Shown: piece by piece, positions 1 through 63,997 of the stretch
How positions within the stretch are numbered: position 1 is the stretch's first letter
Layout: every line of letters starts with the position of its first letter
DNA from: Opitutia bacterium
GTDB lineage: Bacteria; Verrucomicrobiota; Verrucomicrobiia; Opitutales; T3Sed10-336
NCBI GenBank assembly: GCA_050506795.1
Contig: JBJHCF010000031.1
Span: forward strand, 1 to 63,997
Direction: 5' to 3'
DNA length: 63,997 bases
Made by a program: the position numbers and the translations under genes
The notes under the pieces: model-generated
Seen by the model: only the letters and a program-made list of their open reading frames with translations
Told to the model about the DNA's origin: nothing
The model's database searches: none

Positions 1-233
1 TTGAAACAGTACGAGCGCGAGTCGATGCCAAGCTGAAGAAGGAATCTGAAGATGTGCTTGAAAGCCTTGGGCTTACAACAACTGAGGCCATTCGCATCTT
101 CCTGCAGCAGGTTAGGTTACGACGGGGACTTCCATTTCCAGTGACAATACCGGAATCGAGGTTTGAAGTCGAAGACATCCTACACCCAGCACAAAAGCGA
201 GCCGAAGCACTCGATCTGATCGATGAAGATTGA
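1..233 (+). CDS. RelB/DinJ-family antitoxin (5' partial)
   Basis: Not in the ORF track. Translated by hand from nt 3: ETVRARVDAKLKKESEDVLESLGLTTTEAIRIFLQQVRLRRGLPFPV..., the DinJ/RelB ribbon-helix-helix pattern ending in GLPF. Stop TGA 231-233 overlaps the next ATG. Confidence 0.85.
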   Translation, partial: ETVRARVDAKLKKESEDVLESLGLTTTEAIRIFLQQVRLRRGLPFPVTIPESRFEVEDILHPAQKRAEALDLIDED

Positions 234-539
234 ACCTGGAGAAGTATATCGAGTTGATTTAGGGTTCGCCGGAAAGGTTCGTTTCATGGTTGTTGTTTCC
301 AGATTCGATCCCGCCCTCCAGGCGCATTGGTCCTTTGCGCACCGATCACCACCCGATATCGCGAAAGCGATTATGAGGTTTCCATTGGAAAGCCGAAGTT
401 TCTTCGCGAGAATTCTTACGTTAACCTTCAAGGCATTGTCGCCATTCAGTTCCGGGAACTTCAGAGGAAAGTTGGTAGCCTGGAGGTTTCTGTCTTCACG
501 CGGATCAAGGACGCAATTCGGTACACCTTCGATCTATAA
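223..539 (+). pseudogene. PemK/MazF-family toxin, frameshifted near nt 310-316
   Basis: N-terminus MKIEPGEVYRVDLGFAGKVRFMVVVSRFDP (ORF 223) continues in another frame as ..ALVLCAPITTRYRESDYEVSIG..SYVNLQGI..LQRKVGSL (ORF 327-539). Together they give a full PemK-like protein. Real lesion or sequencing error. Confidence 0.7.
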
Positions 540-544
540 CCGAG

Positions 545-630
545 GCACAACCATTCAGGGGAGGGAACGGCGGGAACGCGCGCCGAGTAAGCGAACGCCA
601 TAGGCGCCGCCCCTCCCTTCGACGTTAGGC
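545..630 (+). other. attC integron cassette recombination site 1
   Basis: R'' GCACAAC (545-551) and R' GTTAGGC (624-630); arms AGGGGAGGG/CCCTCCCT with one extrahelical base; next ATG 10 nt downstream. Confidence 0.8.
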
Positions 631-640
631 AAAGAGAATA

Positions 641-886
641 ATGAAAGGTACTGCCTATTTTCATCACACCCGAAAGCGACCCGACCGATCTCGGATCACG
701 GATGAATGGATCACGGAAGCGATTCGTAATCCGGTGACAGAAGAAATCCAGAGCGATGGTCGTATTCGCCGGTGGACATGGGTTGAAAGTGAGGGTAAGT
801 TCCTGAGAGTAGTTTTGCTTGAAGATGGCGAGACAGTTCATAATGCGTTCTTTGATAGAGCGTTCCAAAAAAGAAGAGAGATATGA
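641..886 (+). CDS. Small putative toxin (DUF4258/RelE-like), partner of DUF2283
   Basis: 81 aa basic protein ..LRVVLLEDGETVHNAFFDR; ATGA overlap with the downstream DUF2283 gene. Confidence 0.6.
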   Translation: MKGTAYFHHTRKRPDRSRITDEWITEAIRNPVTEEIQSDGRIRRWTWVESEGKFLRVVLLEDGETVHNAFFDRAFQKRREI

Positions 887-1083
887 AAGTAAAGTATTTT
901 CCAGACACCGACACAGCACTGCTTGAGTTCTCCGAAAGCCCCGTGGCTGAGACGAGGGAGGTGAGCGAGGATATTTATGTCGACCTGGATTCCGATGGAA
1001 GGCTCGTCAGCATGACAGTGGAACATGCCAAGGAACGAGCCAGCCTACCTGAGGTAGCCGTCGAAGAGGTCAAGAGCGCCTGA
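883..1083 (+). CDS. DUF2283 domain protein (putative antitoxin)
   Basis: MKVKYFPDTDTALLEFS..ETREVSEDIYVDLDSDGRLVSMTVEHA matches the DUF2283 pattern. Confidence 0.8.
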   Translation: MKVKYFPDTDTALLEFSESPVAETREVSEDIYVDLDSDGRLVSMTVEHAKERASLPEVAVEEVKSA

Positions 1084-1209
1084 CCAGGCGCGGGACTCAA
1101 CGAGGCTTTACCCGCCACCATTCGAACGCCTGCCCCCGCCTCGATAGCATTTTGCAATTCGATAGATCACTTTGCCGGATTCGCCTCGCGAGTCCGCTTT
1201 ACGTTGGCC
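1078..1209 (+). other. attC site 2
   Basis: R'' GCCTGAC (1078-1084) and R' GTTGGCC (1203-1209); arms GCGGGACTC/GAGTCCGC (extra G) and CGAGGC/GCCTCG. Confidence 0.8.
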
Positions 1210-1266
1210 CAGAAAAGTGGATTGAATCCCTTGACTATCGAAAGAAGGTATATTTTCTATACCCGA

Positions 1267-1527
1267 ATGGAGTTCGAGTATGATCCGGAAAAGAGCCGGG
1301 CGAATCGCGAGAAGCACGGGATCGACTTCGAGGAGGCCCAGCAGTTGTGGGCGGACCCGGATGCGATCGGATTCCGGGCACGGTCTGATGATGAAGAGCA
1401 ATTTGCCCTTCTCGGTGTTGTTCGCGAGAAATTGTGGGTGGCGTTCTTTACTAATCGGGAGGAGCGGATCCGATTGATCTCCGTCAGGCGAGCGCGGACA
1501 GCAGAAAGGAAATTATATGAAGGCTAA
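1267..1527 (+). CDS. BrnT-family toxin
   Basis: MEFEYDPEKSRANREKHGIDFEEA..RIRLISVRRA..E; start reassigned to ATG 1267. Confidence 0.9.
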   Translation: MEFEYDPEKSRANREKHGIDFEEAQQLWADPDAIGFRARSDDEEQFALLGVVREKLWVAFFTNREERIRLISVRRARTAERKLYEG

Positions 1528-1777
1528 GGATTTGGATAGGATTTTTGACGAGGGCGAAACTGACATGAATGAATTTCTCGATCTGAGCGAGGCTTTCCGC
1601 CCCGGCCAGGAACAGAAGAGAGTTAACGTGGATTTTCCGGTTTGGATGATCGAAAGGCTTGACCGTGAGGCCAATCGCCTCGGCGTAGCCCGGCAGTCTC
1701 TGATCAAGGTTTGGATCGGGGAACACCTAGCCCAGCGGACACCTCGGAAAAAACGAAGGGCCAACAAATCGGCGTAA
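1517..1777 (+). CDS. BrnA/CopG-type antitoxin
   Basis: ..KRVNVDFPVWMIERLDREANRLGVARQSLIKVWI ribbon-helix-helix; overlaps the BrnT gene. Confidence 0.85.
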   Translation: MKAKDLDRIFDEGETDMNEFLDLSEAFRPGQEQKRVNVDFPVWMIERLDREANRLGVARQSLIKVWIGEHLAQRTPRKKRRANKSA

Positions 1778-1828
1778 GCAATCCCGAGAGGCTGGCGCCT
1801 CTCGGGATGCCTAGCTTCCACGTTCGCT
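1759..1828 (+). other. attC site 3
   Basis: R'' GGCCAAC (1759-1765) and R' GTTCGCT (1822-1828); inner stem ATCCCGAGAGG/CCTCTCGGGAT; ATG follows 1 nt later. Confidence 0.85.
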
Positions 1829-1829
1829 A

Positions 1830-2384
1830 ATGAATATAAATCTAACGAGACGGCAGTTGCTGGCTTTCTTTCTTGGGCCAGTGCTGGCCCATCCAGTATT
1901 CATATACTATCACTATCAGTGGATGCAGCGCCAAGGCGCATATCCACCAGAAGCTGACTCAATCGGAATACCTATTTTTGGTGGAATTTTCATTTGGCTG
2001 TTTTGGGCGCCGATACTTGGATCGATTTTCTGGAGCGTTTTGAAGGATTACTCGCCCCCCTTAAATTTACTTGCATGGGATACGAAGCGAAAGTTTAGAA
2101 GTTTTGCATTCACGACACTTTTTACAATCCTTGCTGCTCTTGCAGGCATGAGTATTCCAGGCGCGCTCGAATGGAATAGCACAATCTCTCTCGGAAGTTC
2201 GATCTGGTGGATTTTCATCTGGTTCTTTATGCGTGCACTTGTTGTGGGAAGGCGACCTAGAAGGGAATCCGGTAGCGATAGGGATAGGACCGACCCTCGC
2301 GGGCCGGCCCTCCCACACCACCACTCATACGGGTCCGTAAGTGGCGGTTCGGCTGATTCGAAGCAGGTCAGTCCCAAGGAATAA
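1830..2384 (+). CDS. Hypothetical membrane protein (cassette gene); C-terminus now reads into the antisense intron
   Basis: About four hydrophobic segments, AT-rich; sequence after nt 2277 is intron domain VI/V antisense. Confidence 0.65.
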   Translation: MNINLTRRQLLAFFLGPVLAHPVFIYYHYQWMQRQGAYPPEADSIGIPIFGGIFIWLFWAPILGSIFWSVLKDYSPPLNLLAWDTKRKFRSFAFTTLFTILAALAGMSIPGALEWNSTISLGSSIWWIFIWFFMRALVVGRRPRRESGSDRDRTDPRGPALPHHHSYGSVSGGSADSKQVSPKE

Positions 2385-3749
2385 CCAGACCGAGCTTTTC
2401 GAAGGTGCGATTAGGCAGAGCGATCATCACCCATTTCACCTGACTCATCCGCCAGCAGCCTTTGCTGGCGCTGCCAGTTGTTACGGCATGCTTGCGGGAT
2501 TCCCAGTCCGAGCAGCCGTCTTACCCGAGTTCGAGGATTCTTCCATTGTTTCCATTGTAAGCTCCTCAGTCGTCTTCGTATCCAGTTTTCCAGTCCGGAA
2601 AGGCGGGAGCGCGACTCGGCAATGCCGTAGTAGCCCCACCACCCTTCCAGGTAGGTGACCAGTTCGTCGATGACTTGTTTCATGGATCGGCCGCGGGTGC
2701 GGGAGGTGATCCCCTTTACCCGCTCCTTGAAGCGCTTGATCGTTTTCCAGTGGATGCTGATCAACGGCTTTTGACGAGAGTTCGTCAGACTGAAGCCGAG
2801 ATACTTGCTTTGCCACGGGCGTCCGATGGCGCTCTTTTCTTCGTTGACCACCAGACGGAGTCGCCGGGTGATGTAGGTGGTGATGCTGCGCTTGACTCGC
2901 TGGGCCGCCTCCGCGCTGCGAACGTAGATGACACAGTCATCGGCGTATCGCACGAACTTCAGCCCGCGCTTCTCAAGCTCTTTGTCGAGTTCGTCCAGGA
3001 CTATGTTACTGAGCAACGGCGAAAGAGGCCCCCCTTGCGGGGTTCCCTCGTCCGCCGGTTCGACCAACCCTCCCACCATCGTTCCCGAGGTGAGGAAGGC
3101 GCGGATGAGTTTGAGCACCCGCTTGTCTTTGATTTTGGTGGCCAACCGGCTCATAAGCCGGTCGTGGTTCACGCGGTCGAAGAACTTCGAAAGATCGATG
3201 TCCACGACGTAACGATAACCATCCGCCAGGTATTCCTGACATCGCCGGATCGCCTGCCGCTGACTTCGTCCGGGACGGACGAAGCGAAGCGGAGATGGGC
3301 AACACGAAGTGTTGGGCGAAGCCCGAAGGAGCTTGCGACTGAGTCAATCCGAAACTGTTCTCGGAAAACTTGTGATCCCAGATGTGGTTCAGTATTTGGG
3401 CGACGGCTTGTTGCACCATCCGGTCAAGGACCGTGGGAATGCCCAGCAGGCGGGTTCCTCCGTCGGGTTTGTCGATCTCCTTTCGGAGGATCCCGGCGCG
3501 CCGGGACACGTAGGTTCCCGCCAGCACGCTCTCTTTGATCTCCTCCCAGTGGCGCTTCACGTAGCCCTTGAGTTGGCCGGTTTCCATGCCGTCAACTCCG
3601 TGGGCTCCTTTATTGCGTTGGACTCGCCGAAGCGCGTCCGTCATGTTCTGCCGCTCCAGGATCGACTCCATGAGGCGAATTTGACCTGCCGGGCTTTCGC
3701 TCAGGCGCGACGCTATGAGAGCTTCAACTGACAGTTGCTCTTCTTCCAT
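2368..3749 (-). pseudogene. ltrA: Group II intron reverse transcriptase/maturase, disrupted
   Basis: Motifs GVDG, KPDGGTRLLGIPTVLDR, DIDLSKFFD, GTPQGGPLSPLL, RYADD. Broken by a 67-bp insertion (3280-3346) and a frameshift near 2500; no endonuclease domain. Confidence 0.9.
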
Positions 3750-4163
3750 AAGACGCTCCGGCTACTTGCCACTTTCATTTACCCGAGCCATTCGGCGCGG
3801 GCACCGTTCGGGCCTTCGTCGAGGTGAGACCTCCGGACTCTTCGTCGGACGGGTATCCCGTCGGCGACTACTCCCGGCTCGTTGCACACGACTAATACGC
3901 CCTCTGCTGACTGCCCCGCTGCGTCGGCCTTGCTTACGCTCGGCCCAGTCCCGCCCGAAGGCGAGGACCACGGCGGGACCCTCCCAGGGTGAACCCGTGA
4001 TCTTGGTCCGGCTCGCTACGCGCCCGGGTTTGTCGCTTCGCTCGGAACCGCACACGAGCACCGGCTCTACGGACCTTGCCATACGACAGATAGGGGACTT
4101 CTTCCGTAAGCGTCCGATAAACCCACCTACCATTTCGGGGCGTCGGTTTGGTAGATTGGGCGG

Positions 4164-4514
4164 ATGGGAAAAGAATCGTTCTCGGAGAAGTCGCCGTCGC
4201 GGAAGCGGCGGCGGTTCACACCTCGACAAAAACACGCGATTCTCGAACGTTTCCGAGCCAGTGGCTTAAGCCAGGGCCAGTTCGTCCGACGCGAAGGCAT
4301 CGCACTGGCGACATTGAGTCGCTGGCTTCGAAAGGAACGAGACGAGCATTCAGGGGACAATGCAATTGAAGTCGGACGCCTCGGATCATTGGACGGCTCC
4401 TCGGAGTGGGCCGAGGTGGTGCGCCCTGATGGTTGGCGGATTCGTCTTTCAGGTCCTTGTCGCGAGGAAAGTCTTCGCATGCTTTTTTCGAGTTTGCCGC
4501 CATGTTCGAGGTAA
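4164..4514 (+). CDS. tnpA: IS66 accessory protein TnpA
   Basis: HTH ..FRASGLSQGQFVRREGIALATLSRW; first ORF of the IS; start uncertain. Confidence 0.8.
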   Translation: MGKESFSEKSPSRKRRRFTPRQKHAILERFRASGLSQGQFVRREGIALATLSRWLRKERDEHSGDNAIEVGRLGSLDGSSEWAEVVRPDGWRIRLSGPCREESLRMLFSSLPPCSR

Positions 4515-4843
4515 GTCCGGCAACACGCGTTTACGTGGTGGTCGGGTTCACCGACATGCGCAAGAGCTTCAATGGCCTGATGGCCGCGGTGCAAAACCGC
4601 GCGAAGCTCGATCCGCTCTCCGGGCACCTGTTCGTCTTTTGCAATCGAGGCCGCAATCGAATCAAAATCCTTTTCTGGGACCGATCGGGACTCTGGGTTT
4701 GCGCAAAACGTCTTGAACGCGGTCGCTTCTGTTGGCCGCAATCCCACGAGGAAGCCGTCGAACTTCAACCGGGAGATCTTTCGATGTTGTTGCACGGACT
4801 GCGCATGGAGAAAACAACCCGTCTGGATTGGTACCGGAGATAA
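4502..4843 (+). CDS. tnpB: IS66 accessory protein TnpB
   Basis: TDMRKSFNGL..DPLSGHLFVFCNRGRNRIKILFWDRSGLWVCAKRLERGRF. Confidence 0.95.
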   Translation: MFEVSPATRVYVVVGFTDMRKSFNGLMAAVQNRAKLDPLSGHLFVFCNRGRNRIKILFWDRSGLWVCAKRLERGRFCWPQSHEEAVELQPGDLSMLLHGLRMEKTTRLDWYRR

Positions 4844-4911
4844 AAGAATCCAAAAAAATGCATAAAAGCCATTGACGGTTTGCCCGCAAGTATCCAACAT
4901 ATGGATATACT

Positions 4912-6426
4912 ATGACTTTCGGTCAGCTCCAGGCCAAATACGAACAGTCGCAGCGCGAAATAGAATCGTTGCAGCAAGAGTTGCTCTTCGCCCGAAGGCA
5001 GATCGACGCTCTCAAGAAAAACATCTTCGGCTCAAAAAGCGAACGCTTCGATCCAAACCAATTGCAGCTTTTACTGCAGGGCCTTGAAGAGATCGAACTG
5101 AAGGTCAAGCAGGCCGAGGCCGCCCGGGAGCAGAGCAAGCCCAAACCGGCCAAACGCCCGGCGGCCCCGCGCAGGATCATCCCCGACCATCTCGAAGTCG
5201 AAGAGATCGTATTGGATCCGCCGGCCGATCAACTGGTTTGTCCGGAACACGGTCCGAAGGTAAAGATCGGCGAAGAGCGCACCGAAGAAATCGACATTAT
5301 CCCTCCGAGGTTCATCAAGCGCGTTTACATTCGCAGTGTCGTCGCCTGCAAACCCTGCGGAGACAAACCGGTCTTTGCCGAGCCACCCAAGCGAGCGGTG
5401 GGAAAAGGTTGGGCCGGACCCGGATTGCTCGCCTGGATCGTCCTTTGCAAATACGTCGATCACCTGCCGCTTTACCGCCAGGAGAAAATTTTCGCCAGTC
5501 GTTACGGGGTACGGATCTCGCGCAAAACGATGTGTGATTGGGTCCAGCAGGTGGCCTTTTGGTTGAAGCCCATTTACAACCACATACACCAAGAACTTTT
5601 GCAACTCTCTCACCTGCATTGCGATGAAACGCCGGTGAAGTTCATCGATCCGGATCGAAAAGGAAAGGCAAGGAAGGGATACCTCTGGGTTTTGACCGCT
5701 CAGGGCAAGGGCGTCGTGTATCGCTTCGATACGGGACGTTCTGCAAAGGTTTTGCAAAAACTGCTGGGGGATTGGCGCGACACGCTTCATTGCGACGACT
5801 ACGCCGCGTACGATGCCTATGTGAAAAGCCGTACCGAGATCCTCCTGGCACGCTGCTGGGCACATGTGCGGCGCAAGTTCTTCGAGTCGCGTGAGGAATC
5901 GCCCCGGTTCGCCGATCTAATCCTGCGCCACATTGGGCATCTTTACGCGGTGGATCGCCACTGCCGCCAAAGCGGCATGAGCCCGAAACTGCGCCTGGTT
6001 CACCGGCAGGCCGCCTCGCGCATGATCCTTGATCGACTGCACCGCCTGCTCAAGTGCAAGGCCGCCAAAGCCCTTCCCTCCAGCGGCCTGGGCGAAGCCA
6101 TCGCCTACGCGCTGAGCAACTGGAAGGACCTGACGCGCTTCATGGAAGACGGCAAAGTGGAGTTGGACAACAATTACTCGGAAAACGCCGTGCGCCCGAC
6201 GGCGGTGGGCAAGAAAAACTGGCTCTTCATCGGTCATCCCGGAGCCGGTTGGGCCAGTGCGGTCATTTATTCGCTGGTGGAAAGCTGCAAACGCCACGGC
6301 ATAGAGCCCTTTGAATACTTGCGCGACGTACTGGACCGTTTGCCCAAACACACCAACCGGGACATCGCCGCCTTCACCCCACGCGCCTGGGCCGAAGCCC
6401 GCAAACGAGACACTCGCAGCGCCTGA
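4912..6426 (+). CDS. tnpC: IS66 DDE transposase TnpC
   Basis: Leucine zipper, FGSKSER, KYVDHLPLYRQ, DETP, CWAHVRRKF, DNNYSENAVR..GKKNWLF. Confidence 0.97.
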   Translation: MTFGQLQAKYEQSQREIESLQQELLFARRQIDALKKNIFGSKSERFDPNQLQLLLQGLEEIELKVKQAEAAREQSKPKPAKRPAAPRRIIPDHLEVEEIVLDPPADQLVCPEHGPKVKIGEERTEEIDIIPPRFIKRVYIRSVVACKPCGDKPVFAEPPKRAVGKGWAGPGLLAWIVLCKYVDHLPLYRQEKIFASRYGVRISRKTMCDWVQQVAFWLKPIYNHIHQELLQLSHLHCDETPVKFIDPDRKGKARKGYLWVLTAQGKGVVYRFDTGRSAKVLQKLLGDWRDTLHCDDYAAYDAYVKSRTEILLARCWAHVRRKFFESREESPRFADLILRHIGHLYAVDRHCRQSGMSPKLRLVHRQAASRMILDRLHRLLKCKAAKALPSSGLGEAIAYALSNWKDLTRFMEDGKVELDNNYSENAVRPTAVGKKNWLFIGHPGAGWASAVIYSLVESCKRHGIEPFEYLRDVLDRLPKHTNRDIAAFTPRAWAEARKRDTRSA

Positions 6427-6689
6427 GCACGGAGCGGTGTCGGTCCATCCGAGCGGACCCGGAGCACGCGGTATCACTGCGGGAACTATCAAAGAACCAT
6501 GCCGGGTTCCACAAACCCACGAGACCCCGAGCCTACCACGTCCTGCCCGAAATCGGTAGGTGGGTTTATCGGACGCTTACCTTCTTCCTACGTTGCGGAG
6601 TCGTCCCGGCTGCAGCTCGCCTAAACCGGTTCCTGTTCGTTGCCCCATGTGTTTGCGATACACGCTTTGCGCGTGCGGCCTCCTTCAGT

Positions 6690-7826
6690 GCCAGCGGGCG
6701 GGATTATTATCAGCATGCCAAGAGCGAACTCGGTCTGTTCCCGGGCCGCTCTGGGTTCTTTGATGCTTTCGGCTCCGCGCGGAGATTGGAAGTACTCAAG
6801 GACACCGCGGCGGGACTGTATCGCAACGCCTCTCGGACTCTAAAGAGAGACCTGCTGGAAAACTTCCCTCAACTGGCAGGACTGGACGTCATCGCGGGAG
6901 ACGGTCACTTGCTTGCCGCGGCCTGTCATTCGAAACGCGACGAGAAGGGCCGAAAGGTCGCTGCGAACTCCTTGTACATGCTTAATGTCAGGAACGGTTT
7001 GATGTTGCCTTTGGCCCGAGTGCAAGGTGACGGTCGGTACGCTCACGAACTTCCGGTGCTTCGCGAACATTTGCCCGGGTTTCTGCAAAAACATCATCAG
7101 CGCGCCCATGCTTTGAGAAACGTGGTGATGCTTCTGGATCCGGCATTCATCGACACCGTGTTTTGGAGCAACTTCGAGGAGGCCCGCAACGCCGGTGCGC
7201 GAATGGTGATGCCGGAGAAATCAAATCTGAAGGTTTATCATTACGAGGATCTGGAATTCGACCGCGACAATCCGGTCAACACCGGAGTAATCCCGTATGA
7301 AACGGTGGGATTCGCCGCTTTCGAAAGCGCCGCCATGCATCGGGTCGTCTACCGTGACCCCGAAACCGGGCGTGTATATCGATTCCTGACCACGCTGAGC
7401 GATCTGGAGCCGGGTTTGATCGCGCTGCTGTACCTGCTACGCTGGCGGATCGAAAAAGTCTTTGATATCTTCAAAAACAAACTACACGAAACCAAGGCCT
7501 GGGGCAACGGGCCGGTATGCCAGCAGATACAGTCCCAGTTCGTCTGCATGACCCAAAACTTGATCGTGTTGTTTTGTGAAACCCTCAAAGAGCGCTTTCA
7601 AATCGAACCACTCAAGCTCTACAAGAAACGTGACAAAGCACTGGTAAAGCGCCGGAAAGAAGCCCGCCGAAAAGGCCGCTCGATCAACCCGATTCTTGAA
7701 TTACTCAGAATTCCCACCCAGTTCTCGTGTCAGTTGATCAGGGCTCTTCGAAATGGAATTCGTTCCGGAAAACGATTCCTCGATGACTTACCCGGCTTCA
7801 GGCTTGCAATGGAGGCTTACTTTTGA
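6690..7826 (+). pseudogene. IS4-like DDE transposase, 5'-truncated
   Basis: IAGDGH, YRFLTT..LYLLRWRIEKVFD (YxxRWxIE). Frame is open upstream of 6786 (ASGRDYYQH..RSGFFDAFGSARRL) and abuts intron sequence with no left end visible. Confidence 0.75.
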
Positions 7827-7844
7827 CGGACGGAACGGACACCG

Positions 7845-8175
7845 TTCCGCCATGCCCAAGGCGATCAATTACCTGCTCGCCCGGGAGAATGAGCTGCGTG
7901 AATGCTTCCTGCACGCGCCGTCGAGAATCGACAACAATTTAGCCGAAAATGCTCTGCGTCCAATCAAGCTTGGTGCCAAAAACTGGTTGTTTATCAGGCA
8001 CCCCAGCGCCGGACCACGAGCGGCGATGATGTTCACCTTGATCGAGAACTTCCGGATGCTGGGAATAAACCCGGAAACCTACCTCACCGACGTGCTCACT
8101 CGCGTCGACGACCATTCGGCTTCGCGGATCGGCGAACTAACGCCCCACAACTGGGCCAAGCCAAAGAACGCTTGA
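7845..8175 (+). pseudogene. 3' remnant of a second, divergent IS66 TnpC
   Basis: KAINYLL..IDNNLAENALRPIKLGAKNWLF..GINPETYLTDVL..ELTPHNW; a degenerate right end (GAACGCTAC) may lie near 8234-8242. Confidence 0.85.
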
Positions 8176-8268
8176 GCCGAAGCTCGGTGGGAAGCCTACC
8201 GCATCGTTCTCGCAAGTGGTAGATGTCTACAAAGAACGCTACGGAAAAGGTAAAACAGATGGTAGATC

Positions 8269-9048
8269 ATGCATAACATAACCCCACCTGACGGCGTCCG
8301 CGTTTCTTACGACAGTTACGGCAGTGGGCCGCCTTTGGTCCTGGTACATGGCAGCTTCAGTGATCACAAGACCAACTGGGAGTTCGTAAGGCCCTTCTTC
8401 GAGAAGCAATTTACCGTGTATGCTCTTGCCCGTCGTGGCCGTGGTGAAACCGACGCCACTAAAGGTCATTCTTTGGAAGATGAAAGCCGTGACCTCTGTG
8501 CGCTGATCGGGTCGATTAAAGAACCTGTCTTCCTCCTTGGTCATTCCTACGGTGCGCATGTCGCACTTGGCGCAGCGGTCACCCTTTCGAGCAGGATTCG
8601 CAAGTTGGTCCTTTACGAGCCCCCATGGCCAACCACCATCCGCAGGGACATTCTTGCGGGGCTTGAGGAACTGGCGCAGGCGCGGAAATGGGATGACCTG
8701 CCAGCGACATTCTTCCACGAAACGTTCGCCATCCCGATGGAGGAACTAGACAAGCTACGGACCACTGAACACTGGCCTCCTATTGTCGCAGATGCGGAGG
8801 CCTCTCTTGAGGATCTGCATGCACTCAGCGCCTACATTTTCACACCCGAGCGGTTTCGCGTTCTTCCCGTTCCGGTGCTACTCCAGGTAGGCGCCGAAAG
8901 TCCTCGCGAAAAGTTTGTCACAGATGCCCTTGCATCAGTCCTTTCTGCTGCCAGTATCGTGGTTTTACCCGACCAAGCGCACGAAGGTATGACAATGGCA
9001 CCCGAACAGTATGCCGCGTCGGTATTTCGCTTCCTGGTTCCGGACTGA
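8269..9048 (+). CDS. Alpha/beta fold hydrolase
   Basis: GSGPPLVLVHG, RRGRG, nucleophile GHSYG, C-terminal His (DQAH). Confidence 0.9.
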   Translation: MHNITPPDGVRVSYDSYGSGPPLVLVHGSFSDHKTNWEFVRPFFEKQFTVYALARRGRGETDATKGHSLEDESRDLCALIGSIKEPVFLLGHSYGAHVALGAAVTLSSRIRKLVLYEPPWPTTIRRDILAGLEELAQARKWDDLPATFFHETFAIPMEELDKLRTTEHWPPIVADAEASLEDLHALSAYIFTPERFRVLPVPVLLQVGAESPREKFVTDALASVLSAASIVVLPDQAHEGMTMAPEQYAASVFRFLVPD

Positions 9049-9069
9049 GCATGAATAGCGCATCCTTGC

Positions 9070-9145
9070 GCGCAACAATTGCTTGAACCCAACAGGCGTC
9101 TTCGCAAGCCTTCCAAGGGATTGAGGGTTAAGGGTATAGTTGAAC
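9070..9145 (+). other. attC-like site (degenerate)
   Basis: R'' GCGCAAC, arms TTGAACCC/GGGTTAA (extra G), R' GTTGAAC, ATG at 9151. Confidence 0.6.
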
Positions 9146-9267
9146 AATATATGAAATACACGATTTCTTCACTCTTAGTTCTTATCCTTGCCCTTTCGAA
9201 GACAGGCCTTATTAATGGACACTAAAGATCCCAATTTCTGGGTACTCCAAGTGATGTAGATAAAATC

Positions 9268-9786
9268 ATGAAACACTTATTTATTATTTATCTGGTTTGT
9301 TTTTCTACGGCGGCTCAGCTTTTGAGCGGTGCTCCTCAGACGAGTATGACATCATCAGTAAATGAACTTCCCATAGAGAAGTCACATTATCTTGAGATCG
9401 CATATGGGATAGTTGACGAAGATGTCGTCTCGATCACTACCGAAACTGTCGATCAGGTTACTGCTTCATTCCTGGAAAATGCTACGATACTTAGGATTGC
9501 CACATCACCCACAGACAGCGGCGCGTTTGAAGAAGTAGATAGGTATAAACTGGAGTTTCTCCTCACGGAACAGGATGATGGCCGAATTGAAACGCTGGTT
9601 GATTTTCGTTTGACCCAGGAAGGTCGGCATAGGGCAATCAATACGAGGGTACTGCTGAACGAATCCAAATGGTTTGTTCTATCGGGGCTTTCCAGTGTGA
9701 CCTCCGACGCCCCTCCCCTATCCTACATCACCGCATTGCGGATCGTTCCCAGGGAAAACAATTCATCCACAGAAAACTCGGAATAA
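9268..9786 (+). CDS. Hypothetical secreted protein
   Basis: Signal-peptide-like N-terminus MKHLFIIYLVCFSTAA; no family recognised. Confidence 0.6.
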   Translation: MKHLFIIYLVCFSTAAQLLSGAPQTSMTSSVNELPIEKSHYLEIAYGIVDEDVVSITTETVDQVTASFLENATILRIATSPTDSGAFEEVDRYKLEFLLTEQDDGRIETLVDFRLTQEGRHRAINTRVLLNESKWFVLSGLSSVTSDAPPLSYITALRIVPRENNSSTENSE

Positions 9787-9881
9787 CGGCGTCGGATTGC
9801 CGATCGGACGTTGGAGTTAAAACATGACAGATTCCGGGTGCCGATCCGGCGCGTATTACCAATACCGAAACACTGTTTTAA

Positions 9882-10391
9882 ATGCCCGAACACCTTTTTT
9901 TTCGCCAAGGAACCGAAAGTGATCTACCACAGATTACGGAAATATATAATCACTACGTCGTCCACACTGCCATTACGTTCGACATTGAACCCTTCTCTGT
10001 CGAGGATCGGAAGCGCAAATGGTTCGTGAATTACGATTCCGATGGGCCCTACCGACTGTTGGTCGCGATCCTGGGAGACAAGTTGGTCGGGTATGCCACC
10101 AGTAGTCGGTTCAAGGAAAAAGCGGCTTACGCCTCCTCGGTTGAAACGAGCATCTATTTGCGGCCGGATCAGAAACGACAGGGAATCGGCATACAACTGT
10201 ATTCACGCCTGCTCAACCTTCTCAGGTCCTGCGAGGTTCATCGAGCATACGGAGGCATTACACTTCCTAATGAGGCGTCGATTAATTTACATTTAAAGCT
10301 CGGTTTCAAGTCCGTTGGCACCCATAATGAGGTCGGATATAAATTCGGGAGGTACCATAGCGTACAGTGGTTTGAAAAGGCAATAAGATGA
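9882..10391 (+). CDS. GNAT N-acetyltransferase (YncA/phosphinothricin acetyltransferase-like)
   Basis: IYNHYV..TAITFD, VETSIYL, QGIG, PNEASINLH.KLGF..VG..VGYKFG. Confidence 0.9.
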   Translation: MPEHLFFRQGTESDLPQITEIYNHYVVHTAITFDIEPFSVEDRKRKWFVNYDSDGPYRLLVAILGDKLVGYATSSRFKEKAAYASSVETSIYLRPDQKRQGIGIQLYSRLLNLLRSCEVHRAYGGITLPNEASINLHLKLGFKSVGTHNEVGYKFGRYHSVQWFEKAIR

Positions 10392-10461
10392 CCGTCCTCT
10401 CCCCCTTTCTGGTCATTCGGGAACAAGCCGATTTCCAAATGGGCGGCTCGGGCATCCAAAT

Positions 10462-11160
10462 ATGACAGAAACAGGCCGACCGATGAAACAGCATCGTGTG
10501 AATGTTCCTACACAACAGAAATTACACTTTTTCCCCATTATCTTTATAGGTTGGGTCATGTTCATAGGGTGCTATATTATTTCTGAGGTCTTGCAGTGGA
10601 CGGACAAGACACGCGGGTTGACCAGCGCAATTTTTCACGCGATTCCTTACACTTTTGTTTTCGCGATGATTCCTTTTCCCTTAATGGTCCTTATCCTTTC
10701 CATAACACGACGAAGACGTATGAGCCTGATTCGTCGTATTTTGATTGTCACCTCACCGGTTATCGTGATAGGATTCCTAATGGTTGGTGGTTCTATTAAC
10801 TCCGCGTTCAATTCGGAGAGCCGTTTCGCAGCTATGATGGACTACCGGCTGCCAGAAACACCTGTTAATTTTAAGGCCTATCATTCTGGAGGTGGATTCG
10901 CTGATTATCTGGACATGTATTACTTTGAAACGAATCCGGATGAAGTGAAAAAGCTGTTGGATCTACGCCCATACCTTCTTCGAGATCTTCCGATGTCAGG
11001 ATCGCTTCCCATTGGGGGTGTTTCACCGCCACCCGGATGGCCGAATCCAGTGGAATGGGAAGGCTTGAAGGTTTTCGAGTTTCACGAGAGAACCTGGTTC
11101 TACTATATCTTGGTGGATGACAACCAGACCCAAGTGTTTGTCATAGCCGGGTGCATCTAG
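10462..11160 (+). CDS. Hypothetical membrane protein
   Basis: Three N-terminal hydrophobic segments plus a soluble C-terminal domain; start uncertain. Confidence 0.6.
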   Translation: MTETGRPMKQHRVNVPTQQKLHFFPIIFIGWVMFIGCYIISEVLQWTDKTRGLTSAIFHAIPYTFVFAMIPFPLMVLILSITRRRRMSLIRRILIVTSPVIVIGFLMVGGSINSAFNSESRFAAMMDYRLPETPVNFKAYHSGGGFADYLDMYYFETNPDEVKKLLDLRPYLLRDLPMSGSLPIGGVSPPPGWPNPVEWEGLKVFEFHERTWFYYILVDDNQTQVFVIAGCI

Positions 11161-11191
11161 CAATATTCCGTATCTGCTGCTATTATTTGAG

Positions 11192-11575
11192 ATGATCGAG
11201 CTGATCTATCTGGGTTCAATTTCGGCACTCACAGGCGTGATGGGCCTTGCGATCCTCTACCGTCGAATATCACTGCTTACCCGCGGGGCTCAAGCGAGGG
11301 GTGATTTTGTACGTTGGGAAAGTCGCGGCATCCGAACGACCTACTTCCATCCAGTTGTGACCTTCATTGCGCACGACGGAAAACGATATGAGTTTGTTGG
11401 AGGTCCGGGAAGCACAGGGCAAAAGAAACTGGAATACTACCGTGTAATATACCCATTTCGGAACCCGGAAAAGGCGATGGTATTTTCATTCTGGGCGTTC
11501 TGGGCTGCTCCACCGGCATTTTTGATACTATCGGCAGGCGCGGCAATAGCTGCATTTCAGCAATATTCACCATGA
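11192..11575 (+). CDS. DUF3592-like membrane protein
   Basis: TM-[G..V..FHPVVTF..DG..V.Y...NPEKA]-TM layout. Confidence 0.6.
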   Translation: MIELIYLGSISALTGVMGLAILYRRISLLTRGAQARGDFVRWESRGIRTTYFHPVVTFIAHDGKRYEFVGGPGSTGQKKLEYYRVIYPFRNPEKAMVFSFWAFWAAPPAFLILSAGAAIAAFQQYSP

Positions 11576-11635
11576 CCACGTAGATCCGCGAATTAATACT
11601 GACATCGCGTCACGATAAGCAAAAAACCCCGACAA

Positions 11636-11682
11636 GAAACGAAAAACCCTCCAAGCCGAAGGCCTGGAGGGTTTTTCGTTTC
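11636..11682. terminator. Bidirectional intrinsic terminator
   Basis: GAAACGAAAAACCCTCCA..TGGAGGGTTTTTCGTTTC 18-bp inverted repeat between convergent genes. Confidence 0.75.
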
Positions 11683-11740
11683 CTCAAATAACTCGAACCA
11701 AGGATACAATCCTCATTGCGGGTTCGGAGATCTTTCAAGA

Positions 11741-12442
11741 TCACTTCCCCTGGCCATAGTATGCACCCGGCCCGTGTTTGCGCAGGAAATGCTTCCGCAG
11801 GAGGGCATCGGGGAGCGTCGGAGCCTGAGGGTTGAGTTGGAGGGCCTGGAGCGCCATTTGGGCGACGATCTCCAGGGCCTGGGCGGTCTCCACCGCTTTG
11901 GCGCCGGAGGAACCCCAGGCGAAAGGACCGTGATTGCGAACGAGCACGGCGGGAACGTGCAGCGGATCGAGGTCCTGGAATCGTTCCACAATCACGTTGC
12001 CGGTTTCCCATTCGTAGGCGGTTTCAATCTCCTCCGGCGTCATATCGCGGGTCACGGGCACCGGACCGAAAAAGTAATCGGCATGAGTGGTTCCAAGGGC
12101 GGGAATATCCCGGGCCGCCTGGGCGAAGGAGACCGCAAAGCGTGAATGGGTGTGCACGACCGACCGTACGCCGGGAAAGGCCTGAAATAGGCGCCGGTGG
12201 GTGGGTGTGTCGGAAGAGGGACGCAGTTCTCCTTCGACCAGGGTTCCCTCCAGGTCGAGCACCACCATATCGGCCGGTTTCAGGTCGGGATACGGAACCC
12301 CGCTCGGTTTGATGGCAAAAACGGCGGCATCGGGATCGAAGACACTGACATTGCCAAAGGTCAAATCCACCAGGCCGGTGGCCGGAAGCAGCCGATTTGC
12401 CTCGCAGCATTCCTCCTGAATCGCTTGATAGCGGCTCATCAT
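11741..12442 (-). CDS. araD: L-ribulose-5-phosphate 4-epimerase
   Basis: TFGNVS, IKPSGV, PSSDTPTH, VHTHS, GTTHADYF, HGPF, RKHG..AYYGQ. Confidence 0.95.
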   Translation of the reverse strand: MMSRYQAIQEECCEANRLLPATGLVDLTFGNVSVFDPDAAVFAIKPSGVPYPDLKPADMVVLDLEGTLVEGELRPSSDTPTHRRLFQAFPGVRSVVHTHSRFAVSFAQAARDIPALGTTHADYFFGPVPVTRDMTPEEIETAYEWETGNVIVERFQDLDPLHVPAVLVRNHGPFAWGSSGAKAVETAQALEIVAQMALQALQLNPQAPTLPDALLRKHFLRKHGPGAYYGQGK

Positions 12443-12453
12443 ATCCCTCCGTT

Positions 12454-13971
12454 TCAGGTGTGCCCCAGCCCGTGCGCCAGTTGATGGTAGAGGTCGTTCC
12501 AGCGCAATTCCTTCTTGAACGAGCGAAGTTTGGTCTCGTCGTCAATCAGGAGAAACTCGATGCCTGCCATTTCCGTGAAGTCCTCCATGTGTTGAGCATC
12601 GAGCGCCCGGGTATATCCGGTATGGTGGGCTCCTCCGGCCAGCAACCAGGCGGACGTTGCGGTGGAGAAATCGGGATGCGGTTTCCAGATGACCCGCGCC
12701 ACCGGCAGTTTGGGCAGCGGAGCGTCCGGCGCCACCGCGTCAACCGTGTTCACGATCATACGAAAGCGGTTGCCCAGATCGACCAGGCTGGCATTGAGCG
12801 CCGGGCCGGCGGGGGAGTCGAAGACCAGGCGGACCGGGTCTTCCTTGCCGCCGATGCCGAGCGGATGAATTTCCAGTGAAGGCTGGCCGTCGGCGATGGA
12901 GGGACAAATCTCCAGCATGTGGGAGCCCAGCACCTTCTGATCACCCGCCGCAAGGTGGTAGGTGTAGTCCTCCATAAAGGAGACACCCTCGGGTAATCCA
13001 TCGGCCATCACCTTCATGGCACGGAGAAGGGCGCAGGTTTTCCAGTCGCCCTCCGCTCCGAAACCGTACCCATCTGCCATAAGCCGCTGCACGGCAAGGC
13101 CCGGCAGTTGTTTCAATCCGTGGAGATCCTCGAAAGTGGTGGTGAATCCCTTGAATCCTCCCTCCTCCAGGAAGGCGCGCAGCCCGAGCTCGATGCGGGC
13201 GCCATCGCGGAGAGACTCGTGCCGGTCGCCGCCCTTGCGCAACGCGTCGGCCACCCGGTAGGAGTCTTCGTATTCCTTGACCAGGCCGTCGATTTCACCA
13301 TCGCCAACAGCATCGACCCTGGCGACCAGGTCACCCACTCCGTATCCATTGACGGAGAAGCCAAAACGAATCTCGGCGCTTACCTTGTCACCGTCGGTGA
13401 CGGCGACATTGCGCATGTTGTCGCCAAAACGCGCGATTTTCGCGCCCTGCCAGTCGTGCCAGCCGCGCGCGGCCCGCATCCAGCCGGCCAGCCCCTGCCG
13501 GACGGATTCGTCCTCCCAATGTCCGGCCACGATCCGTCGGTCGAGCCGCATCCGCGAATTGATAAACCCGAACTCGCGATCGCCGTGGGCGGCCTGGTTC
13601 AGGTTCATGAAATCCATATCGATATCCGCCCAGGGAAGGTTCCGGTTGAACTGGGTGTGCAGATGCACAAAAGGTTTGGTCAAACGGGACAGCGCTCCGA
13701 TCCACATTTTGGCCGGCGAAAAAGTATGCATCCAGGTGATCAGGCCCGCACATTCCCGGGCCGAACTCGCCTCAACGGCGATATCCCGCATGGCTTCAGC
13801 GGTGGTGGCCACCGATTTAAACACAATCTTCAGCGGAAGTTTCCCCGAGCCGTTTAGCCCGTCGACGATTGCCTTCGAATTATCGGCGACCTGGCGCAGG
13901 GTCTCGTCCCCATAAAGGTGCTGGCTGCCGGTGACGAACCAGATTTCGACATTGGGTGCTGTTAGTTTCAT
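12454..13971 (-). CDS. araA: L-arabinose isomerase
   Basis: [58 protein letters not shown]. Confidence 0.97.
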
Positions 13972-14161
13972 ATATGGATAATTTCTAGACGTTGATTCTG
14001 TCGTTATGGAATCCGAAAAAGAACATAAACCTCCCGCGAGATGACAACTCGGCCCGGATTGCGAAGTATCGCATTATTCGCACACGATTTTGAGGAGTCC
14101 CTTGTGATCGCGTTATTTGATCCGGTCTGAAAGAACCGTGTTATTCCCGATCCGGCTCAGA

Positions 14162-15844
14162 TCAGCCGCGGCTACGCGCCGTCTCCTTGATGGCAAGCAG
14201 GTCTTTCATCACCCGGCCCAGATCCGGTCGATCCACTCCCCCAAACGCGTCGTGAATTTTTCGATACAATGCGTACAGCCGATCGTAAACCGCACGCGCC
14301 TTGGGATCCGGTTTGTAGGAGACCTCCTTTAACCCGCCCATGGCTTTTTGAGCTGTGGCAAAATCGGCATGGCCGCCCTTATCCTTTCCGGCCACCACCG
14401 CCGCGCCGATGGCCGCGCCGAGGGCGCAGGCCTGATCGGATTTGGCCACCCGCATCTCACGTCCGGTGACATCGGCGTAGATCTGCATCAGGAGCGGATT
14501 CTTTTCCGCGATTCCCCCGGCGCAAACAATCCGCTTTACCGGATCGCCGTACTCCTCGATTCGTTCAAGGATCGCACGGCCACCAAACGCGGTGGCCTCG
14601 ATAAGGGCGCGATAGATTTCGGCCCGGCTGGTGTGCAGGGTCTGCCCCAGCAGGAGACCGGTAAGACGCTGATCGACCAGGATGGTGCGGTTGCCGTTAT
14701 TCCAGTCCAGCGCCAGCAGCCCGGTCTCGCCCGGAGCCAGGTCGGCCGCCTCGCGAGTCAGTTCCTCGTGCAGGGAACCTTCGCCCCGGCAAACGCCTTC
14801 AACCCACCACTTAAAAATGTCGCCGACGGCGGACTGACCCGCTTCGATTCCGTAATACCCGGGGAGGATGGCACCTTTGACAATGCCACAGATCCCGGGA
14901 ATGTCCTGCACCTCGCGTCCGGCCGATACCACGGTGCAATCGCAGGTTGAGGTGCCGATGACTTTGACCAGAACCCCTTCGTCAACCATGCAGGCAATGG
15001 CGCCGTAATGCACATCGAACTCTCCCATGGCGATGGGAATGCCGGCCTTCAGTCCCAATTTTTCGGCCCAGGCCGGGCAAAGCTCACCCGCGGGCACGGA
15101 GACATCGAAAGCCTCGTCGTAAAGCCGATCGCGCAGGTCCGCCAGTTTCGGATCGAGCAGGCTCAAAAACTCCTTATCCGGCAAACCACCCCAGTCCTCG
15201 GCGTAAAAGGCCTTGTGACCTGCGGCGCAGACGCACCGCTTCACCTCTTCGGGACGCTTCACGCCGGCCAGCACGGCCGGGAGCCAGTCGGCCAATTCGA
15301 CCCAGGAATGGGCGGCGTCGAACACGTCGGGCGCGGTGCGCAGGCAATGCCAGATTTTACTCCAGAACCATTCCGAAGAATAGGTGTTGCCGCACTTGGC
15401 CACGTACTGGGGACGGTGTTCCCGGGCCAATTCGGTAATACGGCCGGCTTCCTCATGACTGGTGTGATCCTTCCACAACCAACACTGAGCGGCCAGGTTG
15501 TCACTGAACTCGGGCTTGAGCGCCAGCGGCTGGTTGGAGGCGTCCACCGGGATGGGACTCGAACCGGTGCTGTCGACTCCAATCCCGATCACCTGATCCG
15601 GGGAAAAAGAGGGATCCCGCTTGGCGGCCGCTTCGAGCGCGCCACGGGTGGCTTTCTCGAGGCAGTGTAGATAATCGCCCGGGTGCTGGCGTGCCAGATG
15701 CGCATCGCCGGGATCCACCAGTATGCCCTGCTGCCCGCTCGGGTAATTGACCACACAGGATGCAAGTTCTTCTCCGTCCTCGCAGCGCACCAAAAGTGCT
15801 CGTGCCGAATTGGTTCCGTAATCAAGGCCAAGTGTGAATGCCAT
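14162..15844 (-). CDS. araB: Ribulokinase
   Basis: LGLDYGTNSAR, LWKDHT, YSSEWFWSK, CAAGHKA, IGTSTCD, LDWNNGNRT. Confidence 0.95.
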   Translation of the reverse strand: MAFTLGLDYGTNSARALLVRCEDGEELASCVVNYPSGQQGILVDPGDAHLARQHPGDYLHCLEKATRGALEAAAKRDPSFSPDQVIGIGVDSTGSSPIPVDASNQPLALKPEFSDNLAAQCWLWKDHTSHEEAGRITELAREHRPQYVAKCGNTYSSEWFWSKIWHCLRTAPDVFDAAHSWVELADWLPAVLAGVKRPEEVKRCVCAAGHKAFYAEDWGGLPDKEFLSLLDPKLADLRDRLYDEAFDVSVPAGELCPAWAEKLGLKAGIPIAMGEFDVHYGAIACMVDEGVLVKVIGTSTCDCTVVSAGREVQDIPGICGIVKGAILPGYYGIEAGQSAVGDIFKWWVEGVCRGEGSLHEELTREAADLAPGETGLLALDWNNGNRTILVDQRLTGLLLGQTLHTSRAEIYRALIEATAFGGRAILERIEEYGDPVKRIVCAGGIAEKNPLLMQIYADVTGREMRVAKSDQACALGAAIGAAVVAGKDKGGHADFATAQKAMGGLKEVSYKPDPKARAVYDRLYALYRKIHDAFGGVDRPDLGRVMKDLLAIKETARSRG

Positions 15845-15907
15845 ACATTTCATTTTGCACGGCATTTACTACTGGAAAAGCGGCCGGTAGTGTGACAGTA
15901 AAACCCT

Positions 15908-16954
15908 ATGAACCGCCCAAGCATGGCCGACATAGCCCGAGCGGAAAACGTGTCCAAGAACACGGTCTCGCTCGCATTGCGCAACGACCCCCGCATTCCG
16001 GAAGCGACCCGCCGCCGCATTGAAAAGGCGGCGGAGAAGCTGGGCTACCGTCGCAACGCGGTGATCGGCGAGTTGATGGCCCACATCCGGAAGAGCCGCA
16101 CCGCCGGTTTCCAGGCCACCCTCGCCCTGGTCAATGCCAACGAGGACGCCCGGGCGTTAACTCAGCACCCGACAATTCCCGCTTACATGGAAGGCGCCCA
16201 GCGACGGGCGGAGGAACTCGGCTACCGCCTCGACCCGTTCTGGATGCATGATCCGGAGTTGAACGGGCAGAGTATGGTGCGAATTCTGCGCGCCCGGGGA
16301 ATCCGCGGCGCGCTTATCGTCGGGTTGATGAATCAGAACCGCCTGCCGGAGAGTTTTCTTCCGGTGGTGGAAAACTTTCCCTGTGTGGTGGCCGGCGTGC
16401 GGACCAGGGAACCCGCCCTGTCCTTCGCCTGTGTCGATCATCACATGCTGACTCTGCGAGCCTTTGAAAAGGCCATTGAACTCGGCTACGAACGCCCCGG
16501 TCTGGTGTTGGACGAGGTAATCGACAATCTGGTGGCGGGCCGGTTCTCCGCCGGGTATTTCATTTCCCAGCAGGACATCCCCCCCAGCCAACGGCTGCGG
16601 CCTTTTTATCAAGTCGACGCGGCGCGAAAGGACCCCACCCTGTTCCACCAATGGCTGAAGGATGAAAAGCCCGACGTGATTTTCACCCTCTACAACGTCG
16701 TTCGTTACTGGCTGCGGGACGCCGGCTTGAAAGTGCCCGACGATATCGGGCTTATCCAGCTGGAGTGGCGGAAAAATCGTCCCGAATTCGCCGGCATGAA
16801 CCAGCACAACGACATCGTCGGTGAGGCGGCGGTGGAAATGCTCGGAAGTCTGATCCACAACCGTGAATTCGGTCCGCCCGCTTTTCCACGGGCGACGCTG
16901 ATCGGCAGTTCCTGGGTCGACGGGAGCACCGTGCGTGCGCCGGCCCCGGTCTGA
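15908..16954 (+). CDS. LacI-family transcriptional regulator (probable ara regulator)
   Basis: SMADIARAENVSKNTVSLALRNDPRI..TR.RI..A..LGY; divergent from araB. Confidence 0.9.
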   Translation: MNRPSMADIARAENVSKNTVSLALRNDPRIPEATRRRIEKAAEKLGYRRNAVIGELMAHIRKSRTAGFQATLALVNANEDARALTQHPTIPAYMEGAQRRAEELGYRLDPFWMHDPELNGQSMVRILRARGIRGALIVGLMNQNRLPESFLPVVENFPCVVAGVRTREPALSFACVDHHMLTLRAFEKAIELGYERPGLVLDEVIDNLVAGRFSAGYFISQQDIPPSQRLRPFYQVDAARKDPTLFHQWLKDEKPDVIFTLYNVVRYWLRDAGLKVPDDIGLIQLEWRKNRPEFAGMNQHNDIVGEAAVEMLGSLIHNREFGPPAFPRATLIGSSWVDGSTVRAPAPV

Positions 16955-17197
16955 GGACCGCCGCCCCGGAGGGGGTCCGCCATCGGACCTTGCCTTCAAA
17001 TCTATCGATTCTTTGCAAACTCCGCTTTTAGATTCTAACACGCTCGTCAGGCGGGCGGCAGCGGGCGAACTGAAAGGGACTCCCGACCCCCGTCCGGATT
17101 TACTGTTTACTTCCCCTCGGATCTGTCCAAGCCTGATGATGGGATGGGTTCGCCAACGCTGGACGAACCCCGCTTCGCAAATGAAAGATACTGAACT

Positions 17198-18085
17198 ATG
17201 AGTCGAATAGCCTTGGAATTCGTTCCGCCCAATCTGGCAGATGGGCGGGAAAGAGCCATTGAGGATGCGTGCAAAGTGCGCGATCTCTCCCGCGAGTGCG
17301 GAATGGAAGGTAAAATAGATCACCTGATGATCCCGGGAATGATCGTCGAGGACGACGATCGCCCGGTCGAGATGAAGCCCAAAATGGATCCGCTGGAAAC
17401 CTGGAATGCGGCCTCGCCGGAACTTCCCGGCATGCGTGGCCTTTGCACCCAGGTCACCGCGTTCCTGGACGAGAAAGCCCTGGCTGAACGGTTTCGCGAC
17501 CTGCGTTCCGCCGGCATGGACGGCATCATTTTTGTGGGCGTTCCCCGCACCATGGCCGACGGCGAAGGCTCCGGCGTGGCGCCGACGGACGCACTGGCCC
17601 AATTTCGCGAGGAGGTGCCGAATCGCGGAGTCATCCTGATTCCCACTCGGCAGGACGAAGTCGGTCGGTTCAATTTCAAGTGCGAGCGGGGCGCCACGTT
17701 TGGCATGACCCAGCTCCTATACTCCGACTACATCGTCAAATTCCTCAAGGATTTCGCCGCCACACATCCGCATCGGCCGGAACTCCTGGTCTCGTTCGGC
17801 TTTGTGCCCAAGCTGGAGCAAAAGTTGCGTCTGATTCGCTGGCTCATCCAGGACCCGGGAAATCCACTGGTCGATGAGGAGCAGAAATTCGTGACCCGCC
17901 TCTCGGAAATAAGCTTTAAGGAGAAAAAACAGGCCCTGCTCGACCTGTACAAGCGGGTGGTTGACGGCGCCGGCGAGCTCGGCTTCCCGCTTAGCATCCA
18001 CCTGGAAGCCCCCTACGGCTTCACCCGTCCGGCATTCGAAACCTTCGCCACAATGCTGGACTACTGGGAACCGCCGAAGGGTTGA
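17198..18085 (+). CDS. Mycobacterial-type (flavin-independent) methylenetetrahydrofolate reductase
   Basis: IALEFVPPN, PGMIVEDDDRP, GLCTQVTAF, FVGVPRTM.DGEGSGVAPTDAL, GMTQLLYSD, WLIQDPGN, SIHLEAPYG; recalled close similarity to the Rv2172c family. Confidence 0.85.
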   Translation: MSRIALEFVPPNLADGRERAIEDACKVRDLSRECGMEGKIDHLMIPGMIVEDDDRPVEMKPKMDPLETWNAASPELPGMRGLCTQVTAFLDEKALAERFRDLRSAGMDGIIFVGVPRTMADGEGSGVAPTDALAQFREEVPNRGVILIPTRQDEVGRFNFKCERGATFGMTQLLYSDYIVKFLKDFAATHPHRPELLVSFGFVPKLEQKLRLIRWLIQDPGNPLVDEEQKFVTRLSEISFKEKKQALLDLYKRVVDGAGELGFPLSIHLEAPYGFTRPAFETFATMLDYWEPPKG

Positions 18086-18103
18086 GGAGAGTTCCGGCTT
18101 GAT

Positions 18104-18120
18104 TGTTACCTTGCTGTAAC
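18104..18120 (+). promoter_or_regulatory. Pho-box-like direct repeat
   Basis: TGTTAC-CTTGC-TGTAAC with 11-bp period, upstream of the Na/Pi cotransporter-phoU pair. Confidence 0.55.
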
Positions 18121-18226
18121 GAAAAAGCTTGCGTCGAATGGAGTCAGCGGGGAAACGGTGAAAGCCACGCTCCCGTTGGTCTCCTTCACAACCCATCCGG
18201 AGCGCTTAGGATAAGATCGCGTCGGC

Positions 18227-19408
18227 ATGTCGAAGCAAACACCAGAACCTGATCACGGATCCTCCCACGGCAACCTTTCTTTCGGGATGCCCCAGGAAAG
18301 CGCCCCGCCCCCGGCTCTGCCGCCAAGAGTTCTTTTCTGGCTGAAAGTCGCGGGCATTGTGGCCGCTCTCTATTTCTTCATCGTCGGGGTGGGCGGCATG
18401 GGACATGCCTTCAAGCTTTTCGGGGTCGAGTTTGCGGAAAGGATTCTGACCGCCACGGCCAATCCATTTACCGGCCTGTTTATCGGAATCCTGGCCACCT
18501 CGCTGGTGCAAAGCTCCTCCACCTCGACCTCGATCATAGTGGGGATGGTGGCCGGAGGCGCTCTCTCGGTCGAGGGCGCCGTTTTCATGATCATGGGCGC
18601 CAATGTCGGCACCTCGATCACCAGCCTGCTGGTCTCCCTGGGCCACATTCATCGCCCCCAGGAGTTGCGAAGAGCCTTTTCGGCCGCGTCGGTTCACTGT
18701 TTCTTCAACCTGACCTGCGTCGCCATCCTCTTTCCGATCGAGATGGCCACCGGCTTTCTCGGTCGGACGGCCAAGGTCTGCGCCGACGCGTTCGCCGGAA
18801 TGGGCGGGATGCGATTGAGCAATCCTCTCAAAGCGGTTACGGAACCGTCCATCGAAGCCATCGCCTGGTTGGTCCAGGGTCACCCGATCATCATGCTGGT
18901 GGTGACGATCGCGCTCACCTACGGCATGCTTATCGCGATCGTCAAGCTGCTGCGCAGCCTGGTGCTGAAGAAACTGGAGTATTTCTTCGATACCCTTCTC
19001 TTCAAAACCTGGCAGAGAGCGATGCTTTTCGGTCTGTTGCTCACCTTCGCGGTGCAGACCAGTTCGGTGCCCACCGCTCTGGTGGTGCCTCTTGCCGGAG
19101 CCGGGGTCCTGCGTTTGATCCAGGTTTATCCTTTCTGCCTGGGCGCCAACATGGGCACCACCATGACCGCGATGCTGGCGGCTCTGGCCACGGGGCATCC
19201 CGCCGCGGTAGTCGCGGCATTTGCGCACCTGCTGTTCAACATCATTGGGATCGTTATGATCTGGACCATTCCCGCCATACGGGTAATTCCGCTGCGGGTG
19301 GCGGAGAAAATGGGCGATCTGGCATTTCGCAACCGGCTGGTGCCGGTCGTCGCTTTGGCGCTGATTTATTTCATTATTCCCGCACTCGTGTTACTAATAG
19401 TCCGTTAG
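18227..19408 (+). CDS. Na+/phosphate cotransporter family protein (NptA-like)
   Basis: GILATSLVQSSSTSTS, MGANVGTSIT, second repeat VQTSSV..LGANMGTT, AHLLFNI. Confidence 0.92.
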   Translation: MSKQTPEPDHGSSHGNLSFGMPQESAPPPALPPRVLFWLKVAGIVAALYFFIVGVGGMGHAFKLFGVEFAERILTATANPFTGLFIGILATSLVQSSSTSTSIIVGMVAGGALSVEGAVFMIMGANVGTSITSLLVSLGHIHRPQELRRAFSAASVHCFFNLTCVAILFPIEMATGFLGRTAKVCADAFAGMGGMRLSNPLKAVTEPSIEAIAWLVQGHPIIMLVVTIALTYGMLIAIVKLLRSLVLKKLEYFFDTLLFKTWQRAMLFGLLLTFAVQTSSVPTALVVPLAGAGVLRLIQVYPFCLGANMGTTMTAMLAALATGHPAAVVAAFAHLLFNIIGIVMIWTIPAIRVIPLRVAEKMGDLAFRNRLVPVVALALIYFIIPALVLLIVR

Positions 19409-19420
19409 GAGGAACCTTTC

Positions 19421-20113
19421 ATGTGGCGAAACCTTTTTAATCTTTTCCGAAAAGACACCTTATTCACCCAGGCTCTTCGTGAGTCCCACCAGATGCTCGA
19501 TATCGACCTGGAGATGTTCGAGGCATCCGTCGAATCCCTCCGCCGTTCGGATCAAGGCGCCGGAGCCATCCGAGTCAACCTCCGCGAAATGGACAAGGAG
19601 ATCAATCGATTCGAACGCGATGTGCGCGAGAAGGTGCTCACCCACCTCGCGGTCAGCGGGCCCAGCGATCTGGCTCACGGACTGGTCCTGGTCAGCATAA
19701 TTATCGACATCGAGCGCATCGGAGACTACGCCAAGAACATCTACGACCTGGCCCGATACCACCCTGAAAAACTGCACGGAGGGAGCATGGAGGATGTGGT
19801 CGCCGACGTTGAATCCAGGACAGCCAGTCTTTTCCGCGACATGGTGGTGGCCTTCCGCGAGAACGACCAGGACAAGGCGCGAGAGATCATGAAATCCTAC
19901 AAAGGCTCGCTTTCCACCGATTGCGAAAAAATCGTCGAGCGACTGGTGGCCGGGCAAGCTCCCGATCTTACCGCGGGCAACGCGGCGGCCATCGCGTTGT
20001 ACGTGCGTTATCTGAAGCGAATCGCCGGCCACTCCCGCAACATCGTCACCAGCGTCGTCAACCCGTTCCCTCGCATCGGATATCGGGAAAAGAAGGTCAA
20101 GAAGGAGTACTGA
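19421..20113 (+). CDS. PhoU domain protein
   Basis: DKEINRFERDVR..IIDIERIGDYAKNI and YLKRIAGHSRNI repeats; follows the Na/Pi transporter. Confidence 0.85.
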   Translation: MWRNLFNLFRKDTLFTQALRESHQMLDIDLEMFEASVESLRRSDQGAGAIRVNLREMDKEINRFERDVREKVLTHLAVSGPSDLAHGLVLVSIIIDIERIGDYAKNIYDLARYHPEKLHGGSMEDVVADVESRTASLFRDMVVAFRENDQDKAREIMKSYKGSLSTDCEKIVERLVAGQAPDLTAGNAAAIALYVRYLKRIAGHSRNIVTSVVNPFPRIGYREKKVKKEY

Positions 20114-20280
20114 GACTCCATCACTTTCGTGCTGACCACTTTCCGTTTACAGGCAGAACGGAAAAACCTTTGCAATTGGCGGACTTTCGGGTGAAGAAAT
20201 GCACCGCAATGCGAACACTGGTGAACCGGTGCGCCCACAGGACCGCCCCGCAACACCGATTTGTGACTAAACGATAGAAG

Positions 20281-21489
20281 ATGAAGATTTTACAGTTGGG
20301 TTTCATTGGCTCGGGCGGCTATGCCCTCCATTTGATCAGGCGGGTTTGGACGCTGCCGCGTTTCGCCAGGGTGGCCGCGGTCACCTCGCGCAATGCGGAT
20401 CACGCCGGCGCGCAGGCCTGCCGCGAGCGGAATGTCCCCATTTTTCCCACGGTGGACGAGCTTCTCGTGTTCGCCCGGGAAAACTGCGATGTCATCGTCA
20501 ACCCCTCCCCGATTCACCTGCACCATCAATACACCCGCCAATGCCTGGAAGCGGGGTTTCCCGTCTGGATGGAAAAACCTCCCACCGGAACGGTGCAGGA
20601 ACTTGACGACCTGATCGCCGTGTCTCAAAGCACCGGACTGCCGGTGGCCGTCTGTTTCAATTCAATTTACGGTTTCGGGGTTCAGGAGTTGAAGCGTGAA
20701 CTGGTGGCGGGGAAATACGGTCGGATCCGGCGAATCCGCAACATCGGCGGCTGGATTCGTACCGACGATTATTTCACCCGCAACAACTGGGCCGGCAAAT
20801 TGAAAGCGGGTGACTCGTGGGTGTTGGACGGCACGATCAACAACCCGCTGGCACACATGCTGGCCAACAGTCTCTACTTCGCGGCCGGCGATCATTTTTC
20901 AATGGCCGAGCCGAGCCAGGTACAGGCGGAGCTTTACCACGCCCACGACATCGAGAGCGAAGACACCGCGTCGGTGAGAATTCAAACCGCAAACGGCATT
21001 GAAATCCTCTGCAATTTCACTCTTTGCCCGATCGAGACGATCACGCCGACCACGGTCATCGAAACGGAAAAGGCCGACATTTCTGTGCTGGAAATGTCGG
21101 AGGTCTCGTTGCAGTGGCACGACGGCAAAAAAGAAAAGTGGGAAAGCTTCAAGGAAAACCGGGTCGAGATGTTCGAGGAGCTCTGCTTCGCCCATCAGGA
21201 AAAGAGCCGATACCTCTGCGACGTGGCCATGTGCCGTCCCTTCTCGGTGGCCGTCAACGCCGCTTTCGATTCGTGCGGTCGCCCCAAAGGCATTCCGGAA
21301 GAACACCTCAAGCGGTCTCCTTTCGACGGTTCGGTACAAACCACTGTGCACGGTCTCGACGACGCCTTGCGCAAGGCGTATGAGGAAGGACGTCTTTTAT
21401 CCGAGATCGGCGTCCCGTGGGCCGCCGCATCTCCCGTGGTCGACACGAGCGGCTACCGGTCTTTTCCGAACAACCCGGAATTGGGTTGA
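20281..21489 (+). CDS. Gfo/Idh/MocA-family oxidoreductase
   Basis: GFIGSGG, SPIHLH, VWMEKPP. Confidence 0.88.
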   Translation: MKILQLGFIGSGGYALHLIRRVWTLPRFARVAAVTSRNADHAGAQACRERNVPIFPTVDELLVFARENCDVIVNPSPIHLHHQYTRQCLEAGFPVWMEKPPTGTVQELDDLIAVSQSTGLPVAVCFNSIYGFGVQELKRELVAGKYGRIRRIRNIGGWIRTDDYFTRNNWAGKLKAGDSWVLDGTINNPLAHMLANSLYFAAGDHFSMAEPSQVQAELYHAHDIESEDTASVRIQTANGIEILCNFTLCPIETITPTTVIETEKADISVLEMSEVSLQWHDGKKEKWESFKENRVEMFEELCFAHQEKSRYLCDVAMCRPFSVAVNAAFDSCGRPKGIPEEHLKRSPFDGSVQTTVHGLDDALRKAYEEGRLLSEIGVPWAAASPVVDTSGYRSFPNNPELG

Positions 21490-21502
21490 GCGGGAAGTGA
21501 AC

Positions 21503-22282
21503 TCAAAGCGTCACCCGCAAACCGTCGTAGGCGAGCCGCACGGCGGGGGGAAGGTCGCTTTCGACGTCGGCATGGTCGACGGTGTGGGTGAGGTGCGTCA
21601 GGTAGGTGGTTGGCGCTCCGATATCGAGCGCCACCTCGGTGGCCTGCGCAATCGTCATGTGGGTCGGATGCGGTTTCTGGCGCAAGCCGTCGAGCACCAC
21701 CAGGTCGGCTCCTCGCGCCAGATCCCGCTGTTCGGGTGAAACGGCCGAACAGTCGGTGTAATAGACAAAACGCCTGCCGGTGCCGGCCTCGTCGAAGACC
21801 AGTCCCAACACCTCCACCGATCCGTGGGAAAGCATGGTGCTGGTGATCGTTCCAAAAGGCCCTTCCAACAGCACGGGCATTTCCCGCAGAGCGAAGGCCG
21901 GGTACCCGCGGGTGGCGGCGCGATCGAGAATGGCGTAAGGAAAGGCGCGACCCACGGATTCCAGCGCGGCGGGCGTGGAGAAAACCGGCATAGCCCGCCC
22001 CTCCCGGCTGTCGCAGAATCGGCGTAAATCATCCATGCCCATGAGGTGGTCGGCGTGACCGTGGGTCAGGATAAAAAAATCGATATGTGTAATTCCGTTT
22101 TCGATACACTGCAGCCGAAACTCAGGTCCGGCGTCGACCTGCACGTTGACGCCGTTCATTACCACGTGGATACAGGACCGGTTGCGCCGGTTGCGTGGAT
22201 CCGGCGAGAGGCAGACGGCACAGTCGCAGCCGATCATCGGCACCCCGTGAGAGGTTCCGGTCCCAAGAAAAATAACCTCCAT
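21503..22282 (-). CDS. MBL-fold metallohydrolase (PhnP/YycJ-like)
   Basis: MEVIFLGTGTSHGVP..C.C.VC, THGHADH..G.DD, YYTD, HPTH, THLTH, AYDG. Confidence 0.9.
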   Translation of the reverse strand: MEVIFLGTGTSHGVPMIGCDCAVCLSPDPRNRRNRSCIHVVMNGVNVQVDAGPEFRLQCIENGITHIDFFILTHGHADHLMGMDDLRRFCDSREGRAMPVFSTPAALESVGRAFPYAILDRAATRGYPAFALREMPVLLEGPFGTITSTMLSHGSVEVLGLVFDEAGTGRRFVYYTDCSAVSPEQRDLARGADLVVLDGLRQKPHPTHMTIAQATEVALDIGAPTTYLTHLTHTVDHADVESDLPPAVRLAYDGLRVTL

Positions 22283-23907
22283 CAGCTTACCGCTCCCCGG
22301 TCCCGGCGGCGCAGACGGCTTGACTCGGGCTGGGACGCCTTGTTCGGGTAATCGATGGTATAGTGGAGGCCGCGACTCTCTTTGCGAAGCAGAGCACATT
22401 CGACGATCAGCTCGGCGACCACGATCAGATTTCGCAATTCCAGGAGACTGGAATCGACCGAAAAGTTCCAGTAGTAATCGTGGACTTCCTGCGCCAGGTT
22501 GCGAATGCGGGTACGCGCGCGCTCCAGGCGGCGGGTGGAACGGACAATCCCCACGTAATCCCACATGGTGCGGCGAAGCTCGTCCCAGTTGTGCGAAATC
22601 ACCACCCGCTCGTCCTCGTTATGTCCCCCGTAGTCGATCCAATCGGGAGGAGAAATCGTTTCCGCGGGCCCCGAATCGAGGTATGCCATCACCGCCGCCG
22701 CGCCGCGGTGGGCCAGGACCAGAGCTTCCAGGAGCGAATTACTGGCCAGGCGATTGGCGCCGTGCAAACCGGTGCAAGCGGCTTCTCCGCAGGCATAAAG
22801 CCCCGGAAGCACGGTTTCGGCATCCAGGTTGGTTTCGATTCCACCGCAATTGTAATGCGCCGCCGGGACCACAGGGATGCGATCTTCGGCAATATTGATG
22901 CCCGCCTTGCGGCAGGTTTCATGAATAAGTGGAAATCGTTCTTTCAGGTACTGGTCCGAGTGACGCGTAATATCGAGCCAGACATGGGGAGCGCCGCTTT
23001 TTTTCATCTCGGCATCGATGGCGCGCGCCACCACGTCCCGGGGGGCCAGATCCCCCTGAGGATGGTAGTCCGCCATGAATGCGCGTCCTTCCATGTTCCG
23101 CAGCACGCCGCCCTCGCCCCGCACGGCTTCACTGATCAGAAACCGCTTGTCATCGGAGCTGTATAACGTGGTCGGGTGAAACTGGATAAACTCCATATTG
23201 GCGACCGGCACGCCGACCCGGTAGGCCATGGCCACGCCATCACCGGTGGCGATGTCCGGATTGCTGGTGTAGAGGTAAACCTGCCCGATGCCTCCGGTAG
23301 CGATGAGAACCACCGGCGCGATAAAGGTGTACACCCGGCCGGAATGCACGTCGAGGGCATACAGACCGACGACCCGGTCGTTCTCCGGCGTTTCCGCCCG
23401 GGATTGCCCCTTCAGACGATTACGGGTGATCAGGTCGATCGCGAAGGTGTGCTCCAGCATGACGATGTTGTCGGTCTGTGCCACCTTGGCGAGCAACGCC
23501 GCCTCGATCGCTTTTCCGGTCATGTCCTTGACGTGAAGAATCCGCCGGCGGGAATGTCCCCCCTCCTGCCCGAGATCGAACTGCCCGTTCTCCAACTGCG
23601 AGAACCGCAGGCCAAACTCAATCAGCTCGCGGATTCGCGGAGGCCCCTCGCTGACTATGGCGCGCACCACAGCCTCGTCGCACAACTCGTCTCCGGCCTC
23701 GAGCGTATCCCGGACGTGACTGTCGAAACCGTCATCGGTCGACGTGACGCAGGCGACTCCCCCCTGGGCGTAATTGGTGTTGGATTCGGCGCTGTTTTTC
23801 TTGGTCAGAATAGCCACCCGCCGTCCCTCCGCCGCCACTGTCAGGGCAAAACTGAGGCCGGCGATACCGCTGCCCACCACTAAAACATCAAACTCTCGGT
23901 CGCTCAT
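22282..23907 (-). CDS. nadB: L-aspartate oxidase
   Basis: GSGIAGL, SNTNYAQGG, EGGHSRRRILH, EFIQFHPT, LISEAVRGEG, LAPRD, GLHGANRLASNSLLE, RKESRGLHY. Confidence 0.97.
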   Translation of the reverse strand: MSDREFDVLVVGSGIAGLSFALTVAAEGRRVAILTKKNSAESNTNYAQGGVACVTSTDDGFDSHVRDTLEAGDELCDEAVVRAIVSEGPPRIRELIEFGLRFSQLENGQFDLGQEGGHSRRRILHVKDMTGKAIEAALLAKVAQTDNIVMLEHTFAIDLITRNRLKGQSRAETPENDRVVGLYALDVHSGRVYTFIAPVVLIATGGIGQVYLYTSNPDIATGDGVAMAYRVGVPVANMEFIQFHPTTLYSSDDKRFLISEAVRGEGGVLRNMEGRAFMADYHPQGDLAPRDVVARAIDAEMKKSGAPHVWLDITRHSDQYLKERFPLIHETCRKAGINIAEDRIPVVPAAHYNCGGIETNLDAETVLPGLYACGEAACTGLHGANRLASNSLLEALVLAHRGAAAVMAYLDSGPAETISPPDWIDYGGHNEDERVVISHNWDELRRTMWDYVGIVRSTRRLERARTRIRNLAQEVHDYYWNFSVDSSLLELRNLIVVAELIVECALLRKESRGLHYTIDYPNKASQPESSRLRRRDRGAVS

Positions 23908-23926
23908 TCCGTTCAGCACGGGGCCG

Positions 23927-24787
23927 TCAAAGCGGCGTATTGTCAATCAGACGAACCTCATCCACCCAGACCGCGATCGCTAAAAGGGATTCACCGGGAA
24001 CAATCTCCTTGCGCGGCTCCATCGTTCTCGGGTCCACGATCTCGACATAGATGACCCGCACCCGGCGACGGGTGGACAGGAGATTCGTCACCTCCGCCTT
24101 GATCCGATCGGGGTTGACCATCCCCTTTTGCACCATTTCGCGAGCGCGAACCAGGGCCTTGTTGATCACGGCAGCGTCCTCGCGCTGACCCGAGGAAAGG
24201 TAAGTATTGCGCGAACTCATGGCCAGGCCGTCATCTTCCCGGACGGTGGGATTGACCACGATTTCCACCGGAAAGTGAAGATCGGCCACCATCTTGCGAA
24301 TGACCGCGGCCTGTTGGGCGTCCTTCTGCCCAAACACCGCAAAATCGGGACCCACGATATTAAACAGCTTCGCCACGACGGTGAGAACCCCCCGAAAGTG
24401 ATGCGGACGTGAAACGCCGCACAAATGACGGCTATAACGCTCCTCATCAATGTAGGTGGAGTACCCGGGCGGATACATCTCGCTTTCCGGCGGGCAGAAC
24501 AGGATGTCCACCCCGGCCTTTTCGCAGGCGGCGAGATCGCTTTCGAAATCCTGCGGGTACCGGTGAAAATCCTCGTTGGGCCCGAACTGAATCGGATTCA
24601 CGAACAAGGAGACCACGACTTTGTCGGCCTTCTCCCGGGCCGACTCGATGAGGCTGAGGTGGCCCCGGTGGAAATAACCCATAGTGGGCACAAACCCCAC
24701 CTTATGTCCCGCCGAGCGCAACGAGTCGGCCACCGAACGCATCTCAGCCACCGAACGCACTACCGTTGTTTTCATGTTTTCTGCCAT
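23927..24787 (-). CDS. panC: Pantoate-beta-alanine ligase
   Basis: GFVPTMGYFHRGH, FVNPIQF, SRPHHFRGV, FGQKDAQQ, DGLAMSSRN, RLIDN. Confidence 0.97.
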   Translation of the reverse strand: MAENMKTTVVRSVAEMRSVADSLRSAGHKVGFVPTMGYFHRGHLSLIESAREKADKVVVSLFVNPIQFGPNEDFHRYPQDFESDLAACEKAGVDILFCPPESEMYPPGYSTYIDEERYSRHLCGVSRPHHFRGVLTVVAKLFNIVGPDFAVFGQKDAQQAAVIRKMVADLHFPVEIVVNPTVREDDGLAMSSRNTYLSSGQREDAAVINKALVRAREMVQKGMVNPDRIKAEVTNLLSTRRRVRVIYVEIVDPRTMEPRKEIVPGESLLAIAVWVDEVRLIDNTPL

Positions 24788-24942
24788 AACACGCGAAGCC
24801 CGCCCGCCGAACCGGCGAAGGCAGCGGACCAACAGACCGTAGATTCCCAGGAAACACCTGCGCTGTAAAGAGTTATTACGGAATCGGAAAAAACGGTTTG
24901 CTCCCTCCACCAGTCCCGCCTTTAAATCGGCGGTTTTCAATC

Positions 24943-26208
24943 ATGAGCGAGTCCTACATTCAGAAACTCTTTGCCGAAAGAATCGGCGGCGCCGAATACG
25001 GAAAATCCACGGCGATCTACAAGTTCGCCAAGATCAAAAAGGCGAAAGCGGAGGCCCGAAAAAAGAAGCCCGACACCCCGCTGATCGACATGGGTGTGGG
25101 CGAACCGGACGAAATGGCGTATCCGGAGGTGGTAGGAACGCTGCAAGAAGAGGCGGCGCGTCCGGAAAACCGTGGGTACGCCGACAATGGCGGCATGGAG
25201 TTCCGCGAGGCGGCCGCCGAATACATGCGGAAAGTTTTCGGAGTAAAGGAACTCGATCCGGAAACCGAGATCATTCACTCCATCGGCAGCAAGACCGCGC
25301 TTTCGATGCTGCCCGCGGCCTTCGTAAACCCGGACGACTACGTGATCATGACGGTCCCCGGTTACCCGGTCCTCGGTACCCACGCCCGTTACTACGGCGG
25401 CCGGGTGCACAATGTCGAATTGACCGAAGAGAATGACTTCCTGCCGAACCTCGGAACCATTCCCCGCGAAGTCCTGCAGAAGGCGAAGGTGATGGTGCTC
25501 AACTACCCCAACAATCCGACCGGCGCCTGCGCCACCCGCGACTTTTTCGAAAAGGCGGTGCGTTTCGCCAGGGAAAACAAGCTGATCATCGTACAGGACG
25601 CCGCCTACGGCGCGCTAATCTTCGACGGTAAACCGCTCTCGATCCTGAGCGTTCCCGGAGCCAAGGACGTGGCGGTTGAGCTGCATTCCCTGTCCAAGAG
25701 CTACAACATGACCGGATGGCGACTGGGATTTGTATGCGGCAACCCGCTGATTGTCAAAGCCTACGGCGACATCAAGGACAACAGCGACTCCGGTCAGTTC
25801 CTCGCCATACAGAAGGCCGGAGCCACCGCTCTGAGCAAGCCGGCCATTACCCAGGAAATCGCCAAAAAGTATTCCCGCCGCATGGACCTGCTGGTGGACG
25901 CCTTGAAAACCGCCGGATTCCAGGCGACCAAACCCAAAGCGTCTTTTTTTCTCTACGTGAGAGCGCCGGTGTCGGCCACCCGGGACGGCAAAACCACCCG
26001 CTTCGATTCGGCGGAAGCCTTCAGCCAGTGGCTGATCGGCGAGCAGCTTATCTCCACCGTCCCCTGGGACGATGCCGGGGCCTACGTCCGTTTCTCCGTT
26101 ACCTTCGAGGCCATGGGGGAAAAAGAGGAAAAGCGAATCATTCAGTCCATCGCCTCTCGCCTGGAGCCGTACACCTTCTCGTTCGAAGAATTCGTTCCGG
26201 CCGAATAA
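24943..26208 (+). CDS. dapL: LL-diaminopimelate aminotransferase (class I PLP)
   Basis: IYKFAKIK, DMGVGEPD, GSKTAL, NYPNNPTG, DAAY, SLSKSYNMTGWR. Confidence 0.8.
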   Translation: MSESYIQKLFAERIGGAEYGKSTAIYKFAKIKKAKAEARKKKPDTPLIDMGVGEPDEMAYPEVVGTLQEEAARPENRGYADNGGMEFREAAAEYMRKVFGVKELDPETEIIHSIGSKTALSMLPAAFVNPDDYVIMTVPGYPVLGTHARYYGGRVHNVELTEENDFLPNLGTIPREVLQKAKVMVLNYPNNPTGACATRDFFEKAVRFARENKLIIVQDAAYGALIFDGKPLSILSVPGAKDVAVELHSLSKSYNMTGWRLGFVCGNPLIVKAYGDIKDNSDSGQFLAIQKAGATALSKPAITQEIAKKYSRRMDLLVDALKTAGFQATKPKASFFLYVRAPVSATRDGKTTRFDSAEAFSQWLIGEQLISTVPWDDAGAYVRFSVTFEAMGEKEEKRIIQSIASRLEPYTFSFEEFVPAE

Positions 26209-26277
26209 TACCCGTTTCGGGTTGATGGCCGCTTTCCGGGTTGGCAACGGCGACGTCGCGGGTATAGTCGAGAGGCA

Positions 26278-27003
26278 ATGCGTCGCGAAATCGCCTACGT
26301 TATCACCAGCGAGCACGCCTCGCCCCGGATTCCGGAGCGTTGGCGGCAGGCGTTGGAGCCATTCCTGGCGAAATGCGAAGAGCACCGGATCTGGGACCCG
26401 GGAACGGCGGAAATCGGCTCGGAGCTGGCTCGCTTGCTCGAAGCCCCGTTTTTTCCCGGCGACGTTTCCCGTCTGGTGGTGGATCTCAATCGTTCGCTTT
26501 CGCATCGAGACGTGTTTTCAGAGCCCATTGCCGCCCTGCCGGACCGGGAACGGGCCGCCATTCTTTTCCGTCACTACTATCCCTACCGCCACCGTGTGTT
26601 GCAGGAAATCGAATCGCTGCTGGCGGACCACAGATGTGTGGTGCACCTGTCTATGCACTCGTTCACTCCCGTGCTCGACGGAAAAAGCCGGGAAAACGAC
26701 TTCGGCCTCCTGTTCGACCCCTGGCGCAAAGGTGAGAATGACCTGGCGGACGTCTGGCTGCACTTCCTGCGTCGCCGCGCCCGCAACCTGATCTCTCTGC
26801 CCAACCGTCCGTACCTGGGGATCACAGACGGCCACGCACCGGTCCTGCGCAAACTTTTCCGGCGTCAGGCCTACCTGGGATTCGAACTGGAGTTCAATCA
26901 GAGACTTCCCCTTGGCGAGAACGCCGCCTTTTACGCGCAATGGGTACAGCGTGCCTTGACATCCGCCCTGGCCAGCAAGACTGTCGCCCATCTTGCCGAA
27001 TGA
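26278..27003 (+). CDS. N-formylglutamate amidohydrolase family protein
   Basis: TSEHAS..IP, H..WDPG, SRLVVDLNRS, YY.PY, HLSMHSFTP, ELEFNQ. Confidence 0.85.
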   Translation: MRREIAYVITSEHASPRIPERWRQALEPFLAKCEEHRIWDPGTAEIGSELARLLEAPFFPGDVSRLVVDLNRSLSHRDVFSEPIAALPDRERAAILFRHYYPYRHRVLQEIESLLADHRCVVHLSMHSFTPVLDGKSRENDFGLLFDPWRKGENDLADVWLHFLRRRARNLISLPNRPYLGITDGHAPVLRKLFRRQAYLGFELEFNQRLPLGENAAFYAQWVQRALTSALASKTVAHLAE

Positions 27004-27353
27004 ATCTTTACTCATCAATCCCGGAAAACTGGCACTACGCCTTTCACCTGCTCGTCTGGATGGTCCCGGTGCTCTTGTTGCAATGGGCGGTGGGCCTGAA
27101 AATCCTCCTGGCAAACTGGAAGCCGGTGGTCTTCACTCCCCTGCTCCTGGGCACTTATCTCATTTTCACCGACATGGCCGCCGTGCGTTTCGGGGTGTGG
27201 CATTTCGATGAAGCGCAGATCCTCGGTTTCAGTCCCGGCGGCGTTCCGATCGAGGAATGGGCCTTTTTCTACCTTACCACCCTGCTTGTGGTGCAGGGTT
27301 TCCTTCTTTTCCTCCCGGAAAAATACCGCCGGCCGGTTCGCCGGTCAGACTGA
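27000..27353 (+). CDS. Lycopene cyclase domain membrane protein
   Basis: D..AV..GVW.F....ILG....GVPIEEWAFF signature; ATGA overlap with the upstream gene. Confidence 0.75.
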   Translation: MNLYSSIPENWHYAFHLLVWMVPVLLLQWAVGLKILLANWKPVVFTPLLLGTYLIFTDMAAVRFGVWHFDEAQILGFSPGGVPIEEWAFFYLTTLLVVQGFLLFLPEKYRRPVRRSD

Positions 27354-27479
27354 GGCAAAGCAGCCGACGGATAAATCCTTGCCCGCAGGCCGGATTTTCC
27401 GTAGGAATCGGAAGTCTCACCGGTTCAGAACCCTGCCGGAAAGGAAGGCAGCGCGACTGGACGCAGCTTCATCGCTCCT

Positions 27480-27926
27480 ATGAAACTCACCAGCACGGCT
27501 TTTAACGACGGCGAAGACATTCCGGAGAAACACGCGTTTGATGGTGAGAACGTTCCTCCCCCCCTGCGCTTCGAGAACGTGCCCGGCAACGCGCAAAGCC
27601 TGGCGCTGATTATGGAGGATCTCGATTCCCCCATCGGACCGTTCACTCACTGGGTGGTGTGGAACCTTCCGCCCGGCACCACCGAGACCGGCAACGATCC
27701 CCCGCTCCCCCGGGAAGCCGAGACCGGCCTGAACGGTTTCGGGGAGCCGCGTTACGGCGGTCCCTGCCCGCCTTCCGGCCGCCATCGCTATCGCTTCCGC
27801 CTGCTGGCCCTCGACACCCGGCTGGAAGCGACCTCACCTGACCGCAAGGACCAAATTGAAAGTGAAATGGAGGGCAACGTGATTGAGGAAGCCCTCCTGA
27901 CCGGACTCTACCGGGCGAAACCTTGA
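27480..27926 (+). CDS. YbhB/YbcL (PEBP) family protein
   Basis: LTSTAF..G..IP, SLALIMED.D, FTHWVVWN, YGGPCPPSGRHRYRF. Confidence 0.93.
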   Translation: MKLTSTAFNDGEDIPEKHAFDGENVPPPLRFENVPGNAQSLALIMEDLDSPIGPFTHWVVWNLPPGTTETGNDPPLPREAETGLNGFGEPRYGGPCPPSGRHRYRFRLLALDTRLEATSPDRKDQIESEMEGNVIEEALLTGLYRAKP

Positions 27927-27936
27927 GCAAGACGTC

Positions 27937-29490
27937 ATGCCGAGCAGGATTCCGAAACGTTTTAAGCTGAAAATCCGCAGATTTTTCAAAACGGTCAATT
28001 TCACCGTTTTCTGGATTTCCATGTGCGTGGTGGTCGCCTTCGTGCTTTTCGGTGTCCTCTTTCCCGATCCGGCGAAAACGGCCTTCGACTCCATTCAAGG
28101 TTTTATCACCGAATACTTCGGCTGGTATTACCTGCTGGCGGTCACCTTTTTCCTCGTCTTCGCCCTGTGGCTGATGTTCAGCCGCTACGGCAGCATTCGG
28201 CTGGGGCCGGCCCACGAAAAGCCTGAATTCAGCTTCATCGCCTGGTTCTCCATGCTTTTCAGTGCCGGTATGGGAATCGGACTGGTCTTCTGGAGCATCG
28301 CGGAACCCATCTATTACTTTCAGGACCCTCCCCGCGGCGAGGCCAACACCGCGGCCGCGGCGGAAACCGCCATGCTCTTCACCTTCTTCCACTGGGGCCT
28401 GCACGCCTGGGCGATCTATGTGGTGGTGGCGCTCACCCTGGCCTATTTCTCCTTCCGCTTCCGACTGCCCTTCACCATCCGGTCCATTTTCTACCCCATC
28501 TTCGGAGACCGCATCTACGGACCTATCGGCCACACCATCGACATCCTGGCCATCTTCGCCACCCTTTTCGGTCTTGCCACCTCGCTCGGACTCGGGGTGA
28601 TGCAACTCAACACGGGCCTGAACATCCTCACCGGCATGGAGGTGTCGGTGGGAAACCAGATCCTGCTCATCGCCGCCATCACCGCCATCGCGGTCGGTTC
28701 GGTGGTCTCCGGGCTGCACCGGGGCCTGAAATGGTTCAGTGTTTTCAACCTGACGGTGGCCGGTGTGCTCATTGTCTTTATCTTTTTCGCCGGCCCGACC
28801 CTGTTCAACCTGCGTTTCCTGGTCGATACCACCGGCAACTACCTGCAGAACCTTATCCAGCTCAGTTTCTGGAACGACGCCGTCAACGATTCAGAATTCC
28901 AAAAGTCGTGGACCATCTTCTACTGGGCCTGGTGGATCGCCTGGTCTCCCTTTGTCGGCATTTTCATCGCCCGGGTTTCCCGCGGCCGCACCATCCGTGA
29001 ATTCGTCGCCGGCGCGCTGATCCTGCCGTCCCTTTTTGTATTTGTTTGGCTCGCCATTTTCGGCGGCACCGCTTTGCACCTGGAGATGGAGGGCGCGGGA
29101 ATCGCCGAGGCGGTGGCCGAGGACCGAACGGTCGCTCTCTACACCACCTTGCAACAACTCCCCTGGCCGCTGATCACCTCAATCGTCGCCAGCGTTTTGA
29201 TCGTCACCTATTTCATCACCTCGTCCGACTCGGCCACCTACGTGGTCGACGCCCTCATCACTCGCGGCAGCAAACGCTCCCCCACCCGGCAACGAGTGAT
29301 CTGGGGCATCACTGAAGGTTCCATTGCCGCCGTACTGCTCTACACCGGCGGAGAGCAGGCCCTGGAAAGCCTGCAAACCGGATCCATCACCACCGGTCTG
29401 CCTTTTTCCATAATTCTGCTCTTCGTCTGCTTCAATCTGTTCCGCGCCCTGCGACGGGAATTCGACGTGCAAGGGGTGGAACCGGAGTGA
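27937..29490 (+). CDS. BCCT-family (betaine/choline/carnitine) transporter
   Basis: WFSMLFSAGMGIGL, FHWGLHAWAIY, WTIFYWAWWIAWSPFVG.FIARVSRGRTIREF. Confidence 0.95.
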   Translation: MPSRIPKRFKLKIRRFFKTVNFTVFWISMCVVVAFVLFGVLFPDPAKTAFDSIQGFITEYFGWYYLLAVTFFLVFALWLMFSRYGSIRLGPAHEKPEFSFIAWFSMLFSAGMGIGLVFWSIAEPIYYFQDPPRGEANTAAAAETAMLFTFFHWGLHAWAIYVVVALTLAYFSFRFRLPFTIRSIFYPIFGDRIYGPIGHTIDILAIFATLFGLATSLGLGVMQLNTGLNILTGMEVSVGNQILLIAAITAIAVGSVVSGLHRGLKWFSVFNLTVAGVLIVFIFFAGPTLFNLRFLVDTTGNYLQNLIQLSFWNDAVNDSEFQKSWTIFYWAWWIAWSPFVGIFIARVSRGRTIREFVAGALILPSLFVFVWLAIFGGTALHLEMEGAGIAEAVAEDRTVALYTTLQQLPWPLITSIVASVLIVTYFITSSDSATYVVDALITRGSKRSPTRQRVIWGITEGSIAAVLLYTGGEQALESLQTGSITTGLPFSIILLFVCFNLFRALRREFDVQGVEPE

Positions 29491-29494
29491 AGGC

Positions 29495-29662
29495 ATTTTG
29501 GATTTTGGATCGCGGATTTTGGAATTAAATCCGGGGTTGTCGCGCATTGGCTTGAAGGGACTCGAAATAGTGTTTTTTTGTTCGGTTTCGTCGTCTGTAA
29601 TTCTGATGCGACCGAAGGGAGCTGCTGGGAAATCCAAAATCCTTAATCCAAAATCCAAAATT
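29495..29662. repeat. Inverted heptamer arrays (ATTTTGG)n..(AATCCAA)n
   Basis: ATTTTGG ATTTTGG ATCGCGG ATTTTGG from 29495 and AATCCAA AATCCTT AATCCAA AATCCAA from 29631, between convergent genes. Confidence 0.75.
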
Positions 29663-29672
29663 CACACGCCCC

Positions 29673-30302
29673 TCACTCCCACAACTCCAATCCCCGGATA
29701 CCATTCACCACAAACTGCACCGCAACAGCGGAGAACAGAAGCCCCATCAGGCGGCGCAGAACCCGTAGCAGTATGGGATTCAGCCAACCGGCGCCGTGGG
29801 CCGCCCCCTTGAGAATCCAGAAGATCAGGAAATAGACTAGGGGTATCGCCAGGAACAGTGCTCCGGTATGAGCCCAGGTGATCGCCTGGGTCTGGAGAAT
29901 GATGATGGTGGAAATCGCCCCGGGACCGCAGAGCAAAGGAACGGCCAGGGGGGTGATGGCGATATCCTCCTTATCGGCGGCCAACTGCTCCTCCTCCTCC
30001 GTCAGCCTCGAGGGCTGCTGCGGCGCGCGCACCATTTCAAAAGCGATAAAGAAAAGAATCACCCCGCCGGCGATCTGGAACGCCGGCAGACCAACGCCCA
30101 TTACGGTGAAGATGAACTGACCCGTGGTGGCAAAGAAGAGGATCACCAACGCCGCCACCAAACAGGCGATCCGCGCCATACGCGTGCGGGTCGCAGGGGT
30201 ATCCGTCGGCGTCATGGCCAGAAACAACGGCACCGTGGAGAACGGATTGATTATCACAAAGAGTGAAAACGGCGCGAGAATAGCAAATTCGAGAACGGAC
30301 AT
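29673..30302 (-). CDS. MarC-family membrane protein
   Basis: LFVIINP, AFQIAGG, DIAITPLAVPLLCGPGAIS, RLMGL..AVQF..GI. Confidence 0.92.
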   Translation of the reverse strand: MSVLEFAILAPFSLFVIINPFSTVPLFLAMTPTDTPATRTRMARIACLVAALVILFFATTGQFIFTVMGVGLPAFQIAGGVILFFIAFEMVRAPQQPSRLTEEEEQLAADKEDIAITPLAVPLLCGPGAISTIIILQTQAITWAHTGALFLAIPLVYFLIFWILKGAAHGAGWLNPILLRVLRRLMGLLFSAVAVQFVVNGIRGLELWE

Positions 30303-30469
30303 CCCAGTTGAAGAAAAGAACCCGCGCACCCGCGCGAGTCGAGCAAAACCGGGTCTATCCCACATATCGACGATTTGGAGAATTGGAAACCCTTGGTCTG
30401 CATTTCGATTTCGCCAAGCGGTCGCAGAACCTCTTGTGTTGCCTGAGTTGCTTTCGCGTCACAATTGAG

Positions 30470-31309
30470 TCATCCCCGGACACGGCTCAATTCCGACCGT
30501 CCCAAAAGACGTCGGCGCACGCGGTCTGAAACCTTCTCCAATCCTGTGATCAAAAGAACGATGCAAATAATCAAAGCCAGAGTATCCTCGTACCGGAGAA
30601 TACTGGTCGACAGGTTGAGTTCGAAGCCTAGTCCGCCGCCACCGTATACCCCAAGGGCGACCGCTGATCGCATATTGACGTCAAAGGCGTAGAACCAGTT
30701 GCCCAGGACTGATGGCGCACATTGGGGAAGGATGCCGTATCGAATCGTTTGCCACCTACTCGCGCCGATTGAGTCCAGACCTTCAACCGGTCCGGGTTCA
30801 ACGGACTCAATGGCATCGGCGAAAAGTTTGCCAAAAATTCCGATGGAACCGATCGCCAGCGAAACCATCGCCGCGAAGGGCCCGAATCCGATCGCGATGA
30901 GAAGAATCAGCAGCACGATAAAATTGGGTGTCGCGCGCTCGATGCCGAAGACCGCGCGTGTCACGCTGCCGATCCATGGATGCGGCGTCGTGTTGGCGGC
31001 CGCCAAAAGAGCGAGGCCAATGGAAAGACCGCCACCGAATAACGTTCCCAGAAAAGCCATGGCCACGGTTTCTCCGATGGAAGTCAACACCGCCGGCCGT
31101 TCGGTGAATATGGAGAAATTAGGAGGCAGCATTTCCGCGGCCAAAGCCCTGACAAACGGAAGATCGCGTATCAACTGCACCGGATTGAATTCCAGAACCG
31201 CGGCGGCACCTGTCAGAAACAGCAAAAACGCTCCCACGCCAATGAGGCGACGCGTACGCTTGCGCGAGGGATGTTCGCAACGCGGCAACAATTCCGAAAG
31301 CGCGGTCAT
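30470..31309 (-). CDS. phnE: Phosphonate ABC transporter permease PhnE
   Basis: ETVAMAFLGT, GKLFADAIE...GPVEG..SIGA, FDVNMRSA..LG..GGGGLG. Confidence 0.9.
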   Translation of the reverse strand: MTALSELLPRCEHPSRKRTRRLIGVGAFLLFLTGAAAVLEFNPVQLIRDLPFVRALAAEMLPPNFSIFTERPAVLTSIGETVAMAFLGTLFGGGLSIGLALLAAANTTPHPWIGSVTRAVFGIERATPNFIVLLILLIAIGFGPFAAMVSLAIGSIGIFGKLFADAIESVEPGPVEGLDSIGASRWQTIRYGILPQCAPSVLGNWFYAFDVNMRSAVALGVYGGGGLGFELNLSTSILRYEDTLALIICIVLLITGLEKVSDRVRRRLLGRSELSRVRG

Positions 31310-32124
31310 CGGAGCCCTCCATGATCGAGGATTCGTTTCCGCAAAAAGCGGGAAACCCGTTCGGCGCCGAAAACGAGGCCCAAGGTCACCAGGATCGCGG
31401 CCATAGCCCGCTCGTACTCCATCATGGCCATCGCATAGGTTAGCTCGTATCCGATTCCTCCCGCGCCCACCGCCCCCAGCAGGACCGAAGCACGAACGTT
31501 GATTTCAAAGCGGAGGAAAGTGTTGGCGATCAACGAAGGCAAAATTGCAGGAAAAACTGCATATCGGATGACCTGCCAACGCGTCGCCCCAACCGCCTCG
31601 ACGCTTTCGATGACTTCGGGCTCAATTTCCTCCACCGCATCGGCGATCAAGCGCCCCAGCATGCCGACACTGCCGATGGCGAGAGCAAGCACTCCGGGAG
31701 CCGGTCCCACACCCATGGCGGCCACCAACAACACCAGAATGATGATCTCGGGCAACGCACGCTCTATGCCGATCACCAGTCGCGCGGCGAAACGAAGGAA
31801 CGGCGAAGCCAGGTTCCCCGCCGCTGCCAAACCGAAAAAGAACGAAATGATCAACCCCAGGGGAGTCGCGACCAGCGCCAAAAAAACAGTGACCAACGCC
31901 GGCTCGACGAGGCCGGGAAGCGCACCCCAATCCGGCGGGAACATCAGTCGCAGAACGCCCAACCCCTCGCCGAAACCGGTAACCAACAGCATCAGGTCCA
32001 CATCACACAAGCGTGCGGCCACCACCACACAAACCGCCAGCGCCACAATCCAGGGAACCGATCGCAACCAGCGGTTTCGACCATAGGATTGAATCAGGAT
32101 TTCACGTTCCGTCGCCGCGCTCAT
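31306..32124 (-). CDS. phnE: Phosphonate ABC transporter permease PhnE
   Basis: RALPE, G.GP.PGVLAL, RFEINVRASVLLGAVGAGGIG. Confidence 0.9.
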   Translation of the reverse strand: MSAATEREILIQSYGRNRWLRSVPWIVALAVCVVVAARLCDVDLMLLVTGFGEGLGVLRLMFPPDWGALPGLVEPALVTVFLALVATPLGLIISFFFGLAAAGNLASPFLRFAARLVIGIERALPEIIILVLLVAAMGVGPAPGVLALAIGSVGMLGRLIADAVEEIEPEVIESVEAVGATRWQVIRYAVFPAILPSLIANTFLRFEINVRASVLLGAVGAGGIGYELTYAMAMMEYERAMAAILVTLGLVFGAERVSRFLRKRILDHGGLR

Positions 32125-32127
32125 CGC

Positions 32128-32970
32128 TTAAACCGAAACGGATGCCTGATTGGAGGAAGATTCCGCCTCACGAGCAGCTTCCCGCTTGATGTCGTCCAAT
32201 TCGTTCCCGTAAATCCGAGCCAGGACGGCGTCGCCGGTGTCGGGGGGGCCGTCATAAACCACGCGACCTTCACGTATTCCGATAAAACGAGTGCAATAAC
32301 CGGCCGCCAGAACCGGCTGGTGAAAGACCCCCAACACCGGAGACTGTTTCGCCAACGGCGCCAGCAGACGCATAATTCCCGAAGCGTTTCGAGGGTCCAG
32401 GCTGGAGACCGGTTCGTCAGCGAGGAAAAACCAGGGATCCTGATAGATCGCGCGGGCTATCGCCACCCGCTGCATCTCGCCGCCGCTGAGCTCACCCACA
32501 CGACGCGCAGCATGCTCTTCCACTCCCACCTGCCGCAGGGCCTCCCAGGCGGCCGCGGCCTGCCGGTCATTGAATCCGAGCACCCAACTCCGCAGCGGCG
32601 TCATGAATCCGAGTCGCCCCATCATCACGTTCTCCAGGACCGTCAACTGTTTGACCAGATTCAACCCTTGAAAAATGGTCCCCAGGCTTCGTCGCAACTC
32701 ACGCAAAGACGCGGGATTCATGATTGAAGTGTCGTATATCCGGCCCTCGGGAGTTCGCCAGATCACTTTTCCACCGCTCGGCTGTAAAAGCCCGAGCAAG
32801 GAACGCAACGTAAGCGATTTGCCGGCGCCGCTCGGCCCGAGTATGGCGACAAATTCTCCGGGGCCCACCTCAAAGGAAACCCCATCCAAAAGTTTCTTTC
32901 CATTGGGCAGGACCTTGATGATGCCGTCCACGGTCAGTCCGCGGGAGTTGGAATCGCTTAATGTCATCAT
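32128..32970 (-). CDS. phnC: Phosphonate ABC transporter ATPase PhnC
   Basis: GPSGAGKS, IFQ..NLV..LTVLENVMMGRLG, LSGGEMQRVAIARA, LADEPVSSLDP. Confidence 0.9.
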   Translation of the reverse strand: MMTLSDSNSRGLTVDGIIKVLPNGKKLLDGVSFEVGPGEFVAILGPSGAGKSLTLRSLLGLLQPSGGKVIWRTPEGRIYDTSIMNPASLRELRRSLGTIFQGLNLVKQLTVLENVMMGRLGFMTPLRSWVLGFNDRQAAAAWEALRQVGVEEHAARRVGELSGGEMQRVAIARAIYQDPWFFLADEPVSSLDPRNASGIMRLLAPLAKQSPVLGVFHQPVLAAGYCTRFIGIREGRVVYDGPPDTGDAVLARIYGNELDDIKREAAREAESSSNQASVSV

Positions 32971-32972
32971 TC

Positions 32973-33902
32973 TCAGCGAATCAGACGCATGTGTTCGACG
33001 TTGCGAGCGATCGACCGCAATTCGTTATACATCTCGTCTTCCCCCGGCAGATACACCAGGTCGCGGTCGGCGTATTGGCCCGATACCACAGCCCAGACTT
33101 CGGGAGCCCTCACAGGCAAGTCGACAAATGCCGATTGAATACGCATACGCAGTTCCTCCGAAAGCCCGCCTCGAACCGCGATGGCCCCGCTGGGAATCTT
33201 TGGAGACTCCCATATGACCCTCACATTCTCTTCTGAAATACGCCCATTTTCCATGAGACGGTTGTAGGCATTGACCGAAACCGCGGCCACATCCACCCGC
33301 CGTCCTCGAACGGTCAGGACCGACGCGCCGTGGTTCATGGCGAAAATCACCCGGCTGAAATGTTGTTCAGGGCGAATCCCGTGACTTTCCAGAAAAGCGC
33401 GCGGAATGAGGTGCCCCGAAGTCGATGCCGGATCCACAAAACTAAAGATCAACTCCGATCCGCGCTCGATGACGTCATCGACAGACCTAAGCCCGGTGTT
33501 CGGATGCGTGATCAGCAACGTGGTGTAAGCCCCGGGCCCATCCTCCACAGTCCCCCGCACCACGATCGCTTGCGCACCGGCCCGCTCGGAAGCGATGAGG
33601 TAGGCAAAAGGCGGGAGGTAGCAGACATCCAGCTTACGCGAGCGCATGGCCTCCACCGCCGGCGCATAGCTGCTGGTCTCCCGTAGGCGCACCGGCATAC
33701 CGAGCTCTTTTTCAAGATAGCCGCGCAACGCCTCGAACGAAGTCAGCACACGTTCCGGATCCTCATGCGAGGGAACAAAGCCCACCCGCAATTCCGTGAC
33801 CGGCGTTTCCTCATCACCCAGGTCGAACGCGTCCCGGGGCATCATGATCACCCATCCGGTCGCGGCGATGAAAATCAGACTGAACAGTATCTTGGTCACC
33901 AT
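32973..33902 (-). CDS. phnD: Phosphate/phosphite/phosphonate ABC substrate-binding protein PhnD
   Basis: LRVGFVP, Y...VEAM, FVDPASTSGHLIP, H..SV..V, W.SP.IP; start reassigned to MVTKILF. Confidence 0.9.
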   Translation of the reverse strand: MVTKILFSLIFIAATGWVIMMPRDAFDLGDEETPVTELRVGFVPSHEDPERVLTSFEALRGYLEKELGMPVRLRETSSYAPAVEAMRSRKLDVCYLPPFAYLIASERAGAQAIVVRGTVEDGPGAYTTLLITHPNTGLRSVDDVIERGSELIFSFVDPASTSGHLIPRAFLESHGIRPEQHFSRVIFAMNHGASVLTVRGRRVDVAAVSVNAYNRLMENGRISEENVRVIWESPKIPSGAIAVRGGLSEELRMRIQSAFVDLPVRAPEVWAVVSGQYADRDLVYLPGEDEMYNELRSIARNVEHMRLIR

Positions 33903-33904
33903 GG

Positions 33905-35530
33905 TCAAGCGGTCACCACCAGACTTCGAACCGCCCTGTCGGTTTGCCCGAACAGATCGGTTGTTTCCACCTCGATCGCGTACACACCTGCCGGAAGATC
34001 GGCGGGCAAACGGCTTTTCCACAGGTGACGGCAGGGTTGTGCCTGTGCCAACCGCCGGAAAGGTCTCTCCAAACTTTGACTCTCTTCCCGCATTTTCACG
34101 TAAAGCGGACAGGGCTCCATCGTCATTTCCATCGGCAGCCAATCCCCCTGATTCCCGAATCGAACGCGCACTTCCGACCGTTCCGAACCGCCGAAGACAT
34201 TGGCGAAAACCACGGTCTCTCCCAATTGCGATCGAAGAACCGATTCCGGGCAAACAATGTTGATTTGATAACCGGAATCCCGCCGCGAGGCTTTGTAGCG
34301 CAACGTGTAGCCATCACCGCGGAACCGGCATATGGTGTATCCGCGCGGAGCACCATCACGCATCGTGGCGTGCGGAACGCCGAGTTCGTCGGGTCCACCA
34401 CTCCACCAGGCGCCGCAGGTGGTGACATTTACCGAGTGGTGCAGCGGCTCACTTCCCTCCCAGCCATGCTCCGGTCCGAGGAAATTGTGTTCGTTCCAAT
34501 GGGTGTGGGCCGAGGTGGCGAAAAGAAGTCGACGATTACGCAAAGGCGCCAGCAAGGCTTCACGGTTGGTGACAAGGGTACGCGGACTTTCGCGTCCGCT
34601 GTCCAAAGGAATATGCATCACTAAAACAATCGGCTGATCCGGACTCAAGGTCCTGAGATCGTTCTCCACGAACGCCAGTTGAGCCGCGCTCACTTCGCCT
34701 TGGTAATCGTTGGTCGCGGGACCACCGCCCCAAACGACCGTATTGAGCACGATAAAGTGTACGGGGCCATAATTGAAGGCATAGTAATCCGGCCCGAAGT
34801 GAGCTTTATAACTATCCGCCGCATGGGTGTCATCCGCGGCGCCGAAATCAATGTCATGATTGCCGAAGAGATACCACATCGGCATACCGGCCTGTCCCAA
34901 CACCTTGCTGATGTCGCCGAAAAGGTCCGGACGATCGAAGACAATATCTCCAAGGCATAAAGAAAAAGCCGCACGACTCCGACGAAGCTCACTCACCAGA
35001 TCGTCCGCCAGGTAACGGATCTCACGCCGGTCGCGAACCTGCGGGTCGCCAAGGAACAGACAGGTGAAGTCCTCCGACTCCTGGTCTCTGATCAAAGGGA
35101 AATCAATGCGTTCAGGCAACGGTCCGGTTTTCGGCAAGCCTCCGCTATCGAGACCCGGAGAACCTTCCGGCGCGTGCACGTAATAAAAGCGAGGGGTATT
35201 CACCTCGGTCAATGGAGGTCTCCAGTTCCTGGGTTTAATGACAAAAAACACCGTGTGCGGATGATTCCGAAGCGGCAACGACCACTCCCCGCGGGACCCG
35301 GTGAGGACCACCTCTTCACCATTCGATACCGCGACGCCCGGGATGCCGGGGGAGTCAGGACCGTCTCCGGAGGACGCGTCATAAACCCGTCCTCCGGCCC
35401 ATACGGATTCCGATCCCGGCCGAGCCGCCAAGGAACGGGGGAACGTGCTTGCGGCAACCAGACCAATCCCACCGGCCACGGTCCGCCGCAATGCTTCACG
35501 TCGGCTAATCGGTTTGTCCATCGGATTCAT
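33905..35530 (-). CDS. Tat-exported calcineurin-like metallophosphoesterase with N- and C-terminal accessory domains
   Basis: SRREAL Tat motif; GIPGVAVSNG, GDPQ, LGDIVFD, GNHD, MHIP, AHTH, CGAWW, DGAPRGY. Confidence 0.9.
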   Translation of the reverse strand: MNPMDKPISRREALRRTVAGGIGLVAASTFPRSLAARPGSESVWAGGRVYDASSGDGPDSPGIPGVAVSNGEEVVLTGSRGEWSLPLRNHPHTVFFVIKPRNWRPPLTEVNTPRFYYVHAPEGSPGLDSGGLPKTGPLPERIDFPLIRDQESEDFTCLFLGDPQVRDRREIRYLADDLVSELRRSRAAFSLCLGDIVFDRPDLFGDISKVLGQAGMPMWYLFGNHDIDFGAADDTHAADSYKAHFGPDYYAFNYGPVHFIVLNTVVWGGGPATNDYQGEVSAAQLAFVENDLRTLSPDQPIVLVMHIPLDSGRESPRTLVTNREALLAPLRNRRLLFATSAHTHWNEHNFLGPEHGWEGSEPLHHSVNVTTCGAWWSGGPDELGVPHATMRDGAPRGYTICRFRGDGYTLRYKASRRDSGYQINIVCPESVLRSQLGETVVFANVFGGSERSEVRVRFGNQGDWLPMEMTMEPCPLYVKMREESQSLERPFRRLAQAQPCRHLWKSRLPADLPAGVYAIEVETTDLFGQTDRAVRSLVVTA

Positions 35531-35537
35531 CGCTGGT

Positions 35538-36410
35538 TCAAAATTCGTTATCCTGTGAACAGGCGCACGAGCTAATCGCCAACGTCTCCGTTTCAGCGAT
35601 CAACCGGCGATAGGATTCGACGGAATAATTCGGGCCGAACGCGAAAGGAGGCGTTTCGATACAGGGCACTCCATCAAAATCCATCGCCTCCATATTCTGA
35701 AAGACCCCAACCCAATCCACCAGCCCCCTGCCCGGCGCCAAATGCGAATCGCGATCACCGGCATTATCCGCCAAGTGAAACGCGATAATATCCTCGCCCA
35801 TTGCCTCAAAAAAGAGATGCGCGTTCTCGTGAGCCGCTACCAGAGCGTGACCGGTATCCAGGCAGAACCCAAGCCGCGCATGTCCGCAACGTTGCCGAAG
35901 CATCACAAAATGTTCCGGGTCCGAGCCAAACCGCCCCCCTTCCTTCCCGGGTAACATATTCTCCAACGCCAGGTTCATGCCCAAACGGTCCGCACGCGCT
36001 AACAACGTCGCCAGACTCTTCTCGATTTGCTCCAGAAAACGACCGATTCCTCTTTTCAAAGCGTCGCCCCGATAAGTTGATGGATGAAGAATGCCAACCG
36101 GGGCGCCCAATGCGGCCGCCCGTTCCATGGAACCTACAATCCTCACGACTGTTGCGGCCCGCTCTTCGTCATCAAACGCGGCAATATCGTCCTCGACCGC
36201 AAACGGCAGGTGGTAACTGCTAATCCACATCCCCGCCCGCTCGAGATCCGTCCGCATGCGCGCGAACTCCTTCGGTTCGGTGAGCGTGGAAAAATGGTTC
36301 TCACTTCCCTCCAGACAACGTATACCCGTCTCCTCAGACCAGATGCTTAAAGATTCCGGAAGTCTGGGGAAGTGGACGGTTGAAATGGAAAATTCAGGCG
36401 GCAAATTCAT
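35538..36410 (-). CDS. Sugar phosphate isomerase/epimerase (AP endonuclease 2 TIM barrel)
   Basis: S.HLPF, LALENM, CLDTGH, HLADN.G..D.HL.PG.G.VDW. Confidence 0.85.
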   Translation of the reverse strand: MNLPPEFSISTVHFPRLPESLSIWSEETGIRCLEGSENHFSTLTEPKEFARMRTDLERAGMWISSYHLPFAVEDDIAAFDDEERAATVVRIVGSMERAAALGAPVGILHPSTYRGDALKRGIGRFLEQIEKSLATLLARADRLGMNLALENMLPGKEGGRFGSDPEHFVMLRQRCGHARLGFCLDTGHALVAAHENAHLFFEAMGEDIIAFHLADNAGDRDSHLAPGRGLVDWVGVFQNMEAMDFDGVPCIETPPFAFGPNYSVESYRRLIAETETLAISSCACSQDNEF

Positions 36411-36762
36411 ACTTCATTTATCTCTGCTCAAAACCGGCTGAAAATCGAACTCAAACTTTTCCTTCCCGACAACTTTCTTGCACTCTAAGCATATTTTAAA
36501 TCTACCGGCCAATGGCGCTCATCTTGTGATCTCAATCGATAAACACGCTTCTCTACCAATCTTAACTAACTCTCCTTAGGGCCTTTAGTCACATTCCCTT
36601 CGACTCTAGAATACCTCCATACCAAGCATCCGCCCCGGTCCTCCAAATGGATTCGGCCTCAAGAGACCCGGCCTGGCGTAACCAGAATTTAACATATCCT
36701 CTCTGCATTCAGGCACCTGCGATTCCAAAAACATCATTGACCCGATCATCACCGCACTAACG

Positions 36763-36801
36763 TGTCACCTGCGCGTGACACGATCGTCATGATACCGTAA
36801 C
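36763..36801. promoter_or_regulatory. Pho-box-like array, four units
   Basis: TGTCAC(36763), CGTGAC(36774), CGTCAT(36785), CGTAAC(36796): exact 11-bp period in a divergent intergenic region. Confidence 0.6.
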
Positions 36802-36819
36802 GCATCCCTTCGGCATATC

Positions 36820-37914
36820 GTGCTAAAGTCACTTATCATGACCAATCATCAACTCGGAATCTTGATCTTCTTGCTACTGATACCAAGTCTAACAGTCAGC
36901 GCGGAACCGCTGGCGTATTGGTCCTTCGATGACGACTTCGCCTCGTTGAACGAGAGAACGACCTACGACGGAATACCAGTCAACGGAGCATCGATCGATC
37001 ACACTATGTCCCGATTCGGTCGCGGATCACTCCGCCTGGAACGCCCACGGGAACAATCACTACATATCCCTGCGTCGCCTTTCACCGACGGGAGCTTCAG
37101 TTATGCCATGTGGTTCTTCCTCGATCTCGACAGTCTCGGCGCCAATCAACGGTATTTTCTATTCGAAGCCAGCGACGGCGAAAACTGGCCGATATCATTG
37201 GGCTTGCGCAACTTGAACAACATTCCGGTCATCCAGGTCTTCACCCACGACGACGGCAGCCACCCATCCTCGACCCCCAACACAGCCGTTCCGATCGGCA
37301 ACGATCAACGCAAGTGGCGTCACGTGGCGGTTGGCTACAATGCCAAGACGCGTCGTCATAAAATTTTCCTCGACGGTGAAACCATAGCAGTACTTCCGCT
37401 TCGTCCCGACTCCACAGGAGTTTCGAATTCATCGTACCTCAACATCGGCTCTCATCGCCTTCCGAGGGGTCGCAACTGGCACGGTTGGATAGACGAAGTG
37501 GCTATTTGGGATCGGACGCTTAGCTATCGCGAAATCAAACTCCTGCAACGGATACCGCCCAATCTTCTGGGCCATTTTCGACATTCAGGGTACTCCGATT
37601 GGATAGAGCGTCTTGAACTCTATCCCGAACTCGCAATCCCCAAAGCGGATCCAGACGGCACCGGAACGACAAACCTCGAGCGTTACGCTCTTGTCAACCG
37701 CGCCAATGAACACGGAGGGCAAGTCCTTTCGATCACAAAGACCTCAATCGACGGGGCGAAAGGCATCCATATCATGGCCGAGAAGAACCCGGAGTCGAGG
37801 GGAGTGACCTATCTACTGGAAACCAGCGAAGACCTTGAAGATTGGCGAAAGTCCCAGGCGGAACGGATCGAGGATATTCCGGGAGTTCTGATCTGGGAAG
37901 AAGCCATCCCTTGA
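36820..37914 (+). CDS. Secreted LamG-like jellyroll protein with an apparently incomplete C-terminal domain
   Basis: Signal peptide; LAYWSFDD, WRHVAV.Y, IFLDG, LNIG, W.GWIDEVAIWDRTLS; then ADPDG.G.TNLERYAL and YLLETSEDLEDW; likely start ATG 36838. Confidence 0.8.
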   Translation: MLKSLIMTNHQLGILIFLLLIPSLTVSAEPLAYWSFDDDFASLNERTTYDGIPVNGASIDHTMSRFGRGSLRLERPREQSLHIPASPFTDGSFSYAMWFFLDLDSLGANQRYFLFEASDGENWPISLGLRNLNNIPVIQVFTHDDGSHPSSTPNTAVPIGNDQRKWRHVAVGYNAKTRRHKIFLDGETIAVLPLRPDSTGVSNSSYLNIGSHRLPRGRNWHGWIDEVAIWDRTLSYREIKLLQRIPPNLLGHFRHSGYSDWIERLELYPELAIPKADPDGTGTTNLERYALVNRANEHGGQVLSITKTSIDGAKGIHIMAEKNPESRGVTYLLETSEDLEDWRKSQAERIEDIPGVLIWEEAIP

Positions 37915-37976
37915 GTCTTGCATCCACGTCGTCCGTCGAACCTCGATGTCACTCGTTCTCCTTACAGGCGCTACTA

Positions 37977-38942
37977 CTACCGGAACGAAAGATTTAAATT
38001 CATGGGCCCCCAATTCGGCTGACGCTCCCCAAGACCCACAATCTCCATCACTCCATTGCCCGGGAATTTTACCAAAGCGGCGGCTTTGTCGGGTCCATTG
38101 ACCGTGGCCACGACGCCAATGTAATGAATGCCATTGATATTGAAATAACCTCCCGCGTGCCGGTGACCGTAAAAAACCGCCACCACATTGCCGCTCTCCT
38201 CGAACAATCGGCGAAGTTCCGACGCATTCGAAATCATATGATTTGGTGAGACACCATCGAGGCACTGATGCGAGAAAACGACCACCGGCAACCGGGAGTT
38301 CGCGGCATCCTCAAGTGTGTTTTTCATCCATTCGACTTGTTCCGAAGGAACGAATGCGTCCGTCCAATTGAAATTTCCTCGGTCGTAGGGAACTCCGTCC
38401 TGACGAAAATTCGGGTCGAGAACAACAAATCGGTAACCCCCACGATCGAAAAAATAGTGCGGTGCCTTAAACGTGCCTGAGGTGGCGGCGAGAAAATCCG
38501 CTTTCGAAAGGTTTCCCAAATCATGATTTCCCATCACGTAATGGATTGGTCCATCGAACTCCCGAAATACCCTATCCATGTCACCCAGCCACGACAACGA
38601 CATCGGGCGGCTGCCGCTTTCCTGAATCACATCTCCCAAATGTACCGCAAAACTCAGTTCGGCCTGATTGAAAACGCCAACCGATTCCTCAAGGTTTTCT
38701 TCTGAGGCTCTGAAATAACGCGGCCGATCCGTGTCCGCCAGGTCGCCAAAATGCGTATCCGCGACAAGCCCGAAGGAAATGGGATCAGGCGCCCCGAAGT
38801 CCTCCTCCAGTTTAAGACGCAGACGAAAGAAACGTCGGCTCTCGCCGCTGAGCGACACTCCCGGAAAGGCCACTGCCAGCCCACAAGCGGCAACTTGTTT
38901 CAAAAAACGACGGCGACAGGAACAATGAACCACTTGTGCCAT
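37977..38942 (-). CDS. Tat-exported metallophosphoesterase
   Basis: CRRRFLK Tat motif; ADTH, HLGD, MGNHD, FSHQ, YGHRH; start reassigned to MAQVV. Confidence 0.88.
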   Translation of the reverse strand: MAQVVHCSCRRRFLKQVAACGLAVAFPGVSLSGESRRFFRLRLKLEEDFGAPDPISFGLVADTHFGDLADTDRPRYFRASEENLEESVGVFNQAELSFAVHLGDVIQESGSRPMSLSWLGDMDRVFREFDGPIHYVMGNHDLGNLSKADFLAATSGTFKAPHYFFDRGGYRFVVLDPNFRQDGVPYDRGNFNWTDAFVPSEQVEWMKNTLEDAANSRLPVVVFSHQCLDGVSPNHMISNASELRRLFEESGNVVAVFYGHRHAGGYFNINGIHYIGVVATVNGPDKAAALVKFPGNGVMEIVGLGERQPNWGPMNLNLSFR

Positions 38943-39000
38943 ATTGGGACAATCGCGGAATCGAGTGCCAGTAGGTCTGCCGGGCTTTGCCGACAGACTC

Positions 39001-39750
39001 CTAAGGACATCGGGGGCTGTGGTGCAGACTCCGACGCAAATAATCATTCGTTTCCGCCCGGGTCACCCAACGGACACTTCCATCGGCGAAGCCCCAGTTC
39101 CAGCCCGCATCGCCGTGGTTGTTGGCCGGCTCAGGACAGTTGTTCAAATTCGGACCATCGTCGGCATCAAGCACCAGAACAGTTTGACTGGTAAGCCAAT
39201 ATGGAATCGTGCGAGGCGATTTAACCACGTCGCGAAGTTCACCCTGCGTATAAACGCCAAAATACTCGTAACTGTGGCCGCCACGGTCGTCATCTCTACC
39301 ACCACGCGCGTTTCGCTGCAAGTCACGACGGATTCCGGAGGAAACCAGTTCGCGATTAATCACGTTTCGTGTGCTGGGGCAAATGAAAACATCCAGATCA
39401 TCCACGTAATCCGGGTAGAGTGAATCCGGCGCGTCATCGGAACCAGTACTTGTCACCCACCAATACCCGGCTGTCGCCGAAGCCAGCCGCGGAGGAGGAT
39501 TGGTACCGGCATTCTCCTCGGCAAAAAGGAGCATACCATTCACTTGAGCCCGAATGTTACTGATGCATTTGCTGCGATTCGCCTGTTCCCTCACTGTGGC
39601 CACAACCGGGATCAGGATCATGGCGAGAATTCCGATGATTGCGATAACGGTCAGCAATTCTATCAAGGTGAATCCGTTCCGTTCGCCCCAATCTCCGCCT
39701 GGGGGAACTCGTGCCGGCGGATTGATATTATTCAAAAAGCGTATGTTCAT
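39001..39750 (-). CDS. Prepilin-type N-terminal cleavage/methylation protein (DUF1559/H-X9-DG-like)
   Basis: GFTLIELLTVIAIIGILA..IP....RE.A....C.SN.R; FICPS; C-terminal NHGDAGWNWGFADG. Confidence 0.9.
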   Translation of the reverse strand: MNIRFLNNINPPARVPPGGDWGERNGFTLIELLTVIAIIGILAMILIPVVATVREQANRSKCISNIRAQVNGMLLFAEENAGTNPPPRLASATAGYWWVTSTGSDDAPDSLYPDYVDDLDVFICPSTRNVINRELVSSGIRRDLQRNARGGRDDDRGGHSYEYFGVYTQGELRDVVKSPRTIPYWLTSQTVLVLDADDGPNLNNCPEPANNHGDAGWNWGFADGSVRWVTRAETNDYLRRSLHHSPRCP

Positions 39751-39785
39751 TTAATGGTCCTCACTTTGTGGTGCCGGGAACTCAT

Positions 39786-40706
39786 TCACGCCATGTTCCT
39801 GACTTTAGCGCGTCTGCGATAAGCCGCCACGATGCCGACTCCCAACGCCATTAGCAGAGCGTAGCTGGAGGGTTCGGGCACATAGGCAAGGTCGTATTTT
39901 TCTCCCAGATACCGTCCGACCTCCAACATTTCCTGTTCACTAAGCACCCTATCAAATATCAAAAATTCGGCAATGTAGCCATCCCAGAACTGGCCCGGAC
40001 TCATGCCGTCGGAACCTCCGGCGTTCGATCCGACGCGAAAGGTATTGCTGTCGGTTGCCGAGGTGTTTCCCGGATCCAGAAACGAATTATCTTCAACCAG
40101 CAACTCACCGTTTATGGAAAACGCGGAACGCGCATTTCCATAATCGATAAAGCCGGAATCAATGCCCCATTCTTCAAAAAGGCGGGTGCCGCTCGGAGTT
40201 TCGATCGATTGAAACCCGTCCGAATCATTACGCCGTCCCCCAAGCCGGTGATCGCTGGTCGCGCGGTAAAACATGGCCCGCGCGGTATTGGGTGAAGTAT
40301 CTCCGCCCGCGCTGATTCGGGAATAAAGCTGCGCCCCACTTCCAGTATTCCAACCGACGGCGAAAAATGTAATTCCGGAAATATTGTTGGTCATCCCCAG
40401 GGCGTCCGGAGAGGTCGTGTCCAACGATGAGCTGTTAAACAAAACCGCGGGCCGTCCGTTGATGACATTGTCTTGCCAAACCGGGGAATTGGTACCTGCC
40501 GCGCCGAGCGGCGTGAACACAATATCATTGTTTCCGCTGGAATCGCTCCATTGCAGAACTTCACCATCAACCGTCTGCATACTGCCCGCATTACCGGCAT
40601 CAAGCCTCAACTGGAGACCGGGAATTTCCGGAATGCTCTGCGCATGAGCTGTGCCCGCGACGGCCAGAATTAAAGAGAATAAGGGAAGGAATTTTTTCGC
40701 TGACAT
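39786..40706 (-). CDS. PEP-CTERM surface protein with a LamG-like domain
   Basis: Signal peptide; LRLDA..W.D.SGN, INGRPAV.F, G.IAE.LIFDRVLS..E...V..YL..KY; C-terminal VPEPSSYALL..RRR. Confidence 0.9.
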   Translation of the reverse strand: MSAKKFLPLFSLILAVAGTAHAQSIPEIPGLQLRLDAGNAGSMQTVDGEVLQWSDSSGNNDIVFTPLGAAGTNSPVWQDNVINGRPAVLFNSSSLDTTSPDALGMTNNISGITFFAVGWNTGSGAQLYSRISAGGDTSPNTARAMFYRATSDHRLGGRRNDSDGFQSIETPSGTRLFEEWGIDSGFIDYGNARSAFSINGELLVEDNSFLDPGNTSATDSNTFRVGSNAGGSDGMSPGQFWDGYIAEFLIFDRVLSEQEMLEVGRYLGEKYDLAYVPEPSSYALLMALGVGIVAAYRRRAKVRNMA

Positions 40707-40768
40707 AATAGTGTATCGTTCTTGATGTTTGATTGTTATTTGGAGATTTACGCCGCCGGGCAGGAAAG

Positions 40769-42832
40769 TCAGTCGATCCGGATAACGCGGAAAAAGGCAC
40801 GAGACTGGCCGTCAAAGGGAACAAAGATTCGTTCATCGATCCCAATTCCCTCGATTTCTTCGCCAAAGGGCTCCCATGGCTCGGAGAGATCAAACTTACG
40901 TTCAACTTGATACCGATTGGCCAGTTGGGTGGAGAATTGGAGTTCCAAACCGTCCACCACTTCGAAATCGATTTCCGTTTCGGTAGTAACCGCGTAGGGC
41001 AAGCCGTATTTCGTCGCCAGGTAAGCGCCGACCTGATTACGCTCTTCCAGCGAGAGAGCCCGCTCAAACAGGAGAATCTCAGCAATATCCCCATCCCAAA
41101 GCTGCCCCGGATCATCTGCCGTATTGGCTGCGATACGGAACCGGTGCGCATCGGTGGGACTTGTGTTTCCGCCTTCCGCAGCGCCTGCGGTGAATGAAAG
41201 ATTACGGTCAACCTCCGCGCCTCCAATGTACAGGAAACCTTCGGTATTCTCAAAATCGAGTACGCTGGAATCAATGCCCCACTCCTCGACCAGGCGGGGC
41301 CCGCCGATGAGCGTTTCCGTTCCGCCTTCGTCCAGCCGCCCGCCAATCGCGCGGTGATCGTTGGTCGCGCGGTAAAACATGGCCCGGGCCGCTGTCGGCG
41401 ACGCTTCGCCTCCCTTGCTGATGCGCAAATAGTTTTGCGCGCCGCTGCCGGAATTCCACCCAACCCCAAAAAAGGTCAGGGCCGGTATGTCGTTAGTAAG
41501 TGCCAGAGCAGCAGACGATTCAGATTCCAGGAAACGGCCCCCGTCAAAGATCAGAGCCGGCCTCCCGTTGATCCAGTTATTGATGCGCACCGGACGCCGC
41601 GCGGAATCCGCCTGTACGAACTCCATGTCCTCGCCATTCGCGCTGCGCCACGCATTTACGTTGGACCCCTCAAGCGACAACGTATCCGCCGCGGACGCGT
41701 CCAAATGCAAGCGCAGACCCTCAATCTCGGGGAGCTCCGGAGTCCCCGATTCCTGAGCCTGTTCGCTGACCCACTCGATCACCCGAAATGTTGACGCGTC
41801 GGCTGTTCCGGGCAATGACAACGACATCCGCTCCCCAGTACCAGCCATCGGAGTCTCCATGATACGCTGCCAATCCCCGTTGCCCAGGGTGTTGAAAATG
41901 AGATACTCTCGGCCTTCGACTGTGTCAAATTCAAGTTTTCTGACCGGACTGTCCAATTCAAGGCTGATACGCTCCACATCCGGCTCCGGCCAATCGAGAC
42001 CGTGCTTCTCCGCAAGATAGCTCCCTACCTGATTGAACTCCGCCGGAGAAAGGACCCGGTTAAAAAATAAAATCTCGGCAATATCACCCTGCCACAACTG
42101 ATCTCTCGGGGTGCGATTGTCGGAACCGACGCTCATTTCCATCGAGTCGGTGGGACTGGTCCGACCCTCGCTCAGCCAGGAGGTGGCTGATTGAATTTCG
42201 ACTCCATTGATGTGCATAAAGACGTTGTCATTCGTGTAATCGGCTATTACCGAATCGATCCCCCATTGCTCAAACAATCGAGTGCCGCTCGGGCTAATGA
42301 TGCTTTCAAAAGCGTCGCTATCCAAGCGCCTTCCACCAAATCGATGATCGTTGGTCGCACGGTAAAACATCAAACGGACCACTGTACTCGCACCTCGGAT
42401 ACGGAGAAAGTTTTGAGCGCCTCCACCGGTATTCCATCCCACTCCGAAGAATGTGACTCCGGCGATGTCGTTCGTCATCGCCCGCGCCGCCGCTGAGTCG
42501 CTGGTCAAAGAGGACGACTCAAAGCGCACCACCGGGCGATTGTTGACCGGTCGCTCCGTATTTTCTTCGCCCGAAATATACGCGGGCGCCCAATCGCCGT
42601 CCACGCCGAACTGCTCTGCGGGTACAAACACGATAGATGGATCGTTGCTGGCCCTCCACTCCACCACACGGCCATCCTGCAGACTGATTGCACTCGAGTC
42701 ACCGGCATCGAGATGAAGGGTCAATCCGGCGATCTCAGGCAACGACGGCTCGTCGCCCGCCCCGATAGAGACAAGAGGACCGGCAAATACCGCCAGACCC
42801 AGCAAAGAAATGATAACTTTTTTTCCAGACAT
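40769..42832 (-). CDS. Secreted protein with two LamG-like domains, each followed by a small 'FRV'-ending domain
   Basis: Two LPEI.GL.LHLDA..G.IAEIL.F.R.LS..E.NQVG.YLA.K.GL repeats; ends RAFFRVIRID. Confidence 0.85.
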   Translation of the reverse strand: MSGKKVIISLLGLAVFAGPLVSIGAGDEPSLPEIAGLTLHLDAGDSSAISLQDGRVVEWRASNDPSIVFVPAEQFGVDGDWAPAYISGEENTERPVNNRPVVRFESSSLTSDSAAARAMTNDIAGVTFFGVGWNTGGGAQNFLRIRGASTVVRLMFYRATNDHRFGGRRLDSDAFESIISPSGTRLFEQWGIDSVIADYTNDNVFMHINGVEIQSATSWLSEGRTSPTDSMEMSVGSDNRTPRDQLWQGDIAEILFFNRVLSPAEFNQVGSYLAEKHGLDWPEPDVERISLELDSPVRKLEFDTVEGREYLIFNTLGNGDWQRIMETPMAGTGERMSLSLPGTADASTFRVIEWVSEQAQESGTPELPEIEGLRLHLDASAADTLSLEGSNVNAWRSANGEDMEFVQADSARRPVRINNWINGRPALIFDGGRFLESESSAALALTNDIPALTFFGVGWNSGSGAQNYLRISKGGEASPTAARAMFYRATNDHRAIGGRLDEGGTETLIGGPRLVEEWGIDSSVLDFENTEGFLYIGGAEVDRNLSFTAGAAEGGNTSPTDAHRFRIAANTADDPGQLWDGDIAEILLFERALSLEERNQVGAYLATKYGLPYAVTTETEIDFEVVDGLELQFSTQLANRYQVERKFDLSEPWEPFGEEIEGIGIDERIFVPFDGQSRAFFRVIRID

Positions 42833-42960
42833 AATCGATTTTCACCTTAATCGTTTCGTTGTTACAGTCTTACAACCAGGCTACCGTTGACGTTCGGCTG
42901 AAGAGAGCACACCAACGATTCACCTTTGAAATCAGCATCCAGAAGGTTTAACCGGCCGAC

Positions 42961-43010
42961 GTTACGAGACCGTGGCGAATCAGTAACGATCACATGACCA
43001 TTTAGTAACA
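42961..43010 (-). promoter_or_regulatory. Pho-box-like array, five units
   Basis: Minus strand TGTTAC, GGTCAT, CGTTAC, CGCCAC, CGTAAC at exact 11-bp spacing, about 130 nt upstream of the 42832 start. Confidence 0.6.
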
Positions 43011-43222
43011 ACCTTGGGACGCGGCAATGGGATTAAGCGCCAATTCGAATGCGCCAAAATTCGATGACAAACCTGCAACCATCGCGTGATCGCTTTTGTT
43101 ATGTGGCTTTCAGGTCGGGTCCAGGTTTTCGAATCCCACGGAAACTCACTTGGACAATGCCCGTTTTTCTCGCGAAGCGATCGACTTGACTATTTAGAAA
43201 AAAAGATGACAAGTGAGAAACC

Positions 43223-44431
43223 ATGTACCTTTCCACGCTCAGGAAACCAATTAGCACTAGAAGTGGCGGCGCGCCAGCCACCGGCATTCGATCTACTCAA
43301 ATAATTAGGTCGACAGATAAATCCATACGGACGGGAACGAGAATTCTTATGGCTGGAATAATCGCGATCCTGGCCACCGGCTGTGGGTCCTCCACGACGA
43401 GCCTGGAATGGCGGCTGACCACTGGAGACCCGGTGTCATCATCACCGGTCATTGCCCCTGATGGAAGGATCTACATCGGCTCGGAGGACTTCCATGTTCA
43501 TGCTGTGCTCCCAAATGGCACCAGACTTTGGACCTTTTCCACCAATGCCGAGGTGCGCGGTTCACCCGCGATCGGAGGCGACGGAACGATTTACGCGGGT
43601 TCGGCCGACGGCGTCCTCTACGCGCTATCGCCTTCGGGGACGGAGCGCTGGCGCTACGTTGCGGGCGTCGGACTACAGTCGTCGCCGGCACTGGCGGCCA
43701 ACGGCACAGTTTACATCGGTTGCCAGGGGGGACGCATACACGCCATAACCCCCCAAGGACGCGTGCTATGGAGGACCAATCTCGGTGGCTCCGTCGCCGC
43801 GACTGTTGCGATTGGCAACAACGGCGTCCTTTATGTCGGCACACGCACAGGAGATTTTTTCGCAATCAACACCGACGGCTCCCGGCGCTGGCATTACCAA
43901 GCGGACGGAGAAATTACGGCTTCCGCGGCCATCGGCGCACAGGGTCAGATTTATTTCGGCACTTGGGAAGGGACATTCCACGCATTGAGCCCTCGGGGTT
44001 CCGTGCTATGGACAAAATCAATCGGAGAGGCCATACGGGGCTCTCCCATAACGGGACCTGACGGAACCGTTTATTTCGGCGCGGACGATGGCCGGTTACA
44101 CGCACTGAATGCGGACGGCGGCGAACGCTGGACATTCGACGCCGGCTCAGGTATCCGCTCCGCGCCGGTTCTCGGAGCGGACGGAAGGCTTTTTGTCGGA
44201 GACCGAAGCGGCGCGTTTTGGGAAGTTAGCCCCGACGGCGAGGGGCGCCGCATCCTGACCGCTTCCTGGGAATTCGAGTCATCGCCGGCTTTAGGCCCGG
44301 ACGGGCGTTTGTACGTGGGCAACGGTGATTTTCGGCTCTACGCTTTGCGGGTATCCACCGCGCTGGCCGAGGCTCCGTGGCCAAAGTTCCGGGCCGACAA
44401 CGCGGGCACATCGAGATCACAGGCGCGGTGA
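43223..44431 (+). CDS. PQQ-like (BamB-type) beta-propeller repeat protein, probable lipoprotein
   Basis: Repeats SSPAIG.DGTIY.GS.DG.LYAL...G..RW; lipobox-like LATGC; start uncertain (possibly 43349). Confidence 0.85.
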   Translation: MYLSTLRKPISTRSGGAPATGIRSTQIIRSTDKSIRTGTRILMAGIIAILATGCGSSTTSLEWRLTTGDPVSSSPVIAPDGRIYIGSEDFHVHAVLPNGTRLWTFSTNAEVRGSPAIGGDGTIYAGSADGVLYALSPSGTERWRYVAGVGLQSSPALAANGTVYIGCQGGRIHAITPQGRVLWRTNLGGSVAATVAIGNNGVLYVGTRTGDFFAINTDGSRRWHYQADGEITASAAIGAQGQIYFGTWEGTFHALSPRGSVLWTKSIGEAIRGSPITGPDGTVYFGADDGRLHALNADGGERWTFDAGSGIRSAPVLGADGRLFVGDRSGAFWEVSPDGEGRRILTASWEFESSPALGPDGRLYVGNGDFRLYALRVSTALAEAPWPKFRADNAGTSRSQAR

Positions 44432-44456
44432 AACAGGAATCCGTGCGCCTCCTGTG

Positions 44457-45899
44457 TCACGGCCTGTCCCAGGGGAGAGAGTACGTCTTGATCCAGGTCA
44501 TTCCCTTCATGGCCTCAATCACGCCTTCTTTCTCGCCCAGGCCGGAGCTTTTGATCCCGCCGAACGGCGACCATTCGAGCCGATAACTCGGCTCGATGTT
44601 CACATTCACCGCGCCGGTTTCCAGCTCCGTGATCACACGTTGTATCGACGGCCAGTGGTCGCTCACGACTGCTCCCGAAAGCCCATAAGGGGTATCGTTG
44701 GCAATTTTGATCGCTTCATCGAGAGTCCTGAAGCGCATGATCGGAGCCACCGGGCCAAAAGTTTCGCAGGCCACCAGTTCCCAATCGTTACGCACATGAT
44801 CCAGAACCGTTGGCGCGTAGATCGCGCGGTCCCGCCGGTGACCGGTCAACAGGCGGGCCCCGCGGTCCAGGGAATTCCGGACCCTGGCTTCCACCAATCG
44901 AGCCGCATCTTCCGTTATCATCGCCCCCATTTGCGTTTCGCGGTCGAAAGGGTCTCCGTACTTGATCCCGGATACCCGTTCCCGCAGAGCCTCCGAAAAA
45001 TTGTCGGCGATATCCTCGTGAACCAGAATCCGGCGAATGGCACTACAGCGCTGTCCACCATTCTTAAAAACTCCTGCCACTGCGATCATAGCGGCTTCAT
45101 CCGGATCCGCATCCGCCAGGACCAGAAGCGCCGAACTGCCTCCAAGCTCCAACACCAGACGTTTGTAACCCGCTCGTTCAGCAATACGTCGGCCGACAGC
45201 GGTGCCGCCGGTAAAGGTGACCATCTCCACCAGTTCGCTGGTTACAAGCGTGTCGGCCACTTCCTCGTCATCACCGCAAATCACATTCAGCATATCCGGC
45301 GGAGCCCCGCATTCCAGACAGAGACGCCCGAAGTAGAAAGCGGTCAATGGGGTCCGACGGGACGGCTTCAATACGACGGCGTTGTTGGTCGCGATCGCCG
45401 GGGCTATCTTGTGCACCACTTGATTAAGCGGGTGATTGAAAGGCGTGATCGCGGCAATCAAGTTGAAAGGCTGCCGCATGGTATAAATCCGCCGATGACG
45501 TCCGCCCGCGGAAACGTCACAGGGAAAAACTTCGGAATCGTCTTCCAGGCTTCGAACCGCGGCGAAACGCAACACATCGGTCGCCCGCTTAACTTCGCAT
45601 GTCGTATCCTGGCGGCAAAGTCCAGATTCCGAGGTAATTAAAAGGCTGATAAAATCCGCTTCTTCATCAATCCGCTCTGCCAAGCGATAAAGCAAACTCG
45701 AACGTTCATACCGGGACAAGGTCATGCGCGCGTCGCGTGTGCGTCTCAGGATTTGCTCCGTTTGCTCGCGCCCAACAACGGACACGCGTCCGGCCCGGTT
45801 GCCCGTTTGCGGATTGAAGATCTCCAGCCAGCGATCTTCGGTCTCCTCCCTCCCGCCTGTAATGGTTCCAAATTCCATGAATTCCAACTCGCTTGTCAT
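44457..45899 (-). CDS. phnY: Phosphonoacetaldehyde dehydrogenase
   Basis: ALDH motifs AITPFNHPLNQV.HKIAPAIATNN, FTGG, LELGG, GQRCSA, ETFGP, PFGGIK.SGLG.KEGV; abuts phnA. Confidence 0.9.
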   Translation of the reverse strand: MTSELEFMEFGTITGGREETEDRWLEIFNPQTGNRAGRVSVVGREQTEQILRRTRDARMTLSRYERSSLLYRLAERIDEEADFISLLITSESGLCRQDTTCEVKRATDVLRFAAVRSLEDDSEVFPCDVSAGGRHRRIYTMRQPFNLIAAITPFNHPLNQVVHKIAPAIATNNAVVLKPSRRTPLTAFYFGRLCLECGAPPDMLNVICGDDEEVADTLVTSELVEMVTFTGGTAVGRRIAERAGYKRLVLELGGSSALLVLADADPDEAAMIAVAGVFKNGGQRCSAIRRILVHEDIADNFSEALRERVSGIKYGDPFDRETQMGAMITEDAARLVEARVRNSLDRGARLLTGHRRDRAIYAPTVLDHVRNDWELVACETFGPVAPIMRFRTLDEAIKIANDTPYGLSGAVVSDHWPSIQRVITELETGAVNVNIEPSYRLEWSPFGGIKSSGLGEKEGVIEAMKGMTWIKTYSLPWDRP

Positions 45900-47141
45900 C
45901 TATCGAACGAGGGTTCCGTTGCAGAGAAAATCGAGAATGTCGTAATTAGGAGTTTCTCCGGTTTGAAGACGACTCCGGTAAGAATCCTGCAAACGTCGAT
46001 TGAATATCATGGGCACCGCCTGTTCATGCAGACCGCCATGTGAACGCAGGCCCGTGGAAACCGAGGAAAGATCGTGCCACTCGGGAGTTCTTCCAAGAAC
46101 CGTGTCCCGGCCGCTCAACACCACCAGATCGCCGATTCGGTCCCCGGGCAGGCGAAAGCGCGCTTCCGCTTCCGCACGATCCAGAACAAGATCAATGCCT
46201 TCCAGACTCTCCAGAAATCTCTCAGCGGGAACGACTTGTTCCGGATGTAAATAAACGGTGGCAAAAGAGCCCAATGCCCCGTGATGCACGACGTAAGGGT
46301 CCGTGATCGGCAGAATTACACGAGCACTGGTCAAACCGCTATCGTGCAGCAGCGATTCGAGGTATTGAACCCTGGGTGAGCCATCCGGCTGCGTTTTTTG
46401 GTTCATCCCGTGATCGGCTGTGATTCCCAGAAACACATCCTGACCATCAATTTCGCCCAAAGCACGGTCAATCCGAGCATAAAAATCCCTGGCTTCCGCC
46501 GCCTCGGGAGCATGCTTGTGTTGCACATAATCAGTGGTGCTCAAGTAAAGAAAGTCCGGCCGATATTCTTGCAACAGCCAGCTTCCGGCTTCAATCCCGT
46601 AAACACTGCATTCCGGATCGTAAACCCCCGGATTGGGACGCCCGATCTTCTCGGTCACCCGTTCCACCCCGTTTTCTTCCAGGGTTGTTTCATGAGCCTT
46701 TTCCACCGAAAAGCAAATGCCGTTTCGCAAATCCTTACCGAGAAGTCGGCGCAGCTTGTCTTTGGCGGTAACCACGGCCGCGGAACGCCCTGCTTGGCTG
46801 AAGGCCGAAAGCGCCGTCGGGCAACGCAGGTATTCCGGATCATTCATCATAACCTCGCGGTCCCTTTGCCGATCGTAATAAAAATTGCCGCAGATTCCAT
46901 TGATCGAGGGAGGTACTCCGGTAACCAGCGCCAAATTGTTCGGGTTGGTAAAAGAGGGTATCACCGATTTCGCGATGCCCTCCGATCCGTCGCGACAGAT
47001 TTTCCGCAGGTTCGGCATCACGTCGCGCGCCGCATCCAAGTACTCGGGAGCTGTCCCGTCGAGACAAATGAACACCACCGGTTTCTCCGGAAGGTTATAT
47101 GTGCGCTGGTTCACCGTCACGGTGTTCAAGGTCGACTTCAT
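45900..47141 (-). CDS. phnA: Phosphonoacetate hydrolase
   Basis: ICLDG, PSFTNPNN, GICGN, YLSTTDYVQHK, TADHGM, ILPITDPYVVHHGALGS, LRSHGG. Confidence 0.95.
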   Translation of the reverse strand: MKSTLNTVTVNQRTYNLPEKPVVFICLDGTAPEYLDAARDVMPNLRKICRDGSEGIAKSVIPSFTNPNNLALVTGVPPSINGICGNFYYDRQRDREVMMNDPEYLRCPTALSAFSQAGRSAAVVTAKDKLRRLLGKDLRNGICFSVEKAHETTLEENGVERVTEKIGRPNPGVYDPECSVYGIEAGSWLLQEYRPDFLYLSTTDYVQHKHAPEAAEARDFYARIDRALGEIDGQDVFLGITADHGMNQKTQPDGSPRVQYLESLLHDSGLTSARVILPITDPYVVHHGALGSFATVYLHPEQVVPAERFLESLEGIDLVLDRAEAEARFRLPGDRIGDLVVLSGRDTVLGRTPEWHDLSSVSTGLRSHGGLHEQAVPMIFNRRLQDSYRSRLQTGETPNYDILDFLCNGTLVR

Positions 47142-47296
47142 AACGAAAAAGGGCGTATACACGGCATAAGCACCGTATCCGCATCACTGTGGATCTATCG
47201 GGACATCGATTCCAAGGGCAAGACAAATATTCCTATAGAGAAATTTTATTTCTCCTCAAGAAACCATCCCGCGGCCGCCATTGTCACCTGATCCAC

Positions 47297-47857
47297 CTAG
47301 GCCCGAGCCCCTGAAAAAACGCACAGCACCTTGGCCGTTCGTTTTCCCGGATTGAGCAGACGATGCTTTTCCGTGGCGTCGAAATAGGCGCATTGGCCCT
47401 TTCTCAAACAAAAACGCTCCAGTCCGTATTCAAGTTCCACGGTTCCCTCAATTACGATGAGAAATTCTTCCCCCTCGTGTGGAAGGGCTTCCTGACGCGG
47501 TTCCCCCGGAGGGACTTCCAACATTAGCGGTTCCATCAACCGCGCATGCCTTGTTGCCGCCAACGAACGATAAACGATATCGGAGTTGGGGCGATCGCGG
47601 TCGACCAACGGACCATCCGCGGAAGAACTCAGGACAATCTTCTTTTTTTCATCAATACCTGCTACTAACTCTGAAAATGTGACGCCCAGCCCTTCCGCAA
47701 TTCTCCCCAGTGCAACCAGGGATGGGGTCACCCGGAAGTTCTCGACCTTTGAAAGCACGCTTTGAGTGAGTTGACTGCGCTCGGCAAGTTGCCCCAGGGT
47801 CATCCCCCTCGTTTTTCGGATCTCGCGAATTCGTTGTGCCAGGAATACCAAGTTCAT
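47297..47857 (-). CDS. XRE-family HTH regulator with cupin domain
   Basis: IREIRK.RGMTL.QLA......S.LSKVEN..VTPS; HEGEEF..V.EG; GQCAYFD...H. Confidence 0.92.
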   Translation of the reverse strand: MNLVFLAQRIREIRKTRGMTLGQLAERSQLTQSVLSKVENFRVTPSLVALGRIAEGLGVTFSELVAGIDEKKKIVLSSSADGPLVDRDRPNSDIVYRSLAATRHARLMEPLMLEVPPGEPRQEALPHEGEEFLIVIEGTVELEYGLERFCLRKGQCAYFDATEKHRLLNPGKRTAKVLCVFSGARA

Positions 47858-47946
47858 CCCAAAGTTATGTTGCTTCACCAAGATTGCACCCGTTGCTGAA
47901 GAATAACAACCCCCGAATCAAGGGTATGTTATGGCGGAGTCAGTCT

Positions 47947-49116
47947 TTATCGAAACGGTTGAATCGCCACCCGAAGAACATTTCTATTCCGAATGGCGTA
48001 GGCGAAAGCATCCTCGATGCGTTCCAGGGGAAAGGTCTTCCCAACCACATGGGAAAAGGGAAACCGGTGTTGGAAACGCTGCAAGAAGCGCAATGCCGCC
48101 AGCAAATCTCTCGGCGTGTAGTTGTGAAGCCCCCTCAAACACAGCAGTCGAGTGGTCACCGTTTGCAAGTCGATTTCGGCCAAAGCGCCGGGAAAAACAC
48201 ACCCAGCAAGGACATAGCGACCGCCGATCTTCAAGGCACGAATCCCATCCGCCACCGCGGCCGGTTGACCGCAAACCTCGATGGCGGCATCGAAGCCGTA
48301 CGGTCCGGCCACCTCACGGGCAACCGCATCCAGATCGCTTCCGCCTTCGCCAATCAAACAAGTATGGGTCGCTCCGAACACCTCGGCCATTGCCAACCGC
48401 TCCGCATTGGTGTCCGTCACCAAAACAGCTCGACACCCAGCCGTAGACGCCATGGCGGCCGCGCAAAGCCCCAGCAGGCCGGCACCCTGGATCAAAACCG
48501 CATCGCCGTTTTGCAAATCAGCGGTACGCTGCGCCGCGGCGACCGTAGCCAAGGCACAATTCGCGAACACCGTTTCGTTGAACCCAAGATCGTCCGGAAG
48601 CCGGTAGAGCGTTGATCCAGCGGCTAAATGCAGGTATTCGGCAAATCCTCCGTTCAGGCGTGGAAGGACGTCCATGGATTCGTGCCCATACTTGAACAAT
48701 CGGGTGCACTTTTGCGGAACTCCGTCACTGCACGGGAAACAGTGACCGCAATGAGCCCCCAGACTCCAGGTTATACGGTCCCCCGGCGCCAGCGACTTTC
48801 CAGCGGAATCCCGTTCCAATCCGGTTCCCAAGCGAACCACAACCCCACACGTTTCATGTCCCAGGATCAAAGGTTTTTCCGGAATGCGACGCCCCTCGTA
48901 GGTGTGAAGGTCGGAGCCGCAAATCGCACTGCAAGCCACCCGCACAATCGCTTCTCCAGGACCCGGCGGAGTCATCTTCACACGAGTCAATGTCAGTCGA
49001 CGCGTCTCGGGATGAAACACCGCCGCACGGCAGGTTTCGGGAAGGTTCGGTAGGGCGCTGGGACCTGATCCCGTGCTTTCATTTGGCCCATCAAGGTCGA
49101 TTTCGGTACGGTTCAT
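47947..49116 (-). CDS. Zn-dependent alcohol dehydrogenase, phosphonate-catabolism-associated (TIGR03366/HpnZ-like)
   Basis: ICGSDLH, LGHE, CGHC..C..G.PQKC..L.KYGHE, ANCA.AT, GAGLLGL, G.VFPG, GLHNY. Confidence 0.8.
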   Translation of the reverse strand: MNRTEIDLDGPNESTGSGPSALPNLPETCRAAVFHPETRRLTLTRVKMTPPGPGEAIVRVACSAICGSDLHTYEGRRIPEKPLILGHETCGVVVRLGTGLERDSAGKSLAPGDRITWSLGAHCGHCFPCSDGVPQKCTRLFKYGHESMDVLPRLNGGFAEYLHLAAGSTLYRLPDDLGFNETVFANCALATVAAAQRTADLQNGDAVLIQGAGLLGLCAAAMASTAGCRAVLVTDTNAERLAMAEVFGATHTCLIGEGGSDLDAVAREVAGPYGFDAAIEVCGQPAAVADGIRALKIGGRYVLAGCVFPGALAEIDLQTVTTRLLCLRGLHNYTPRDLLAALRFLQRFQHRFPFSHVVGKTFPLERIEDAFAYAIRNRNVLRVAIQPFR

Positions 49117-49309
49117 TATTGCCTTTTGAGAAAGAATTATTCCTTTTTGTCAATTCACATTCCGTCGGCGAACCTTCGGCATGCGACGACGAACATGCCT
49201 GTAGGCGCAAATCTTCATCTCCTTCCAAGCGTCGAGCCGACAACGGATCGGCATTACGATCAATCCCGACCTTGATTCATCGCTCCGCTCAAGTAACAAT
49301 CCCGGTGTC

Positions 49310-50131
49310 ATGATTTACCGCGATATTCAGAACACCCGCGTTCCCGCTCTCGGCTTTGGCACCTTTCGCTTACTGGGCGACGTCTGTCGCAAACAGGTAC
49401 GCAAGGCCCTGGAGGCCGGATACCGGCACATCGACACCGCCCGGGTTTACGACAACGAGGAGGCAGTCGGCCAGGGAATCAGTGAATCGGGAGTGGACCG
49501 GTCTGAGATTTTCCTGACCTCCAAGGTCTGGATCGACGATCTGGAACCGGTAAAGGTCCGGCAGTCCACCGATAAGAGCCTCCGACTCCTGAAAACCGAT
49601 TATCTCGACCTCTACCTCATCCACTGGCCGAGCGACCGTTTTCCCATGGACGCCACCCTGGAAGCGCTGCAGGAGATGCAGACGGCGGGAAAGATTCGTC
49701 ACCTCGGCGTCAGCAACTTCCCGCCGGCCTATTTTCAACGGGCCATTGAAATCGCCCCGATATTCACCAATCAGGTCGAGTACCATCCGCTTCTGGGACA
49801 GAAGCGGCTGCTGGAACTGGCCCGCGAGCACGGGGTCCTGCTGACCGCCTACAGTCCGCTGGCCCAGGGCGACGTGCTGAAGGAACCGGTCCTGAAAGAA
49901 GTCGGCGCCAAACACGGCAAAAACGCCGCCCAGGTCTCCCTGCGGTGGCTCCTGCAACAGGACAACGTCGCCGCGATTCCCCGCAGCAGCAGTGAGAAAA
50001 ACCTTCACGCCAACTTCGATATCTTCGATTTCGAACTCGACGCCGAAGATCTGGAAAAAATCGAGCGCCTCCCGAAAAACGTCCGCACCATCAACCCCGC
50101 CTTCGCCCCCGACTGGGAGGACGAGGAGTGA
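49310..50131 (+). CDS. Aldo/keto reductase
   Basis: LGFGT, GYRHIDTA..Y.NE, TSKVW, DLYLIHWP, GVSNF, AYSPL, IPRS. Confidence 0.93.
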   Translation: MIYRDIQNTRVPALGFGTFRLLGDVCRKQVRKALEAGYRHIDTARVYDNEEAVGQGISESGVDRSEIFLTSKVWIDDLEPVKVRQSTDKSLRLLKTDYLDLYLIHWPSDRFPMDATLEALQEMQTAGKIRHLGVSNFPPAYFQRAIEIAPIFTNQVEYHPLLGQKRLLELAREHGVLLTAYSPLAQGDVLKEPVLKEVGAKHGKNAAQVSLRWLLQQDNVAAIPRSSSEKNLHANFDIFDFELDAEDLEKIERLPKNVRTINPAFAPDWEDEE

Positions 50132-50142
50132 GGGGGATTTTG

Positions 50143-51246
50143 CTACCTCACCACACGGCCGGAGCGGGCGCCGGCCATCAGGGCTTCGATTTCGGAGCGG
50201 CGGTTGAGGTTGAAATCACCCTCTACTGAATGGGCCAGGCAGGAGGCGGCCGTCGCGAACGCCACCGCTCTGGCGGGGTCGCGGTAGTCCTGGTGCTGCC
50301 GGGCGAAGATCAGGCCGGCGGCAAAGGAGTCCCCGGACCCCACCCGGTCGACAATCTGACGAATCTCATAAGCGGCGTAACGGCCGTCAGTGTCGAGCGG
50401 GGCAAAAAACGCGGCCCGGTCTTCCGCCGTATAAAGCATGGCGCCCCAGTTGTTGTGGCTGGCGGAAAGGCTCTGGCGCAGGGTAATGCCCACCTCGCGC
50501 ACCCGGGGAAACCGCTCCACGATCCTGGCGGCGACATCGGGATAACGATCGAGGTCCAGCCGGCCGTCGTCGACTTGCGTATGGCCAGCGTGGATACCGA
50601 GCACGTCGGAGGCATCGGCTTCATTGGCGATGACCACATCGACCGAAGGAAGGAGCTCCGCCATGACCCGTCCGGCCAACTCTCGCGGCGCCGTGCCCTC
50701 CTCCCACCGCCAAAGCTTCTCGCGAAAATTCAAGTCACAGGACACCGTCACGCCCATGGCGCGCGCCTGCTTCACCGCCGCCAGGCAGCAGGCGGCGGCA
50801 TTTTCGGAAAGCGCCGGAGTCACCCCGGTAAAGTGAAACCAGGCGGCGTCACGAAAAATGCGCTCCCAATCGTATTGATCCGGCGACACCAGCGAGACGC
50901 TGGAACCCGACCGGTCATACACCACCCGGCTGGGACGCTGATTGGCCCCGCGTTCGACAAAATACAGCCCCAGTCGCCCCTGATCGCTCAACCGAACGTT
51001 GTCCAACTCCACCCCGAAACCACGAAGCTCGGCCAGACAGGCTTCCGCGAGGGGATTGTCCGGCAAAGCGGTGACAAACGCCGCCCTGGCCCCCAGGCAA
51101 GCCAGCGACACCGCCACGTTCGCCTCCGCCCCGGCAAAGGTCACCTCCAGCCGTCCCGGCATCGCCTGCCGCAGACGCTCGAACCCCGGCGGACAAAGCC
51201 GGCCCATGATTTCGCCAAAGGTAACGGTTTTTCCTGATACACTCAT
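50143..51246 (-). CDS. PfkB-family sugar kinase (2-keto-3-deoxygluconate kinase-like)
   Basis: TFGEIM.RL, GAEANVA, V.YDR..S, DLNFR.KLW, DRVGSGDSFAAG. Confidence 0.88.
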   Translation of the reverse strand: MSVSGKTVTFGEIMGRLCPPGFERLRQAMPGRLEVTFAGAEANVAVSLACLGARAAFVTALPDNPLAEACLAELRGFGVELDNVRLSDQGRLGLYFVERGANQRPSRVVYDRSGSSVSLVSPDQYDWERIFRDAAWFHFTGVTPALSENAAACCLAAVKQARAMGVTVSCDLNFREKLWRWEEGTAPRELAGRVMAELLPSVDVVIANEADASDVLGIHAGHTQVDDGRLDLDRYPDVAARIVERFPRVREVGITLRQSLSASHNNWGAMLYTAEDRAAFFAPLDTDGRYAAYEIRQIVDRVGSGDSFAAGLIFARQHQDYRDPARAVAFATAASCLAHSVEGDFNLNRRSEIEALMAGARSGRVVR

Positions 51247-51400
51247 GATGCCTTCCCTGCCAACCACCCTACCGTCCCGGTCGGCTCACGGTAAAGCGCG
51301 TATGAGCTTATACCCCCCAATTCTCATTTGATCCGTTTTCGAGTCATCGGCGGATGCGGCGATACTCCTTCACCGATTGGTGAAGCTTCCGTCCCACCGC

Positions 51401-51781
51401 TCAATCGTTGGCCGCCTGGTAGGAAGCCTCGTCCATCAGGTCGTCAAGGTCGGACGGATCGTCCAGGCGAACCCGCAACATCCAGCCGTCCCCGGTGGCG
51501 GACTCATTCACCTTTTCCGGAGCATCCTCGAGGCTCTCGTTAACGGCGAGGATCTCGCCATTGACCGGGGCGTAGAGGTCGGAGGCCGCCTTGACCGATT
51601 CGACCACGCCGAAGCTTTCGCCTTTGGTCAACCGGTCGCCGGCGGAAGGGAGTTCCACAAAGGTAATATCCCCCAGGCTGTTTTGGGCGTAGTCCGAAAT
51701 TCCGATCAAGGCTTCCTGATCTCCTTCGAGACGCACCCATTCGTGAGTCTTGGCGTATTTAATTTGATTGCTGTCGCTCAT
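51401..51781 (-). CDS. gcvH: Glycine cleavage system H protein
   Basis: [29 protein letters not shown]. Confidence 0.96.
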
Positions 51782-52917
51782 GTCGATTTATGCGCGGAAG
51801 TGTAAAAGGGAGGTTTGACCCATTGCAATGGAAAGCTTTTGCCCCGCAGTTCCGCTTGCACGGTACGGACTTTCAGGACCGAAGCCTCCACCAAAGCGCT
51901 GCCAATGGCTTCGTTGAGCATGGGAGACAACGTTCCCGACAAAACCCGACCGACTTCACGATTTTCGGCAAAAAGCGGGGTTCCCTCGCGCAGGATGCGG
52001 CGCTGGCCGGTGCGAAAGAAGGCGACCTTGCGGCCAACGCCCGCGGCCTTCTGTTGTTTCAGAGCGGATTTGCCAATAAAATCGGATTTCTTGCCCAATT
52101 TGACCGCCCAACCGAAACCAGCTTCAATCGGCGAAATGTCGTCGCTCAGTTCGTGACCATACAGCGGAAAGCCCGCCTCCAGCCGAAGACTGTCGCGCGC
52201 TCCGAGGCCCGCCAGGCGCAATCCGACCGATTCACCCGCCTCCAGGATGGCCCGGGCGAGGGGCTCCGTGTTGTTCCAGGGAGTGAACAGTTCGAATCCG
52301 GGCTCCCCGGTGTAGCCGGTACGGCTAATGAGCACATCCCAGCCCGCCACGGACGATTCCTCCAGTGCGAAGGACGGAAGGTGATCCAGAATGGCTTTGG
52401 TCAGGGGCTTCAGGATCTCGTCGGCCTTTGGTCCCTGCAATGCCAGCAACCCGTAGCGCCGGGAATCATCGCGCAGACTGCAGTCGAATTCCCCGAGGTG
52501 TCCCTCAATCCAGGCAAAATCCTTCTCACAATTGCTGGCGTTGACACACAAGAGGAACGATTCCGGTCCGGTACGGTAGGCGATCAGGTCATCGACGACC
52601 CCGCCCTCCGGGTGGCACATCAGATTGTACTGGGCACGCCCCTCGGCCAGCCGGGTGATATCATTGGTCAGCACCGTATCAAGAAAAGCCGCCGCCTGGG
52701 GGCCGGCCACCGTGAATTCGCCCATGTGGCTGACGTCAAAAAGCCCGGCCGCCTCGCGCACGGCGCGATGCTCCTCCAGGATGCCTCCGTATTGCACCGG
52801 CATTTCCCAGCCGGCGAAATCGACCATGCGCGCCCCCTGTTCGCGATGAAACGCGTTCAACGGAGTTTTTTTGAGTTCGGTCTGTGGTCCCGAGGAATCC
52901 TGGTTATGATCTGACAT
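51778..52917 (-). CDS. gcvT: Glycine cleavage system aminomethyltransferase T
   Basis: [49 protein letters not shown]. Confidence 0.96.
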
Positions 52918-52964
52918 AGGTCTTTCCAACCTCCGGCAACACCGGGTTGATTTAAAGAAAAAAA

Positions 52965-53522
52965 TCAGGCGCCGGCCAGCAGTGCGTCTACCCGCTCGAC
53001 AATCCGTTCCACCGCCAGAAGGCGCCCCTGCCCCTCGTAACCGCAGGCCAGCATTCCTTCCTCCGGTCCGACAAAAACATGACCCCGCCCCGCCAGAATT
53101 CGTCGGTTTTCCACCGTCGCGGGATGATCGTACATCTTTCCGTTCATAGCCGGAGCCAGCACCACCGGCGCCCGGCAGGCCAGATAGAGTGAACATAGCT
53201 CGTCGTCGGCCAACCCGTGCGCCATGCGGGCCATCACGTTGGCGGTGGCCGGAGCGATCAGGAGGAGATCCGCCTTGTCCGCCAATTCAATATGTCCCGG
53301 CTGCCAACCCCCGCCCTCCGCCCACAGGTTCGTGGTCACGGGGTTGCGACTGAGAGATTGCAGCGTCAAGGGCGCGATAAACCGGGTCGCCGCGGCGGTC
53401 ATTACCACAAAGACATCCGCATCCCGTCGGCGCAGAAGGCCGACCAGCTCAGCCGCCTTGTAGGCCGCGATCGATCCCGACACGCCGAGCACCACGGTTT
53501 TCCCCTGAAGCGAGCCTTTCAT
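52965..53522 (-). CDS. coaC: Phosphopantothenoylcysteine decarboxylase (stand-alone flavoprotein domain)
   Basis: GVSGSIAAYKA, HIELA..AD, APATAN, APAMN..MY, G.LACG..G.GRL; no CoaB half. Confidence 0.85.
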   Translation of the reverse strand: MKGSLQGKTVVLGVSGSIAAYKAAELVGLLRRRDADVFVVMTAAATRFIAPLTLQSLSRNPVTTNLWAEGGGWQPGHIELADKADLLLIAPATANVMARMAHGLADDELCSLYLACRAPVVLAPAMNGKMYDHPATVENRRILAGRGHVFVGPEEGMLACGYEGQGRLLAVERIVERVDALLAGA

Positions 53523-53753
53523 GCCGAAAAGGCAATCGTTACGCGGTCGTTCCAGCAAGCCTTTTCGGACCGCCGAGTCGATCGTCACCTTCGGGTGCCG
53601 GGTTTTCGATCCTTTTCCCGCGGAGTGCGGCCGCTGAAACCACGGACCGCCCCCAACTGCCCGCTTGGCAGATTTCCACCTCCATGTTATAGTCTGATCG
53701 TTCGCCGAGGTCGGCCGCTGAAGGTCTCCTCAAAATCAGCGGAAAAACCTGAC

Positions 53754-55982
53754 GTGAAATTGGGAATCAGAATCAAGTTCGCGGGGATACTGGCACTGGC
53801 AACGGTGCTGCCGATTGTCGCCGGTCTCGTCGCGATCAACGTGCTCGGGTTTAAAGGCTACCGCGCGGCGGAGGGAAAGCGGTTTCAGGGACAGGCCGAG
53901 CAAATGGCCGATTACCTGTCGCTGACGGTGAACAAATCGGTCAAAAACCTTCATGACTGGCTTGTCCTCTCCTATTTCCCCCAACGTTTGCAGGAAATCA
54001 ACGACAACGCCCCTTTGCCTGAGAGCGAGGAATTCGCCGCGCGAGTGATCGAGATGGAGGCCCTTTGGCCGGATCTGACTCCGGACGATCCCGAACTGCA
54101 AGCCGTGCTGACCCACGACCTGGCCGCGGACCTGCGCAGGTTTCAATCGATCAATCCTCACTTCGTCGAAATCTTCGTAACCGGCTCTTCCGGGACTCTG
54201 GTGGCAACCACCAACAAGACCACGGACTACTGGCAGGCCAACGAACGCTGGTGGCAGGAGGGAGTGCGAACCGGTTTCCAGGACGCCCACATTGAAGGAA
54301 TCAACTTCGATCCCAGCGCGGGAGTTTATTCCTTCGACCTGGCGGTTCCGATCCGAGATCCCCAGACACCGGACGCCCCCCCGGAAGGGGTGGTCAAAGC
54401 TGTGGTACAGGCATCGACGCTCTTTTTCGACCTGGCCACCCGCGTCTCACCGGATCACGTCCGCTGGAAGTGCATCCTCCCGGACGGGAGAATTCTTTTC
54501 GCCCTCGATCGCGCTCCCCTGGAAGCCAGTGTCAGTCCCGAAACCAGCCGGGCGCTGGCCGACGCGGAGAAGGGATGGCTGGTCGGACGGCTGAATGACT
54601 CCGAGCGGTCCATGGCCGGGTTCACCCAACTGCCCTGGCAGGCAGTGTCCACGGACATGAAGCCGGCAACGCCGTCACCTGAAACATTGCGCCACCAGAT
54701 CGAATTGTTCGCGACCTCGGGCCTGACTGAACTTGTGATCGCCGAAGAGGCGGAGCATCTTTATATCCTGGTACACGCACCGTGGACCGAGGTGTTCGCG
54801 CCGGTGCGGGAGCAACTTCGCAACATCACCCTGGCCGGGATTGTCTTTATTATTCTGAGCACCGCGGCGGGCTTCGTCATTGCACGGACCGAGTTGATCC
54901 GACCAATTCGCCTGCTGCAGAATGCCGCTCGCAACATCGCCGCTACCGCTCGCCTTTCCGACCGGGACGACCTCCCTTACGCCGCCGGATCGATCCCCGG
55001 TCCAACCCAGCGCTCGCTGGACCGGGTGCGCGCCATACGCAGCACCGATGAACTCGGAGACCTCTCCCGCGACTTTGAAGCGATGGCCAACCGGGTACTG
55101 CGATACAACGAACACCTCAAGGCGGACCTCAATGCCAAGACCCGCGAGATCCAAAAGGAGCTCGATCTGGCCCGGGAGTTCCAGGAGGCGCTCATGCCAC
55201 GAAGCTATCCCGCGGTCCCCTCGTATGACAGCACGGCGGACCTGCGCCTGAAATTTCATCATCTATACCTGCCGGCCAGCACGGTGGGGGGAGATTTTTT
55301 CAATGTCATCAAACTGGACGAGGACCGCGCCGGCATCTTCATTGCCGACGTCATGGGCCACGGCGCCCGTTCAGCGCTGGTAACCGCAATTATAGGCACC
55401 CTCCTGCAGGACTTTGCCACCACAAGCAACAACCCGGCTGAAGTAATGCGCCTGATGAATCGGCACTTTATCAAGATCATGCGGCACTGCGAGGATTTTG
55501 TCTTTGTGTCGGCGTTCTACATGATCATCGACACCGAGAAACGCGAAATCACCCACGCCGCCGCCGGGCACCCGGCTCCCCTCCGCGCTGATCGTCGGAC
55601 CGGCCTGGTCGAACCGCTCTATTCGAGCCACGCAAGCGGTTCGGCGCTCGGACTGCTGCCGGACTCCGAGTATATCAATGTTCGTGGACCGCTCAATGAA
55701 GGCACTCTTTTCTTTCTTTTCACCGACGGAATCGTGGAGGCCGTCAACAACCGGAACGAAGAATTCGGCTATTCGCGCCTGCAACGAGTCGTTGAAAAAA
55801 AGCTCAACTCCGGTCTTGCGGTGATTTCCGAATCCATCCTGAAGCACCTCGTTTCCTTTTCCCGCAGGTCCGCCTTTCCGGACGACATTTGCTTCGTTGC
55901 GGTCGAGGTCGAAAAGAACGAATACGCCCCACAGACCGTCATGGCCGAAGGCGAGTCCGAGGGACGGAAACCCATCGGTTGA
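53754..55982 (+). CDS. Membrane sensor with Cache-like and HAMP regions and a SpoIIE/PP2C phosphatase domain
   Basis: TM-periplasmic (TTDYWQA.E.WW)-TM, DELGDL...F..M, ARE.Q..L.P, VGGDFF, IADVMGHG, AGHP, FTDGIVEA, DDI; start estimated at GTG 53754. Confidence 0.88.
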   Translation: MKLGIRIKFAGILALATVLPIVAGLVAINVLGFKGYRAAEGKRFQGQAEQMADYLSLTVNKSVKNLHDWLVLSYFPQRLQEINDNAPLPESEEFAARVIEMEALWPDLTPDDPELQAVLTHDLAADLRRFQSINPHFVEIFVTGSSGTLVATTNKTTDYWQANERWWQEGVRTGFQDAHIEGINFDPSAGVYSFDLAVPIRDPQTPDAPPEGVVKAVVQASTLFFDLATRVSPDHVRWKCILPDGRILFALDRAPLEASVSPETSRALADAEKGWLVGRLNDSERSMAGFTQLPWQAVSTDMKPATPSPETLRHQIELFATSGLTELVIAEEAEHLYILVHAPWTEVFAPVREQLRNITLAGIVFIILSTAAGFVIARTELIRPIRLLQNAARNIAATARLSDRDDLPYAAGSIPGPTQRSLDRVRAIRSTDELGDLSRDFEAMANRVLRYNEHLKADLNAKTREIQKELDLAREFQEALMPRSYPAVPSYDSTADLRLKFHHLYLPASTVGGDFFNVIKLDEDRAGIFIADVMGHGARSALVTAIIGTLLQDFATTSNNPAEVMRLMNRHFIKIMRHCEDFVFVSAFYMIIDTEKREITHAAAGHPAPLRADRRTGLVEPLYSSHASGSALGLLPDSEYINVRGPLNEGTLFFLFTDGIVEAVNNRNEEFGYSRLQRVVEKKLNSGLAVISESILKHLVSFSRRSAFPDDICFVAVEVEKNEYAPQTVMAEGESEGRKPIG

Positions 55983-56038
55983 TCGGCAGTCGATAGGCGG
56001 TACTCCTTCCCCGTGCGGGATTGTTGATTCTTTAATGG

Positions 56039-58825
56039 CTACTGATTTTCCTTCGCAGCCGTGTCGCTGAGTTGAAGATCGGTGGCCGGTGCATGCGGTT
56101 TTTCCAACCGCCGCCAGACCGCCTTTTCGGCTTCGACCACGAAGAAGATGATCAACCCGGCCAAAGCCATCAAGGCCCATGCCACCGCCGGGAGTCCCTC
56201 AGTGGCGAAAAGGAACTGCATGGGCGGCGCGTAAGTGAATGCCAATTGCAAAACGATGATGATCCCCACGGCGTAAAGGACGTACCGGTTTCCGGTCAGG
56301 CCCTCCCAACTCAACGATGAGCGCGTGTCGAATCGGCTGTTGAACAGATAAAAAATCTCACCGATCACCAGGGCGTTGACCGCGTAGGTCTGCGCCAGGG
56401 CCTCAGACGCGCCCTGCATTCGAGCGGTCATGAAAAACCCGAACGTCGTGGCCAGCAGCAGCACCGAAACAAACATGATGCGCCAAATCCCGAAAAACGT
56501 GAGCAAGGGCTGCCCAGGGGGCCGTGGCGGGCGCCGCATGATTCCCGGCTCGGCCGGCTCGAAGGCCAAAGCCAGCGCCAGAGTGACCGCGGTGACCATG
56601 TTGACCCAAAGGATTTGCGGCGGCGTGATGGGCATCACCGCCGCCCCCACCATCACCGCCGCGATAATGGTAAAAGCCTGCCCCCCATTGGTCGGAAGAA
56701 TGAAGTGAATCGACTTCTTAATGTTGGCATAAACGGTGCGCCCCTCGCGGACCGCCGCGGTGATGGACGCGAAATTATCGTCCGCCAGCACCATTTCCGA
56801 CGCCTGCTTGGAAACCTCGGTTCCCTTGATCCCCATGGCCACGCCCACACTGGCCTGTTTGAGCGCGGGAGCGTCGTTCACCCCGTCGCCGGTCATCGCA
56901 ACCACCTCACCACAGGCGTGCAGGGCGCGTACGAGACGGAGTTTGTGCTCCGGACTGGTCCGGGCAAAGACGTCGACGTCCGGCGCGCGCCGGACCAGTT
57001 CCTCATCGGGCATTTTTTCCAGATCCTCACCGGTCAGGTAGGTCTCTCCATCGCCAATACCCAGCTCCTTTCCAATGCTGACCGCGGTCAATGCGTGGTC
57101 GCCCGTTATCATCTTCACCCGGATACCGCCGGAGCGGCATTCCGCAATGGCGTCGACCACCTCGGACCGGGGCGGATCGATCAACCCGGTGAGACCGAGA
57201 AAAACAAACCCATCCTCCACATCGGAAAAGCTGAGACTGGTTTTCTCCTCATCAAATTGTTTAACGGCAAAACCGAGCATCCGTTGCCCGCGCCGGGCGA
57301 TTCGTTCCATGGCGCCTTTCCAGAATTCGGCATCCACGGATTCATCACCCTCGGAACCGCGCTGCGAGACACACCGTTCAATCACCTGTTCCGGAGCACC
57401 CTTCAGGTAGACAAAGGTTCCTCCCTGGTGATCGTGATGCAGGGTGGCCATAAAACGGTGCTCCGACTCAAAGGGAATGGAATCGGTCCGCGGAGTATTC
57501 TGAAGTTCAGCTTCGGTTTCCAAACCGCTTTTTAGCCCGAGCGACAAAAGTGCGCCCTCAGTTGGATCGCCTTCCAGGCTCCATCCGTCACCGGACTCCC
57601 GATTGAGGCTGGAATCGTTGCACAAGAGGCCCACCCGCGCCAACTCCTGCAAAACGGAATGTGCTTTCGCTTCGACCGCCTCCGGGTGAGAATCCGAGTC
57701 CGAAAAAATCGCCTCAGCTCCACCGGGCAACTCCATAATGTCTCCCTCGGGGGCATAGCCGGAACCGCTGACATCAAAAACCCGATCCGCGGTGATCACC
57801 GTTTTCACCATCATTTCGTTGCGCGTGAGCGTGCCCGTTTTGTCGGAACAGATCACCGTTACCGAACCGAGCGTTTCCACCGCGGGCAACTTGCGCACGA
57901 TGGCGTTGCGTTTGGCCATTTGCTGAACCCCGATGGCCAGGGTAATGGTGATGATCGCGGGCAAGCCTTCCGGAATGGCCGCTACCGCCACGCCGACCAT
58001 GGCCAGGAAAATGGTGGAGAAATCGTAATCCCGCACGACGTATCCGAAGATGAAAGCCAGGGCACAGACCCCCAGGATGGCGGCCGTCAGCGCCCGGCCG
58101 AATCCGGCGATCTGCCTCAACAAAGGCGTCACCATCGCTTCCACCGCACTGAGCATTTCGTTAATCCGACCCAGCTCCGTTTCCGCTCCGGTGGCGACCA
58201 CAACGCCGCTCGCCTGGCCGTAGGTGACCAGCGTACCGGAGTAAGCCATACACTTGCGATCGCCCACCACCGCCTCTTCGCCGGCCGGGTCAACCTCCTT
58301 TGCCACCGCCACTGATTCTCCGGTAAGGGCGGCTTCGTCAACCCGCAGGCTTTTCACCTCGAACAGCCGCAGATCGGCCGGCACTTTGTCACCCGACTGA
58401 AGAAAAACGATGTCGCCCGGAACCAGTTCCTCCGAAGGAATCGACTTTCGGGCGCCTTCGCGTCGCACCAGCGCGTTCAGCGACAGCATCTTGCGAATCG
58501 AATCGATCGCCCGTTCCGCCTTTCCCTCCTGGATGAAGCCGATAATCGCATTGATCAGGACCACCCCGAATATGACCCCGGTATCGATCCAGTGCCCGAG
58601 AATCGCCGTGACCACGGCGGCGGCGATCAGGACATATATCAGTACATTATGAAACTGCAGAAGAAATCGCTTGATCGGGCCGTGACGTGGAGGCGGAGGT
58701 AGAACGTTACGCCCGTACTGCTCCCGCCGTCGCTCGACTTCGTCGCGGCTCAATCCCTCGGGACTGGTCTCCAACAGGTTAATTACCTCGTCCTTCTCAA
58801 TCGCGTGCCAGTTGGTTTTACTCAT
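56039..58825 (-). CDS. Cation-transporting P-type ATPase (type II, CtpF/PacL-like)
   Basis: LTGES, IPEGLP, CSDKTGTLT, KGAPE, MITGD, TGDGVNDAPAL. Confidence 0.95.
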   Translation of the reverse strand: MSKTNWHAIEKDEVINLLETSPEGLSRDEVERRREQYGRNVLPPPPRHGPIKRFLLQFHNVLIYVLIAAAVVTAILGHWIDTGVIFGVVLINAIIGFIQEGKAERAIDSIRKMLSLNALVRREGARKSIPSEELVPGDIVFLQSGDKVPADLRLFEVKSLRVDEAALTGESVAVAKEVDPAGEEAVVGDRKCMAYSGTLVTYGQASGVVVATGAETELGRINEMLSAVEAMVTPLLRQIAGFGRALTAAILGVCALAFIFGYVVRDYDFSTIFLAMVGVAVAAIPEGLPAIITITLAIGVQQMAKRNAIVRKLPAVETLGSVTVICSDKTGTLTRNEMMVKTVITADRVFDVSGSGYAPEGDIMELPGGAEAIFSDSDSHPEAVEAKAHSVLQELARVGLLCNDSSLNRESGDGWSLEGDPTEGALLSLGLKSGLETEAELQNTPRTDSIPFESEHRFMATLHHDHQGGTFVYLKGAPEQVIERCVSQRGSEGDESVDAEFWKGAMERIARRGQRMLGFAVKQFDEEKTSLSFSDVEDGFVFLGLTGLIDPPRSEVVDAIAECRSGGIRVKMITGDHALTAVSIGKELGIGDGETYLTGEDLEKMPDEELVRRAPDVDVFARTSPEHKLRLVRALHACGEVVAMTGDGVNDAPALKQASVGVAMGIKGTEVSKQASEMVLADDNFASITAAVREGRTVYANIKKSIHFILPTNGGQAFTIIAAVMVGAAVMPITPPQILWVNMVTAVTLALALAFEPAEPGIMRRPPRPPGQPLLTFFGIWRIMFVSVLLLATTFGFFMTARMQGASEALAQTYAVNALVIGEIFYLFNSRFDTRSSLSWEGLTGNRYVLYAVGIIIVLQLAFTYAPPMQFLFATEGLPAVAWALMALAGLIIFFVVEAEKAVWRRLEKPHAPATDLQLSDTAAKENQ

Positions 58826-59137
58826 GACTGCCTCGGGTTGCGCATTCAGCAATACATAAAACCATCCCGGCGGTAAAGAATGACTGATTCCATTGGACGC
58901 CATAACGTCGAGTATCAGCGGAACGCGCACCGGTCATCAGGAAACGAAATACTTCAAAGGCAATTTTCCTGCAGGGTGGCAATTAAACGCCGGCACGGCA
59001 TTGCATTGACAAGGAAACCCCGCGGAATTACCTTTTAGAAACCCTGATAGGGTGAATTAACCACACTTAACACACACATTGGCGTCTTGCGCGCCACCGA
59101 TCACTCGAATGGCGTGACGGACGCCGGAAAGGCGGCC

Positions 59138-59626
59138 ATGAAACGAGATCCTCGCGAGATTCCGGCATTGCTGGTGTCGAATCGGGATATCCATTTCGAA
59201 CTGCTGCGGATTTACCTGGGCATCGCCCTTTTTGTTCGCGGCATGGTGTTCTTCGCCTATGAAGGCGACGATCCCCTCTTCGGTTACGGCGACAGCATCG
59301 GAACCCTTTTCGCCCAGGGGGCCTGGGCGCACTACATTATCGGCGCTCACCTGGCCGGCGGTCTGATGCTCGCGGTCGGATTGCTGACACGAATCGCGGC
59401 CCTGGTGCAAATCCCGGTGCTGTTTGTCGCGGTTTTCTTTGTCCACTTCCAGGAAGGGCTTTTCGCCGCCGGGCAGAACCTCGAACTCTCCGCCCTGGTG
59501 CTTTTCCTCCTGATCCTCACCCTGCTGCACGGCTCGGGCCGCTGGTCGGTGGATGCCTGGCTCGACCGGACCGGCAGCAACGAAAAAAAACCGGAGGAAA
59601 ATCTGGTATCGGCCGAACGGAGATAA
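59138..59626 (+). CDS. DoxX-family membrane protein
   Basis: LLRIYLG, GGL.L.VGLLTR.AAL, G.GRWS.D. Confidence 0.85.
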   Translation: MKRDPREIPALLVSNRDIHFELLRIYLGIALFVRGMVFFAYEGDDPLFGYGDSIGTLFAQGAWAHYIIGAHLAGGLMLAVGLLTRIAALVQIPVLFVAVFFVHFQEGLFAAGQNLELSALVLFLLILTLLHGSGRWSVDAWLDRTGSNEKKPEENLVSAERR

Positions 59627-59869
59627 GGCCCGGGATACGCGGAACAGACCTCCCGGCGGATCGCATCGGCTCTTCCCCTGGAGGGCCATGCTCCCGCATT
59701 GCCCATCTTGCCCGCACACCGGCGGCTCCAGGAAGGGGAAGCGTGATCCCGTCTCGATTAGGTTTCATCAAACGATAAACCGCCGTAACCGAGTGGCATT
59801 CCTCCTAGAATCCTAAAACCTCGAAAGTTGTTGTAGTTAAGTCAAGTTTTTCAAATGGATGCGAAAAAA

Positions 59870-59918
59870 GTAGCTCACGCTTCCAGCGTGAATTTCGCAC
59901 GCAAGATGCGTGCACTAC
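59870..59918. repeat. Inverted pair of GTAG-type REP palindromes
   Basis: GTAG-CTCACGCTTCCAGCGTGA and, on the minus strand, GTAG-TGCACGCATCTTGCGTGC. Confidence 0.55.
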
Positions 59919-59976
59919 TTCGGGTCTGAGGCTACGCCTCGCTGCTAGGAGTCTGTCGGGCTTCGCCGACAGGCTG

Positions 59977-62900
59977 CTAGGGCTCCTCTCCCTCGGTGTG
60001 TTCGACCCGGAGGCGGAAGAATCGCATGCCATTGGCCGCCGGCGTCTGCATACGCCAGTGCTCGATATTTGAATCCCTTCCGATCAATTCCGGGATTCCT
60101 CCGGTTGGAATCCAGTTAACCAGGTCCAACGACTCCTCGATGAGCAAATCCACCTCCATGGCCGAGCGATTGCGCTGAAACAGAAATTCGAGCCCCCCAG
60201 GGAGGTTGCGAAGGGCCGGCAGGCTCTCACGTTGGAATTCTTCTCCCCCCAGGGCATACCAGACCAAAACCGGCACACCATCGATCAGCGACGTCCTGTC
60301 AACCTCGGATCCGCCCTCCGGGAGCACGCGTTCGCCCCAGGAGGCGAAATCCTCCATCACCGTGAGAAAAGCCTCGGGGCTTGTGAGCATACCCCGCTCA
60401 TTGGAAACCACCACCCGGTACGCCCCGGCATCAGTGAATTCGCTGTTCTCCAGCAGGATCTCCGGACCGTCAGTACCGCTTACCTTTCCGCCGGCGCCCA
60501 GGGGTTGTCCGTCCCGTAACCAGGCAAACTCCAGGTCACTCCCCAGAGCACGAACCTCAAAACTGAAGTTTGCCCCGGCTTGTACGGAAACACTGGCCGG
60601 CCAGGAGATTATCTCCGGAGCCTGGTAGGCGACTTCGATCTGCAACTGGAAGGAACGGACTCCGCTCAAACTCTCCCCGGAAACCAACACCGGAAACAAG
60701 CCTTCCTCCAGCGGCGAACCGGAGATTTCCCCGGTATCCGGATCAATCGTAAGACCGGATGGAAGGCCCTCGGCGGCGAACAATGTGGTCGTTCCGCGAA
60801 ACGCCGTTTGGTAGGAGAAAGGCGTCGAAACCACGGCGCTCACCTTAACCGGTCCGACGGGAGCGGTCGGGTCGATCGCCTCGACCACCAGCAAATGGTA
60901 CTCCGCTTCCCGGGTTTCGGCGGGAGTGGAGAGAACCACTCGGAGAGGGAAATAACCGGCGGTGGTCGCGATTCCCTCGATACGTCGGCTGGCGGAATCA
61001 AACTCCAGTTCCTCCGGCAATCCCTCAACCGACACGACCGCCTGCTCGAAATCTCCAACCAGGTCAAGCAACCGCGAAAACGGGACATTCTCTTCCGCCA
61101 CCAGCGTCCGATCGGGTCCGAAACCAGGAGGCGCCACCGCACGCGTTTCGACGTAAATATCGAGCACCTCAATTCCCGACGGCCCCCATTCACCGTCGAC
61201 AAAAACCGCCACCGGGAAAACCCCGTTCTCCAGCGGAGTACCGGAGATCTCGCCGGTTTCCTCATTTAACGACAACCCCTCGGGCAGACCGAAAGAATGG
61301 AAGATTTCGTATCGGCCTTCCGCTTCGAGGCGCCGGGAGAAGGGCTCGCCTTTCCAGGCCTCGATGGATCCGGTCGGGATTACGGACGGCGGCCAGTGCC
61401 CGTCGGTCACGCGAAGCCCACCGTGTCCCGGAAGGAAGTATCGATCGTTCAAAAAAATCACGCGGTCATGCGATCCGACCGAAGAAGGGGTTCGCAATGT
61501 CCAGTCCAGAGCATCGGTCGATGTGCGAATCTCCCAGTTGGGTCCGACCAGAAAAAACTCATCGCGCCCGTACGCGATACTGAATGCTGATCCGCCCAAG
61601 CCCCTCGGACTCACGGCCGGCCAGTTATCCCCATCAGTGGAAATACGGACCACCGCGCTGTCGGTTCGGCCGACCGCGACAAACTGTCCGTTGCCGTAAG
61701 CGACACTCCAGAAATTCTGGTCTGTATTGCTTTCCCGGATGATCCATTCACTGGCATCGTTCGACGATACAATCACCCCGTTGCGACCGACCGCGACCAG
61801 TTTCCCGTCACCATGGGCCACCGACCTCAATTCCTCTCCGACGGGCGAGCTTTCCGCCGTCCATTGCACACCGTCCGGCGAATGAACCGTCATACCGCCT
61901 TCCCCGACAGCCACAAAGCGACTCCCGTCATAAACCACCGCATTCAGACGACGAGTGGTTCCGGAAGTCCTCGGCGTCCAGTGGATACCGTTCTCGGACG
62001 AGATCACCGTTCCCGAATTCCCCACCGCCACAAAACGACCGGCGCCATGGACCACGCTCGAGAGATCACTCGAAACCGGAGAGACCACGGACGACCAGGA
62101 TCGCGCGTCCTCGGAAGTCCATACAGCGCCGGAATCGCCGACCGCCACGTAACGACCGTCGGCATGATCGAGGTCACGGGCCCGCATCACATACGATGGA
62201 ACATTAATCACGTAGCTCCAGGGATTCCCCTCCAGGACGAAGGTCATCTCCCAGGAGCTGCTTCCGTAAAGGTTTTCCGCCCGTATCGTCGCCTGATAAA
62301 CTCCGGGGCTTGCCGGCGTTCCGGTAATCGCCCCGGTCCCTGGATCGATCTCCAAACCGGGCGGAAGCCCATCGGCAGCGAAAGTGGTTTCAAAATCCAA
62401 CTCCCGCAGCTCAACGTGGTGGCTGAATAATCGGTTGGCGACGCCGTCGACATAGGGCAGGCCAACAAAAACCGGCGGAGCGCCTTCGGCAGGTTCGACA
62501 ACGATCTCCAGGATGGAGAAGGCACTGAAGGCGTTCCGGTTGCCGGCCGCTATCCGCACCGCGAACGTTCCCGCCTGAAGGGGCGCCCCGTGAATGCGTC
62601 CGGTTTCCGGGTCGATCTCCAGACCCGGCGGCAGGCCCGCCGCCACGAACTCATCGGCGCCGTCGGTAGCCTTGATCTGAAAAACGAATGGCCGTCCCTC
62701 CAGGGCGAAAGCCCGGCCTGCACTCACGATGACAGGCGGCCACATGCCGTCGCTCAGAACCGCGGCACCGTTGCTTCCGGTCAGCAGGTATTGTCCTTCG
62801 ACATACGCCAGTCCCCAGAAGGAACTGGTCGATCCCACCACCTGCCGCCGTGTCCAGTGCCGTCCGTCCTTGGACGAGGTCAGTATAGCAAATCCGCCGG

Positions 62901-63997
62901 CGGCGGCAAATCCGTCATCCGTCGCCCGTATTGTCCGTGGCGTGCCCGAGACGTCTTCGCTCACCCGCTCCCAGGCTCCCGGGGCGGTCGAAACCAGAAA
63001 CGTGTCGGCCCCGCCAACCACCAGCGTGTCGTGACCAAAAGCAATCGAATCGAGGCGCGCCGTCGTCCCGGAGTCTTCCGCCTCCCAGGACAATCCATCT
63101 TCCGAGGAGAGAATGATTCCCTGGTCGCCCACCGCCACAAAACGGCCCTGACCAAAGGCGATACCGCGCAGCGTTCCGATGTCCGGCACGGTCAATTCCG
63201 TCCAGGTTTGAGTGTCGGCCGACACAAAAACAGAACCCCAACGGCCCACGACAACGTAAACGCCATTTCCATAAGCGATTCCGTGCAATTCCAGATGGCC
63301 GCTATTACCCAACTCGCGAATGCTCCAGTTTATTCCGTCGGTCGATGTGAACAACCCGCCGGCATCGCCCACCACCACCCACCGTCCGCCCGCATGGATG
63401 ACGCCCCTCCGGGTCGATCCCCCGGAAAACCGCTCCGTCCAGTCCAAACCATCGGTCGAAGTGGTGATGTTTCCACCGCTGCCGACCGCTACATAGAGAC
63501 CGTCATAATAATACACGTCCATGATGCTGGCAGACGTTCCCGTCGAATCGATGATCCACTCGGGTGAACGCGGAAAAGAAAGGTTCAGGGTGCCACTGGT
63601 GACACCGTGGATATTGGAAGCCCGCACCGGAAATGTGTGCAAACCGGGTTCCGGAAGGAACCCGAGAATCCGGCGCTCGGCGAGGTCGAAGGTGAAATTC
63701 TCCGGCAAGCCTTCGATCGTAACCTCGGAGCTCTCGTCCAGACCAACCAACGGCAGAACAAACGAAACCACACCCGACGATGAGGCGTTTGCGGCCAACG
63801 ACGCGGTAAACTCCGGTGGAGAACCGTCGCGCGGATACACAATAAAGTTCGCCCTCAACGGCCGGACCGGTCCGCCCTCGTCATAACCTTCAATTATCAC
63901 CTCATGCGACCCAACCTCCGCGGGCCATCCGACAATTCGACGCGCTTCCGGATCCAGAACCAAACCCCGCGGCAGGCCATGGACCCGGAAACCACTC
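59977..63997 (-). CDS. Large surface protein with putative Ig (He_PIG-like) repeats, two beta-propeller regions and an Ig domain (5' partial)
   Basis: GLP.GL.IDP.TG.I.G.P repeats; 'L..V.YG.G.FVAVG..G....S.DG..W' repeats; DAGAYRVVVSN; ends RFFRLRVEH; ORF runs off the window. Confidence 0.88.
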   Translation of the reverse strand, partial: SGFRVHGLPRGLVLDPEARRIVGWPAEVGSHEVIIEGYDEGGPVRPLRANFIVYPRDGSPPEFTASLAANASSSGVVSFVLPLVGLDESSEVTIEGLPENFTFDLAERRILGFLPEPGLHTFPVRASNIHGVTSGTLNLSFPRSPEWIIDSTGTSASIMDVYYYDGLYVAVGSGGNITTSTDGLDWTERFSGGSTRRGVIHAGGRWVVVGDAGGLFTSTDGINWSIRELGNSGHLELHGIAYGNGVYVVVGRWGSVFVSADTQTWTELTVPDIGTLRGIAFGQGRFVAVGDQGIILSSEDGLSWEAEDSGTTARLDSIAFGHDTLVVGGADTFLVSTAPGAWERVSEDVSGTPRTIRATDDGFAAAGGFAILTSSKDGRHWTRRQVVGSTSSFWGLAYVEGQYLLTGSNGAAVLSDGMWPPVIVSAGRAFALEGRPFVFQIKATDGADEFVAAGLPPGLEIDPETGRIHGAPLQAGTFAVRIAAGNRNAFSAFSILEIVVEPAEGAPPVFVGLPYVDGVANRLFSHHVELRELDFETTFAADGLPPGLEIDPGTGAITGTPASPGVYQATIRAENLYGSSSWEMTFVLEGNPWSYVINVPSYVMRARDLDHADGRYVAVGDSGAVWTSEDARSWSSVVSPVSSDLSSVVHGAGRFVAVGNSGTVISSENGIHWTPRTSGTTRRLNAVVYDGSRFVAVGEGGMTVHSPDGVQWTAESSPVGEELRSVAHGDGKLVAVGRNGVIVSSNDASEWIIRESNTDQNFWSVAYGNGQFVAVGRTDSAVVRISTDGDNWPAVSPRGLGGSAFSIAYGRDEFFLVGPNWEIRTSTDALDWTLRTPSSVGSHDRVIFLNDRYFLPGHGGLRVTDGHWPPSVIPTGSIEAWKGEPFSRRLEAEGRYEIFHSFGLPEGLSLNEETGEISGTPLENGVFPVAVFVDGEWGPSGIEVLDIYVETRAVAPPGFGPDRTLVAEENVPFSRLLDLVGDFEQAVVSVEGLPEELEFDSASRRIEGIATTAGYFPLRVVLSTPAETREAEYHLLVVEAIDPTAPVGPVKVSAVVSTPFSYQTAFRGTTTLFAAEGLPSGLTIDPDTGEISGSPLEEGLFPVLVSGESLSGVRSFQLQIEVAYQAPEIISWPASVSVQAGANFSFEVRALGSDLEFAWLRDGQPLGAGGKVSGTDGPEILLENSEFTDAGAYRVVVSNERGMLTSPEAFLTVMEDFASWGERVLPEGGSEVDRTSLIDGVPVLVWYALGGEEFQRESLPALRNLPGGLEFLFQRNRSAMEVDLLIEESLDLVNWIPTGGIPELIGRDSNIEHWRMQTPAANGMRFFRLRVEHTEGEEP

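Follow-up and report, generated by a model that had tools for sequence, protein, structure and literature searches.

A FN3/Ig-like module lacking its last strand in a LamG protein, and a matching strand behind the Tat-type signal of a neighboring metallophosphatase

The LamG and phosphatase genes and their surroundings

Two convergent genes of an Opitutia bacterium encode a LamG protein and a metallophosphatase; they lie on contig JBJHCF010000031.1 of assembly GCA_050506795.1, positions 1 to 63,997 of which are referred to as the window. The LamG gene (36820..37914, plus strand) encodes 364 aa from the GTG at 36820, with an ATG at 36838 as alternative start. Its Laminin_G_3 domain (PF13385) spans aa 79-240 and is recognized with E 2.3e-17 and 64 bits, compared to a Pfam gathering cut-off of 27.6. 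The signal peptide was judged by inspection to be of the Sec type, and the protein would accordingly be exported via Sec. The phosphatase gene (37977..38942, minus strand) encodes 321 aa from the ATG at 38942, and its catalytic domain starts at about aa 55. It matches Metallophos (PF00149) with 47.4 bits (Pfam cut-off 21.5), and its metal-binding motifs D62, H64, GD at 103-104 and GNHD at 138-141 are invariant in 18 sequences. NCBIfam returned weak matches to cyclic-nucleotide phosphodiesterases that fall far under the respective cut-offs. The phosphatase profile (A2) hits the dimetal phosphatase 2nxf with E 1.5e-23, and the catalytic domain is similar to those of 2nxf and of ADPRibase-Mn/CpdA-type metallophosphoesterases. 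However, the chain of 2nxf, the nearest solved homologue, begins with the first catalytic strand and lacks both a signal peptide and an N-terminal strand.

The phosphatase described here has the strand and a predicted signal peptide. A Tat-type signal peptide (38847..38942, minus strand, aa 1-32) was assigned by inspection and consists of CRRRFLK, a hydrophobic stretch and the ending ...PGVSLS. R10, R11 and F13 of the twin-arginine motif CRRRFLK, which was read by eye, are nearly invariant in 18 sequences. The translation bears out the original prediction that a strand is located directly after the Tat signal and before the catalytic domain: CRRRFLK is followed by ...FPGVSLSGESRRFFRLRLKLEE and then by the first catalytic strand ISFGLVADTH. 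The candidate donor strand RRFFRLRLKL (38808..38837, minus strand, aa 36-45) begins about four residues past the predicted cleavage site; the putative cleavage sites of both proteins were placed by eye. R40 within this strand is nearly invariant in the 18 subfamily sequences.

Further along (39001..42832, minus strand) are genes for a prepilin-type N_methyl protein and for a double-LamG protein of 687 aa that has a complete C-terminal module (CTD); two relatives have both genes in the same order and orientation. In this genome alone, a LamG-PEP-CTERM gene (39786-40706) separates the two. Phosphorus-uptake genes are abundant in the window, suggesting organic-phosphate scavenging.

The CTD module and its missing strand

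The CTD is a six-stranded FN3/Ig-like domain that closes about 100 exported proteins of this genome. It occurs in 105 ORFs, 91 of which carry full C-terminal copies. A complete reference copy forms the end of a large surface protein (59977..60354, minus strand; last strand FFRLRVEH), and the translation confirmed the expected ending IEESLDLVNW...HWRMQTPAANGMRFFRLRVEHTEGEEP. In the AF2 model, a canonical CTD is built of six strands, of which the final one (FFRLRVEH) occupies residues 112-119. None of five copies matched a Pfam family at E up to 1, and a Foldseek search against the PDB gave no match at E 0.001 or better. The best match found by VIA-align is a cytokine-receptor FN3 domain (Z 8.4, rmsd 2.6 over 82 residues), by which the modeled CTD fold is a generic FN3/Ig-like sandwich.

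The C-terminal module of the LamG protein (37645..37911, plus strand, aa 276-364) matches the CTD profile of its own genome with E 4e-11, and the ADPxGDG..N..YA signature, the strands and S-x-DL-x-x-W are present. Its sequence runs from ADPDG..N..YA through the strands up to VLIWEEAIP and then stops one strand early, with ...LETSEDLEDWRKSQAERIEDIPGVLIWEEAIP preceding the stop codon. The ending LETSEDLEDW..IWEEAIP-stop, cut before the last strand, had been claimed before and was found unchanged in the translation of ORF 36820-37914. The final RF[FL]R[LV]x[VLI] strand is absent from within about 12 residues of the LamG C-terminus, and the module is therefore a truncated member of the CTD family. 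Genome-wide, LamG is the sole ORF among the 105 that lacks the final RF[FL]RLRV-type strand. Residues E334, S336, L339 and W342 are invariant in the alignment of seven orthologues, which are 39-49% identical to LamG.

Of the 28 occurrences of a strict last-strand motif in ORF translations totaling 3.2 million residues, 23 are within 12 residues of an ORF end. The other five belong to the phosphatase, C37, C9, C6 and C32, of which the first three were inspected. Among these three, the motif directly follows a signal peptide only in the phosphatase, and no further split pair was found. C37 has a hexosaminidase-type N-terminal domain, judged by reading, and C9 looks Hcp-type by eye.

On a profile built from 42 CTDs of this genome, LamG aligns to positions 1-72 and the phosphatase N-terminus to positions 93-108. 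Across the orthologues, LamG covers positions 1 to 72-93 and the phosphatase N-termini again 93-108. On the columns of the last strand, the phosphatase segment reaches 20.4 bits, compared to 14.7-21.9 bits for canonical CTDs; the latter range comes from the 42 sequences used to build the profile. Among 2220 N-terminal windows taken as background, none reaches 20.4 bits and nine reach 14.6 bits, a score that 11 of 18 subfamily phosphatases attain or exceed at the post-signal site.

Similarly split homologues, sought as a check on the original prediction, were recovered in all seven loci with readable context, which are few and related to each other (Opitutales, Verrucomicrobiales and Akkermansiaceae records). 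All 11 upstream proteins end right after the fifth strand, and at the aligned strand site 16 of 18 subfamily phosphatases carry F-x-R. The two without the strand, P0013 and P0021, are both outside the loci with readable context. In the Akkermansiaceae locus, the upstream gene contains an in-frame TAG and a large deletion, and the phosphatase retains its strand. The prediction would have been weakened if RRFFRL were common in unlinked phosphatases. This was not seen in 39 loci of phosphatases with 35-44% identity: none has the strand where the N-terminus is visible, and their flanks contain no CTD match (0/16 metagenome loci, 0/23 phylum-wide loci). The strand is also absent from G016, G038 and G022, the three distant homologues from genomes of relatives whose N-termini were read. 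Judged from the profile placement and the strand score, the split pattern exceeds chance. The search for a fused LamG-phosphatase among longer proteins returned no subfamily member and one distant match (34% identity, 786 aa), and no CTD was matched in the covered sequence of long phosphatase frames of 739-1003 aa.

One domain probably rebuilt from two chains

In the monomer model of the phosphatase, residues 21-47 have a pLDDT below 50 and no secondary structure, and the catalytic core reaches about 95. Prediction of the LamG-phosphatase complex gave ipSAE values of 0.49, 0.48 and 0.49, compared to 0.00 for the best of three controls. The runs share at least 88% of contacts, and the pLDDT of the partner is at least 90. 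The pLDDT of the LamG piece is 73-74 in combination with the phosphatase, compared to 54-57 when the partner is unrelated. Of 157 solved complexes, 116 attain the mark used for complex prediction, as do 2 of 215 mismatched pairs; at ipSAE of 0.60 or less it is attained by just 18 of the 157 solved complexes and by both passing mismatches. The benchmark counts hold roughly for this pair because custom alignments were used. Whether RRFFRLRL completes the sheet had been proposed as a structural check. The complex prediction lends weak support to a pairing of the two proteins; its output gave no interface, so that the placement of the strand in the sheet is putative.

We favor an explanation in which an enzyme exported via Tat becomes attached to a binding protein exported via Sec by donor-strand-type complementation, and give it a probability of roughly 60%. 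One small beta-sandwich domain would be encoded across two genes. The LamG protein, exported via Sec, would carry the domain through the fifth strand, and the metallophosphatase would be exported folded via Tat. Removal of the signal peptide would then make the sixth strand, RRFFRLRL, the new N-terminus of the phosphatase. In the manner of donor-strand complementation, this strand would insert into the unfinished LamG domain and hold the phosphatase on the LamG protein, either in the periplasm or on the cell surface. The original prediction had offered such docking as one of two options, and it gains support from the split in 7/7 loci, its single occurrence in the genome, the absence of the strand from distant phosphatases and 2nxf, the disorder in the monomer model and the weak complex support. 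Read-through or fusion in cis is ruled out here by the convergent gene order, and both ORFs and the strand are intact nonetheless. Sequences and models together indicate that LamG and the phosphatase probably snap together after export by separate routes. As a reason for the split, it is suggested that the metal enzyme needs Tat, whereas LamG-type proteins, which are up to about 1860 aa long, need Sec.

Alternatively, the LamG module could be a complete, shorter variant of the domain with a degenerate last strand. The phosphatase strand would then serve otherwise, and could be a relic of gene fission, a signal for machinery that reads the CTD end or an extra edge strand for a CTD. A global MAFFT alignment with canonical CTDs agrees with this alternative, as it places the LamG tails under the last-strand columns at the cost of a 24-column internal gap. 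The implied deletion of 24 residues conflicts with the distance between the invariant Trp and the tail, which at about 18 residues fits the fifth strand (20-22). In addition, 10 of the 11 upstream tails, read by eye, have the R-x-x-x-P or ...IP ending that characterizes the fifth strand. The tails of the seven LamG orthologues score -1.4 to 6.8 bits on the last-strand columns, whereas canonical CTDs score at least 14.7 bits. Their scores on the fifth-strand columns (1.9 to 7.3 bits; canonical CTDs 3.4-10.5) are low as well, and the two are tied in one of the seven orthologues and slightly reversed in another, which leaves two of seven ambiguous and speaks for the shorter variant. The LamG tail of this genome, with 1.9 bits on the fifth-strand and -1.4 bits on the last-strand columns, is the most divergent one and lacks the Arg of the R-x-x-x-P pattern. 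We consider the MAFFT placement outweighed by spacing, signature and profile scores. The internal module of P0055, which is equally short, ends in RLRLRVVE and runs straight into a LamG domain, would also be in line with a shorter variant, as would complex support that is weak and comes without an interface. On the other hand, a shorter variant leaves unexplained why the one CTD of 105 without a last strand adjoins the sole signal-proximal copy of that strand in 7/7 loci. Moreover, only its own phosphatase raises the pLDDT of the LamG piece, by about 18 points. Overall, we regard this alternative as unlikely.

Strand donation between exported proteins is known from chaperone-usher pili such as Fim and Pap. 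There, an Ig-like domain that lacks its C-terminal strand receives this strand from the N-terminal extension of another exported protein (described in part in PMC11821415). The sequences of the pair reported here contain the same two elements, an acceptor Ig-like domain without its terminal strand and a donor strand on the terminal extension of the partner. Fim and Pap subunits form a polymer, whereas the pair proposed from sequence and models would be a 1:1 assembly of enzyme and lectin. Unlike in Fim/Pap, the donor would travel via Tat and the acceptor via Sec, and Pfam and/or NCBIfam scans of 45 window ORFs detected no PapD-like chaperone or usher. In cohesin-dockerin systems, a secreted enzyme is held on a scaffoldin by a dedicated pair of small modules. 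Cohesin and dockerin are two complete domains, whereas here a single domain would be rebuilt from two chains. The Tat-fimbriae (tafi) of Haloarcula hispanica consist of Tat-exported subunits with an N-terminal strand that is freed by signal-peptide cleavage and, based on AlphaFold models, has been proposed to complement a neighboring Ig-like domain; one subunit carries a laminin-G-like domain (PMC11821415). Tafi differ in being archaeal filaments in which all subunits are Tat substrates and no enzyme is docked. Our literature search found nothing on this gene pair, on the CTD module or on a domain split between Tat and Sec.

If the proposed docking is true, strand complementation would be used outside pili and fibers, assembling an enzyme-lectin pair whose members take different export routes. 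It would also provide the first functional handle on a module without a Pfam entry that closes about 100 exported proteins here. Moreover, the socket (about 90 residues) and the plug (about 10) would form a compact, naturally occurring docking pair, which could be tried out in protein engineering. Whether this is a natural two-gene 'plug and socket', in which a domain split before its last strand joins a Tat metalloenzyme and a Sec lectin or adhesin in Verrucomicrobiota, is in our estimate evenly poised. In that case, the last strand of an abundant unannotated CTD module would be detachable, and the whole family may anchor or sort exoproteins by strand insertion or exchange.

Inverted repeat, gene order and assembly

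A 10-bp inverted repeat brackets most of the phosphatase gene. Its left arm, TTCCGGGAGT, is located at 37877..37886 (plus strand) and the right arm, the reverse complement, at 38857..38866 (minus strand); as described originally, both are in frame and read PGV in the two genes. Its occurrence does not exceed chance. Within 1.5 kb there are three perfect 10-bp inverted repeats, this one included, with longer imperfect ones nearby, and 2 of 100 shuffles of the window contained two or more matches to the repeat word. The second option of the original prediction, a past or switchable DNA inversion at this repeat that fuses LamG and phosphatase and completes the domain in one chain, is very improbable and was abandoned. 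The frame is suitable in both genes and the flipped joint would read ...EDIPGV-SLSGESRRFFRLRL..., which formally gives a complete domain. However, the LamG arm is not conserved in the orthologues, no fused homologue was found among the longer proteins, and both genes end as they do in every orthologue, so that these ends were not made by recombination at the repeat; nor would a flip there yield the gene ends that relatives have. No invertase-type recombinase came up in the Pfam and/or NCBIfam scans of 45 window ORFs, and the contigs, which are blind to rare variants, contain no alternative joint; run X1 yielded a contig that covers the region without any difference. Two DDE transposases are encoded about 30 kb from the locus.

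A different rearrangement is apparent from gene order. The phosphatase and LamG genes are in tandem in six of the seven loci, and in this genome the phosphatase gene alone is flipped. By this comparison, the flip of the whole gene is a real inversion, which neither makes nor breaks a fusion. Its ends can be placed to the two intergenic spacers, no finer, the DNA of the relatives being too diverged to align, and the 62-bp spacer between the convergent stop codons (37915..37976), in which no terminator-like site was found, must hold the left one.

Read-through of the LamG TGA, past which the DNA continues in frame with ...RRYYYRNERF, was rejected, as the stop position is shared by all orthologues. 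That the stop is a sequencing error hiding a strand of its own downstream, or the convergent order a misassembly, is barely credible even if that extension looks vaguely last-strand-like by eye and the sole independent check may stem from the same sample: the 11 upstream proteins all end at the equivalent position, the stretch past the stop is the antisense of the phosphatase 3' end, and a contig of 6341 nt from a second assembly of run X1 agrees with 37500-39400 without differences. The matches of run X2 to the region are short and diverged.

A C-terminal module probably divided between two genes

The window is contig C31 of an 82-contig, 4.9-Mb genome and carries two convergent genes separated by 62 bp, one for a LamG protein of 364 aa (36820-37914, plus strand) and one for a calcineurin-like metallophosphatase of 321 aa (37977-38942, minus strand). 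The LamG protein has, judged by eye, a probable Sec-type signal peptide and a Laminin_G_3 domain at aa 79-240 (Pfam, E 2.3e-17), and its C-terminal ~90 residues match no Pfam family. The phosphatase N-terminus carries a twin-arginine motif, next a hydrophobic stretch and then ...PGVSLSGESRRFFRLRLKLEE, and its first catalytic strand (ISFGLVADTH) starts about 10 residues further on. On re-reading of the sequence, everything that the original prediction had described in it, namely the split pattern and a 10-bp inverted repeat, was correct.

Many ORFs of this genome end in a C-terminal module (CTD) with the order ADPxGDG..N..YA, several strands, S-x-DL-x-x-W, two further strands and, a few residues ahead of the stop, a closing RF[FL]RLRV strand. 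A profile built from 42 copies of the genome detected 108 domains in 105 ORFs, 91 of them full C-terminal copies and the remaining 17 internal, partial or variant in the last strand (e.g. ...VRVTLP). LamG is the sole ORF of the 105 whose module stops without the last strand. The AlphaFold2 model of another copy (59980-60354; mean pLDDT 77.7, folded part 85-95) has six strands with FFRLRVEH as the last. Foldseek returned no match to this model at E ≤0.001, VIA-align placed cytokine-receptor FN3 domains at the top (Z 8.4, rmsd 2.6, 82 residues), and we take the modelled fold to be an FN3/Ig-like sandwich of a generic kind. The module as such is absent from Pfam. LamG of this type is found, too, with a PEP-CTERM anchor replacing the truncated module (39786-40706, minus strand, and the protein P0057), thus one binding domain is mounted on differing surface-attachment ends. 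In the protein P0055 (371 aa), a short internal form of the module precedes the LamG domain and ends RLRLRVVE, which may bear on the origin of the split.

Conservation of the pair and the missing strand

Among 40 related genomes, four contained clear orthologues of both proteins (45-48% identity for LamG, 59-67% for the phosphatase; loci L047-L050 are the same four relatives and were counted once). In all four the LamG gene comes first and the phosphatase gene is adjacent and co-directional, with gaps, by reading of frames, from a start/stop overlap to ~40 nt. Two more loci on named contigs share this layout; related loci are named as belonging to Opitutia/Opitutales, Verrucomicrobiales and Akkermansiaceae MAGs. 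In the Verrucomicrobiales MAG an upstream protein of >1315 aa ends ...WRVRVIPGFDNP, the phosphatase starts 6 bases on and reads ...GGRRFLRLSL behind its Tat signal. The upstream gene of the Akkermansiaceae MAG (L052:3188-3970) is damaged by a large deletion that removed most of the second LamG domain and by an in-frame TAG exactly at the module's invariant Trp codon, past which the frame is still recognisable; the partner gene is either decaying or has been misread in sequencing. Its product nonetheless stops after the fifth strand, and the phosphatase of this locus reads ...EEHQFLRLRL. All 11 upstream-type proteins (seven from the LamG orthologue alignment, P0053, P0054 and two locus proteins) end directly after a strand plus Pro, and F-x-R is found at the aligned post-signal site in 16 of 18 subfamily phosphatases, R40 being conserved equally with the twin arginines.

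The weak point of the case is the identity of the strand absent from LamG. HMMER placed the LamG orthologues on positions 1 to 72-93 of the profile and the N-termini of the phosphatases on 93-108, whereas MAFFT set the LamG tails, with a 24-column gap, under the last-strand columns, which would make them the last strand after an internal gap. Sequence comparison leads us to prefer the HMMER placement, in which the tail would be the fifth strand, because of spacing, tail endings and ungapped profile scores. The distance from the Trp to the tail is ~18 residues, fitting the fifth strand (20-22), and 10 of the 11 upstream-type tails, read by eye, have the R-x-x-x-P or ...IP ending typical of it. 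Relative to canonical ranges that derive from the very sequences used to build the profile, the tails scored -1.4 to 6.8 bits on the last-strand columns (canonical 14.7-21.9) and 1.9 to 7.3 bits on the fifth-strand columns (canonical 3.4-10.5); the fifth-strand score was higher in 5/7 orthologues, equal in one and lower in one. The phosphatase strand reached 20.4 bits on the last-strand columns, a value attained by none of 2220 background N-terminal windows (≥14.6 bits in nine). The Tat motif itself (RRxFLK, aa 10-15, 38898-38915) resembles the last-strand consensus (RRFLRL; aa 36-41, 38820-38837), and in the orthologues P0009 and P0021 (residue 11) and P0018 (residue 14) the best last-strand profile match lies near the Tat motif, not at the strand site.

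The strand is not a part of the phosphatase family at large. Homologues of ≤43% identity pass from the signal peptide directly into the first catalytic strand, which is also where 2nxf, the closest homologue of solved structure (E 1.5e-23), starts. In the wider survey of more distant phosphatases, 16 metagenome loci and 23 loci from a 400-genome phylum sample had no CTD match in their flanks and no strand wherever the N-terminus was visible.

Predicted docking and export

An AlphaFold2 model of the phosphatase by itself leaves residues 21-47 without secondary structure and at pLDDT <50, with the catalytic core at ~95. The complex prediction called for by the original prediction, made between LamG aa 246-364 and aa 30-321 of the phosphatase from our own alignments, tentatively favours their pairing: ipSAE was 0.49, 0.48 and 0.49 versus 0.00 for the best of three controls. 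The ipSAE mark was attained by 116/157 solved complexes and 2/215 mismatched pairs, and at values ≤0.60 by just 18 of the solved complexes and by both of the passing mismatches. Agreement between runs covers at least 88% of contacts, partner pLDDT is at least 90, and the LamG piece rose to pLDDT 73-74 with its own phosphatase from 54-57 with unrelated partners. The position of the strand within the complex is inferred.

We file the pair as a variant of donor-strand complementation with putative binding. Our literature search found no paper on the pair, the CTD module or a domain split between Tat and Sec. The nearest described case is the proposal, drawn from AlphaFold models, that fimbrial subunits exported by Tat in a haloarchaeon exchange donor strands (PMC11821415). 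The dimetal enzyme would fold and load its metal before Tat export and LamG-type proteins, which reach 1862 aa in relatives, would take the Sec route; these differing export needs may be the reason for the split.

Inversion of the phosphatase gene and its surroundings

Compared with two relatives with longer contigs, order and orientation of the flanking genes are kept (LamG on one side, an N_methyl protein and a 687-aa double-LamG protein on the other); among these four genes only the phosphatase is flipped here, and this genome has an additional LamG-PEP-CTERM gene. The tandem arrangement, found at 6/7 loci, is therefore probably the older state, and the inversion must have its ends within the spacers of 62 bp and 58 bp. 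Since the genes are convergent, a joint role of the two proteins cannot depend on read-through or synthesis as a single chain. The proposed switch at the 10-bp repeat was not borne out: its arms (37877-37886 and 38857-38866) lie inside both coding regions, so that a flip would exchange gene ends that actually match every orthologue, and 1.5 kb of sequence hold three perfect inverted repeats of 10 bp, this one included (two matches to the repeat word in 2/100 shuffles). Nor did contigs, in which rare variants are invisible, contain the inverted form; a 6341-nt contig of run X1 spans 37500-39400 with 0 differences and 0 joints, an agreement that is not independent if X1, as is perhaps the case, is the source sample. 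A BamB-like PQQ beta-propeller gene (43223-44431, plus strand), 4 kb from the phosphatase flip, is also flipped versus relatives G011 and G009, and IS66-family and DDE_Tnp_1 transposases lie side by side at 4912-7823 (plus strand), ~30 kb from the pair.

Phosphorus-uptake genes cluster at 18227-20110, 30470-35530 and 45903-47162 (a Na/Pi cotransporter with PhoU, PhnC, PhnD and two PhnE, a second Tat-type metallophosphatase of 541 aa and a type I phosphodiesterase) in what looks like a Pho-type island. This context is absent in the relatives compared, and we therefore suggest organic-phosphate scavenging for this genome only. Elsewhere in the genome, the last ~215 bases of contig C37 (its minus-strand start) hold two copies of a ~95-bp direct repeat upstream of a gene that we read as hexosaminidase-like.

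Follow-up and report, generated by a model that had tools for sequence, protein, structure and literature searches.

By what route would phosphonoacetaldehyde reach a PhnY-type dehydrogenase whose gene cluster encodes no aminotransferase? This question is raised by a locus in the window, i.e., the whole stretch of 63,997 nucleotides analysed here (contig JBJHCF010000031.1 of an Opitutia bacterium, assembly GCA_050506795.1). Four ORFs, all on the minus strand and at the positions given in the initial annotation, occupy 44457-49116. They encode a pbfG-type Zn/NAD alcohol dehydrogenase of 389 aa, predicted to be a 2-hydroxyethylphosphonate (HEP) dehydrogenase (47947..49116), an XRE-type HTH plus cupin protein of 194 aa with PuuR-like architecture, the predicted cluster regulator (47297..47881), the phosphonoacetate hydrolase PhnA (45900..47162), and a PhnY-type phosphonoacetaldehyde dehydrogenase (44457..45899). 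The phnA and phnY genes abut (45900 / 45899), and neither an aminotransferase nor a transporter is present among the four, in agreement with the earlier description of a Zn dehydrogenase, regulator, phnA and phnY that are co-oriented without a transaminase. Because the entry enzyme is a dehydrogenase rather than the transaminase PhnW, the substrate would be the alcohol, HEP, and not an amine. We consider it probable that the four genes specify the conversion of HEP to phosphonoacetaldehyde, phosphonoacetate and finally acetate plus phosphate.

The product of phnA scores 489.4 bits against the equivalog model TIGR02335 (cut-off 407.55), and its closest solved structures, both of PhnA enzymes, are 1ei6 (417 bits) and 3szy (413 bits), the next match being at 32 bits. 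It includes the stretch PSFTNPNN, identical to that of 1ei6, the Thr of which we take to be the nucleophile. The gene is present as a single copy in the genome; its ORF begins with GTG and similarity starts at residue 13, so that the start codon is uncertain. This equivalog-level match to phosphonoacetate hydrolase fixes the product as a C2 phosphonate acid. The PhnY-type protein has TIGR03250 as its best model by 177 bits (593.5 bits vs a cut-off of 635.65), and is 70% identical to an orthologue in a related locus (L015) which scores 641.9 bits on the same model. Its best solved relative, at 408 bits with the next at 270, is 4i3t, an entry titled only as an aldehyde dehydrogenase and presumably the PhnY of S. 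meliloti.

The dehydrogenase has the medium-chain Zn-ADH architecture, with ADH_N (PF08240; 82.7 bits) and ADH_zinc_N (PF00107; 77 bits) domains, and carries in addition an N-terminal tail of ~24 aa and an insertion of ~10 residues near residue 260. Its best NCBIfam model is TIGR03366 (HpnZ_proposed), at 325.2 bits slightly below the cut-off of 328.1, followed by Tdh at 134.7 bits. Piazza et al. (Protein Sci, Sept 2026; PMC13576164) have named a dehydrogenase family PbfG and demonstrated its NAD-dependent oxidation of HEP to phosphonoacetaldehyde. A PbfG listed in their Table S2, WP_284687237 from Chondrinema litorale, scores 359.6 bits on TIGR03366, as compared with 335.7 and 309.7 bits for the dehydrogenases of loci L015 and L014, and on the score of this tabulated member PbfG and TIGR03366 are one family. 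The window dehydrogenase shares 39% identity over 348 aa (E value 5e-84) with WP_284687237; the average identity among the Table S2 PbfG sequences is 40.7% (PMC13576164). In a quick tree, which had only the three own-genome paralogues as outgroup and in which the C. litorale branch is long, the window protein grouped with those of loci L013-L015 (SH-aLRT 99), and the 82 family rows, including C. litorale PbfG, were split from the three paralogues (SH-aLRT 100). The enzyme is thus likely to belong to the PbfG family, and is predicted from its sequence to be a HEP dehydrogenase.

The diagnostic residues are consistent with this assignment. The catalytic zinc ligands C66, H87, and C187, as well as the structural-zinc cysteines C123, C126, C129, and C137, are all present, and these ligands are unchanged in all 16 aligned homologues and kept in at least 80 of the 82 family rows. 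The contacts to HEP named by Piazza et al. (Arg56, His124, Asn298, and Ser47), which come from an AlphaFold3 model (PMC13576164), all have counterparts in R77, H145, N332, and S68. The mapping relies on constant spacing and on homologues, one of them another Table S2 member, rather than on alignment to the C. protaetiae PbfG: C66, S68, R77, H87, H145, and C187 correspond to the published Cys45, Ser47, Arg56, His66, His124, and Cys166 at a constant offset of +21 and are invariant in the same 16 homologues, while N332 was equated with Asn298 by way of two homologues that share the published spacing. Conservation of R77, H145, and N332 is almost complete, each residue being found in ≥81 of the 82 rows. 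In the three paralogues from the same genome, R77 and N332 are missing throughout and H145 is kept once. At one further position, the clade of the window enzyme has T322 where 63 of the 82 rows carry an Arg (the published Arg288).

Genomic context was compared in 80 loci kept from other genomes, each encoding a relative of the dehydrogenase, with neighbours identified by tblastn (E value ≤1e-10). The closest gene relatives are from Verrucomicrobiota; loci L013 and L014 have the same order of dehydrogenase, regulator and PhnA, and L015 the order MFS-PhnA-PhnY-dehydrogenase. PhnA and/or an aldehyde dehydrogenase adjoins the enzyme in 24 of the 80 loci, across phyla, and PhnX in 6, a recurrence of the PhnA/aldehyde dehydrogenase pairing that makes the adjacency more than chance. 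The genes flanking the cluster, for an aldo-keto reductase (49310-50131) and a beta-propeller protein (43223-44431), are both on the plus strand. The divergent aldo-keto reductase was considered as a member of the system and left out, since it recurs near the dehydrogenase in just one of the 80 loci. That the dehydrogenase is an ordinary threonine or polyol dehydrogenase, placed beside phnA-phnY by accident, is hardly credible: Tdh models do match at 128-135 bits, and among solved structures the enzyme comes closest to generic Zn-ADHs and Tdh (~100 bits), but TIGR03366 scores 190 bits higher than Tdh, the neighbourhood recurs as described, and R77 and N332 are specific to the family.

The context of the family is nevertheless not uniform, since 43 of the 80 loci, many of them short contigs, have no PhnA, aldehyde dehydrogenase, PhnX or SauS-like neighbour, and seven have CoA-type partners instead, the dehydrogenase being paired with a SauS-like acylating (sulfo)acetaldehyde dehydrogenase. 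The seven variant loci go beyond the text of PMC13576164 as searched. Together with TRAP transporters in 5 of the 80 loci, the deviation at position 322, and the trace activity of PbfG on isethionate (PMC13576164), they could indicate that the window enzyme acts on another hydroxylated phosphonate or sulfonate, such as hydroxypropylphosphonate, dihydroxyethylphosphonate or isethionate, with PhnY and PhnA acting on the matching aldehyde and acid. We regard this as unlikely, as all context groups retain the four residues that contact the substrate, the PhnA match defines the acid, and published PbfG is selective for HEP: the enzyme from Cellulosimicrobium protaetiae has a kcat/KM of 88,500 M-1 s-1 on HEP, an activity on isethionate weaker by four orders of magnitude, and no appreciable activity on 2-aminoethylphosphonate (AEP), threonine, ethanol, 1-propanol, or glycolate (PMC13576164).

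The genome is 97.8% complete. Searches of it found no PhnW (best scores of 37 bits for TIGR02326, cut-off 400.8, and 60 bits for TIGR03301, cut-off 360.8), no HpnW/PbfD-type amine oxidase (best score 50 bits vs 285), and no PhnX, PEP mutase or C-P lyase PhnJ. The initial annotation had proposed looking for phnW elsewhere and had held that such a gene, or an amine oxidase, supplying PhnY would overturn the HEP reading; neither is found. Because PhnW, PhnX, the amine oxidase, C-P lyase and PEP mutase are all undetected, the pathway is read from the gene content as catabolic, and as the sole recognisable C-P cleavage route in the genome.

The direction of the first step deserves comment. The published equilibrium favours HEP, and the two HEP dehydrogenases described in the literature both work faster in the reductive direction (PMC13576164). 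This, and an importer described below that could bring in other phosphonates, might suggest that PhnY and PhnA are fed from elsewhere, by direct uptake or by an enzyme that escaped recognition, for instance a PbfA-type lyase, which makes phosphonoacetaldehyde from hydroxy-aminoethylphosphonate, and that the dehydrogenase works reductively as an aldehyde buffer. Such an arrangement seems very improbable, given that PhnW, HpnW/PbfD, PhnX and PEP mutase are absent from the genome search, that an aldehyde sink competing with PhnY in one cluster would waste substrate, and that pbfG is found almost only in degradative clusters (PMC13576164). In the preferred, oxidative scheme, which follows from family membership, the HEP hydroxyl would be bound on the catalytic zinc (C66, H87, and C187) and the phosphonate held by R77, H145, N332, and S68, with hydride transfer to NAD+. 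Owing to the unfavourable equilibrium, this oxidation must be pulled forward; PhnY would supply the pull by oxidising phosphonoacetaldehyde with NAD+, presumably irreversibly, and PhnA would then hydrolyse the C-P bond.

Uptake of HEP might employ an ABC importer. A phnD-phnC-phnE-phnE operon (33902..30470), on the same strand as the pbfG cluster and 10.5 kb from it, was overlooked in the initial annotation. It consists of phnD (33902..32973; TIGR01098, 187 bits, cut-off 112), phnC (32970..32128; 222 bits, cut-off 266), and two copies of phnE (32124..31306 and 31309..30470; PhnE 236.8 and 232.4 bits for the two copies, cut-off 216.7), all on the minus strand. Two minus-strand genes assigned by Pfam are packed upstream of it, a metallophosphoesterase of 541 aa (35530..33905), separated from phnD by 2 nt, and an AP_endonuc_2 TIM-barrel protein (36410..35538). 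Their roles are presumed ones; within the pair (33905..36410) there is a weak match to the CbiR phosphodiesterase (41.6 bits vs a cut-off of 105). The operon encodes a phosphonate-type importer and is a candidate HEP uptake system, with a putative tie to the pbfG cluster. Many relatives have a GlpT-like MFS carrier alongside pbfG. In this genome a search for GlpT/AepP-like carriers, with the L015 protein as single query and no positive control, found none, and the operon is therefore proposed as the entry for HEP. The proximity of phnDCEE and the phosphoesterases goes beyond the text of PMC13576164 as searched.

The regulator, whose start codon is uncertain, has an HTH_3 domain (residues 18-72) and a Cupin_2 domain (residues 120-189), and is likely to regulate the cluster by responding to a small ligand. 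It shares 30% identity (E value 3e-24) with the XRE regulator encoded next to pbfG in C. litorale, and homologues adjoin the dehydrogenase in 6 of the 80 loci; the recurrence of a homologous XRE/cupin regulator beside pbfG across phyla is likewise additional to the text of PMC13576164 as searched. Directly upstream of the dehydrogenase start codon, a conserved block (49117..49162, minus strand) is a candidate promoter/operator: a three-way alignment of the window with L013 and L014 has 36 invariant columns upstream of the gene, mostly in the final ~45 nt, including TTGACA. A script search of the spacer between the regulator gene and phnA found a perfect 7+3+7 palindrome, GAGAAATAAAATTTCTC (47238..47254), a second candidate operator. 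Scanning 44000-49600 for promoters and terminators was uninformative, with 7 terminator-like sites vs 7.4 expected and not one promoter-like site. A common operator word (TTTCTYAW or the complement) was looked for in three other loci that carry the regulator; it is absent from L065 and L073, and its one occurrence in L067 lies within a predicted ORF and not upstream of a gene. Thus, we do not claim a general operator.

It is tempting to speculate that the XRE/cupin protein is a dedicated sensor of HEP or phosphonoacetaldehyde travelling with pbfG across phyla, that the organism is a specialist for HEP only and takes it up by way of phnDCEE, and that the phosphoesterases of the phnDCEE operon release HEP esterified to glycans or lipids. 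We hold this to be possible though doubtful; if true, it would provide the first regulator and the first chain of de-esterification, import and cleavage for bound HEP. In practical terms, the dehydrogenase is better named a PbfG-type HEP dehydrogenase than "threonine dehydrogenase-like", and the genome can be read as that of a phosphonate consumer in which the HEP route is the only recognisable C-P cleavage. This reading is in line with the case made by Piazza et al. for HEP as a phosphorus source of relevance in the environment (PMC13576164).

As a discovery the locus carries little weight, since the enzyme family, its substrate and this very set of genes are already in the literature (PMC13576164, September 2026). 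The route put forward in the initial annotation, with a Zn-dependent dehydrogenase in the place of PhnW, is supported by the published family data together with the window residues, while its description of the dehydrogenase family as poorly characterised has been overtaken: the family is now characterised as PbfG and the same gene set is tabulated. The locus therefore adds another case of a published route rather than a pathway of its own.

Several known systems can be set beside it. The PhnW-PhnA-PhnY route for AEP of Sinorhizobium meliloti (4i3t, 3szy) has the last two steps and enzymes in common with the window, and differs at the entry, where the PhnW transaminase stands in place of the dehydrogenase. 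The HEP dehydrogenases of the PhpC type (pf00465) perform the same reaction as PbfG with the same kinds of partner genes, but their fold is unrelated and kcat/KM is ~300-fold lower in the published pair (PMC13576164). The PbfG of C. protaetiae (WP_154797266) is, like the window enzyme, a pf00107 Zn-ADH, and its catalytic Cys/His/Cys, structural Cys and Arg/His/Asn/Ser contacts have window counterparts; the window enzyme differs by its tail, its insertion and a threonine (T322) at the position equivalent to Arg288. The C. protaetiae enzyme is partnered with PhnX, coupling to PhnX released phosphate, and Table S2 marks a second cluster gene, either phnW or pbfD (PMC13576164). The C. litorale PbfG, encoded on plasmid NZ_CP111047.1, passes TIGR03366 and is preceded by the homologous XRE regulator, also of 194 aa; it lacks the four structural cysteines that the window enzyme has, and its gene is followed by that of a PhnX-like HAD hydrolase (TIGR03351, 213 bits) rather than PhnA/PhnY. 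Clusters with pbfG, phnY and phnA but neither phnW nor pbfD are listed in Table S2 for three Verrucomicrobiota, one planctomycete, one actinomycete and two Gemmatimonadota (PMC13576164). The closest parallels are those of Rubritalea squalenifaciens, Brevifollis gellanilyticus, and Verrucomicrobium sp. BvORR106, which have the same three enzymes as the window and are known from their tabulated gene content (PMC13576164); in the cluster described here, the XRE/cupin regulator lies between pbfG and phnA.

The cluster between positions 44457 and 49116 comprises four genes on the minus strand, and the flanking genes on either side lie on the opposite strand. The first gene encodes a medium-chain Zn alcohol dehydrogenase of 389 aa (ADH; 49116..47947; PF08240 and PF00107), whose top NCBIfam model is TIGR03366 (325.2 bits, 3 under the cut-off), with threonine dehydrogenase as the second family (134.7 bits). 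It is followed by a 194-aa regulator with HTH_3 and Cupin_2 domains (47881..47297), by PhnA (47162..45900; TIGR02335, 489.4 bits, cut-off 407.55), and by a PhnY-type aldehyde dehydrogenase (ALDH) that abuts PhnA (45899..44457; TIGR03250, 593.5 bits, cut-off 635.65). The initial annotation had described these four ORFs with the same limits, and both the domains and the family models fit. Among solved structures, PhnA matches the phosphonoacetate hydrolases 1ei6 (417 bits) and 3szy (413 bits), the third match falling to 32 bits. The top structure for the ALDH is 4i3t (408 bits; second match 270 bits), which is titled only as an aldehyde dehydrogenase and which we take to be PhnY from S. meliloti. 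For the ADH itself, the solved relatives are all generic Zn-ADHs or Tdh proteins, with scores of about 100 bits.

Together, these enzymes would break down 2-hydroxyethylphosphonate (HEP) in three steps. The ADH would oxidize HEP on its catalytic zinc with NAD+, PhnY would pull the unfavourable equilibrium of this oxidation forward, and PhnA would hydrolyze the resulting phosphonoacetate. Family membership and gene context make this route probable. Family searches covered the whole assembly (4.94 Mb in 82 contigs, 97.8% complete). Neither a phnW nor an amine oxidase, which had been named as other possible suppliers of PhnY, was found elsewhere in the genome: the best PhnW matches (TIGR02326 and TIGR03301) reached 37 and 60 bits against cut-offs of 401 and 361, and the best HpnW/PbfD-type amine oxidase match reached 50 bits against 285. 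PhnX gave 37 bits at best, while PEP mutase and PhnJ of the C-P lyase gave zero matches. Because these five families were not found in a genome of this completeness, the cluster is therefore considered catabolic. PhnA and the PhnY-type ALDH are each present in one copy, the runner-up ALDH scoring 342 bits. Judged from the families searched, the cluster is the sole recognisable C-P cleavage route of the genome, and the ADH is the sole recognisable supplier of phosphonoacetaldehyde. It is against these searches that a reductive or buffering ADH, with phosphonoacetaldehyde drawn from another source, has to be set, and we regard such a role as quite improbable.

A pf00107 subfamily of HEP dehydrogenases was named PbfG by Piazza et al. 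(Protein Sci 2026; PMC13576164). The enzyme from Cellulosimicrobium protaetiae is described there as highly specific, oxidizes HEP in a NAD+-dependent manner (kcat 9.9 s-1, KM 0.10 mM, kcat/KM 88,500 M-1 s-1), and yields phosphate when coupled to PhnX. According to the same paper, pbfG clusters occur with phnX or phnY-phnA, often without phnW and pbfD, and three Verrucomicrobiota in its Table S2 have exactly pbfG, phnY and phnA. Given this biochemistry and this cluster list, the route from HEP through phosphonoacetaldehyde to phosphonoacetate that the initial annotation had inferred is therefore the pathway published for PbfG, and is supported. The novelty of assigning a substrate to a poorly characterised dehydrogenase family is overtaken by that paper, in which the family is already characterised. 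TIGR03366 does not occur as a word in the main text of PMC13576164; a literature search returned no paper with a different account of the HpnZ family, as TIGR03366 is named, and hpnZ serves as a marker gene in one preprint.

A protein search of a plasmid collection matched the Chondrinema litorale plasmid NZ_CP111047.1, on which the annotated product, WP_284687237, is a PbfG of Table S2. This protein passes TIGR03366 at 359.6 bits; PbfG and TIGR03366 are therefore one family. In a quick maximum-likelihood tree, with a thin outgroup of three ADH-like paralogues from the same genome and one mis-extended row (L021), all 82 family rows, among them the Table S2 protein, are split from the paralogues (support 100), and the window ADH groups with three Verrucomicrobia/Opitutia MAG sequences (support 99). 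An alignment of 16 homologues shows no variation at the four structural-zinc cysteines, at the GAGxxG motif or at D235; in Rossmann folds generally, a motif and an aspartate of this kind take part in NAD binding. Also invariant are C66, S68, R77, H87, H145 and C187, at a constant offset of +21 from Cys45, Ser47, Arg56, His66, His124 and Cys166 of PMC13576164. Two homologues with the full published spacing map Asn298 to N332 and Arg288 to T322, adjacent to R323, and a threonine occupies the Arg288-equivalent position in the window's clade. R77, H145 and N332 are each retained in at least 81 of the 82 family rows, across gene contexts; the three paralogues carry P, L and M at position 77, and V, V and T at 332. 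Considering both the threonine and the retained residues, we think it unlikely that the ADH acts on another hydroxy-phosphonate or a sulfonate, and HEP is the more probable substrate.

Relatives of the ADH (best tblastn segment 41-66% identical) were compared at 80 loci from species-representative genomes, the closest being from Verrucomicrobia/Opitutia MAGs. The ADH is adjoined by PhnA at 22 of these loci, by an ALDH of any type at 19 (PhnY-type, 46-70% identity, at 13), by PhnA and/or an ALDH at 24, and by PhnX at six (representative 352 bits). Neighbour absences are weak evidence because many of the loci lie on short contigs. The order ADH-regulator-PhnA is common to the window and two of its nearest relatives, L013 and L014, and a third, L015, has the order MFS-PhnA-PhnY-ADH. 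With such neighbours in other genomes, it is very hard to credit that the ADH lies beside phnA-phnY merely by chance, and a shared HEP pathway remains our reading. Within the phylum, a PbfG-type ADH is rare and sporadic, being present in six of 401 sampled genomes, this one included (E<=1e-60), a distribution consistent with horizontal acquisition. Of the remaining five genomes (G234, G327, G330, G369 and G353), three also have PhnA, located about 1.4 kb from the ADH in G234 and G369.

Other partners were observed among the 80 loci. The ALDH paired with PhnA/PbfG at six loci (L032, L033, L034, L035, L048 and L050) is not PhnY-type, being 31% identical to the window PhnY in all six; the one representative scanned, from L032, is betaine-aldehyde-dehydrogenase-like and gave 442 bits with TIGR01804 and 245 bits with TIGR03250. 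Seven loci (L040, 4597-11089; L042, L065, L073, L076, L078 and L090) lack PhnA, PhnY and PhnX beside the ADH. Its partners there are an acylating aldehyde dehydrogenase resembling SauS (495 bits, cut-off 600) and either one or two proteins of citrate-synthase-domain/citryl-CoA-lyase-like type; a HAD hydrolase and a GlpT-like MFS carrier each occur in two of the seven. These may represent a CoA-dependent phosphonoacetaldehyde route. In L014, two citrate-synthase-like genes (9054-11011) follow PhnA, and PhnY is absent. Sulfatase-family genes with arylsulfatase model matches adjoin the ADH at eight loci (L014:3675-5396, L030, L043, L044, L045, L057, L062 and L085), that of L014 having a weaker match (130 bits) to the phosphonate/sulfate ester hydrolase PehA; such enzymes might free esterified HEP. 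In a tight clade of five Spirochaetia MAG loci (L059, L071, L074, L077 and L079), TRAP transporter genes immediately precede the ADH, and neither PhnA nor PhnY nor PhnX was found.

A PgtP/GlpT-like organophosphate:phosphate-antiporter MFS carrier, which shares its transporter family with the published 2-aminoethylphosphonate permease AepP (PMC8316502), adjoins the ADH at 28 of the 80 loci; one query found no homologue in the window's own genome. A phnD-phnC-phnE-phnE set lies 10.5 kb from the cluster, likewise on the minus strand. It belongs to six tightly packed genes (30470-36410) that also encode a TIM-barrel protein of the AP_endonuc_2 type, weakly matching CbiR phosphodiesterase, and a 541-aa metallophosphoesterase, with only 2 nt between the stop of the latter and the start of phnD. 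The arrangement resembles a phosphorus-scavenging operon in which esterases are joined to a phosphonate-type importer, and we infer that phnDCEE could supply HEP to the cluster. Further phosphate-economy genes, for a Na/Pi symporter and then a PhoU-domain protein, are found at 18227-20113. Two transposase genes, one of the IS66 family (504 aa) and one a DDE_Tnp_1 fragment, are located at 4912-7826, within a stretch of lower GC (about 51% at 8-12 kb).

The window regulator shares 30% identity (E value 3e-24) with the XRE regulator, also of 194 aa, encoded immediately ahead of pbfG in C. litorale. Homologues (25-81% identity, tblastn) adjoin the ADH at six of the 80 loci, in Verrucomicrobia, Latescibacterota and Planctomycetota. 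PMC13576164 depicts regulators as no more than grey arrows, and its main text does not contain the term "cupin". About 45 nt upstream of the ADH start codon (49117-49162) are conserved among the window, L013 and L014, and TTTTCTTAT lies just ahead of the ADH start in the latter two as well. The regulator-phnA spacer contains a perfect palindrome, GAGAAATAAAATTTCTC, before phnA (47238-47254), and in C. litorale two copies of the palindrome TTTTCTTATTAAGAAAA precede the XRE-pbfG operon (L093:6193-6421). All three are possible, putative operator half-sites of the XRE/cupin regulator. Neither L065 nor L073 contains the shared word, and L067 has it once, within a predicted ORF; no general operator word was found.

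The locus is thus a further example of the pathway published in PMC13576164, to which novelty is lost. Over 348 residues, the C. litorale PbfG, WP_284687237, and the window ADH share 39% identity (E value 5e-84), in agreement with the mean identity of 40.7% reported for the Table S2 PbfG sequences.
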